This document shows positions 1 to 64,000 of a stretch of 64,000 nt of DNA, one piece after another. The number at the start of each line of letters is the position of its first letter. Within the stretch, counting starts at the first letter, position 1. The DNA is from Carpediemonas membranifera BICM. Taxonomy: Eukaryota > Protista > Fornicata. Below the pieces are notes generated by a model. That model was not told the origin of the DNA. It ran no database searches and saw only the letters and a program-made list of their open reading frames with translations. The translations under genes were made by a program, and so were the position numbers. The DNA lies in the NCBI GenBank assembly GCA_019828565.1, contig JAHDYR010000062.1, positions 793,666 to 857,665 of the forward strand. Direction: 5' to 3'.

Positions 1-14
1 TGCCGGCTGACTCT

Positions 15-34
15 CGCGATCGGGCCCGATCGCG
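15..34. promoter_or_regulatory. 20-bp palindrome CGCGATCGGGCCCGATCGCG 14 bp upstream of the nuclease-kinase ATG
   Basis: Perfect here; other copies vary in the centre (GGTC, AGTC) but keep the outer arms. Function inferred. Confidence 0.45.
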
Positions 35-48
35 GCCCAGTCGAGCGA

Positions 49-1866
49 ATGCGCACTTTTTGCTCACAATTGATGTTTCACTGTAAGAGTTACACCACCG
101 GGTCCACCACTACGAATGCAGCAGACTATGCTAAACCACAGTACTACCGCCAGCATACTTCGATCTGGAAACAACCCAATGAGAAGCTCTGCAAATACAA
201 CCTTTCGAAGGGCGAACAACAGTACAAGAACGAGAACGACTTTGTTGCATCCATTCCCACACGCTGTTTTGCTGGTGAGGACGTTATCGCCTGGTCTTAC
301 GCCCCTTCCTCCGGGAAAACATCACTCGCACTCCTCACAACAGAGGACACGCTCAAGACTTCGCTGTTGAACGCAACTGAAGACGTTAAGACGAAGCTTA
401 AGCAGCAGATTGGCCCTAAAGTAGCTGATCGCTTTACAGATGACCGGTTGCTCAGCCATCTCTCCACCGTGTTCGAGCCCTTCAGCAAGGCATTGCTGCA
501 CCATACCGCTCAGCCCGACGCCGTCGTGTTTGTTTACCTCCCCGAGCACGATTTCGGCTTCGTCGAGCTGTTGTTTGAGGCGAAGCGCGCTGGTAATGTT
601 CTTAATGCAACAGGGCAGGCCTTTGTATACGCCGAGACTCTCCGCCTAACAGTCATGCACGTGGTGCAGAAGAGGTTTGGCAGCGCGGATTGCTCAAAGG
701 TCCCCGCTGTTCTCGTGGAGCGTTTCCCCGTCATCTCTTTGAGTTCCGCGCACGGCGTTGTGGGTCACCTGACGCCAGTTGGCGAGTTTGGCGTGTTCGC
801 AGGCCCGTTCCCCGATGGTTACAACTGGACGTGGACGTGTGATAATTCTGCGGAACTGAACGTCGAACAGTTCGTCGAGATGCAATGGAGCTACGTCATC
901 GCTACTGCACGCACGCTTAACACTCAGCTGTGTGATACCGCCTCCTGGAAGCTGTTCTTCCCAACCAAGTTCTGTCCACAGGGCTGTGCAAAGGAGTGTG
1001 CGCGGATGGTCACCACCTCTAACTCATTCCTGTACTTCTACGAGGATGGCGACCATAACAAGCTGCTGGCCAAGTTCGACCGCCACAGCCTTGGGCGCGC
1101 TGACCCCTCGTCACACTTCATGAGCAACCGTGACCATTTTTCTACGTTCCGTAAGATCATGAACCATGTATATTGCGAGTGCTCAAGTGAACCAGTGGGA
1201 GACGTGAGGGAGAAGCCCCCCCAGATTGTGTTCATACGCCCAGGTGCGCGGCATTGGAAACAGGTCAAGCCCATCTCCCAGAATTCTCTATCCTATTCAC
1301 TCCAGCGTGATCTGACGTCGACTCACCGCTTTGACATCACCGCTCTGATCGGCGCGATCTCTTCCCACCCCAAGCTGTTCGTCCAAAACATGATCCAGCA
1401 GCTCTGCAACATTTACTGTGATGATGTCTATGGCATCTGTTCCACGATTCTTCATCGCGACGCACGTCTCTGCAACATCTGCGTCATCAACAAGCTGCCC
1501 GATGCTGACTTTACTTTCGCCCCCGACGCCGAGAAAGGGGACGTTGCGTTCCGCCTGATTGACTGGGAGTGGATGCAAGTGTTTGATGGCTTTCTCCTTG
1601 TCGATGGGGATGCAGAACAAGCCCGCCGATCCCCCAACAACGTCGACCATGTAACCTCCACTAGTTGCCAGCTGGCCCAGCTGATCGGCAGCATGGAGCA
1701 TTACAATCATGTGAACAAGGTGGTAGGGATGGACAACGCTTTGACGTTGCTGGAGTCGTTGCAAGAGAAGATGAGCGGAGCCTCAGAAGTGCAAACCCTC
1801 GATGCGTTTGAGACGCTCATTCGCGAGTGGAGCACGGAGAATCTGAGTGTAAACGGGGGGGACTGA
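49..1866 (+). CDS. Crinkler-like PD-(D/E)xK nuclease + protein kinase-fold protein, copy 1
   Basis: QPDAVVF...LFEAKR...GQAFVYA (REase PD..ExK plus Q-x3-Y helix); ILHRDARLCNI...FRLIDWE (kinase catalytic loop and DFG equivalent). Confidence 0.8.
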   Translation: MRTFCSQLMFHCKSYTTGSTTTNAADYAKPQYYRQHTSIWKQPNEKLCKYNLSKGEQQYKNENDFVASIPTRCFAGEDVIAWSYAPSSGKTSLALLTTEDTLKTSLLNATEDVKTKLKQQIGPKVADRFTDDRLLSHLSTVFEPFSKALLHHTAQPDAVVFVYLPEHDFGFVELLFEAKRAGNVLNATGQAFVYAETLRLTVMHVVQKRFGSADCSKVPAVLVERFPVISLSSAHGVVGHLTPVGEFGVFAGPFPDGYNWTWTCDNSAELNVEQFVEMQWSYVIATARTLNTQLCDTASWKLFFPTKFCPQGCAKECARMVTTSNSFLYFYEDGDHNKLLAKFDRHSLGRADPSSHFMSNRDHFSTFRKIMNHVYCECSSEPVGDVREKPPQIVFIRPGARHWKQVKPISQNSLSYSLQRDLTSTHRFDITALIGAISSHPKLFVQNMIQQLCNIYCDDVYGICSTILHRDARLCNICVINKLPDADFTFAPDAEKGDVAFRLIDWEWMQVFDGFLLVDGDAEQARRSPNNVDHVTSTSCQLAQLIGSMEHYNHVNKVVGMDNALTLLESLQEKMSGASEVQTLDAFETLIREWSTENLSVNGGD

Positions 1867-2215
1867 GGCCCATTCATATGGTGATGCCACAAGACGAGAT
1901 AATTTCACTCACGCGAGGTTCAGCTTTTGGTGCTCTCCGCGTCGCCTGCGGAGGCCCGGCCAGCGTCAATCTCAGCCCAACTCCTGGAGGCGCCCATTAT
2001 GCGAGAAAAATACATGAGCAGACCATGCCGTCTCCGGGTGCTGAAGCGCAGAGCATCCACGCTGACTCCGTTGGATGGCTTCACGTGTTGCTTCCCGAAG
2101 CAGAATGTGACGGGCCCACCATTCTCGAACGATGAGATGAGGCATGCCGATGATGCTCGGCGGCCCTGCTCTTGGTCACTGGATCGCTTGAAATCAGTTT
2201 ACACAGATCTCACAT

Positions 2216-2772
2216 CAATTGTCTGGCTGCATCCGCGATACATGACCTGCCTCCGGTTGGCGCTGACCGATGGCAGCGGGGGCATGTGACGGTGCGCTCT
2301 CGCGACGCCCTCTGGCAGGTCGATTGACTGGCGCTGCGCCATCTCGCACTCGCCGCCATAGTGGGCCATGTGCTTCCTGGTTGGCCACGCGGAGCAGGCA
2401 CTTGTGGCAGAAGTCCTGGCCGCAAGGACATCAAGACATCTTGCAGCTGTTCAGGTCGCCCTCGCGCGACGTAAGCTCGCCGCATGTGAGGCAGCGGCGG
2501 ATGACGGGGACGTCCACAGCGGTGCCTCTGCCGAGCGTGACCAGGCGGCACGTCTGCAGGATGTCGTTCTGCTCAACGAGCATCCTGATCTCGGCGCGCG
2601 AGCATGCCTGCTGGCGCCGCGGGATGACGTGGAAGTTGGCGGCCGCGCCTACTGTGGCAGGGGCCGAGTCGAGCTTGTGACAGTCCACTCCTTCCAACAT
2701 CTCATCCATTCTTGGGAAAATATCCGACGCCAAGGCATCGGCGATGCTGAAATTGGGCCCAGAGCAAGTCAT
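2216..2772 (-). pseudogene. IBR/RBR-type zinc-finger (E3 ligase) fragment with in-frame TGA
   Basis: VPVIRRCLTCGEL...SCKMS*CPCGQDFCHKCL; same stop in the copies near 52177, 55106 and 58044. Confidence 0.65.
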
Positions 2773-3002
2773 AGGCTACGTGAACTGGATGAGACCACGG
2801 CGAATCAGCTACCCTCAAAAAGAGCAGCCTCTCGCCGCATCATAATTCGGACGCGACTCGAGCGACTTCGTTCGCCGACTCACCAACACCACCCCACCTG
2901 AGTAAATCCGTTCCCCCGGACTCCGCTTGCCGGCTGACTCTCGCGATCGGTCCCGATCGCGGCCCAGTCGAGCGAATGTGCACTTTTTGCTCACAATTGA
3001 TG

Positions 3003-3052
3003 TGTGGCACTGTGTGAACTAAAAGACAGGATGCAGTTTATGTCGTGCTACA
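3003..3052 (-). repeat. 3' LTR (50 bp)
   Basis: Identical to 7593-7642; preceded on the minus strand by polypurine tract AGGGGGGAA (3053-3061). Confidence 0.95.
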
Positions 3053-3076
3053 TTCCCCCCTAGAGCCGGCACATCA

Positions 3077-6000
3077 TTAGCGGCGGGGGCGCGGATGGTT
3101 GCGCGTGGTAGCTTCGAATCGCTTACAGGCGCGATCGAATTGAGGATGCTGGTCTCGATACTTAAGCAGGGCATCAAGTGTCATACAGTCGGAGAAGGCG
3201 AGCTCTGAGTCTTCATCGTGCTCGAAGCCAAGCCAGTTCACCGTAACGATAGGCTCGTTGGTCTGAGAATCCAGTCTGTACTGGACCACATGGTCGACAA
3301 CCTTCCAGTTGCTGTCAGCGGTGAACGCTCTGGCCGCCTCGGCCATCGTCAGCGTCGGGCCCGTGTTGGGCAGCTTGGCCAAGCGGTCGGCGAAACGGAT
3401 AATGGTCTTCCTGGTGACAGGATTGACGAGGACATAGGAATCGGGCTCCTCACCGTTGCCTTGAACGTAGTAAGGGCCTCTCATAGTGTACTGCAGTCTG
3501 GAGATGGGCTTGTCGCGCTTGACGAGCACCCAGCTCCCCAGAGGCAGGCTGGTGAAGCGAGCGGAGGGATAGTACTGGTCTTTCACCCCCTTCTGACGGA
3601 GTTGGAACTCCTGGAGCTTACCGAGTACTTCCGCAGCGTTCTTCATGGTTTCATCGGTTATGGCAGTGCGAGTCGAAGGCTCGGCATTCTTAACTTGGTG
3701 GTAGGCGAGTGCAGCAGCGAGTGCAGCTTCACGAGGCGTTGCACCGCCTAAAACTCTGGATGGCGTGGCGTTAATGTTGATTTCAGCCTGTATCATAGCT
3801 GAACGCCAGCCTGCGCGGGAGCAGTCAGGCAAAGAGGATAGTGAGATGCGGAGGTGCTTATTCACCTCTCTGTTCGTTCGCTCAACGAGTGCATTACCCT
3901 CGTGGCGCTCGGGCGTCGTGTTATGGTGTATGATCCCGAATGTTGCGCAGAAATGGTCGAACTCCGCGTTGCAGAATTGTGTTCCACTGTCGGTAACAAT
4001 GGTATCTGGGCAGGCCCATCGTGCGATGATCTGCGAGCGAATTGCTCGGATGGTGGACCGCGCATCTAAAGTCTTGAGTGGGATCAGGTGAGTCAGATGA
4101 GTCGCGCTATCAATGCACGTCATGATGTACCGATAACCGTTGTCCGGTCGGTCGATCGGTCCCACTGTGTCGATGTATAAGGTGGCGAGTGGACGGGCAG
4201 GCGGGAGATGGCCCGGGTTGTAAGCCACGTTCGGCGTCGCTCGGTCTCGTTGGCAGGTCACACACCTCTTGATCATCTTGTCGACATCGGTCCTGGCGCT
4301 TGCCCAGAGGAGACCTGCCTTCTCGAGGAGGGCGAGGGTGGTCTCGAGTCCGGCGTGGTGTCGATGGTGCACCATGAGGAAGCGCTCGCGCTTCTGCGTG
4401 TCAGTGAGACCCGATGTGGCGATGACGGACATTACGAACGGCAGGCGGCTCAGCCCGTCAGCGGCGGTGTTCATGTCGCCCGGTACGTGGACGATCTCGG
4501 TGACCGGGAACCGTGCGATCTCAAGAGCCCAGCGTATCACCTTGGGCGTATCCGAGCTAACCATCTGTACGAGGCAGCTGTTGTCGGTGTGCAGTATCGT
4601 CTCGGTCCCGATCAGTAGTGAGCGGAAGCGCTCAAGGGCAGAGTATACCGCAAACATCTCCTGTTCGACGATCTTCCAGACCTGTTGTTGCTTGTCGAAG
4701 CGCCTGGAGTAGAACGCGAGAGGGCGGTCGCCCTGCATAAGCACTGCGCCAATGCCGGTGGTTGAGGCGTCAGTATAGAGGTCCACGCGGCTGTTGGGGT
4801 CGAAGTGCGTCAGCTCGATCTGTCTGGCGACAGCTTGCTTGAGGCTGGTCATAGCCCACTCGAGCTGCTCCGGCTCGACGGTCTCACCGTTCTTCAGTGC
4901 TTCGAGCGGTGCGGCGAGGCGGATGAAATCTGGGATGTGCCTCCTCACAAAGCCGAAGATGCCGACAATGTGATGGGCCATCTTGGCAGTGCGAGGGGTG
5001 CTGAGCTTATGTATGCTCTCGACGCGGGCAGGGTCGATGCGGACACCGGTGCCGCTGACGAGGCAACCCAGATAGACGATCTCCTTCAGTCCGATGTGCG
5101 ATTTCCGACCAGAGAGGCGTATGCGGTGCTGCTGGAGGACAGGGAATAGCTCGCGGAGGACATCGAGGAGCTGCTGGACAGAGCCAGCGAAGCACAGTAT
5201 ATCGTCTACAAACGCCAGGCATGGGAGCTTATACTGGCGGCGTAGGTCGTCAATGCGTTTCTGGAACGCCATGGGGCCGTTGGTGACACCGAACGGAAGC
5301 CTGTTAAAGATATAACGGACGTCGTCGAACTCGAAGCCTGTCAGTTTGGCTGAGTCTGGGTCCATAACGAGCTGGTGAAAGCCAGCGGTGAGGTCGAATG
5401 AGGCAAAAACCTCGGCACCTCTGCATTGCTCGAACAGTTCATCTGCTGTGGGCATGGTGTAAATCTCAGGGCGCGTAGCGTCATTGAGGGCTCGGTAATC
5501 TAACACGGGCCGGAACGGGGGTGTAGCGGACGGCTTGTCCACCATAAATACGGGCGACAGCCAGTCGAGGGTGTCGGTCGTTGCCGAGATGATGTTCTTG
5601 GCCAGCATGTCATCAATGAAGAGCCGCATGGCGTCCTTCTGCGCCTTATTTCTGATCGGGCGTAGAACCTGGGAGGGGAGGACGTCGGGCTTGAGGTGTA
5701 TCTCAAAGGGTGGCAGATCGGAGCCTTGCTCGTCGAACGGGCCGAAGATGTCGGCGTACTCTACCACGAGCGCATGGAACTGCTCGGCGAGCGAGCCGAG
5801 GTTCTCATCGTATATAGTTGGGAGTGTCGGGGTTGACTCTCCGGGTGACCTGATGAAGAGGTTGAACAATGAGCGGAAGTCCGTAGGATCTTTCGTCATG
5901 GATGGGGTCGACTCGGGCTTGGCCCGGTTGTTCTTGAGGAAGTCCATACCCACTGCGCGGAGGGCAACGGTGCCGTATAGCACAGCGACAGGTAGGTCCT

Positions 6001-7567
6001 CTACGATATAAGCCGCGAGGGGCTCGGCAGCGCGGACGGGTATGTCGAAATAGGGCTGCGAGATGATCGGCGTGAAGCGTGTGGTGCCCACGTATTCTCC
6101 ATGGACAGCCTTCCAACCATTGACGTCGCCGCGCTCGGGCGTGACTGTAAGGCCAAGGTACTCCGCCGCGTCGGGGCGCATGAGGATCGGGAACTGCTCG
6201 TTCGCCGTGTCCAGGCGCACGACGATGGCCTTGCCCTTGGATTCGGCTTGCATGAGAGCCTGATAGACCATGGTGCTCTCGGGCATGTCGGTCATGAGGG
6301 GCTCGACTTGATCGTCAGGGATGAAGGAAACCTTGCCGGGCCGCGGGGCACGCTTGACGGTCGCGGCGGCAGTCCCATAGGCCGGCTCCTTCAGCTTGCG
6401 CTTATCGAATAGCGCCTTGGCCGGGCCGTAAGGTTTCTTCCCGTGCTTATGGCAGGTGGCATAATGAGAGAGCAACTGGGCATCGGTAACGTCCGGGTTC
6501 TGGACGGTCTTGTCGGTCAGCTGCTTACAGACGGTACAGTCCGCCGTGGTGTGCGTCTTGCTCAGGTGGAACGCGCATGACTTGCCGGACGAGCCAGCGG
6601 GCTGGACTGGGCCCTGGCCGGGCTTCCTCGCCTCGGCGGCTGTCGGTCTGGCATGATCAAATGTGTATAGGGGCTCGATAAACTCCGCCTTATCCTTAGC
6701 GAGAATCGCGTTATCGCGCATGGCGTTGATGAGGGTGCTGACGCTTTCACTCGCCCTGTGGATGCGATGATCGGACGTGCCTAGGAGCTGCTCCAGGCTC
6801 CTGGCGTCGAGGTGATCCATGGCGTGGACAAGGATCGTTTTGATCTCGATGCACAAGTCTGTGGATAGTTGTGGTGTCTCATCTGAGTCGTCAGGAGGGT
6901 ATAGGAGCGTATAAAGTCGCTCGAACTCGGCCAGGTAGGTGAGGATTGCTGAGAGCGCCTCCTGGCGCGTCCTGCGTGGACCAGGGCGGGACAGTGCCCT
7001 GAGTGCGGCTTTGCACTTCTCATCTCCAATGCTTGCACTCAAGCGGAACCACTGCATGAAGTTTTGTACTTGTCTGCAGATGGCCTGGGAGAGTGTCATA
7101 TTAGTCGTGTTAGTGGAGGAGGAGGCGTTGGCGGTCTTGAGCTTCTGACGGAGCTCCATCCGTAGGGTTCTGAGTTCCGCCTTCATGGGTCCCACTTCGT
7201 CCTTGAGGGTCTCGTCCTCTTCCGACATGGCGATGAGGGCCTGTAGATTCTCTATTTGTGACTGAGTGTGTCGTGTATCTGCTGACGTGGTCGTGAGAGG
7301 CTTGGAGAGGAACTCCTCAATTTCGTCACCCAGCCGTTGGAGGAACTTCTGAGGACCGGATTGATGTTTCAGCTCGGTGCCCTTGAGCGTGATATAGGGC
7401 ACGTTGGGTCTATATATGGTGTGTATAACCTTCTCGCCAGCGCCAGTGAGGTGTCCTCTCAGGGGCGTGGGTTTCTTCTTCGTTTGGGCTTGCGTCTGAA
7501 TTGCATCGCCCCAAGCGGCCCATTTTGCGATATCCGCAGTGTCGGGCGGCTCAATAGTCTTGTCCAT
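3077..7567 (-). CDS. gag-pol: Gag-Pol polyprotein (Gag, protease, RT, RNase H, integrase, chromodomain)
   Basis: CAFHLSKTHTTADC knuckle; RLDTA protease; DLTAGFHQL/LPFG/FVDD RT; YTDAS RNase H; HHCC + IDTVGP/TDSG/VER integrase; MRGPY; C-terminal VNWLGF chromodomain; single open frame. Confidence 0.96.
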   Translation of the reverse strand: MDKTIEPPDTADIAKWAAWGDAIQTQAQTKKKPTPLRGHLTGAGEKVIHTIYRPNVPYITLKGTELKHQSGPQKFLQRLGDEIEEFLSKPLTTTSADTRHTQSQIENLQALIAMSEEDETLKDEVGPMKAELRTLRMELRQKLKTANASSSTNTTNMTLSQAICRQVQNFMQWFRLSASIGDEKCKAALRALSRPGPRRTRQEALSAILTYLAEFERLYTLLYPPDDSDETPQLSTDLCIEIKTILVHAMDHLDARSLEQLLGTSDHRIHRASESVSTLINAMRDNAILAKDKAEFIEPLYTFDHARPTAAEARKPGQGPVQPAGSSGKSCAFHLSKTHTTADCTVCKQLTDKTVQNPDVTDAQLLSHYATCHKHGKKPYGPAKALFDKRKLKEPAYGTAAATVKRAPRPGKVSFIPDDQVEPLMTDMPESTMVYQALMQAESKGKAIVVRLDTANEQFPILMRPDAAEYLGLTVTPERGDVNGWKAVHGEYVGTTRFTPIISQPYFDIPVRAAEPLAAYIVEDLPVAVLYGTVALRAVGMDFLKNNRAKPESTPSMTKDPTDFRSLFNLFIRSPGESTPTLPTIYDENLGSLAEQFHALVVEYADIFGPFDEQGSDLPPFEIHLKPDVLPSQVLRPIRNKAQKDAMRLFIDDMLAKNIISATTDTLDWLSPVFMVDKPSATPPFRPVLDYRALNDATRPEIYTMPTADELFEQCRGAEVFASFDLTAGFHQLVMDPDSAKLTGFEFDDVRYIFNRLPFGVTNGPMAFQKRIDDLRRQYKLPCLAFVDDILCFAGSVQQLLDVLRELFPVLQQHRIRLSGRKSHIGLKEIVYLGCLVSGTGVRIDPARVESIHKLSTPRTAKMAHHIVGIFGFVRRHIPDFIRLAAPLEALKNGETVEPEQLEWAMTSLKQAVARQIELTHFDPNSRVDLYTDASTTGIGAVLMQGDRPLAFYSRRFDKQQQVWKIVEQEMFAVYSALERFRSLLIGTETILHTDNSCLVQMVSSDTPKVIRWALEIARFPVTEIVHVPGDMNTAADGLSRLPFVMSVIATSGLTDTQKRERFLMVHHRHHAGLETTLALLEKAGLLWASARTDVDKMIKRCVTCQRDRATPNVAYNPGHLPPARPLATLYIDTVGPIDRPDNGYRYIMTCIDSATHLTHLIPLKTLDARSTIRAIRSQIIARWACPDTIVTDSGTQFCNAEFDHFCATFGIIHHNTTPERHEGNALVERTNREVNKHLRISLSSLPDCSRAGWRSAMIQAEININATPSRVLGGATPREAALAAALAYHQVKNAEPSTRTAITDETMKNAAEVLGKLQEFQLRQKGVKDQYYPSARFTSLPLGSWVLVKRDKPISRLQYTMRGPYYVQGNGEEPDSYVLVNPVTRKTIIRFADRLAKLPNTGPTLTMAEAARAFTADSNWKVVDHVVQYRLDSQTNEPIVTVNWLGFEHDEDSELAFSDCMTLDALLKYRDQHPQFDRACKRFEATTRNHPRPRR

Positions 7568-7592
7568 GTGTTCTTGATGCTGTAGAAGCTTC

Positions 7593-7642
7593 TGTGGCAC
7601 TGTGTGAACTAAAAGACAGGATGCAGTTTATGTCGTGCTACA
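7593..7642 (-). repeat. 5' LTR (50 bp)
   Basis: TGTAGCAC...GTGCCACA with 7/8 terminal inverted repeat; contains ATAAACTGCA motif. Confidence 0.95.
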
Positions 7643-7645
7643 TTG

Positions 7646-9463
7646 ATGTTTCACTGTAAGAGTTACACCACCGGGTCCACCACTACGAATGCAGCAGACT
7701 ATGCTAAACCACAGTACTACCGCCAGCATACTTCGATCTGGAAACAACCCAATGAGAAGCTCTGCAAATACAACCTTTCGAAGGGCGAACAACAGTACAA
7801 GAACGAGAACGACTTTGTTGCATCCATTCCCACACGCTGTTTTGCTGGTGAGGACGTTATCGCCTGGTCTTACGCCCCTTCCTCCGGGAAAACATCACTC
7901 GCACTCCTCACAACAGAGGACACGCTCAAGACTTCGCTGTTGAACGCAACTGAAGACGTTAAGACGAAGCTTAAGCAGCAGATTGGCCCTAAAGTAGCTG
8001 ATCGCTTTACAGATGACCGGTTGCTCAGCCATCTCTCCACCGTGTTCGAGCCCTTCAGCAAGGCATTGCTGCACCATACCGCTCAGCCCGACGCCGTCGT
8101 GTTTGTTTACCTCCCCGAGCACGATTTCGGCTTCGTCGAGCTGTTGTTTGAGGCGAAGCGCGCTGGTAATTTGTCTGGTAATGTTCTTAATGCAACAGGG
8201 CAGGCCTTTGTATACGCCGAGACTCTCCGCCTAACAGTCATGCACGTGGTGCAGAAGAGGTTTGGCAGCGCGGATTGCTCAAAGGTCCCCGCTGTTCTCG
8301 TGGAGCGTTTCCCCGTCATCTCTTTGAGTTCCGCGCACGGCGTTGTGGGTCACCTGACGCCAGTTGGCGAGTTTGGCGTGTTCGCAGGCCCGTTCCCCGA
8401 TGGTTACAACTGGACGTGGACGTGTGATAATTCTGCGGAACTGAACGTCGAACAGTTCGTCGAGATGCAATGGAGCTACGTCATCGCTACTGCACGCACG
8501 CTTAACACTCAGCTGTGTGATACCGCCTCCTGGAAGCTGTTCTTCCCAACCAAGTTCTGTCCACAGGGCTGTGCAAAGGAGTGTGCGCGGATGGTCACCA
8601 CCTCTAACTCATTCCTGTACTTCTACGAGGATGGCGACCATAACAAGCTGCTGGCCAAGTTCGACCGCCACAGCCTTGGGCGCGCTGACCCCTCGTCACA
8701 CTTCATGAGCAACCGTGACCATTTTTCTACGTTCCGTAAGATCATGAACCATGTATATTGCGAGTGCTCAAGTGAACCAGTGGGAGACGTGAGGGAGAAG
8801 CCCCCCCAGATTGTGTCCATACGCCCAGGTGCGCGGCATTGGAAACAGGTCAAGCCCATCTCCGAAGATTCGCTCTCCTATTCACTCCAGCGTGATCTGA
8901 CGTCGACTCACCGCTTTGACATCACCGCTCTGATCTGCGCGATCTCTTCCCACCCCAAGCTGTTCGTCCAAAACATGATCCAGCAGCTCTGCAACATTTA
9001 CTGTGATGATGTCTATGGCGTCTGTTCCACGATTCTTCATCGCGACGCACGTCTCTGCAACATCTGCGTCATCAACAAGCTGCCCGATGCTGACTTTACT
9101 TTCGCCCCCGACGCCGAGAAAGGGGACGTTGCGTTCCGCCTGATTGACTGGGAGTGGATGCAAGTGTTTGGTGGCTTTCTCCTTGTCGATGGGGATGCAG
9201 AACAAGCCCGCCGATCCCCCAACAACGTCGACCATGTAACCTCCACTAGTTGCCAGCTGGCCCAGCTGATCGGCAGCATGGAGCATTACAATCATGTGAA
9301 CAAGGTGGTAGGGATGGACAACGCTTTGACGTTGCTGGAGTCGTTGCAAGAGACCGTGACGACATTAGGTGAGACGATAAGAAAGGCAAGCTACGAAGAG
9401 AGACTCGCGAAGTTTACTTCGCACATTGACCAGTGGAGTGAGCAGAATCTGGCGAGAGAGTAA
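7646..9463 (+). CDS. Nuclease-kinase copy 2 (first codons at 2976-3002 split off by the Gypsy insertion; alternative C-terminus)
   Basis: Near-identical to copy 1; 12-bp insertion (NLSG); ends TVTTLGE...NLARE. Confidence 0.8.
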   Translation: MFHCKSYTTGSTTTNAADYAKPQYYRQHTSIWKQPNEKLCKYNLSKGEQQYKNENDFVASIPTRCFAGEDVIAWSYAPSSGKTSLALLTTEDTLKTSLLNATEDVKTKLKQQIGPKVADRFTDDRLLSHLSTVFEPFSKALLHHTAQPDAVVFVYLPEHDFGFVELLFEAKRAGNLSGNVLNATGQAFVYAETLRLTVMHVVQKRFGSADCSKVPAVLVERFPVISLSSAHGVVGHLTPVGEFGVFAGPFPDGYNWTWTCDNSAELNVEQFVEMQWSYVIATARTLNTQLCDTASWKLFFPTKFCPQGCAKECARMVTTSNSFLYFYEDGDHNKLLAKFDRHSLGRADPSSHFMSNRDHFSTFRKIMNHVYCECSSEPVGDVREKPPQIVSIRPGARHWKQVKPISEDSLSYSLQRDLTSTHRFDITALICAISSHPKLFVQNMIQQLCNIYCDDVYGVCSTILHRDARLCNICVINKLPDADFTFAPDAEKGDVAFRLIDWEWMQVFGGFLLVDGDAEQARRSPNNVDHVTSTSCQLAQLIGSMEHYNHVNKVVGMDNALTLLESLQETVTTLGETIRKASYEERLAKFTSHIDQWSEQNLARE

Positions 9464-9658
9464 AAGGGACCGATGACCCGGGATTGTAACTGGCCCACGA
9501 GTCGAACGGAGTCTCTCACTCTGTGAGAGGCCCGCGACGTCGACTTCCGAACTTCATAAGTGACGATTCAACGATACAACACGCTGGCAAATGCATGTAT
9601 TGCCGAGTGTATGCTGACCCGATAAGCCTCACACTTCCTGTTCCTCCCTTCAAACCTC

Positions 9659-9949
9659 ATGGACAACCCGCTCCACTTCGTCTCGCGTTACTTCTCCGGC
9701 TATGGGCTCGCACCTGGCACAGCAGGGAGACGGGTTATCGCGAATGGATCAATGTCCATAACCCCGGGCGCGATTGAGATCCTCACAGCCACTCAGTTCC
9801 GCACGCCAATCCCTCTTCCCGAGATGGTCGACCTTGTTTCTGAGGTACTTGCATATAGACCACTGCAGAGATCTCCGGCGGATGTTATGGCCTCGCGCTA
9901 CATTACTGAGATGACAGTTGCGCACAGAGCGGCACTGGAAGACACTTAA
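9659..9949 (+). CDS. Hypothetical 96-aa protein
   Basis: ATG-started ORF, no motif recognised. Confidence 0.3.
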   Translation: MDNPLHFVSRYFSGYGLAPGTAGRRVIANGSMSITPGAIEILTATQFRTPIPLPEMVDLVSEVLAYRPLQRSPADVMASRYITEMTVAHRAALEDT

Positions 9950-9972
9950 AGTTCAAAATCTCCCTATTTAAC

Positions 9973-11193
9973 TTACTCAATTGGCTTCATATCCGCCACC
10001 TTCTGGTAGACAGTCATACACTGGTCGCAGAACCTGACACGATAGTCCTGGCCGTCGAGATGGAACTCAGCATAGCTGAAGTGTTTCTCTTCGCAGAACC
10101 AGTTTAGGCACGCCCGGCAGACGCCAGTGTCCTTTGTCGACTTGTCTCCGTCCTTGATACACGCGTGACATCTGTTAGACCTTCCTGCCAGACTGCAAGC
10201 TGCGCAAACCTTTCTGTTCTTACCATCAATCCTCTTCTCTCTGACACACTGAAGATGCATGAACTGATGGCAGAGATAGCACGTTTCATACTCGTTTCTT
10301 TTCATGTTTGGGTTGAAGTACCATTCAGGTGAGGCACAAACAGCGCATGCGAACAGTAACTTACGCTGATATAGCTTCAGAAACGTCGCTTGCTTGAGGG
10401 CGGGGACCTTATCGTTCATTTCAACGGCCTTGGGTGACTGCTTGAGGAGATCAGTGACAGTTGTGGAGAGTGAAGCCGTCACCATCGCGGCAACCTCCTT
10501 CAAGTCAGCCTCTTCGAGCCTCGATCGCTTCTGAGCAGGCTCATGCATCTGCGCATCAAAATTAAGCTTCTTGACGGGGGAATCAGGCTTGATGGTAGCC
10601 AAGTCAGCTCTTTTTCTGAGCTTTGGTACCAATGTTGTCACTGGAGTCTTTGTGGGTGTCTCTGCGGGTGTTTCTGCTGGGGTACGTGGCTCAGGCTGGA
10701 GCTTGCGATGCTTGATCCTGATTACAACGGCTGGAGGCCATTGAATGCCGGTGCAAGTGATCAGACTGGAGACATCGTGGAGTCCAAGTCCCCGAAACAG
10801 CACAGACATCCTGTTTCTAAACTCCTGCAAGTGTTCAGCTGCATTTGCTCTGTCTCTGACAACCAGGTAGGGTATCTTTGTGCCAATGAGCTCTGTGCCA
10901 CCCTTTCTACTTGCCACAAATGCCTGAATGGGCTCAGTAGTCGTGCGCCTGACGGAGTTTGCAATAGCAATCTTGCGAAAGCCGTTGCAGAGGCCCGATA
11001 TCACATCCTGCATGCCAAGGAGAGCGCGATGAACGTCAGAGGTCGTCAGACCGATAGTTGGGATGTCCGCGACGTCGAAAAAGCATTCCAGGAAGCTAGT
11101 CACGAACAGCCGGCGGTACTCTGTTCTCTTATCCGATCCGCAAGACGTGCCCTGCGAAATCTCAGCTTTCTTCGCAGTTTCACTGGTCGTCAT
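9973..11193 (-). CDS. PHD-finger protein with second C-terminal zinc finger
   Basis: CAVC...CYLCHQFMHLQC...CAAC = C4HC3; then CHAC...CRACLNWFCEEKH...FCDQC. Confidence 0.8.
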   Translation of the reverse strand: MTTSETAKKAEISQGTSCGSDKRTEYRRLFVTSFLECFFDVADIPTIGLTTSDVHRALLGMQDVISGLCNGFRKIAIANSVRRTTTEPIQAFVASRKGGTELIGTKIPYLVVRDRANAAEHLQEFRNRMSVLFRGLGLHDVSSLITCTGIQWPPAVVIRIKHRKLQPEPRTPAETPAETPTKTPVTTLVPKLRKRADLATIKPDSPVKKLNFDAQMHEPAQKRSRLEEADLKEVAAMVTASLSTTVTDLLKQSPKAVEMNDKVPALKQATFLKLYQRKLLFACAVCASPEWYFNPNMKRNEYETCYLCHQFMHLQCVREKRIDGKNRKVCAACSLAGRSNRCHACIKDGDKSTKDTGVCRACLNWFCEEKHFSYAEFHLDGQDYRVRFCDQCMTVYQKVADMKPIE

Positions 11194-11263
11194 ATTCTCA
11201 TCTTAAACTGCGCAGGTGTTGACGACAATGTTCCGGTTATCCACGAACGGAAGGCTTAATCAT

Positions 11264-11443
11264 ATGACCAGTTGCCTCCATGAAGTCGGCAAGATACAAG
11301 ATTCTGTTCGAGAAATACGAAATCACATCACTGGGCTGAATTGCGAGGGTTTGGTGAATGAGAGGCTGAATGACACACAACACGTTCTGGAAGAGATAGG
11401 AGATATGTTTATAGATGTAATACAGCAACTTAAAGACCACTAA
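11264..11443 (+). CDS. Small helical hypothetical protein (59 aa), divergent from the PHD gene
   Basis: Amphipathic ORF followed by AATAAG. Confidence 0.35.
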   Translation: MTSCLHEVGKIQDSVREIRNHITGLNCEGLVNERLNDTQHVLEEIGDMFIDVIQQLKDH

Positions 11444-11577
11444 CACGTTATTATCACTTTGAATAAGCAATGAATGGTTATGCAACATCAGCACCTACCT
11501 ACGAATCACAAGAATGCCCCTAGCACGTCGTATGCAAGCAAAAATGAGACTTACCCGTACCTTCCGCACGTTTCTCT

Positions 11578-11715
11578 ACGTTTCACCAATGTTGGTGAAA
11601 CGTGTGAAATAGTGAAAAAGATACGGGTGAATCTCATTTTTTCTTGCAGTTTCTTGTGCAAAAGGGTGTTTATCCTCCGTATATCCCCGGATTAACTGGC
11701 CATTCTAACAGTATG
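11578..11715 (+). mobile_element. Candidate DNA-transposon terminus A
   Basis: Shares TCATTTTTTCTTGCA...CCGG..TTAA...AACAG(T/C)ATG with 46652-46743 and abuts the truncated start of the 2202-bp array. Confidence 0.5.
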
Positions 11716-12338
11716 GTCACTTGCCATCTGGCGCATCATGAGGAGATATTGGAATGTGTTGATGTGTTTATTGACTAAATGAGCTGGAATTAGGCGGGTT
11801 TGATGTTGCTTACATGTTCTGTGGCATGCCTGATGTCCAAAGATGTATTTTGGCACAGTGATGTTGTTTAGTGTGCTCATAGCTGACCGCGTAGTTATCT
11901 TACTTCAATGTGTCGTGTTGGTGCCAAGAAATCGATGGTAGCTCGCACGTTTGAGGTAGTTGCTTGTTGCATCGATGCAACGCACTTTAAGGATTAAAAA
12001 GCTGTACCCCATAGCCGTTTCCTAAGGCCAAATGCGGCCCTCTCTAGCGTATATACACGCGTGTATTGGGACTAGATGGGACTAGATGCAGTGTTGTGGC
12101 ATGCCCGGTCTAGCTGAATCCACAAATGTGGATCGGCTCTGGCTGCCGTATAGGTGGCCATGCTTTGAACTTATGGCTGGAGACTGATACAATTGGCAGG
12201 TAGTTGACTGGTACGTGCTCATATGGACAACCGACGGCCATTCACTGGCAGGGCTCGCTTCGCAACAGACAGGCGCTCCCTGGGGCTTGGGGCTGTGCAT
12301 GAGCTTAGACAATAATCGTGGGTCAGTCTGACACCTGT

Positions 12339-13223
12339 ATGGACATCAACGCGGTCGTAAGCATGCTTCACCTTGTTTTGCCGCAGTTTATGGACGAAAT
12401 GGATGTCTTCACAGGAAAGCACTCATCCTCTGAGCATTTGCGGTATCTCATGACAATGCTCGCCGCAGTCGATGTTCTTCGGGGATCCTCGCAATCCATA
12501 AGAGGCGAGCGCCACGGAAGGGCATACTCCAAGACTATTCACACCGAGTTCTTGCGGTCCTTCCTTTTGTTGGAGCGGGAAGTGCTCAACGAGGATCCAG
12601 AAGCGCTAGAGAAGATGGATGCATTGTATTCGGGCGATCGCGAGGAAACAATGAAGATTGTCGAAGTGCACGACGGAGAAGAGGATGAGCCACCCGTAAC
12701 CAGCGCATCAAGCTCGCATAAGACAAAGAAGGCCCACAAGCGTCGGCTACTTTCGGCAAGGAAGACCCAGAAGCTAACTTTTCCGTCAGAGATTGTCCAT
12801 CCCGATGATGCTGCCTTGCCGGTGGAGAGAAGTGCGTTCCTCCAGAAGTATCTCAAGACGATCAAAGCTAGATTGCCTTCACTAGAGAGGTCAGTCGAGC
12901 GTGTGAATCGGCTGGGGGACATGCAAACTTCCCTGGCGTCACTCAACCATATTGCCGACAGCCTCTCTGAAGAGAACCTCACGGTGATGCGTATTTACGT
13001 TGCGTATAACCTAACTCTGTATGACTATATAGCGAAGGATAAGTTTACTGTGGACCCGATAATTGCTCCAACAGCTGAACTGACTAAGATGGCCGAAAAA
13101 CAACGCAGCGAGTTCATCAGCCGTAACCAGAGTTACTGCACAACCCGCACTCGCAGGACTAACAAGTCAAGCTTCTATAATGATGTACAGAAACATGCCA
13201 CGAATATGGGTGTGAGAGCATAG
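12339..13223 (+). CDS. Hypothetical ~295-aa protein, copy 1
   Basis: Long ORF with acidic and basic (KKAHKRR) patches; no family recognised. Confidence 0.65.
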   Translation: MDINAVVSMLHLVLPQFMDEMDVFTGKHSSSEHLRYLMTMLAAVDVLRGSSQSIRGERHGRAYSKTIHTEFLRSFLLLEREVLNEDPEALEKMDALYSGDREETMKIVEVHDGEEDEPPVTSASSSHKTKKAHKRRLLSARKTQKLTFPSEIVHPDDAALPVERSAFLQKYLKTIKARLPSLERSVERVNRLGDMQTSLASLNHIADSLSEENLTVMRIYVAYNLTLYDYIAKDKFTVDPIIAPTAELTKMAEKQRSEFISRNQSYCTTRTRRTNKSSFYNDVQKHATNMGVRA

Positions 13224-13246
13224 AACGAAGCCACATCATCATCGGC

Positions 13247-13603
13247 ATGATGTTGCTGACATACGCCGACTTCGGCAAGTTCCTGGAGGCTGGTTTGATT
13301 CCCAGGGACACGGGTGATGCGAGAGAGTTGGCAAACATGGTCTTGGAGAGCTTCTTCATGGCATATAACAGCGAGGGAGGAACGCGTGCAGCACTCATGC
13401 AGGAACTGAAGGATGGAGTAACTGACACAGACAGGCTATCGATGATGGAGCAAATGTTTGCGCTTTCTGTGGAGACGAACTCCCTGACGTATGTCAAGCC
13501 ATCGCCCGAGACGGAATGTGAAGAGAGAAGTGGGTCTGGCAAGCGGAAAGGCAACGTGACGGAGTCAGGCGATGATGATGGGAAGCGAGCACAGTTGGAG
13601 TAA
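13247..13603 (+). CDS. Hypothetical 118-aa protein, copy 1
   Basis: Ends GKRAQLE with stop inside AGTAAA. Confidence 0.6.
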   Translation: MMLLTYADFGKFLEAGLIPRDTGDARELANMVLESFFMAYNSEGGTRAALMQELKDGVTDTDRLSMMEQMFALSVETNSLTYVKPSPETECEERSGSGKRKGNVTESGDDDGKRAQLE

Positions 13604-14540
13604 AGAAGAATCAGTCAAATTTAAAGATAAGAGTGCAGTGCGGAGGAACACTCTCATTCTCCGAATTGTTGTTCATGCGAAAGAGGATGTATTTGTGGAA
13701 CTCGGAGTCACTAATGCGATCTTCACTCAGAGCCTTGAACCATATGCTAAACTCATTCGAGAATGTCGCCAAAACATAGGCACACCATCGATCGAAGAGG
13801 GAAGCCTCGAAGTCGAAGGAAGCATGGATATAGGTTGCCAAGTCTTTCTTTCCGACTCGTAGGCCAACCTTCATGTGTAGACTTCTGCATTGTCATTCAC
13901 CGGAGGAGCAGGCCAGAGTCACTTGCCATCTGGCGCATCATGAGGAGATATTGGAATGTGTTGATGTGTTTATTGACTAAATGAGCTGGAATTAGGCGGG
14001 TTTGATGTTGCTTACATGTTCTGTGGCATGCCTGATGTCCAAAGATGTATTTTGGCACAGTGATGTTGTTTAGTGTGCTCATAGCTGACCGCGTAGTTAT
14101 CTTACTTCAATGTGTCGTGTTGGTGCCAAGAAATCGATGGTAGCTCGCACGTTTGAGGTAGTTGCTTGTTGCATCGATGCAACGCACTTTAAGGATTAAA
14201 AAGCTGTACCCCATAGCCGTTTCCTAAGGCCAAATGCGGCCCTCTCTAGCGTATATACACGCGTGTATTGGGACTAGATGGGACTAGATGCAGTGTTGTG
14301 GCATGCCCGGTCTAGCTGAATCCACAAATGTGGATCGGCTCTGGCTGCCGTATAGGTGGCCATGCTTTGAACTTATGGCTGGAGACTGATACAATTGGCA
14401 GGTAGTTGACTGGTACGTGCTCATATGGACAACCGACGGCCATTCACTGGCAGGGCTCGCTTCGCAACAGACAGGCGCTCCCTGGGGCTTGGGGCTGTGC
14501 ATGAGCTTAGACAATAATCGTGGGTCAGTCTGACACCTGT

Positions 14541-15425
14541 ATGGACATCAACGCGGTCGTAAGCATGCTTCACCTTGTTTTGCCGCAGTTTATGGACGAA
14601 ATGGATGTCTTCACAGGAAAGCACTCATCCTCTGAGCATTTGCGGTATCTCATGACAATGCTCGCCGCAGTCGATGTTCTTCGGGGATCCTCGCAATCCA
14701 TAAGAGGCGAGCGCCACGGAAGGGCATACTCCAAGACTATTCACACCGAGTTCTTGCGGTCCTTCCTTTTGTTGGAGCGGGAAGTGCTCAACGAGGATCC
14801 AGAAGCGCTAGAGAAGATGGATGCATTGTATTCGGGCGATCGCGAGGAAACAATGAAGATTGTCGAAGTGCACGACGGAGAAGAGGATGAGCCACCCGTA
14901 ACCAGCGCATCAAGCTCGCATAAGACAAAGAAGGCCCACAAGCGTCGGCTACTTTCGGCAAGGAAGACCCAGAAGCTAACTTTTCCGTCAGAGATTGTCC
15001 ATCCCGATGATGCTGCCTTGCCGGTGGAGAGAAGTGCGTTCCTCCAGAAGTATCTCAAGACGATCAAAGCTAGATTGCCTTCACTAGAGAGGTCAGTCGA
15101 GCGTGTGAATCGGCTGGGGGACATGCAAACTTCCCTGGCGTCACTCAACCATATTGCCGACAGCCTCTCTGAAGAGAACCTCACGGTGATGCGTATTTAC
15201 GTTGCGTATAACCTAACTCTGTATGACTATATAGCGAAGGATAAGTTTACTGTGGACCCGATAATTGCTCCAACAGCTGAACTGACTAAGATGGCCGAAA
15301 AACAACGCAGCGAGTTCATCAGCCGTAACCAGAGTTACTGCACAACCCGCACTCGCAGGACTAACAAGTCAAGCTTCTATAATGATGTACAGAAACATGC
15401 CACGAATATGGGTGTGAGAGCATAG
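14541..15425 (+). CDS. Hypothetical ~295-aa protein, copy 2
   Basis: Identical to 12339-13223. Confidence 0.65.
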   Translation: MDINAVVSMLHLVLPQFMDEMDVFTGKHSSSEHLRYLMTMLAAVDVLRGSSQSIRGERHGRAYSKTIHTEFLRSFLLLEREVLNEDPEALEKMDALYSGDREETMKIVEVHDGEEDEPPVTSASSSHKTKKAHKRRLLSARKTQKLTFPSEIVHPDDAALPVERSAFLQKYLKTIKARLPSLERSVERVNRLGDMQTSLASLNHIADSLSEENLTVMRIYVAYNLTLYDYIAKDKFTVDPIIAPTAELTKMAEKQRSEFISRNQSYCTTRTRRTNKSSFYNDVQKHATNMGVRA

Positions 15426-15448
15426 AACGAAGCCACATCATCATCGGC

Positions 15449-15805
15449 ATGATGTTGCTGACATACGCCGACTTCGGCAAGTTCCTGGAGGCTGGTTTGA
15501 TTCCCAGGGACACGGGTGATGCGAGAGAGTTGGCAAACATGGTCTTGGAGAGCTTCTTCATGGCATATAACAGCGAGGGAGGAACGCGTGCAGCACTCAT
15601 GCAGGAACTGAAGGATGGAGTAACTGACACAGACAGGCTATCGATGATGGAGCAAATGTTTGCGCTTTCTGTGGAGACGAACTCCCTGACGTATGTCAAG
15701 CCATCGCCCGAGACGGAATGTGAAGAGAGAAGTGGGTCTGGCAAGCGGAAAGGCAACGTGACGGAGTCAGGCGATGATGATGGGAAGCGAGCACAGTTGG
15801 AGTAA
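15449..15805 (+). CDS. Hypothetical 118-aa protein, copy 2
   Basis: Identical to 13247-13603. Confidence 0.6.
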   Translation: MMLLTYADFGKFLEAGLIPRDTGDARELANMVLESFFMAYNSEGGTRAALMQELKDGVTDTDRLSMMEQMFALSVETNSLTYVKPSPETECEERSGSGKRKGNVTESGDDDGKRAQLE

Positions 15806-16719
15806 AGAAGAATCAGTCAAATTTAAAGATAAGAGTGCAGTGCGGAGGAACACTCTCATTCTCCGAATTGTTGTTCATGCGAAAGAGGATGTATTTGTGG
15901 AACTCGGAGTCACTAATGCGATCTTCACTCAGAGCCTTGAACCATATGCTAAACTCATTCGAGAATGTCGCCAAAACATAGGCACACCATCGATCGAAGA
16001 GGGAAGCCTCGAAGTCGAAGGAAGCATGGATATAGGTTGCCAAGTCTTTCTTTCCGACTCGTAGGCCAACCTTCATGTGTAGACTTCTGCATTGTCATTC
16101 ACCGGAGGAGCAGGCCAGAGTCACTTGCCATCTGGCGCATCATGAGGAGATATTGGAATGTGTTGATGTGTTTATTGACTAAATGAGCTGGAATTAGGCG
16201 GGTTTGATGTTGCTTACATGTTCTGTGGCATGCCTGATGTCCAAAGATGTATTTTGGCACAGTGATGTTGTTTAGTGTGCTCATAGCTGACCGCGTAGTT
16301 ATCTTACTTCAATGTGTCGTGTTGGTGCCAAGAAATCGATGGTAGCTCGCACGTTTGAGGTAGTTGCTTGTTGCATCGATGCAACGCACTTTAAGGATTA
16401 AAAAGCTGTACCCCATAGCCGTTTCCTAAGGCCAAATGCGGCCCTCTCTAGCGTATATACACGCGTGTATTGGGACTAGATGGGACTAGATGCAGTGTTG
16501 TGGCATGCCCGGTCTAGCTGAATCCACAAATGTGGATCGGCTCTGGCTGCCGTATAGGTGGCCATGCTTTGAACTTATGGCTGGAGACTGATACAATTGG
16601 CAGGTAGTTGACTGCTACGTGCTATGGACAACCGACGGTATGCCTGTCTGGGCATCAGCGCTGTCGTTCAGGCCAATCCACGTTTGTGGATCCGTGCAGT
16701 TTATGGTTTCTCGGCCTCC

Positions 16720-16900
16720 ATGCAACAGCCCTGCCTCACCATCGGTATCGACGTGTACTGCGGCAAGAACAGCTTCACCCAGGGCGAGGATAACGTCCGC
16801 CAGGGTCAGCGCCGCTCCGTCATCGGCATGTCCGCCTGGTACGTCGAAGAGCAGGGCCACCTTGAGACCGTCAACCGTCCCGTCGAGACCATCGCCCGCT
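16720..16900 (+). pseudogene. Captured Argonaute/PIWI-domain gene fragment
   Basis: QQPCLTIGIDVY...RRSVIGMSA matches the first catalytic-Asp strand of PIWI (xGIDVxH...RRSIAGFVAS); GC3-rich codons unlike flanks. Confidence 0.7.
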
Positions 16901-17424
16901 TGGCGAGTAAGCGCTACACTACCGCTTCACCAGCCCTCCAAGGCAGCGTTCTGGACCTGCGTCATCTCCGGCGAACTGGAATGATCCAAAGTAACGGTGT
17001 AGTGTTCTTTCTGGCAGCTAATTGTGCATAAGCGAATGCTTTGTGGTCATTTATTGCTCTTTGGCGCAGCAACGCCCACAACTCTTTGGGATACTGTTCT
17101 TTTGGTGTTGATGTTGTTATTGATGTTGATTTCTCCGCTTTTCGCTGCTTTGCGTTGTAATTGCAATGTTTTCTAGTACATTCCGCGCATCAGATCATTG
17201 CTACAACCTGAACTCGCCATTTTGGCGTTGCAATGAAACTATCCCCTAAAGTGCACACTAAATGAAATCAGAACAATTTGTGGCCAGCTGCGCCAAGTGG
17301 GAAGTTTCAGTCTACTCTGTGCGTTAAAAGGTCACCATACTACATCTTCGTGGTTCGGGATACGTGCATTTTCGTGTCAATCAAACTTTTACTTCGTTCT
17401 CACCCTCTGGACTGGATAGAAATA

Positions 17425-19821
17425 CTACATCCGTGCCCTCCGCTGCTGAAATTGGATCTCATCGTCTGAAATCAACGCGCGACGTTGATCAAGGTCGGCT
17501 TGCTGTTGGCGTGACTGCCGTGCGTCGGGCCGCACCCCAGGATCAGATGGACGTTGGCAGATACAGACTGTACAAGTAGAGTTCTCATCATGGTGGTCTC
17601 CTACAACGCATGTGAGATAGTCACCATCAGTTATAAACGAGTCAGGGACGGCATTGTTGAGATGCTGCTGAAGACCGTCACGTAAAGCTGCTAGAGTGTC
17701 CTGAACGGAACCTTTGAAATTGTCATTCACCTCTTTGGAAGTCCCAAACATGCGGTTTCGCCAGCTGAATGCAGAACTGGCATCCCACAGACATTTGTGA
17801 AGACGAATCCGGTTGACGTGAGTCTGCAGTGGCGCAACGTCTGTGTGCTTTCGAGACGTCCGAACGCCAGTGATAAAGGCTGTCAACCGCCTGACCTGCA
17901 GCTTCTGACAGTTGTACAGCAGCGTTCTCACACGATGCTTCTCTCTGTGAACAATTGCGTCGAGCAAAAAGTCTCGCTCGAAGTACTCCTCCAGGAGATT
18001 GAAGAGTGGAATGCGCAGCCTGTGGCACACTTCTGGCAAAACTGCAATCAGGTCGTGCATGTATAACGACCCTGCAAAATCGCCCGTGTCGTAGCGGAGG
18101 TAGGGCTTCTGCCGAACATCTCTACCGGCTTCAGGTTCCTGGGCGTCATGGTTGTTGCGGTTCCGAGGCTGCTGGGCAGTCGGTAAGACCAGGGTCGAGA
18201 CATGGAAGAAGTAGAAAGTAACCATCCCCATGAAAAACAGCTTGCGAACAGTATAATCCGTCACGGGCGCCTTGGAGTAGAGCAGAGCCTGGAGATGACT
18301 GATGATCAGAATGAAGGGGCGGAGAGTTTCATCAAAGCTGTGGAGGTAATCGTTGGACAGAACGGCAAGACGGTGTCTATTCCAACTCTGTTCGTTGCAT
18401 CCCGTCGTGCGGGTGAAGGCAGCATCGATATGGGTCTGCAGGTGGTTGCCGCGAACAGCTGGAGTGAATCGTTCCAGTAGAACCCACATCTGCCTCATGA
18501 GCTCGTGGCTGACGTGCATCACTGGAGGGCAGACGATGACTTGACTCAGACTGGGAGAATTGACGTAAAATTGTCTCGTGTCGTTATCGTAGTGGCAGAA
18601 TAGTGGTGTCTGGACCTGGCCATTATCCAGACTATGAAACAGGGTCGTCTGGTGTTCACCATTGAGTAAGGTGGTTCGGCCCTGCACGGTCTGTCCCAGA
18701 GTCAGCCGGCTACAGAACGCATCGTACGGGTTTCTTGGCAGAAGGGGAAATTCAATTGCCGAGAACGGCGACCTGCTGTATCCGCCCTTGCTCACCCCGC
18801 AGATGATCTGCATGGCCTTGTGGTCTGCCAGTATCGCAGTAAGTTCCACCTTAACTGTACAGTTGGGCATCATGAAACACTTATCGTAAGAGATTGTCGT
18901 CGCCTGGCGGATGAGATTCTCGATGACGGCTGAGTGTTTGTGGAGGTCACCCTCATCTCCACTGTACTGATAAATCGTATAGGGAGGAGTGATCAGCTGC
19001 GGGAGAACTTTGCCGGAGGAGTCATAGAGTCTGACCTTGACCGCCGTGGAGGCCTTGCGGTAACCGTCAATCCAGACAAATAGCTGGATCGTCTTCACAC
19101 TCGCAGAAGAGGAATCTACCGAGTTTCGCATTGCCGTCTTCGCGACAGTGAAGCTGTTTTTGGCACGTTCGACTGAAGCGGGATTGTCGAGAGCGAATAT
19201 GATCCATTTCCGAAGGTTGTATGTCAGGCTAGATGCATACTCATGGCGACTGTTATGATACCGGCGGAACACGACGTCGTTCGCTGAGAGACGCTGGCAG
19301 ACTGCGTCAATTTGACCCTCGTATGGCGACAGAATAAGGACACCTGAACCCCCTACTGAGAACTTCTCGTGGTGGAAAACATGCTCAGAGACCAAATATT
19401 CGTCAGTGCGGAAGAGGCTGAGGATGGAAGTCGTCTGCTCCTGCTGACAAGCGATTTTTATGCTGTTGTCTGACGCAACAGTCACAGGGAGACCAGAAAA
19501 CGCAGCAGTATCAGGGTTGACCATAGACAAGCCGCTAAATCCGTCAAAGATAAGGCTGGCCGGTGTGTATGCTGCCATATCAGTGACCAAGGCTGGATCG
19601 CGGAGATTTCGGTTCAGTGGGCCGTAATCAAGAAGACTCGGGCCAATATCCTTGAGGGGCTTCGCCGGTGGGAGTTGTGGAACTCGATCGGCGACGTTCA
19701 TCGCCTGATTGGTGTCATCATCATCCACTTCGCCGACTTCACTTCCTTGCTGAAGAACCGAATGATCCCGAAGGATAACGATACAGTCAGGGGCTTGAGC
19801 ACCCTCATTGTTCACAGTCAT
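17425..19821 (-). CDS. RAG1/Transib-like DDE transposase, paralog 1
   Basis: Ordered motifs WIDGY; LADHKAMQIICGV...SPFS; PPVMH; LYMHDLIAVLPEV...LLEEYFE parallel RAG1 SCDGM; GYDEKLVREVEG...CTLC; IDALH; NYFHKTLAHVPEI...ASEGNE. Confidence 0.72.
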   Translation of the reverse strand: MTVNNEGAQAPDCIVILRDHSVLQQGSEVGEVDDDDTNQAMNVADRVPQLPPAKPLKDIGPSLLDYGPLNRNLRDPALVTDMAAYTPASLIFDGFSGLSMVNPDTAAFSGLPVTVASDNSIKIACQQEQTTSILSLFRTDEYLVSEHVFHHEKFSVGGSGVLILSPYEGQIDAVCQRLSANDVVFRRYHNSRHEYASSLTYNLRKWIIFALDNPASVERAKNSFTVAKTAMRNSVDSSSASVKTIQLFVWIDGYRKASTAVKVRLYDSSGKVLPQLITPPYTIYQYSGDEGDLHKHSAVIENLIRQATTISYDKCFMMPNCTVKVELTAILADHKAMQIICGVSKGGYSRSPFSAIEFPLLPRNPYDAFCSRLTLGQTVQGRTTLLNGEHQTTLFHSLDNGQVQTPLFCHYDNDTRQFYVNSPSLSQVIVCPPVMHVSHELMRQMWVLLERFTPAVRGNHLQTHIDAAFTRTTGCNEQSWNRHRLAVLSNDYLHSFDETLRPFILIISHLQALLYSKAPVTDYTVRKLFFMGMVTFYFFHVSTLVLPTAQQPRNRNNHDAQEPEAGRDVRQKPYLRYDTGDFAGSLYMHDLIAVLPEVCHRLRIPLFNLLEEYFERDFLLDAIVHREKHRVRTLLYNCQKLQVRRLTAFITGVRTSRKHTDVAPLQTHVNRIRLHKCLWDASSAFSWRNRMFGTSKEVNDNFKGSVQDTLAALRDGLQQHLNNAVPDSFITDGDYLTCVVGDHHDENSTCTVCICQRPSDPGVRPDARQSRQQQADLDQRRALISDDEIQFQQRRARM

Positions 19822-19827
19822 CTGTGC

Positions 19828-20052
19828 ATGGTTTACTCAACGGCGAAAGATATCCGTCCTGAGATCTACAATGCTCTGACGACAAGCAGTACATTCCCGC
19901 CAGACCTTATGGCGTTTGCAAGAATGGCATTTGGTCTCGGACAAACCGCGGCGGTGACCCATGAGTCGCCCGAAAAGCAGAAGCATGCGGACAACACAAT
20001 AGAGGATGATTCAGAGATCGAGACAAGTGGTAAGAGGGTGAGGACTGAGTAA
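19828..20052 (+). CDS. Small hypothetical protein (74 aa)
   Basis: Ends GKRVRTE with stop inside AGTAAA. Confidence 0.45.
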   Translation: MVYSTAKDIRPEIYNALTTSSTFPPDLMAFARMAFGLGQTAAVTHESPEKQKHADNTIEDDSEIETSGKRVRTE

Positions 20053-20292
20053 ATGGATTGCAAATGAGTCTTTTTAATGTCTCACCACCTGTTTGGGCCT
20101 CAGCGCTGTCGTTCAGGCCAATCCACGTTTGTGGATCCGTGCAGTTTATGGCTTATCGACCGGACATCTCCTGAACTGAGCGCCAGGGGGCGGAGGTGGC
20201 GTTGGCGTGGGGCGTGGAGGCGCTGGGGGCGGGGGTGGCGTTGATATTGGGCAATTACATAAAGTGCACGGTGCTTGGAATTTCATTCCAAC
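19963..20292 (+). repeat. Left arm of ~330-bp inverted repeat
   Basis: Reverse complement of 42674-43004. Confidence 0.92.
20093..20292. promoter_or_regulatory. ~200-bp module: palindrome, outward-facing ATAAA(C/G)TGCAC boxes, G-rich core, TTTCATT Inr-like (putative bidirectional promoter)
   Basis: Recurs inverted at ~34532-34731 and every ~2036 bp to 42872; partial copy at 16645-16706. Confidence 0.55.
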
Positions 20293-20359
20293 TATAACCA
20301 TTCCAACAACGATATACATAAACTTTTAGTAACCATTTAACGTCTCTTGGCGATATACG

Positions 20360-22094
20360 ATGCTAGACTTGTTCACTTGGCTGGAAGAAGCCACTGAGTT
20401 CGATAAGAAGGAGCTAATGACCAAGATCAATGCAGCTGCAAGCGCTAAAGGCAAATGCGACGTCCTTCGCGCGCTTTTGCTGCCTAGGCGCGATTTACTC
20501 GCTACTGTGATCAAGGAACGTACGTTACTGAGCGAAATTGTTTACACAGGTGTTAATATCAAGCGTATTGCCACGTTCTTCCGCCTCACGCGCCAGGAGA
20601 CGGAAGATATGAAGAAGGACCTTAAGGCGCAGTTTATGGCGACGATGAAATTGAATGAGGGTGAAAGGGTCACAGGGGAACACAAGAAAACACTGAAGCA
20701 GGTCCTCGGCGGGGATACCTTCACGCACCTGTACGACGGCGAGGTGGAGAGCGCGCGTATTCGGGTGAAGAAGAGCATTCGTGAGGCTAGAATGAAGACA
20801 AACGCTAGGCTTGAGTGTGAACTCGCGAAGGAGGAGGACGAGGACATCAGGGATTGTACTCGGGTTCAGATGATGAAGCTGGCCGATGAGGAAGACCGAA
20901 AGGAGTTGGAAAAGGAGATGGAATACACGCGCGAGTCCAAGTATGACGTGGTATGGGGAGCGAGTGTACGATGAGATCTGCGGTACTCGTCGTGTGCGGG
21001 CCCGCAAGGATAACGCCCCCTGTCCCGGCGAGGATCACGCCGACCACGTGCTTCAGCGCTATCTCTGGGCCGACCAGATCGATACTCAGGCGCTTACTGG
21101 CGAGAAGACGTTGACCACGAGACTCCCTGCTGAAGCTCGAGTCGTACGTCGCGTGACAGCCAGTCTGATCTCTGCTCAGAAGACGGAGATCCAATCTCTC
21201 AAGGAGCAGGTCGAGCGGCTGAAGAAGCAGGTGACTGACGAGAGAAGAGACCACTTTCTTGAGTGCAGGCGTATCCATCATGAGCATGACGTTGGGTACC
21301 TTGCTTCCTGCGATGTTTCGTTCGCCGCCAGCCCCATTCCGCCACAGTCTGGCACGCTCTCCAGGACTTCCTGCCCCCGACGCGCTACGAACGAGCCCGA
21401 GGCCTCCATGTCTGTGAAGCGCAAGGCCCTCTTCATCACGCCCGAGAAGGCCAGGCCTGAGGACTCGGAGGAGGAGTCAGAGGAGGAGGAGACAGAGGAG
21501 GAGCAGGAGGAGGCGAAGGAGAAGAGGGGTGAGGCAGAAGAGGAGACGGTGAACACATGCGACGCCTGCATCCAGACTGAGCCGGAGACTCAGACTCGCA
21601 TCACCTCTGAGGCCGCGGTGCAGACGTGCATCAACGTGGAGGCTCTCACGACTAACTGTACCGCGATTCATGTCAAGAGTGACGGCAACTGCGTTGCATA
21701 TTGTCTCCAAGCCATTGAGTTGGGTGGCCGAGTTGATGGCGACTTCGAAAAGTGGCAGCGTGGCCTCTGCCAGTCAGTGAAGGCCAAGTACTGGTCTAAG
21801 AAGAATGTCACGGAGCGTAGCCTGACAGATCCGGACTCCGGCTACTATAACTCGAACGCCATCCGAGTCTGGGCAAGGAAGCAGAAGCGGAACATCCTTG
21901 TTGTCCAGTCATACGACGGATACAACGGCATGCAAGGCATCTCCGCCATCTTATACCTGTTTGATGGCACCACCATGCTTGCACCCGATGCAGACTTGTG
22001 GGGGTTGACAGATAATTTCGCTATTGTCATCGAAGGCAATCCGGCTCACGCCACGCTGTACCAGAAGAAGTGCGAGGTCGTTGAAATTGAATAA
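20360..22094 (+). CDS. Coiled-coil/acidic protein with C-terminal OTU-like cysteine protease; one frameshift near 20950
   Basis: HVKSDGNCVAYCL...AIRVWA...NPAHATLY (OTU D-G-N-C...H); ORFs 20360-20974 and 20886-22094 join by removing one G. Confidence 0.7.
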
Positions 22095-22230
22095 AGATTT
22101 GGATATGCCTTTGTAGTGCGTTCGACTGTGTACGTTTAGGGAGAAGGCTGAGACGGAGAAGAAGGAGGACAAGGAGGTGGAGACAGAGGAGAAGAAGGGT
22201 AAGTAGGCAGACGAGGAGGAGCCTGACACG

Positions 22231-22855
22231 GTGGTGCGTGGGCCGGAAGATGACGACAATATGTCAGTCGTGTCGATCAGTGACAACGAGCATGAGCCTG
22301 AGCTGGTCTTCGACGTACAAACCGCGATCGACAGGATCCTGACCTGCCCTGCCAAGGAGATTCACCGTGACGGAGCCTGCATCGCTCATTCGCTCAACGA
22401 CATTAAGCACGGCCAAGTACTGGGTAAGAATCGAATCAAACATTTCAAAAAATCATCTGAGAGAACACACCGAGGAATCCATGGCCAAAAAGGCCGAGGG
22501 CCAGGTCAGGGGCACATGGTGGGACCCTTCCGAGCTGTTCAACGGCCAGGGCTGGCTGACAAGCACTGCTATCTCGGCTTGGACGCATCTTGAGAAGGAG
22601 AAGGTCATGGTCCTGCAGCGCAGAGAAGAGGAAGATGGTCGCATAGTCAACTCAGCGACTGTTTACGACAACGGAAGGGTCTACCCTCAGGATTTCAGAA
22701 GTCTGACTCAACTCAGTGATGCCATCAGGGAGACGGGCCACGAGAAGGTCATTGTCATTACGGGTAATCATGCCACGGTGTATCTCGTGGCGGAGCTTCT
22801 GTCAGATGGCACTGGTGAAGAGAGTGTGCCGAAGACAAGGAAGGGGAGGAAGTAA
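22231..22855 (+). pseudogene. Second OTU-like domain, frameshifted
   Basis: IHRDGACIAHSL / WLTSTAISAW...GNHATVY split across two frames; paralogous to the upstream OTU. Confidence 0.6.
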
Positions 22856-23744
22856 ATGGTTTGATGTGTTCGGCTGTCTTTCATCTGTGAAATGAGAACA
22901 GGCGTGAGTGTCATGGACACAGATGGCCCGGACAGCGTTGCCAGTTAAAATGTCCGGTATGGAAAGTTGGAATCACCAACCGGAACAAAGCCAAGCGCCG
23001 AGGAATGATAGCCATTGGCGATTCTTTCGAGGTTTATAGAGCTCAAAACAGAGCGGCGGTGACCTATAGCGCGGAATGCCACATTTTGGTCAATTCAGCA
23101 TCGGGAGTTCTCCTGCTCGGGGAATACCAGCAGGAACAGCATAACTCTTTACCACTTCTACCCATAGGGCGCACGAGGCCTCTCTCTAGCCTCCTCGATG
23201 AGATCGCCTGAGACCAAGTCAAACGGAAGCGAAACGGGCCGGTGGCAGAAAACTGGAAGATGCGAGCGCCGGAGGCACGAGCCGTCGCCCCTGAAACCAC
23301 CCTGCCTGCCTTGTATAACCCGCTAGCGGACGGGCGCTGTGCTTGGGTTGGTTCTCTGTGCTCCCTAAAGTGCACCCTCTGGGGCAACGAAACCCGTATG
23401 GGCATGGAGCCCCCGGTGAGCGGTCTGATGGGATATTACCATCCAAAAGACCAAGGGAAGCTTACCGCCCGGACGTTCCTCAACCCACAGGGCAAAGAAC
23501 GTCCAGAGGAGCCCCCAGCAACATGCCAAGGGCCCTCACCACTGCAACCAAGCCGAAACCAAGGTATGAACTCATGAATTTAGTAGGAATGACGCGCAAC
23601 TGGAGGGAAACCCAAATGGCGCCCTGTGGCCGCGCTCCCCGCTGGGAGAAGGGGAGAATGCCGGGGCCCAGCAACCCGAGTGGTAGGCAGATACCGCAAG
23701 GAACAGCAGCAACATGGTCTCAACCCCCATTCAACCCTGGGTGT

Positions 23745-24525
23745 TTACTGAGGAGTCCCGGCGCCCAGGAACTCCACTGAGGGGCTTCCGTCGGCAAGGA
23801 AATGGGAAACCGAAGGGACATACTGCCTAAGGGCCCGCTCAAGAGCGCCCCTGCTGCTGCGATACATAACCATCTGGGACTGAGAAGTGCGCTGGAATGC
23901 CAAAATGGCCTGTAGGTTCTCGACAGGCTGATCCTCGTCGGTCCCCTCATGGAGCATGTCCACGAAGGCATAGGCACACGAGTGCCAGTCCATGGCGATG
24001 CGATCCAAAGTGCTGAGAGCGTCGAGGGCTGACGCAAGTGGAGCCACAGGCTGACGAACGGTGCGAGCCCCAGCTGGGGAGGAAGCCAATGGCGTGACAA
24101 ACGGGGCAGCGCCCTCGCCGTTGTGAGGACCGGGGGAAGCAGGGGACCGGGCCAGCTGGAGGCGGCGGGGGACGGCTTTCCCCTGGAAGGAGCGGAAGAG
24201 TCGGCGTTGAGGACTCCTGAGGCCCCATCCCACCAGGTTGGGGAGCAGAGGCGCGGGCGCTGCGGGAGGAAGGCAATGCCAATGACCCGGGGGGCAGCTC
24301 CTCCACAGAGGACGATGTGGTGGAAGAATCCGACCCCCAGCCCTCTCTAGGGGTCTGGGGCTCCGCCGCGGCAATGCCTGGGCCTTGGAGGTGATCGGCA
24401 TGAGGGCCAAGAGGGGAATCAGGTACCTTAGAAGGCTGAACCTTAGCTGCGGCAATGCCTGGGCCTTGGTGGTAGTCGCCAGGCGGGCTAATGGGTGTAA
24501 CAGGAACCAAATGTGGTGAACTCAT
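23745..24525 (-). CDS. Antisense ORF in the LINE A 5' region (one frameshift)
   Basis: Pro/Ser-rich N-terminus then helical domain ALDALSTLDRIAMDW...; stop inside AGTAAAC. Confidence 0.45.
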
Positions 24526-24686
24526 ATTATGGCTACAAGGTTCGCAACCGACCCCGCATCTCAGGCAATAGGCCACACCTCCCCGCCCCTGCTCGGAAAG
24601 GCCAACGTGCAACGCCACAAGGCTATGGTGTGATCAGGTGATGGAGCACTAAAATGCACACTCCTCATCCGAGCCACCGGCCGGCA

Positions 24687-26150
24687 ATGGACGCGTTTCC
24701 CAGGAACCCACAGGGCGGGTACGTTGCCCGAGCAGAAGATCTCCTCCCCGAGCATCCCATAGGGCCTCCTCTACGCAAGGAGCGCACGAGAACCGAGAAA
24801 ATCGCCGACTTGATCCGGATGTACGGCGACCTAAAAGGGTATAGCAAGATAAAGGATCCCTTCCCCCCAGGAGTGGATCACCAGCTACAGTGGTGGCAGA
24901 ATCCCAGCCGAGAAAGGGAAATAACGGCTACCCAAATGCTAGAAAATGACATCCTGCTATACCACTACGCCCTGATAACCGGAAGGCCATGGTGGGTAAG
25001 CCAGGCGGCCTGGAAAATCCACCGCGAGGACCAACAGCGCCGGCCACTGCCCCGATGCGGGCCGGCCTTCGTGATGTTCACCTCCAAGGCCGATTACTCC
25101 CTGACCCCGGGTTTCCCAGCCTACGAGCGCCGGCAACGGCGCCTACAGGCGAGGCGGGCAGGGAGGGCTCCCGCTCCGGGGGATTCATGCCGACTTTCCC
25201 CCTCCGACTTTTCGAGACCAATTTCGGCCACAAACACAAAGTTCCCCCAACAAGCCATGGGCCGGGGGAATGATGTAGACGAAGCTGGAACAGAGCTCAC
25301 CAAGCTTGGAAAACGCTTAGCTACGACCGAAGAGTGGCAAAAAGTCCGAAGAGCAGCCGATTCCATCCTCGCCAAGTGCAACAACACCACAGTGATCTTC
25401 TCGAGGGATAACGCCGCCAACTTCAAGGTATCAAGCCCGCCACCGGCTAGATCCTTGCTGTTCGAGCTAGTTGCCAGCACTCTCAAGGCCGCAGGTCACC
25501 AAAGCCTCACAGGGCCTGGGATCAGGACAAGGTTCGGCCAGCAGAGCGCCGCCTGGCTCCTCAAGGCAGGCGGCCAAGCCACAGCCGGCTCAGCGAAAGC
25601 GCCAGGTGCGGACAGAGCCCACAACAACGTCAACAACAAGTGGGCGGCCCTAGGTCGGGCCTGGGAGGATGCCCCCGTCCCCCTTAGCCCCAGACCCCCA
25701 GCAGGAGGCTTCCCCCCCCTTGACGGACAGGCCGTCAAGCCCTGGGAAGGTGGCATGTTCTCCGCGATAGCTGTCTACAGCAGGACCGATGGGGTGACCA
25801 GACCTGTGTTGGTTAGCAGGACACCCACGGATTCAGCCCTCAACATTGCCGGCGACGAGCTAGCGCGCAGTGAGGCCGAAGACTTAGTGCTTCGCTGGAC
25901 GGTTCCGGGCTTCAAAGAGCTGTGGGCCGCATGGGATACTACTACCCGGCCAATGCCGGCCCCTGAGTTCATCCACCCGGACCTCTGCGACGCTTCCACC
26001 CTCGTTAGCAGGATCGCAAACATCTGGATGGCGGACCAGGGTACCAAGCTGCTCGCCACCGAATCCACAGGGGGACGGCCCGCCCAAGGGCAACGAGCAA
26101 ACCGACAACCCACCCCACGAGGGCAACCCGGTCACCCCCCCACCGAATAA
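24687..26150 (+). CDS. LINE A accessory ORF (~487 aa), unknown function
   Basis: Long open frame preceded by TAAAATGCAC and a TCAT Inr-like motif. Confidence 0.65.
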   Translation: MDAFPRNPQGGYVARAEDLLPEHPIGPPLRKERTRTEKIADLIRMYGDLKGYSKIKDPFPPGVDHQLQWWQNPSREREITATQMLENDILLYHYALITGRPWWVSQAAWKIHREDQQRRPLPRCGPAFVMFTSKADYSLTPGFPAYERRQRRLQARRAGRAPAPGDSCRLSPSDFSRPISATNTKFPQQAMGRGNDVDEAGTELTKLGKRLATTEEWQKVRRAADSILAKCNNTTVIFSRDNAANFKVSSPPPARSLLFELVASTLKAAGHQSLTGPGIRTRFGQQSAAWLLKAGGQATAGSAKAPGADRAHNNVNNKWAALGRAWEDAPVPLSPRPPAGGFPPLDGQAVKPWEGGMFSAIAVYSRTDGVTRPVLVSRTPTDSALNIAGDELARSEAEDLVLRWTVPGFKELWAAWDTTTRPMPAPEFIHPDLCDASTLVSRIANIWMADQGTKLLATESTGGRPAQGQRANRQPTPRGQPGHPPTE

Positions 26151-26535
26151 TGGCAGAGCAAGTGCAGGTGATAGCCCGCCCAACGGCGGCCCAAGGACGG
26201 ACCCACCACCAGGGGCAACCTGGGGGTTGCCCCGCACAACGGCGGCGACCCGACCACTGGCCAACCCAACATGGGCGATCCAGTCGCCCCCTCGTTCATT
26301 GGGGGCGAAGCAGGTTGGAACCCAACTAGCGGGGGAACCCCGCCACCATGCCCAGCGGCGAAAGTGCGGGCTCGGAGACCGGGGGTACCCAAGATGGCCC
26401 CCGGCCCAACGCCGACGACTCGGCCAGAAGAGTCCCTGGCAGTGATAGTGACGTCAACCCGCCAAGGGGTAGAGAACTGTCAGCCAACAGCAGACTCCCC
26501 CGTCCTGCCCGCTCACCAACCCGCAGGGCAAGAGG

Positions 26536-28145
26536 ATGCTGATCGGGTGCATTGACTTCGAAGCGTCCAAACCCGCATCCAAGGCGGGGGATGAGGCCGT
26601 CATATGCGAAGGGGCGGTCATAGTCTTTGACCCCGCCAACGGGAATATCGTCGCCAGTCTGCACGGGATGTTAGGCGAAGATATTCGGGTGGCCGACCTC
26701 GACCAGGCTCTGATGAGCTCAAGAATTCTCCACGGTTGCCCCCCAGCCACCTTCGTCGACATCACCACTGGGCAGGCCCCCAGGGATTCGAAAGCACATT
26801 CCCAAACAGCACCACATGGTGCGCGGAAATGATCGATGCCCTCCGGCGTCTCGAAGGACACCATAACGCGTTCATCCACCTGACTGCCAAAGGGGTGGAA
26901 GCTGAACGAAGTGTCCTCACGAGCGCCAAATACGTACCGGATTCCACGGCCAGGGCATGGGTAGCCACCCACCTAATCGATGAAGCCGGCCTAGATGCGG
27001 TGTACCCCCGTCTCAATAGCACCCTCACCCTCTTCTACCCCCCCTCCCAGGAGGACCGCCCGGTCCGAGAGACCCTCCCACAGGAGGACCAGAAGGCAGC
27101 CGAGCAGGCCAAGGTCTGGACCCGCGACCAGCAAAGGAGAAGGGAACCCAAGGGGCTGTGCCCCTATCACAGGAACGCACCAGCCTACTGTCACTGTGCG
27201 CTTGCGGATGTATCGCTCTTCTACACAAGACTCTCCCTGGCCATCCACATGCTGTATAACCCGTGGACCTGGGCTGATGTGGGAGCGGAACTAATCGCAC
27301 GAGGAGGGAAAGTGACGGGGGCACAAAGCCCCATCATTAGAGTAGGACACGGGGTCCCAGACCTGGCTGTAGAGATCAACCGCCATAGAGGGCGAGAGGT
27401 CATCACACCCCTGGGGCAACTACAGCACGTGATCTTTACCACCAAGCCGCGTCCGAAGGAAATCCACATGGCCAACACGACCGCGCAAGAGTTCAGCACA
27501 GGAAAAGGAATCCTAAGGGTCCTTGAAAGGAGGGGCGTAGCCGTTCTCAGCCCGGACTCCTGCCCAAGCACGAGACCCCTGGTCGTGGAGCTCCTATCCG
27601 AGTGGAACGGTAGGCGCCGCGTAGCAAGGGAGAAGGGCTACTGGCCAGACTTCTATGGCAACCGTACCACCCTGGACCCCAGGGTCATGGAGCAACTCCC
27701 GGTCAAACTCCACCCCGAGCTCCTGACCCTATCCCAGGCAGCCTCGCTGGTCCCGCTCCATAAGCATGACATGATGCATGGGGGCTCAGCCCAGCAGCTG
27801 AGACACCGGCTCACCCACTGCCTGGTGAACATCGGCGATAGAGCACCAGCGGGCGTCCCGAAACTCATCGTAAGCGCGGAACTCCGGCGCCAAGATAGAG
27901 GGCCCAGGCATTATGTCAACTTCTTCCCCTCGGTTCTTCCCCTAGACTGGGGCATCCGCACAGTAGAACAAGGAGGGGAGCCTGGAAGACGCCGCCCGAG
28001 CGCCTTGGGCGAACCCCAATACGACGGCACCCTGGCCCTGGGATGCAGTCCCATGATGAGACTACCCCCATCCGCCTGTGGGACTTCCCGTACACCCAGA
28101 ACAACGACGGGCACAGGTCGCAGCGAGAGCAAAAAGAGGCTGTGA
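26536..28145 (+). CDS. LINE A ORF with Maelstrom-like DEDDh nuclease domain (~26536-27230); frameshift near 26780
   Basis: CIDFE..ICE..LHGCP | TAKGVEAE..CPYH..HCALADV = DEDDh plus Maelstrom zinc motif. Confidence 0.75.
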
Positions 28146-28520
28146 CCGCGGCAAGGGCCGCGCTTAGAGCCTGCCTCGAAGAGCACCGGGAGAGGCTCAC
28201 CAACGAGATTCACCAAGGCATGGAGTGGCCGGCCCTAGGGCTGCTTGAGGGCCCGCTCACCGAGAACCGACAGGTCCCCACCCCGAACCCATCTCAAAGG
28301 AAGGTGAACGCCACCCCCTCCCCCAGCAGGCTCCAAGGGGAAACAAACCCCACCCCCAACCCGCGCCAGGTAACCCCCGCCCACCCCACCCCAAGGGCAA
28401 TCATCACCCCTAATGCGCACCAGGTAAGCCCTGCTTACCCCACTCCCAGAGGAATGAACCCCCCCACCCGGCCCCGGGACAGGCGATCCTCACGCCTCAC
28501 AAAGAGGCCAACCCCCGGCG

Positions 28521-29051
28521 ATGCCTCTGAGCCAGGCTTTCGAGCACCGGCCCCCGCCGGGCGGCCCCGAAGGGAAGAGGCCCCCAAACCCAAGACTGGG
28601 CACGGTCGATCAGATGGGTGCCTACATCCAAGCCCTCTTCCAAGCGGAGGTGGAGCGAAGAGCTGAAGAAGAGCGGCAGCGGACCATGAGCCATTACGAA
28701 GAGGAAGTCTCCCGGCTGAACAACGAGGTTGCCCACCTCCAAGGCCAGCTGGCCAAGGAAAGGGAAGCCCTAGCAAGAGGAGCGAGCGAGCGCCAGCGCC
28801 TCCAGCGCATCGCCGAGAAATCGGAGGCCTTCAAAGAGCCAGCCTCAGGCTCCGTGAAACAAACAGAGTCCTCGAGGCCAGGCTTGAGGAGGCGCTTGCC
28901 GCCGCCAACGGAAGCGACGAGGAAGAAGAGCTCCTACGCATCGGAATGGAGCACGAGAGCGACGAACCAGATCAAGAGATGCATGAGTAACGAGCCATAC
29001 CAAAGCAGTGGAGGGAAGAGTGCAGAGTCTAAAAGGGATGTGTATATATAG
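28521..29051 (+). CDS. Coiled-coil segment, likely C-terminal part of LINE A ORF1
   Basis: Heptads YEEEVSRLNNEVAHLQGQLAKEREAL. Confidence 0.5.
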   Translation: MPLSQAFEHRPPPGGPEGKRPPNPRLGTVDQMGAYIQALFQAEVERRAEEERQRTMSHYEEEVSRLNNEVAHLQGQLAKEREALARGASERQRLQRIAEKSEAFKEPASGSVKQTESSRPGLRRRLPPPTEATRKKSSYASEWSTRATNQIKRCMSNEPYQSSGGKSAESKRDVYI

Positions 29052-29718
29052 CACGTTAGTGTAGGACTAGGTGAAGTGAAGGCGCCGGAATAGGTGCAGC
29101 GTTGGAGCCCGCCAGAAGGGCTGTACTGGCGCCAATGCCCGGGTGACTTTTCTTTTCTTAAAACCCCTGTTCCCCGCAGGGACCGGGGGGCGGGTAAGAG
29201 GCAGTTGGAACGCCATCGAGGACCCGCCTGTCCGGCAGGCTGGAACTCCAGCCTTGGGAGGGGCGCCGAAAGGAGTCGCTCCCACATATGCGTAGTTAGG
29301 TAACGATGCTGCCAATGTGCGAGGCCAGAAGCGCTATAGAGACTGGCACGAAAGTCCCGACAAGCACCGCGAGGGCGCGGCCAGTGAAAGGGGTGGTACA
29401 CCCTAGGTCAGCTCCAAGAGGGAACCTGGGCCACGTCTGGGGACTCTGGAGGAAGCAGCCGTTCTGGCCAAGCACCCCATGTGAATGGCGCATGCTTCTG
29501 GGTCCTGGAGAAATATCAAGGGCAAAGAAGACGCCTACCCGGGCCGCCCACCAACAACCCACAGGGCGGGAAGCGGCCCACCCAACGTGCTAAACAACGA
29601 CGACATAGGCGCTCACCCATTGGGAAGGCAACTATGCAGATGCTAAACCCCAACAACAAGATGAAAGTGTGCAGGTAGTGCAGAATAAGGAGTGCAGGTT
29701 AAGGCAGTAACAACCTGA

Positions 29719-32700
29719 ATGCGAATAGTCTCCCTTAACAGCCAAGGACACTTAACGGGCAATGAAGACTACAGCGGATCTATAGCGGTAGCGCTTCGCA
29801 AGCACACGAGCCCGGACGCCCTCCTCTTGCAGGAAACATTCAGGTACGGTAACTCCGTAGTCCCCTGTTGGGCGGACCTACAATACGCATGTGCAGGGCA
29901 CGCCAAACCCATCAAGGCTCGAAAGGGCAAGATTAACCTAGGCGTAGCCACGGTGATCAGCCCACATTCACAGGCAACCTGGGATGTAGGAGTATCTGAC
30001 GGCACGAACCCCCGAGTTCAAGTTAGCATCCTCGAAACCTCAAGGGCTATCGCAGTCATCAACATATACGCCCCTCCAAGTGACCGCAGCGCAGCGGAGC
30101 TAGACCGCTTCGACCAACAGCTGGAAAACATCGTCAGAGAGTACCACGGCTTCGAGATAATCATCATGGGGGACTGGAACCGTGACCCGCGGAGCCTGCG
30201 CCATGCCACCAGCGCCACACTACAGCGAAACAATCTAGACCTAGTTTTCCCCTCGTCTCACACATACATGAGTGGGAATACCACCTCGACGCTGGATTAT
30301 GCAGCTGTATCTGGGGGGATCACGAGGGCCAAAGCTAGAGTCATTGACAAAGCTGAGATGGGGCATTGGGGCTCCCCCATAGGGCAGTGGAGCTAACCTG
30401 GGACGAACCGCATTGGAAGAAACAACCGGCCAAACCCAAGCTGGAAATCCCAGGAACAACCACCTGGAATGTCCTCCCAGAGCGCAACGGGGAAAGGGCA
30501 AGGGAATGGCCGCAACCCGATGTGGAGCTCCATGTAGATACAATCGAGTACCAAATACGGGAACTCTTATCGGTGGGATTTCAAACTTCCGCTAGGAACG
30601 TCAGACCAGGGAGATCGCAAAAAGGATCCCGGAGAACGTATGGAAGCAACTCATCCTAGCCCGATGGAACAAAGCGGGGGCCGCGGAAATCAAGCGGACC
30701 CTGAACAACGAGCTCCAGAAGTCATGGAAAAGCTTCAAGGAGGAGTGGACGCAGCAGGTGGAAAACAGCGCAAGGGCAGGGTATAAGACCACCAAGAAGG
30801 TCATAGCAAACCAGGTCCACAGGTTCTGGAACGAGAAACAACACGCAGGGCTACCGGCGATGCTCAGAGGAAAGAGGTCGATCTTAACAAGGGAAAACGA
30901 GATAGCTAGGGAGCTGCAGAGGCAATACGCCCAAGTCAGTAGTGGCATAGCACCTAGTTGGGACCAGATCCCGGCGGCCCAAACAACTGATCAACCCCCA
31001 CGGAGGAGGAGGTCACGGCCGCCATCAAGTCCCTGAAGAAATCATCGGCAGGAGGCCCGGATGGTATCACGGGCGAATGTCTGAGAGACATCCCCCAGGC
31101 GGCCTACAGGGCAATCACATGCCTCTTCCAGAAAGTATACGAGTCTGGGGAACTACCCACCACGTGGAAGTACGCCTCCATCTCCCCGATACACAAAGTA
31201 GGGAAAGATAAGCTACTGCCAGGATCCTACCGACCCATCTCACTCACCCCCCCTCCTCTACCGAGCATATGGGAAGGTACTCAAATGGAGGCTCAAACCA
31301 ACAGTTGAGAGGCACACCCCCAGAGAGCAGATCGGCTTCATGAAGGGAAAGACAGTCATAGACCACATCGCCCTCCTAACCCAACTGCACCAAGAAGGAG
31401 ACCGGACCAGCGTGCTGCTCGACATTGCAAAGGCGTACGACACGGTTCCCAGGGACATCCTAGTCAGCAAGCTGATCAATATGGGTGTACACCCCCACCT
31501 AGTCAGAGCAGTACAAAGCACAATGGAGAGGACCTACATTGCGGTAAGGGGATCCGACCTATGGTCCGAAACGAACCTAGGAGTCAAGCAAGGTTGCGTG
31601 GTCGCCCCCACCCTATTCATACTATTTACGGCCAACTGGATTAGCCAGGCGTCACTCAGAATACAGTACGGCGAGATACCAGACCCGAAGCTTCCCCCAC
31701 CCACCACAGACCCGGGAATGGCATCATAGCAATGTTCGTAGACGATACGAGCATCTCGGCAAAGAAAGAAAATGATGCGGAGTCCCTCACCGCCGCAATG
31801 GTGGAAGTGATAGTGGCACACAAGCTGTGTATCAGCCCAGGAAAGAACATCGTCATAAGTACCAATCCAAATGCGGAAGTGCGAATTCAAGGGGAGGCCA
31901 CCCGAGCAGCGGAGTCAGGCCGATACTTGGGACTCTGGATAGCAAGTGGCCCTCATCCGCTCAGCGCATGCATCGCAAAGAAAAGAGAACAGTCGAACAA
32001 GTACATCGCCCTCGCCCGGAGAGTGGGATGGACTAAAGGCTCCACGCCCGCGGCTGTCTCCGAGTCCATCCTCCGCACCTTCCTATGGCCAAAGATCGAA
32101 TTCGGAATCGAAATCTGGGGCCAAGTCCCAGGAGGCAGAAGGCTTTGGAACGACTGGCGAGGACTCATGGCGGGAACCGGACCCGGTGGAGGGGTGTCGC
32201 CCGCCTGATGATGGGATGGATGTGCTGGGAAGCGGACATGGGTGTAAGAGCGGTTAGAATCCGCGAATCGGCCCGGGACCCTGACCGCCCATCGCCCCTA
32301 GCGGACTTCGACTGGGGAAGAGCGAACCCCAAGTCCGTTATCGGAAAGCTGAACAAGTGGGCAGACAACGTACTAGATCTGGCCCCTAGCGACCTTCACG
32401 GACCCAGACCCAGAGCAATAGCCGGGGGATGGAAGATGACAGCACGAGACATCGCCACCAAAGGTAGCCGAACAGCCAAGGCGGCCGCCGAAGTGCTAGC
32501 TGCGGAGGCAATGCAAACAATGGCAGGCGGGAGAGCACCCAAGAAACCAAAGATTATCAGAGGGGAGATGATGCTCAGGAGGGAGCTGAAGAGGGTAGTT
32601 GCAACAGCCTCCAACACGCTCCCCTCCGCTAGCAACAGCCACACAACTCGAGGAGCCGCGCTCATCATAAGCAGGAGGTACCCTGGGCAGGAAATGCTCT

Positions 32701-45725: not shown

Positions 45726-46651
45726 ATAGATGGATAATCGGAGTATGTATATAAAGGGTTCTTTATGTTTACACTATCTTCACCAATCTACAGTCAATTA
45801 CGTCTATTGCGAGCGAAGAACAGCTTTCAGTAAGAAGTTTGAGGCAACTGTCAGGTAATTCTTAGTAACGTCGTCGGCAATGGCGTAATAGTCATCCATT
45901 TCAGTCAAGTGACTCAGCTTAACGCGCATTTGCTTGATTTCGGCGATAAACTCGGCCCGCTTCATTCGTTTGTCATAAAGTGCATTCCGGCCATATCACA
46001 AGTTTTCTTCATCACAAGGCACGCACGGGGGTGTAAGCGGGACCGAGGCTACCACCACAGCCTCTTCTGAGCCGATGGATACCTTTTGTTGATTTGCCAG
46101 AATTGACCAAACGACGAGGAATGCTTGATATGCCGCGTATGGATGATTTGAAGAAGAACTGAAGGTGAAAGACAAAGATCATAGAAATACACTTCATGCG
46201 GCTCACTTTTGGAGACATTGGAGGTAAATTAGCTTTTAGGATCGTTTTTCGTTTGCCAGGCAAAGTTTTGAGTGTTTTCTCGAGAATACTCGATGCCGTA
46301 TGCAATCTTGCTGCTATTTGATGCAGAACAAAGGTTGTTATGTGACACAGATGTTCTCACTTGCTTTCGGCCTTCTTTGTTGGCGAGCAAAAGCAAACTT
46401 CTTTGGGAGCAATTCCCAAAAATCGCATCTTTACGCACCCAGGAAATTTTATCTCGGCATACTGGACCAGTGGGGGAGGCACGGCAGTCTATCCCGACCC
46501 TAGATGAACCATGAGACAGTTTTTCGACGAGAGTTTGTGCGATGCCACTGACTTCGCGAGTGAAGGTCTTCAGCATGTTGTACGGATGTCTAAACGATGC
46601 CTTGTGCAAGTGCAAGGCGTAATACGCTGTAGTTTAATTGTTTGAGCGCGT

Positions 46652-46743
46652 TCATTTTTTCTTGCAATCGTCCTTTTTTCATGTATTCCGGGACTTATTC
46701 CGGGACTTAAAGTCCCGGTTAAAGTACCAGAAAAAACAGCATG
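46652..46743 (+). mobile_element. Candidate DNA-transposon terminus B with TATTCCGGGACT x2 and an inverted AGTCCCGG
   Basis: Abruptly joins the middle of a Gypsy integrase; similar to 11634-11715. Confidence 0.55.
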
Positions 46744-47209
46744 GAGTTCCGGATGAGGGGCCCGTACCGTGTCGAGTCTATTGACGAGCACGACACCTTC
46801 TCCTTGCTCAACCCCGTGACCAACGTGGTTGTGCGCCGCCACGCCAGCCGCCTGTTCCGTATTGCGCACCCGCTGACCCGGGAGCAAGCACGTCACCATT
46901 TCATGTCGGACTCCACCTTCGCCGTCGTTGAGGCTATTCACGACTGGCGCCTCCGTGCCACAGGTGAGCCTGAGTTCCATGTCGCGTTTGTGGGTACCGA
47001 CTCGGATGAGCACGAGTGGTACGCCGCCGCAGATCTGAAGACGAATGACGTCTTCGTCAAGTACATTGCCGGCAACTCCGCTGCCGCGGATGCCTGTAAG
47101 CGTTTTGAGACCTCCTCCCAGAGTCGCTCTGAGTAGAGTGGCGTGATCTGAGGGGGAGTGTGAGTGACGTAAAGTGCACCTCTGGAAGTTTCATTCAGTT
47201 AACGCCACA
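46744..47209 (+). mobile_element. 3' remnant of a second short-LTR chromovirus (integrase tail, chromodomain, PPT, 51-bp LTR 47159-47209)
   Basis: MRGPY..LLNPVT..ACKRFE homologous to the 3077 ORF C-terminus; GAGGGGGAG then TG...CA. Confidence 0.85.
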
Positions 47210-48123
47210 GAGGGCAGTACAAGCGGAATAAGCTCTGTCGAAGAGAACTGGTCCGAGAGATACGAGACGATGCACGCCGATTCGTTGAGAACAATGGCGA
47301 CAACTGTGCCTACGATGACGGCGACATGGACGTTTCTCAGCAGAGGCGCGATCATCATGGCTGTGGAGGCAAGGTTGGCTGCAAAGGCCACGAATAGAAC
47401 AAAATATAGGAAAAAATTGTTCAGGGTGAAGAATCTGATGTCGAAAGCAAGGCCACTGATGATGATCGGGGTCAACTGGATGCACATGACACAAAAGGCC
47501 ACCCCGTAGTTAACTGTCCAATAAACTGTGCGACGTACACCAAGGATCGACAAATGACGGCGCATTCCCAGAGAGATATCCGCAGCGAGGCCGACCAGGA
47601 TGGAGGGCAGCGCCATATGCAGTGCCATACCAAGCGGCTCTACGAGAGAAAGTGCTGTGTAGTCAACGGCGGCCTCGTCCTCCTCCCTGGGGTAGTCCGC
47701 GGTCGAGTGGGAGACGTATGAGAGGGCCGGGGAGACTGTCTGGAGCCAGGCGTTGGTCAGCATGTCATTCAGTGGGAGGAGGTGGGTGGATGAGAAGGAG
47801 CCCGCGCTGTTGGGCTGGGTAACGGTGTCGTTGACGAGGATCTTCACGTCAAGGCCGGTGGAGTCGGCCTTACTGAACACTACGGCACCCAGGGTCTCGT
47901 TGTGGTTGTCCCACGAGTCAAGGAAGAAGGTGTTTGCGGCAGCCTCAGATGCGGGCACGAACCTGGGAGAAACAACCCCGTTGATAGTGGAATTCTCAAT
48001 CCCTGCGAGAAAACCTGATGCACCGCTGTCGTCTAGCTTGCCTACATCGACCCCCTGCGTCCTCCGCATAGAAGACTGTGAATGGTTCAGGCTCGGAAGA
48101 CTTTGGACTGTGAGCGGCGGCAC
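47210..48123 (-). pseudogene. ABCA-type transporter membrane-domain fragment, cut by the LTR
   Basis: GAVVF..; RRHLSILGVRRTVYW followed by several TM helices; frame ends inside the LTR. Confidence 0.6.
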
Positions 48124-48392
48124 TGACCTGAGACCAGCGCTGTGTCATATTGCTAGGTGTGGAATCAGCTTCAAAGTATACGTCGAAGTTCGTGCTGAAC
48201 GTGCCGAACGGCCTGATGACCCATGATGAGTGGGAGGAGCGTCGTGTCGCTCGGGGAGCTTGCTAATGCCGAGATTTGATAAACCTGCTAGGGTTGGGTG
48301 GCAAGGCTGGCAGACCAGTGGGCGTCATTGTAAAGTCTGGTGTAAATTAGAGCATCCAGCCAGCATAAAGACGTTCTTTACATACACGACAC

Positions 48393-49724
48393 CTAGTTCT
48401 TCCCCTTCCGCTTCCTCGGCTTGCTGCTACCGCCCTTCTTCTTGCCCTTGTCAGCCTTGGTCTCCTGTGCGGCAGGCTCGAAGCTGAGGTCAGCCCCCTC
48501 ATCTTCCTCGGTCACCTTGAGGTCCTCCTCGTGTGTCTTCATATAAACCTTGGTCTTCACGATGGATGTCTTGACCATCTTGGCGAAGGCATCGAGGTCG
48601 ACCTTGTGAGGTATGATCTTGGCCTTCTCAACGGCGCCGTTGTCGCCCAAGTCAAAGCCGGCGTTGAGTGCGATCTTCACGACCACGTTGTCAACTCGCG
48701 CTATGACTGCCCAGCGGCAGAATGTCTCAGGCTTCTTCGGGTCGGCCTTGTTCCTAACCTTCTTAAGCAGAGCGGACATGCCGGCGTTGCGGTGGCCGAT
48801 GGTGAACTCACCGCGGCAGACGGCGGCCCAGGACGCGCCAAGGTCCCGGAGAGCGGGCGGCACGGCGTTGCTGGAGAGACAGATGAGGTCATGGTCCCTA
48901 AGATGGTCAAGGGCGCCCGAGATGAAGCGCTGGGCCCCCTTCTTTGAGGAAAACGCCCAGCGACCGTCAAAGATGCGCTGGACGCTCGAAGAGATGCCTG
49001 CGGCCCACACAGCCTGGCCAACATACACTGGGCGATACTTCTTGCTCACCTTAGAGTCGGGGTCAGCGCCGGGGGTGTCGTCGAGCACGAGGTTGGCGAT
49101 CTGGGGCACGTCGTTCATGCCGAGGAACATGTTGGACCGTGACTCCGCGGGCAGAGTGAGATTGACTTCAACAGAGTCGTGCAGTTTTGGGGCATCTGGG
49201 TTGGGGTCGTTGGAGACGTCGTCGGCGTCCTCCTCGGCCTCGTCGTTGACCGGGAGCTGGAAGGAGATGGTCTCGCCGGCCTCTGTTTCGATACGCTGCA
49301 GTGCCTCGAAGAATTCCTTGGCGGGCAGCTTATCGAGCTTGGCCGCGTCCGCGAGGTCGAGCTTGCGCTGGGCGATCTCCTTGCGTCTGAGCCACTCTGC
49401 GAGGTTAGCCTCGTCTCTCTTCGCCTTGATGTCAGCGGCGGCCTTCTCATCGACAGCTCCGCCCTTCTTCTCGGGGTAGGCGTTGACTGGCATCGTCTCG
49501 GGCTCCTGGTCGGGCAGGAGGTAGCCAACCTCGACGGCCCTGGCGCCCTTAGCGTCCTCGACGTTGACTAGCTGCAGCTGGAGGTCGCGCCACTCCTTAT
49601 AAATTGGCCCAACCGCCAGAGTGCCGTCAGCGACCTGCTTGGCGAGGTCGGCGGGGTTATAGTGTGGAGGGTTCTTCACGATCTTGCTGCCCTTGCTGAT
49701 GACGCCCTTGCTCGCCTTCTTCAT
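48393..49724 (-). CDS. Hypothetical ~443-aa protein, possibly with degenerate RT N-terminal motifs
   Basis: Long GC3-rich ORF, basic tail; 5' end abuts array 2. Confidence 0.65.
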   Translation of the reverse strand: MKKASKGVISKGSKIVKNPPHYNPADLAKQVADGTLAVGPIYKEWRDLQLQLVNVEDAKGARAVEVGYLLPDQEPETMPVNAYPEKKGGAVDEKAAADIKAKRDEANLAEWLRRKEIAQRKLDLADAAKLDKLPAKEFFEALQRIETEAGETISFQLPVNDEAEEDADDVSNDPNPDAPKLHDSVEVNLTLPAESRSNMFLGMNDVPQIANLVLDDTPGADPDSKVSKKYRPVYVGQAVWAAGISSSVQRIFDGRWAFSSKKGAQRFISGALDHLRDHDLICLSSNAVPPALRDLGASWAAVCRGEFTIGHRNAGMSALLKKVRNKADPKKPETFCRWAVIARVDNVVVKIALNAGFDLGDNGAVEKAKIIPHKVDLDAFAKMVKTSIVKTKVYMKTHEEDLKVTEEDEGADLSFEPAAQETKADKGKKKGGSSKPRKRKGKN

Positions 49725-49794
49725 CTTTGTCAGTGCCGACTCCGCTTGCCGGCTGACTCTCGCGATCAGTCCCGATCGCGGCCCAGTCGAGCGA

Positions 49795-51612
49795 ATGTGC
49801 ACTTTTTGCTCACAATTGATGTTTCACTGTAAGAGTTACACCACCGGGTCCACCACTACGAATGCAGCAGACTATGCTAAACCACAGTACTACTGCCAGC
49901 ATACTTCTATCTGGGAACAACCCAATGAGAAGCTCTGCAAATACAACCTTTCGAAGGGCGAACAACAGTACAAGAACGAGAACGACTTTGTTGCATCCAT
50001 TCCCACACGCTGTTTTGCTGGTGAGGACGTTATCGCCTGGTCTTACGCCCCTTCCTCCGAGAAAACGTCACTCGCACTCCTCACAACAGAGGACACGCTC
50101 AAGACTTCGCTGTTGAACGCAACTGAAGACGTTAAGACGAAGCTTAAGCAGCAGATTGGCCCTAAAGTAGCTGATCGCTTTACAGATGACCGGTTGCTCA
50201 GCCATCTCTCCACCGTGTTCGAGCCCTTCAGCAAGGCATTGCTGCACCATACCGCTCAGCCCGACGCCGTCGTGTTTGTTTACCTCCCCGAGCACGATTT
50301 CGGCTTCGTCGAGCTGTTGTTTGAGGCGAAGCGCGCTGGTAATGTTCTTAATGCAACAGGGCAGGCCTTTGTATACGCCGAGACTCTCCGCCTAACAGTC
50401 ATGCACGTGGTGCAGAAGAGGTTTGGCAGCGCGGATTGCTCAAAGGTCCCCGCTGTTCTCATGGATCGTTTCCCCGTCATCTCTTTGAGTTCCGCGCACG
50501 GCGTTGTGGGTCACCTGACGCCAGTTGGCGAGTTTGGCGTGTTCGCAGGCCCGTTCCCCGATGGTTACAACTGGACGTGGACGTGTGATAATTCTGCGGA
50601 ACTGAACGTCGAACAGTTCGTCGAGATGCAATGGAGCTACGTCATCGCTACTGCACGCACGCTTAACACTCAGCTGTGTGATACCGCCTCCTGGAAGCTG
50701 TTCTTCCCAACCAAGTTCTGTCCACAGGGCTGTGCAAAGGAGTGTGCGCGGATGGTCACCACCTCTAACTCATTCCTGTACTTCTACGAGGATGGCGACC
50801 ATAACAAGCTGCTGGCCAAGTTCGACCGCCACAGCCTTGGGCGCGCTGACCCCTCGTCAGACTTCATGAGCAAACGTACCCAATTTTCTATGTTCCGTAA
50901 GATCATGGACCATGTATATTGCGAGTGCTCAAGTGAACCAGTGGGAGACGTGAGGGAGAAGCCCCCCCAGATTGTGTCCATACGCCCAGGTGCGCGGCAT
51001 TGGAAACAGGTCAAGCCCATCTCCGAAGATTCGCTCTCCTATTCACTCCAGCGTGATCTGACGTCGACTCACCGCTTTGACATCACCGCTCTGATCGGCG
51101 CGATCTCTTCCCACCCCAAGCTGTTCGTCCAAAACATGATCCAACAGCTCTGCAACATTTACTGTGATGATGTCGATGGCATCTGTTCCACGATTCTTCA
51201 TCGCGACGCACGTCTCTGCAACATCTGCGTCATCAACAAGCTGCCCGATGCTGACTTTACTTTCGCCCCCGACGCCGAGAAAGGGGACGTTGCGTTCCGC
51301 CTGATTGACTGGGAGTGGATGCAAGTGTTTGATGGCTTTCGCCTTGTCTATGGGGATGCAGAACAAGCCCGCCGATCCCCCAACAACGTCGACCATGTAA
51401 CCTCCACTAGTTGCCAGCTGGCCCAGCTGATCGGCAGCATGGAGCATTACAATCATGTGAACAAGGTGGTAGGGATGGACAACGCTTTGACGTTGCTGGA
51501 GTCGTTGCAAGAGAAGATGAGCGGAGCCTCAGAAGTGCAAACCCTCGATGCGTTTGAGACGCTCATTCGCGAGTGGAGCACGGAGAATCTGAGTGTAAAC
51601 GGGGGGGACTGA
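49795..51612 (+). CDS. Nuclease-kinase copy 3
   Basis: Intact, near-identical to copy 1. Confidence 0.8.
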   Translation: MCTFCSQLMFHCKSYTTGSTTTNAADYAKPQYYCQHTSIWEQPNEKLCKYNLSKGEQQYKNENDFVASIPTRCFAGEDVIAWSYAPSSEKTSLALLTTEDTLKTSLLNATEDVKTKLKQQIGPKVADRFTDDRLLSHLSTVFEPFSKALLHHTAQPDAVVFVYLPEHDFGFVELLFEAKRAGNVLNATGQAFVYAETLRLTVMHVVQKRFGSADCSKVPAVLMDRFPVISLSSAHGVVGHLTPVGEFGVFAGPFPDGYNWTWTCDNSAELNVEQFVEMQWSYVIATARTLNTQLCDTASWKLFFPTKFCPQGCAKECARMVTTSNSFLYFYEDGDHNKLLAKFDRHSLGRADPSSDFMSKRTQFSMFRKIMDHVYCECSSEPVGDVREKPPQIVSIRPGARHWKQVKPISEDSLSYSLQRDLTSTHRFDITALIGAISSHPKLFVQNMIQQLCNIYCDDVDGICSTILHRDARLCNICVINKLPDADFTFAPDAEKGDVAFRLIDWEWMQVFDGFRLVYGDAEQARRSPNNVDHVTSTSCQLAQLIGSMEHYNHVNKVVGMDNALTLLESLQEKMSGASEVQTLDAFETLIREWSTENLSVNGGD

Positions 51613-52722
51613 GGCCCATTCATATGGTGATGCCACAAGACGAGATAATTTCACTCACGCGAGGTTCAGCTTTTGGTGCTCTCCGCGTCGCCTGCGGAGG
51701 CCCGGCCAGCGTCAATCTCAGCCCAACTCCTGGAGGCGCCCATTATGCGAGAAAAATACATGAGCAGACCATGCCGTCTCCGGGTGCTGAAGCGCAGAGC
51801 ATCCACGCTGACTCCGTTGGATGGCTTCACGTGTTGCTTCCCGAATCAGAATGTGACGGGCCCACCATTCTCGAACGATGAGATGAGGCATGCCGATGAT
51901 GCTCGGCGGCCCTGCTCTTGGTCACTGGATCGCTTGAAATCAGTTTACACAGATCTCACATCAATTGTCTGGCTGCATCCGCGGTACGTGACCTGCCTCC
52001 GGTTGGCGCTGACCGATGGCAGCGGGGGCATGTGACGGTGCGCTCTCGCGACGCCCTCTGGCAGGTCGATTGACTGGCGCTGCGCCATCTCGCACTCGCC
52101 GCCATAGTGGGCCATGTGCTTCCTGGTTGGCCACGCGGAGCAGGCACTTGTGGCAGAAGTCCTGGCCGCAAGGACATCAAGACATCTTGCAGCTGTTCAG
52201 GTCGCCCTCGCGCGACGTAAGCTCGCCGCATGTGGGGCAGCGGCGGATGACGGGGACGTCCACAGCGGTGCCTCTGCCGAGCGTGACCAGGCGGCACGTC
52301 TGCAGGATGTCGTTCTGCTCAACGAGCATCCTGATCTCGGCGCGCGAGCATGCCTGCTGGCGCCGCGGGATGACGTGGAAGTTGGCGGCCGCGCCTACTG
52401 TGGCAGGGGCCGAGTCGAGCTTGTGACAGTCCACTCCTTCCAACATCTCATCCATTCTTGGGAAAATATCCGACGCCAAGGCATCGGCGATGCTGAAATT
52501 GGGCCCAGAGCAAGTCATAGGCTACGTGAACTGGATGAGACCACGGCGAATCAGCTACCCTCAAAAAGAGCAGCCTCTCGCCGCATCATAATTCGGACGC
52601 GACTCGAGCGACTTCGTTCGCCGACTCACCAACACCACCCCACCTGAGTAAATCCGTTCCCCCGGACTCCGCTTGCCGAGCTGACTCTCGCGATCAGTCC
52701 CGATCGCGGCCCAGTCGAGCGA

Positions 52723-54541
52723 ATGTGCACTTTTTGCTCACAATTGATGTTTCACTGTAAGAGTTACACCACCGGGTCCACCACTACGAATGCAGCAGAC
52801 TATGCTAAACCACAGTACTACCGCCAGCATACTTCGATCTGGAAACAACCCAATGAGAAGCTCTGCAAATACAACCTTTCGAAGGGCGAACAACAGTACA
52901 AGAACGAGAACGACTTTGTTGCATCCATTCCCACACGCTGTTTTTGCTGGTGAGGACGTTATCGCCTGGTCTTACGCCCCTTCCTCCGAGAAAACGTCAC
53001 TCGCACTCCTCACAACAGAGGACACGCTCAAGACTTCGCTGTTGAACGCAACTGAAGACGTTAAGACGAAGCTTAAGCAGCAGATTGGCCCTAAAGTAGC
53101 TGATCGCTTTACAGATGACCGGTTGCTCAGCCATCTCTCCACCGTGTTCGAGCCCTTCAGCAAGGCATTGCTGCACCATACCGCTCAGCCCGACGCCGTC
53201 GTGTTTGTTTACCTCCCCGAGCACGATTTCGGCTTCGTCGAGCTGTTGTTTGAGGCGAAGCGCGCTGGTAATGTTCTTAATGCAACAGGGCAGGCCTTTG
53301 TATACGCCGAGACTCTCCGCCTAACAGTCATGCACGTGGTGCAGAAGAGGTTTGGCAGCGCGGATTGCTCAAAGGTCCCCGCTGTTCTCGTGGAGCGTTT
53401 CCCCGTCATCTCTTTGAGTTCCGCGCACGGCGTTGTGGGTCACCTGACGCCAGTTGGCGAGTTTGGCGTGTTCGCAGGCCCGTTCCCCGATGGTTACAAC
53501 TGGACGTGGACGTGTGATAATTCTGCGGAACTGAACGTCGAACAGTTCGTCGAGATGCAATGGAGCTACGTCATCGCTACTGCACGCACGCTTAACACTC
53601 AGCTGTGTGATACCGCCTCCTGGAAGCTGTTCTTCCCAACCAAGTTCTGTCCACAGGGCTGTGCAAAGGAGTGTGCGCGGATGGTCACCACCTCTAACTC
53701 ATTCCTGTACTTCTACGAGGATGGCGACCATAACAAGCTGCTGGCCAAGTTCGACCGCCACAGCCTTGGGCGCGCTGACCCCTCGTCAGACTTCATGAGC
53801 AAACGTACCCAATTTTCTATGTTCCGTAAGATCATGGACCATGTATATTGCGAGTGCTCAAGTGAACCAGTGGGAGACGTGAGGGAGAAGCCCCCCCAGA
53901 TTGTGTCCATACGCCCAGGTGCGCGGCATTGGAAACAGGTCAAGCCCATCTCCGAAGATTCGCTCTCCTATTCACTCCAGCGTGATCTGACGTCGACTCA
54001 CCGCTTTGACATCACCGCTCTGATCGGCGCGATCTCTTCCCACCCCAAGCTGTTCGTCCAAAACATGATCCAACAGCTCTGCAACATTTACTGTGATGAT
54101 GTCTATGGCATCTGTTCCACGATTCTTCATCGCGACGCACGTCTCTGCAACATCTGCGTCATCAACAAGCTGCCCGATGCTGACTTTACTTTCGCCCCCG
54201 ACGCCGAGAAAGGGGACGTTGCGTTCCGCCTGATTGACTGGGAGTGGATGCAAGTGTTTGATGGCTTTCTCCTTGTCGATGGGGATGCAGAACAAGCCCG
54301 CCGATCCCCCAACAACGTCGACCATGTAACCTCCACTAGTTGCCAGCTGGCCCAGCTGATCGGCAGCATGGAGCATTACAATCAGGGGAGCAAGGTGGTA
54401 GGGATGGACAACGCTTTGACGTTGCTGGAGTCGTTGCAAGAGAAGATGAGCGGAGCCTCAGAAGTGCAAACCCTCGATGCGTTTGAGACGCTCATTCGCG
54501 AGTGGAGCACGGAGAATCTGAGTGTAAACGGGGGGGACTGA
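52723..54541 (+). pseudogene. Nuclease-kinase copy 4 (extra T near 52945)
   Basis: Homopolymer frameshift, possibly a sequencing error. Confidence 0.7.
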
Positions 54542-55649
54542 GGCCCATTCATATGGTGATGCCACAAGACGAGATAATTTCACTCACGCGAGGTTCAGCT
54601 TTTGGTGCTCTCCGCGTCGCCTGCGGAGGCCCGGCCAGCGTCAATCTCAGCCCAACTCCTGGAGGCGCCCATTATGCGAGAAAAATACATGAGCAGACCA
54701 TGCCGTCTCCGGGTGCTGAAGCGCAGAGCATCCACGCTGACTCCGTTGGATGGCTTCACGTGTTGCTTCCCGAAGCAGAATGTGACGGGCCCACCATTCT
54801 CGAACGATGAGATGAGGCATGCCGATGATGCTCGGCGGCCCTGCTCTTGGTCACTGGATCGCTTGAAATCAGTTTACACAGATCTCACATCAATTGTCTG
54901 GCTGCATCCGCGGTACGTGACCTGCCTCCGGTTGGCGCTGACCGATGGCAGCGGGGGCATGTGACGGTGCGCTCTCGCGACGCCCTCTGGCAGGTCGATT
55001 GACTGGCGCTGCGCCATCTCGCACTCGCCGCCATAGTGGGCCATGTGCTTCCTGGTTGGCCACGCGGAGCAGGCACTTGTGGCAGAAGTCCTGGCCGCAA
55101 GGACATCAAGACATCTTGCAGCTGTTCAGGTCGCCCTCGCGCGACGTAAGCTCGCCGCATGTGGGGCAGCGGCGGATGACGGGGACGTCCACAGCGGTGC
55201 CTCTGCCGAGCGTGACCAGGCGGCACGTCTGCAGGATGTCGTTCTGCTCAACGAGCATCCTGATCTCGGCGCGCGAGCATGCCTGCTGGCGCCGCGGGAT
55301 GACGTGGAAGTTGGCGGCCGCGCCTACTGTGGCAGGGGCCGAGTCGAGCTTGTGACAGTTCACTCCTTCCAACATCTCATCCATTCTTGGGAAAATATCC
55401 GACGCCAAGGCATCGGCGATGCTGAAATTGGGCCCAGAGCAAGTCATAGGCTACGTGAACTGGATGAGACCACGGCGAATCAGCTACCCTCAAAAGAGCA
55501 GCCTCTCGCCGCATCATAATTCGGACGCGACTCGAGCGAGTTCGTTCGCCGACTCACCAACACCACCCCACCTGAGTAAATCCGTTCCCCCGGACTCCGC
55601 TTGCCGGCTGACTCTCGCGATCAGTCCCGATCGCGGCCCAGTCGAGCGA

Positions 55650-57479
55650 ATGTGCACTTTTTGCTCACAATTGATGTTTCACTGTAAGAGTTACACCACC
55701 GGGTCCACCACTACGAATGCAGCAGACTATGCTAAACCACAGTACTACCGCCAGCATACTTCGATCTGGAAACAACCCAATGAGAAGCTCTGCAAATACA
55801 ACCTTTCGAAGGGCGAACAACAGTACAAGAACGAGAACGACTTTGTTGCATCCATTCCCACACGCTGTTTTGCTGGTGAGGACGTTATCGCCTGGTCTTA
55901 CGCCCCTTCCTCCGAGAAAACGTCACTCGCACTCCTCACAACAGAGGACACGCTCAAGACTTCGCTGTTGAACGCAACTGAAGACGTTAAGACGAAGCTT
56001 AAGCAGCAGATTGGCCCTAAAGTAGCTGATCGCTTTACAGATGACCGGTTGCTCAGCCATCTCTCCACCGTGTTCGAGCCCTTCAGCAAGGCATTGCTGC
56101 ACCATACCGCTCAGCCCGACGCCGTCGTGTTTGTTTACCTCCCCGAGCACGATTTCGGCTTCGTCGAGCTGTTGTTTGAGGCGAAGCGCACTGGTAATTT
56201 GTCTGGTAATGTTCTTAATGCAACAGGGCAGGCCTTTGTATACGCCGAGACTCTCCGCCTAACAGTCATGCACGTGGTGCAGAAGAGGTTTGGCAGCGCG
56301 GATTGCTCAAAGGTCCCCGCTGTTCTCATGGAGCGTTTCCCCGTCATCTCTTTGAGTTCCGCGCACGGCGTTGTGGGTCACCTGACGCCAGTTGGCGAGT
56401 TTGGCGTGTTCGCAGGCCCGTTCCCCGATGGTTACAACTGGACGTGGACGTGTGATAATTCTGCGGAACTGAACGTCGAACAGTTCGTCGAGATGCAATG
56501 GAGCTACGTCATCGCTACTGCACGCACGCTTAACACTCAGCTGTGTGATACCGCCTCCTGGAAGCTGTTCTTCCCAACCAAGTTCTGTCCACAGGGCTGT
56601 GCAAAGGAGTGTGCGCGGATGGTCACCACCTCTAACTCATTCCTGTACTTCTACGAGGATGGCGACCATAACAAGCTGCTGGCCAAGTTCGACCGCCACA
56701 GCCTTGGGCGCGCTGACCCCTCGTCACACTTCATGAGCAACCGTGCCCTATTTTCTATGTTCCGTAAGATCATGGACCATGTATATTGCGAGTGCTCAAG
56801 TGAACCAGTGGGAGACGTGAGGGAGAAGCCCCCCCAGATTGTGTCCATACGCCCAGGTGCGCGGCATTGGAAACAGGTCAAGCCCATCTCCGAAGATTCG
56901 CTCTCCTATTCACTCCAGCGTGATCTGACGTCGACTCACCGCTTTGACATCACCGCTCTGATCTGCGCGATCTCTTCCCACCCCAAGCTGTTCGTCCAAA
57001 ACATGATCCAGCAGCTCTGCAACATTTACTGTGATGATGTCTATGGCATCTGTTCCACGATTCTTCATCGCGACGCACGTCTCTGCAACATCTGCGTCAT
57101 CAACAAGCTGCCCGATGCTGACTTTACTTTCGCCCCCGACGCCGAGAAAGGGGACGTTGCGTTCCGCCTGATTGACTGGGAGTGGATGCAAGTGTTTGGT
57201 GGCTTTCTCCTTGTCGATGGGGATGCAGAACAAGCCCGCCGATCCCCCAACAACGTCGACCATGTAACCTCCACTAGTTGCCAGCTGGCCCAGCTGATCG
57301 GCAGCATGGAGCATTACAATCAGGGGAGCAAGGTGGTAGGGATGGACAACGCTTTGACGTTGCTGGAGTCGTTGCAAGAGAAGATGAGCGGAGCCTCAGA
57401 AGTGCAAACCCTCGATGCGTTTGAGACGCTCATTCGCGAGTGGAGCACGGAGAATCTGAGTGTAAACGGGGGGGACTGA
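55650..57479 (+). CDS. Nuclease-kinase copy 5
   Basis: Intact; carries the NLSG insertion. Confidence 0.8.
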   Translation: MCTFCSQLMFHCKSYTTGSTTTNAADYAKPQYYRQHTSIWKQPNEKLCKYNLSKGEQQYKNENDFVASIPTRCFAGEDVIAWSYAPSSEKTSLALLTTEDTLKTSLLNATEDVKTKLKQQIGPKVADRFTDDRLLSHLSTVFEPFSKALLHHTAQPDAVVFVYLPEHDFGFVELLFEAKRTGNLSGNVLNATGQAFVYAETLRLTVMHVVQKRFGSADCSKVPAVLMERFPVISLSSAHGVVGHLTPVGEFGVFAGPFPDGYNWTWTCDNSAELNVEQFVEMQWSYVIATARTLNTQLCDTASWKLFFPTKFCPQGCAKECARMVTTSNSFLYFYEDGDHNKLLAKFDRHSLGRADPSSHFMSNRALFSMFRKIMDHVYCECSSEPVGDVREKPPQIVSIRPGARHWKQVKPISEDSLSYSLQRDLTSTHRFDITALICAISSHPKLFVQNMIQQLCNIYCDDVYGICSTILHRDARLCNICVINKLPDADFTFAPDAEKGDVAFRLIDWEWMQVFGGFLLVDGDAEQARRSPNNVDHVTSTSCQLAQLIGSMEHYNQGSKVVGMDNALTLLESLQEKMSGASEVQTLDAFETLIREWSTENLSVNGGD

Positions 57480-58590
57480 GGCCCATTCATATGGTGATGC
57501 CACAAGACGAGATAATTTCACTCACGCGAGGTTCAGCTTTTGGTGCTCTCCGCGTCGCCTGCGGAGGCCCGGCCAGCGTCAATCTCAGCCCAACTCCTGG
57601 AGGCGCCCATTATGCGAGAAAAATACATGAGCAGACCATGCCGTCTCCGGGTGCTGAAGCGCAGAGCATCCACGCTGACTCCGTTGGATGGCTTCACGTG
57701 TTGCTTCCCGAAGCAGAATGTGACGGGCCCACCATTCTCGAACGATGAGATGAGGCATGCCGATGATGCTCGGCGGCCCTGCTCTTGGTCACTGGATCGC
57801 TTGAAATCAGTTTACACAGATCTCACATCAATTGTCTGGCTGCATCCGCGGTACGTGACCTGCCTCCGGTTGGCGCTGACCGATGGCAGCGGGGGCATGT
57901 GACGGTGCGCTCTCGCGACGCCCTCTGGCAGGTCGATTGACTGGCGCTGCGCCATCTCGCACTCGCCGCCATAGTGGGCCATGTGCTTCCTGGTTGGCCA
58001 CGCGGAGCAGGCACTTGTGGCAGAAGTCCTGGCCGCAAGGACATCAAGACATCTTGCAGCTGTTCAGGTCGCCCTCGCGCGACGTAAGCTCGCCGCATGT
58101 GGGGCAGCGGCGGATGACGGGGACGTCCACAGCGGTGCCTCTGCCGAGCGTGATCAGGCGGCACGTCTGCAGGATGTCGTTTCTGCTCAACGAGCATCCT
58201 GATCTCGGCGCGCGAGCATGCCTGCTGGCGCCGCGGGATGACGTGGAAGTTGGCGGCCGCGCCTACTGTGGCAGGGGCCGAGTCGAGCTTGTGACAGTCC
58301 ACTCCTTCCAACATCTCATCCATTCTTGGGAAAATATCCGACGCCAAGGCATCGGCGATGCTGAAATTGGGCCCAGAGCAAGTCATAGGCTACGTGAACT
58401 GGATGAGACCACGGCGAATCAGCTACCCTCAAAAAGAGCAGCCTCTCGCCGCATCATAATTCGGACGCGACTCGAGCGACTTCGTTCGCCGACTCACCAA
58501 CACCACCCCACCTGAGTAAATCCGTTCCCCCGGACTCCGCTTGCCGAGCTGACTCTCGCGATCGGTCCCGATCGCGGCCCAGTCGAGCGA

Positions 58591-60425
58591 ATGTGCACTT
58601 TTTGCTCACAATTGATGTTTCACTGTAAGAGTTACACCACCGGGTCCACCACTACGAATGCAGCAGACTATGCTAAACCACAGTACTACTGCCAGCATAC
58701 TTCTATCTGGGAACAACCCAATGAGAAGCTCTGCAAATACAACCTTTCGAAGGGCGAACAACAGCACAAGAACGAGAACGACTTTGTTGCATCCATTCCC
58801 ACACGCTGTTTTGCTGGTGAGGACGTTATCGCCTGGTCTTACGCCCCTTCCTCCGGGAAAACATCACTCGCACTCCTCACAACAGAGGACACGCTCAAGA
58901 CTTCGCTGTTGAACGCAACTGAAGACGTTAAGACGAAGCTTAAGCAGCAGATTGGCCCTAAAGTAGCTGATCGCTTTACAGATGACCGGTTGCTCAGCCA
59001 TCTCTCCACCGTGTTTCTTTCGAGCCCTTCAGCAAGGCATTGCTGCACCATACCGCTCAGTCCGACGCCGTCGTGTTTGTTTACCTCCCCGAGCACGATT
59101 TCGGCTTCGTCGAGCTGTTGTTTGAGGCGAAGCGCGCTGGTAATGTTCTTAATGCAACAGGGCAGGCCTTTGTATTCGCCGAGACTCTCCGCCTAACAGT
59201 CATGCACGTGGTGCAGAAGAGGTTTGGCAGCGCGGATTGCTCAAAGGTCCCCGCTGTTCTCGTGGAGCGTTTCCCCGTCATCTCTTTGAGTTCCGCGCAC
59301 GGCGTTGTGGGTCACCTGACGCCAGTTGGCGAGTTTGGCGTGTTCGCAGGCCCGTTCCCCGATGGTTACAACTGGACGTGGACGTGTGATAATTCTGCGG
59401 AACTGAACGTCGAACAGTTCGTCGAGATGCAATGGAGCTACGTCATCGCTACTGCACGCACGCTTAACACTCAGCTGTGTGATACCGCCTCCTGGAAGCT
59501 GTTCTTCCCAACCAAGTTCTGTCCACAGGGCTGTGCAAAGGAGTGTGCGCGGATGGTCACCACCTCTAACTCATTCCTGTACTTCTACGAGGATGGCGAC
59601 CATAACAAGCTGCTGGCCAAGTTCGACCGCCACAGCCTTGGGCGCGCTGACCCCTCGTCAGACTTCATGAGCAAACGTGCCCTATTTTCTATGTTCCGTA
59701 AGATCATGGACCATGTATATTGCGAGTGCTCAAGTGAACCAGTGGGAGACGTGAGGGAGAAGCCCCCCCAGATTGTGTCCATACGCCCAGGTGCGCGGCA
59801 TTGGAAACAGGTCAAGCCCATCTCCGAAGATTCGCTCTCCTATTCACTCCAGCGTGATCTGACGTCGACTCACCGCTTTGACATCACCGCTCTGATCGGC
59901 GCGATCTCTTCCCACCCCAAGCTGTTCGTCCAAAACATGATCCAACAGCTCTGCAACATTTACTGTGATGATGTCGATGGCGTCTGTTCCACGATTCTTC
60001 ATCGCGACGCACGTCTCTGCAACATCTGCGTCATCAACAAGCTGCCCGATGCTGACTTTACTTTCGCCCCCGACGCCGAGAAAGGGGACGTTGCGTTCCG
60101 CCTGATTGACTGGGAGTGGATGCAAGTGTTTGATGGCTTTCGCCTTGTCGATGGGGATGCAGAACAAGCCCGCCGATCCCCCAACAACGTCGACCATGTA
60201 ACCTCCACTAGTTGCCAGCTGGCCCAGCTGATCGGCAGCATGGAGCATTACAATCATGTGAACAAGGTGGTAGGGATGGACAACGCTTTGACGTTGCTGG
60301 AGTCGTTGCAAGAGACCGTGACGACATTAGGTGAGACGATAAGAAAGGCAAGCTACGAAGAGAGACTCGCGAAGTTTACTTCGCACATTGACCAGTGGAG
60401 TGAGCAGAATCTGGCGAGAGAGTAA
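58591..60425 (+). pseudogene. Nuclease-kinase copy 6 (5-bp insertion near 59015; alternative C-terminus)
   Basis: GTGTTTCTTTCGAG versus GTGTTCGAG. Confidence 0.7.
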
Positions 60426-60735
60426 AAGGGACCGATGACCCGGGATTGTAACTGGCCCACGAGTCGAACGGAGTCTCTCACTCTGTGAGAGGCCCGCGAC
60501 GTCGACTTCCGAACTTCATAAGTGACGATTCAACGATGCAACACGCTGGCAAATGCATGTATTGCCGAGTGTATGCTGACCCGATAAGCCTCACACTTCC
60601 TGTTCCTCCCTTCAAACCGCATGAGCTCAGCCACTCAAAAACAAAATTTTAAGATGAAACTGTCCGAACCCCATAAACCACTCAAACAGATCCCTCAGCC
60701 GCTGTAATCAACGAATACACGTCCCCCAACCCCAA

Positions 60736-62843
60736 GTGGCTCACCCCCCAGTCATCGACCTCACTCTCGAGCTGCACCGCCTCCATCTCATCAAATATGT
60801 CCGCAAGTTCAGCAGTGTGGGTCGGAACCGCCGGACGGATCTCTGTCTCAAAGAAGCATTGGAAATCCTCGAATGTTGGGAATCTCGTTGTCGGGATGAA
60901 CGCCGCGCGGATTTCGGCTAGTTTCTCGCTCCCGAGGAAAAAGAGGATGCTAGACGGCTGCTGGCGGACAGCACACTGCTCGCAATCAGAGTTCTAGCAC
61001 TATTCAGAGGCACCAACGGCATCGGTGAGTTAGAGGACGCCCTCAGACTGCTGCAGCCAGCCATTGAGGAAGAGGTCAGAGCAGCCAGAGAAAGCAGTGA
61101 CATCGTAGCAGGGCTGGGGTTCCAGCCGAGGCACACAGCGTTCCAGGAGTTTGGCCCCCACCCAGCGTTCAGAGAGATCAGAGACGGGCACCAGGGCAAC
61201 AGGTTCCTCGTAGTGCCAGACAGAGAACACAGGTTCGGCATTGGCTTCGGATTTGCAGAGGTAGCGATGGGGATGAAGGGCCTGCTCCTATCCCCTGACG
61301 CCTTCACTGACAGAGACAACAGAGTCACTAGGAACCCTATCTGGACACTGGAAGAGGAGCTAGACAACCCAGAGCAACTCAGAGCGGTCCAGGGCCGAGC
61401 CGGCCTTGGAGCGCACAACGAAGAGAACATGGTCACACTGTCACAGCTCGTCAACTGGTGGCCCAGCAGAGAGCGCATCGCCCGGCAAGAGACCTGGGGA
61501 TGCGAAGAGCTAGCAGAGGCACTCAGAGAGTTTGAAGGGCGCATAGCCAATGTCAAAGCCCCCCGAACGCCAGAGCCTCCATCAGAGTCGCATTCATCCC
61601 CAGAGACTGGGGACTGATCAGAACCAGAGACGCGGGGTCTATCCTGAAGCGCATGCGCTGGGAAGGCCGACGCATGGTCACCACAGTGATCCCGGAAGAG
61701 GCCAGAGTCAGAATGGGGGACATCCCACCCAGCGGATACAAACCCGACGTGGACGGCAAGGACGAGATGCCCTTCAGGGTCACGTACAGAGACACTCACC
61801 TCCAGACGGCAGTCGGCGAAGTCGAGCACCAAATGGTAGGCAGGAACTTCAGAGACATCCTGGACCCTGCAACCCGGGTGGACAGACGCCGCGAGGACGA
61901 GCGCCGTGACCACAGAGAGATCAGGCGCCCGGACACCAGAGATGAGAGACACCACGACAGAGAGGTGGGTCACCAAGTTGACAGAGAGGCCAGACGTTCG
62001 GTCGACCAGGAAGTCAGGCGCCCTACTGGCAGAGAGATCGGACATCCCACCCACAGAGAAGCCATACACCTGGCCGACAGAGAGGCCAGACGTCCGGCTG
62101 ACTATGAGGTCAGACGCCCCATCGCCAGAGAAGCTGACCAACCCACCGAAAGAGACATCAGACACCCTGACGACAGAGAGGCTGGGCGCCTCATCGACAG
62201 AGAAATCAGACGTCCTGAAATCTATGAACGCGACACGGAGCTCGAACGTCTGGAAGCCAGGGCCAACAGAGCAGAACAGGACGGTCTCCGGATCAGACCC
62301 GACTTCGAAGAGGCAGAGAGGCGCCAGCGGGAGAGAAACGAGTGGTTTAGAGAACATCTTGGAACAGCCAGAGACAACCGCAGAGGCAACCACTCCTCAG
62401 CAGCCGGCAAGCGAGGCAGCCAAGGCAGAGACGACCTATCCGAGTCAGGAAAGAGGAGCAGACACAGTGACGACACCGCTGGGACGGTAAGAAGCAGACT
62501 ACCGGACCAGCAGGACGCCGAGAAACAGAGGCTCCTACTTCAACTGGCAGAGGCACAGCGAGAAATCTCAGCCCTCAAGGCCGCCCGGCAGAGACCCGCA
62601 GACCTGGCAGGCACTGAACCCGACCCCCTTGTCAGACCACCGATTGAGATGGTCAAGAACAGAGACGCCGCGGTAGTGCCCCGTCGCAGGAACAAGAGCA
62701 GGAGAACCAGGACCACCAGACAGACGGACCCCATGGAGATGATGACACAGTTCATGTCCTTCATGGCCAACATGCAAGGTGGTCAGGCCCGCGACTCTGA
62801 ACCGTATGATGATGCCAGTGAAAGTGAGGTCTCGGAGGAGTAA
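60736..62843 (+). CDS. LINE B ORF1 (in pieces) with 9-aa DRE(A/I/V)RRP repeats and coiled coil
   Basis: 27-nt tandem repeats at ~61890-62220; LLQLAEAQREISALK. Confidence 0.6.
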
Positions 62844-63170
62844 GTGGATCAGAGATAAAGCAGTATTCTTTCAGAAACTAGTGTATCAGACTTTCTTTCT
62901 TTATATAACCCTGGCTCCCACCCAGGGCCTGGCATTAGCCCACGGGCACTGCCAGTAGGTTGCAGGCGGCAGCCAAAGGAGGGGTCACGCCACTGCGCCC
63001 CCTCCTAAGTATCCATGCCCGAGGGCGAATCGGTCACCAAGAAGCACGGAGGCTGGCCCGCCAAGGGTTACCAAGACCGGCATCGAGGCCCCTTGACGGG
63101 ACAGTGACACAGTGAACCCTTAGCCCCTGCAGAAATTCTCAGAATTCGCAGGATAAGGATCAGAGCATAG

Positions 63171-64000
63171 TACAACAGGGAAACGTTCAAGATCTTAAGC
63201 CTGAACACTCAGGGGCACATAGGACGAGGAAAGGACTTCACGGCATCAATAGCAACAGCAATTCAAACCAAACTCAGAGACATTGAAGCGGTTTGTATAC
63301 AAGAGACATGGAGAACAGCAAACACAAGAGTCCACAGCTTCATAGACTTCCAGTACGCTTTAGCAGGCAGAGAAACAGAGGAAACACTAGCAACAACGAA
63401 CGAAAAGCGGAAAAGAGAGACCAGGTGCCAGCATCGCGTGAACAGACAACTGGGAATCACAGGTGACGACCCCCCTACACCCAAGTGGCACGGGACCAGA
63501 GAAGGCATCGGCACAATCGTAAGCCCGCATGCCAGAGCAACATGGGATGTCGGCATCACTGACAGCCTGTCAGGAAGAGTGCAGGCGAGTATTATGAGGA
63601 CGAGCAGAGACATCATGGTAATCACAGTGTATGCACCCACTTCAGATAAAGGGAAGACAGTGAAAGATCAGTTCAGAGACAACATCCAAGAGATACTGGA
63701 CATGAAAGGGGACATGGAAGCAATCATCATTGGGGACTGGAACATGGCCCCAGGGCCGGCACACGGAACCACCAGGTGGAAGGATGTTATGGACAAACAC
63801 AAACTCAGAGCAATCATACCAGAAAGGGGCACATTATCCAGTGGCAACACCACACCGGACTTCGCAATGGTCTCAGAGGGAATCAGGAAAGCAGAGATTC
63901 AAGTGGTCAGCTCGACAGTGCTGGGAGTATGGGGGTCGGCCCACAAAGGGGTCAAGCTTGCCTGGGAAGAACCCCGATACAGAGCCAACAGAGACGATGA
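63171..64000 (+). CDS. LINE B ORF2 APE endonuclease (partial; no ATG before the domain)
   Basis: FKILSLN, CIQETW, VYAP, IIGDWN, PDF in one frame following TAG at 63168-63170. Confidence 0.85.

Follow-up and report, generated by a model that had tools for sequence, protein, structure and literature searches.

Seven captures of piwi or aub pieces, and one of an nxf2 piece, have been described for the telomeric retrotransposons of Drosophila. The captured pieces are 140-235 bp long, with an identity of 76-95% (Son et al. 2026, PMC13534243). They are regarded as tools of counter-defence, and targeting of the host genes is presented in that paper as not yet shown by experiment. For TART-A and nxf2, antisense piRNAs have been reported, together with reduced expression and a relative-rate test (Ellison et al. 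2020, PMC7785250). Pieces of host genes are also hosted by CACTA-related DNA transposons, as in Pack-CACTA or Pack-TYPE transduplication (Catoni et al. 2018, PMC6379663).

The locus described in this work resides in the metamonad protist Carpediemonas membranifera BICM, within a stretch of 64,000 nucleotides (contig JAHDYR010000062.1, assembly GCA_019828565.1), hereafter the window. As in the piwi and aub captures, a short internal fragment of a PIWI-clade gene (186 bp, 90% identity) is found in a mobile or, here, transposon-like element, and has been amplified in copy number. In both cases the fragment is proposed to give rise to small RNAs antisense to the host gene, and the host region may be diverging, the evidence being suggestive here (PMC13534243). 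The Drosophila carriers are Jockey-clade non-LTR telomeric elements, for which piRNA data are available; here, in contrast, the fragment is accompanied by a DDE-transposase-like gene and by tandem cargo arrays. The locus shares with TART-A a captured piece of a silencing gene, and a host gene plausibly evolving away from the captured copy, but the target of TART-A is a cofactor and not Piwi itself (PMC7785250). It differs from Pack-CACTA and Pack-TYPE elements because no pair of TIRs with a target duplication was found, transposase-like genes reside at the locus, and the cargo derives from a silencing gene (PMC6379663). As the anatomy is that of the Drosophila telomeric captures, while carrier and lineage are not, the locus may work alike without being a member of that group.

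The C. membranifera genome encodes 8300 predicted proteins, and the assembly is reported as 99.27% complete (PMC8516963). The main text of the genome paper has no occurrence of 'transpos', 'Dicer' or 'Piwi'. No description of the captured piece was found in the literature combining Carpediemonas with Argonaute, Piwi or transposable elements, a search which reached few of the subscription papers.

The Piwi fragment and its donor

An earlier note, made from the letters of the window, had read an Argonaute/PIWI peptide in frame at 16720-16900, had described its GC3 as host-like, and had anticipated a parent PIWI-domain gene in the host. All of this holds, and the true extent of the piece is slightly wider. 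The host-derived segment spans 16714-16899 on the forward strand (186 nt, 62 codons; tblastn E 4e-31), and corresponds to residues 562-623 of the C. membranifera Piwi-domain protein KAG9396300 (P0002), from which it differs at 6 of 62 amino acids and 18 of 186 nucleotides (56/62 and 168/186 identical). It includes D574, the first catalytic Asp, and leaves out the other residues of the tetrad; it is thus neither a gene nor a full-length Argonaute with N, PAZ, MID and PIWI domains. Searched alone against Pfam and PDB the piece had no match, so that its identity rests on the host gene.

The borders of the piece are sharp. A 2423-nt contig, found in two public runs, aligns exactly on 16714-16899 with 18 differing letters and no gaps, and its overhangs translate to the P0002 residues lying on either side of 562-623. 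As the overhangs are host Piwi sequence, both breakpoints are fixed. No run found to contain the sequence is registered as RNA. The contigs of two runs, X1 and X2, are near-identical, and may derive from one data set. Among the contigs of four public runs over 15900-18000, which leave 17249-18000 uncovered, none carries the element version of the piece or bridges its junctions; contigs document presence and not absence, and this result was not counted as evidence.

Codon usage sets the piece apart as well. GC3 is 0.89 at 16714-16899, and falls in the same frame to 0.57 before and 0.48 after it; the rise to 0.87-0.93 takes place between ~16726 and 16905, and the ORFs of the element itself range from 0.59 to 0.69. 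Between 9660 and 46700 (~37 kb), the piece is the only island with GC3 ≥0.875 outside a long ORF, in a scan which would miss older or non-coding captures. The comparison with the host gene indicates that the piece was almost certainly captured from an Argonaute-family gene of the host. The opposite direction, a host gene taking the segment from the element, was rejected, since this stretch belongs to the conserved core of PIWI.

A search of longer proteins gave two matches among 14 candidates, namely the protein predicted in the window itself and the 823-aa 'Piwi domain' protein P0002. In the search of representative proteins, five of the seven matches were dropped as donors: the window's own protein and P0009-P0012, long proteins matching in 5-10 short stretches, among which P0009 is a repetitive surface-type protein. 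P0002 carries the PF02171 domain (E 7e-38), and its best PDB matches are of the PIWI clade (E 2e-24, vs 1e-17 for Ago2), the top six being all Piwi proteins. Judged by its Pfam domain and nearest PDB matches, the donor is a Piwi-like gene. It is single-copy, being the one member of its protein cluster. Slicing Argonautes feature the catalytic tetrad D-E-D-H. By alignment, the donor tetrad is D574-E625-D660-S797, and departs from this pattern; because of S797, the donor is predicted not to slice. In turn, a second host Piwi (P0013, KAG9390027), 39% identical to the donor overall, features the tetrad D545-E593-D635-H770. The pair of D-E-D-S and D-E-D-H proteins suggests, at the level of aligned residues, a non-slicer and a slicer. 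These are the two Piwi genes found among the 8300 predicted proteins. A metagenome scan with the donor gave 13 pattern matches, none of which was confirmed, and thus no outgroup orthologue.

Modules flanking the fragment

The features of the locus are listed in Table 1. The earlier note had placed a palindrome module on one side of the piece, and on the other an Inr-bearing repeat at ~17240, facing the piece antisense. The palindrome module is found directly upstream of the piece; it is 74-76 nt long, and the window has six further copies of it. The palindrome at its core, ATCCAC-N4-GTGGAT, was counted 18 times, always within 12118-42845, against a mean of 0.00 in 100 shuffles. The six other module copies continue into a GC-rich stretch, and into a GTGCAC...TTTCATT motif located ahead of an ORF; at 16713, the Piwi piece interrupts this order. 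As for the repeat, the antisense orientation stands. The motif GTGCAC-N9-14-TTTCATT is present at 17256-17232 on the reverse strand, with AAAATGGCG after it, an order seen also in the HEPN array, in the promoter of its 159-aa ORF. There is no long repeat: only ~24 nt (17215-17238) recur elsewhere in the window, which indicates a shared promoter-like motif instead. The motif is found eight times in the window vs 0.03 expected, and at 17256-17232 it opens an ORF of only 15 codons. From its position before ORFs, we infer that the motif is a promoter. Pairs of GTGCAC and TTTCATT spaced by 9-14 nt, seen also at 20260-20290 and 47170-47200, may represent a general core-promoter motif of C. membranifera.

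Table 1. Features of the Piwi fragment locus and of its surroundings in the window
Feature	Position	Strand	Remarks
Tandem 2202-bp units (294-aa and 118-aa ORFs, each unit with palindrome), directly upstream of the Piwi cassette	11716..16638	+	
Chimeric 135-aa frame (module, Piwi piece and downstream block)	16624..17031	+	listed in public sets as a predicted protein
Palindrome-bearing module of the element (palindrome at 16676-16691), truncated at the start of the Piwi piece	16641..16713	+	93% to six other copies in the window
Captured fragment of the host Piwi gene (codons 562-623, first strands of PIWI with D574)	16714..16899	+	56/62 aa; 18 differences in 186 nt; GC3 0.89
Block separating the promoter-like motif from the Piwi piece	16900..17179	-	joined in a public contig to other sequence without the piece
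Predicted promoter: GTGCAC...TTTCATT initiator-like motif, then AAAATGGCG	17215..17256	-	antisense to the Piwi piece, 339 nt away
798-aa DDE-transposase-like ORF, converging on the Piwi piece	17425..19821	-	CACTA/Plavaka/Transib-RAG1-like lead
Tandem 2035-bp units: weak HEPN-like ORF and 159-aa ORF, with palindrome and promoter modules	34258..42876	-	
Paralogous transposase-like ORF, 33% identical to the 798-aa ORF	43162..45510	+	frame ends before that of the 854-aa copy P0037

The block downstream of the piece exists in another arrangement, since a public contig (run type guessed as RNA) joins 17179-16902 to 16081-16170 of the opposite strand, the Piwi piece being absent. Within the window, the piece follows only one of the seven module copies. 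As the block too is found without it, members of the family do not carry the piece invariably. The antisense RNA predicted over 17238-16640 shows nothing unusual in its structure (z -0.58), and a mechanism based on hairpin RNA was rejected on this ground. The chimeric 135-aa frame running through module, piece and block is probably not a real protein.

Copies of the fragment and their carrier

The earlier note had asked for retention of the piece across copies of the element. Proteins of the chimeric frame form a cluster of seven variants, all of which were read and found to include the piece, at ~12 gene places on at least five contigs, several lying on one contig. These counts come from annotated proteins, and broken or unannotated copies are missed. 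Five contigs were told apart by their distinct lengths. A sixth is inferred because one copy of the piece, KAG9394548, sits between two HEPN-like genes, KAG9394547 and KAG9394549. On two further contigs, four and six accession numbers separate copies of the piece from proteins of the paralogous transposase-like cluster (KAG9393515/9393519 and KAG9394022/9394028, respectively), closeness being measured by adjacency of accession numbers and not by reading the DNA. All variants but one (91%) are 98-100% identical in amino acids, which points to a recent amplification. A PIWI-domain gene therefore matches the piece, and the piece occurs at many places rather than in this copy only; on these two points the earlier note had declared that its reading could fail.

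The 798-aa ORF has Atlas features of 0.91-0.94, and both it and its paralog are placed near the Transposase_21, Plavaka and RAG1 clusters, which are leads and not proofs. Structural TM for the transposase-like ORF is up to 0.61, on low-confidence models, and two Asp columns and one Glu column are invariant in its three relatives (3/3). It has no match in Pfam or PDB, and profile searches with its alignment reach only two proteins, and give no PDB match. The single-sequence fold of the 798-aa ORF (pLDDT 35) was not used. A C(2)C motif is given for the CMCT clade, which groups EnSpm/CACTA, Mirage, Chapaev, Transib and Plavaka (PMC12730594). The transposase-like proteins lack C(2)C at the expected place, and have a His pair spaced H(2)H. 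For these two reasons the ORF was not filed in the CMCT clade, from which the carrier differs also by the absence of a Pfam match.

Termini of the CMCT type (CA..TG, flanked by a 2-5 bp target site duplication) were sought, and candidate inverted 15-mers were found at 11533 and 46652-46666, with flanks devoid of duplication; other searches for element ends retrieved 10-11-mers only. An imperfect inverted repeat of 116 nt lies at 11533-11648, and one of its arms recurs exactly (15 nt) 35 kb away at 46652-46666; possibly, they mark the termini of the element, or a MITE. The transposase-like gene, and its co-location with the piece, support the view of the carrier as a transposon. The carrier is not of the telomeric Jockey-clade non-LTR type, the adjacent gene being DDE-transposase-like, and the nearest RT/endonuclease ORFs (29719-31729) have no repeat in common with the Piwi cassette.

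Other elements in the window

The window hosts three tandem arrays of near-identical gene units, at 11716-16638 (2202 bp), 34258-42876 (2035 bp) and 49738-60315 (~2930 bp). Palindrome and promoter modules are common to the first two, which adjoin transposase-like genes in the manner of cassette arrays. An ORF of 316/335 aa, located at 34811-35761 (-) and in the repeats, has weak HEPN matches (E 0.01-0.08, below cut-off) and is found on several contigs; it is a possible RNase cargo. A 406-aa ORF at 9973-11193 (-) has a weak PHD-finger match (E 0.013) and eight cluster members on several contigs, and could be an accessory gene reading chromatin. An ORF of ~605 aa, with no Pfam match, is present in six copies at 7646-9463 and 49699-60425; it features an HRD motif, presumably akin to a kinase catalytic loop. 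Retrotransposons are represented by an intact-looking LTR-retrotransposon polyprotein of 1496 aa (RT, RNase H, integrase) at 3077-7567 (-), and by non-LTR retrotransposon-like sequences, whose endonuclease and RT pieces lie in split frames, at 23400-34200, between the two transposase-like genes, and at 60918-64000.

Divergence of fragment and donor

The 18 differences between piece and donor comprise ~11 silent and ~7 replacement changes. Eleven of them, away from the ends, were listed directly (4 replacement, 7 silent); the other seven were deduced from the protein alignment, three as replacements (P565, A570 and F614, assuming one base each) and four as silent. The resulting dN/dS is ~0.15 (7 and 11 differences over 144 and 42 sites), and the probability of so few replacements, if the piece is neutral and the host constrained, is 0.012-0.03. 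A neutral element branch would explain 1-2 of the 11 silent changes, and leave ~9-10 for the host; by these counts, the differences seem to be mainly on the host side. The piece in turn is not conserved as a protein, and is decaying, as the element has substitutions at P565, H577 and F614, residues common to the two host Piwis, and two of the seven variants no longer have D574.

Within 16812-16842 (31 nt), the piece differs from the donor at three positions, and at one from the contig of the second Piwi P0013. This match of 30/31 may reflect a shared codon preference. Codons ending in C account for 26/31 in the piece, which keeps the preferred type. In the donor they account for 23/32 inside the captured region vs 14/16 in the flanks, hand-counted from the contig overhangs, a difference which is not significant (P 0.29). 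In the central 124 nt, piece and donor share no perfect 21-mer, and 31, 45 and 28 of the 104 windows have one, two and three mismatches, respectively. Any targeting occurring today would thus need tolerance of mismatches.

Discussion

The explanation that we favour, if only tentatively, is that the piece has been kept and amplified as an antisense template which dampens the host Piwi, i.e. that it has a selected anti-Piwi function. According to this hypothesis, an RNA would start at the ~17238 motif, run for 339 nt, and then proceed antisense through the piece; read-through from the converging transposase-like gene would yield the same antisense RNA. Piwi would be loaded with small RNAs cut from the RNA of the element, and guides stemming from the piece would pair with the mRNA of the donor and, over 31 nt, with that of the second Piwi. 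The host Piwi would be dampened, and silencing of the element eased. The silent excess would reflect a host gene moving away from the guides, by drift or under selection. What argues for such a role is the identity of the donor, the ~12 copies near transposase-like genes, the antisense motif and the silent excess. That the target is one of two Piwi genes in 8300 proteins, and the piece the sole high-GC3 island, favours selection as well; the two-in-8300 argument is inflated, because the finding was picked for its recognisable motif. The counter-silencing device, as the earlier note had called it, may by now be partly worn out.

A real possibility, though a rather doubtful one, is that the piece was copied in once at a repair or rearrangement event, and amplified along with arrays and elements in the absence of any function, as in a neutral Pack-type capture. 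Its location at the junction of modules which occur elsewhere in other arrangements, the replacements at conserved residues, inclusive of the loss of D574 in two of seven variants, and the lack of a perfect central 21-mer with the donor all fit this scenario, and capture of host DNA is ordinary for CACTA-like elements (PMC6379663). A neutral origin is harder to reconcile with a sole host-like island in ~37 kb which happens to derive from a silencing gene, with ~12 copies, and with a silent excess that is unexpected if the piece alone decays. The last point would find a simple answer if the source were not the present donor but an allele that had diverged, a paralog since lost or a related lineage (e.g. 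a horizontally moved element). The silent excess would then date to purifying selection before capture, with no arms race, and the piece may have no function at all. A dN/dS of ~0.15 is what one would see between two functional gene copies, and the retention of C-ending codons is in keeping with such a source; yet no closer donor was found among annotated proteins, where the donor cluster has one member, or among contigs matched at 85%, and the reported completeness of the assembly (PMC8516963) speaks against one. We regard a diverged source as improbable.

Action at the protein level is very improbable. A chimeric peptide of 103 or 135 aa could act as a decoy, or as a dominant negative, against Piwi or its partners, and the frame through the piece is indeed open in all seven annotated variants, features an ATG start inside the piece, and has a low dN/dS. 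Annotation, on the other side, takes open copies only, a β-hairpin of 62 residues is unlikely to fold alone, the conserved H577, F614 and P565, and sometimes D574, are changed, and on the sense strand the module upstream lacks its promoter part. We give equally little credit to the idea that the arrays are silenced loci supplying small RNAs, and that the piece tunes the level of Piwi to the benefit of the host and not of the element. Tandem arrays of element pieces are reminiscent of small-RNA clusters, and the piece could touch both Piwi mRNAs, but the copies are young, as judged from the identity of all variants but one, and are dispersed with transposase-like genes, and the host gene seems to be losing its match to the piece instead of preserving it.

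Conclusions

Returning to the anti-Piwi role, the locus may, and we state this with more reserve than the role itself, belong to a new lineage of cassette-carrying DNA transposons of a metamonad which has independently evolved the trick known from Drosophila, a stolen Piwi fragment in antisense knocking down both host Piwis, and the donor escaping by silent substitutions. Even if neutral, the piece explains ~12 spurious annotations of 'hypothetical protein', and marks a seemingly undescribed transposase-like family. If the anti-Piwi reading is true, Piwi-guided defence against transposons would be active in Carpediemonas, and eukaryotes of different supergroups, with transposons of different classes, would have converged on anti-Piwi capture. 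The metamonad being free-living and culturable, and the element of another class, such a case would demonstrate this convergence and make it testable in a single-celled organism.
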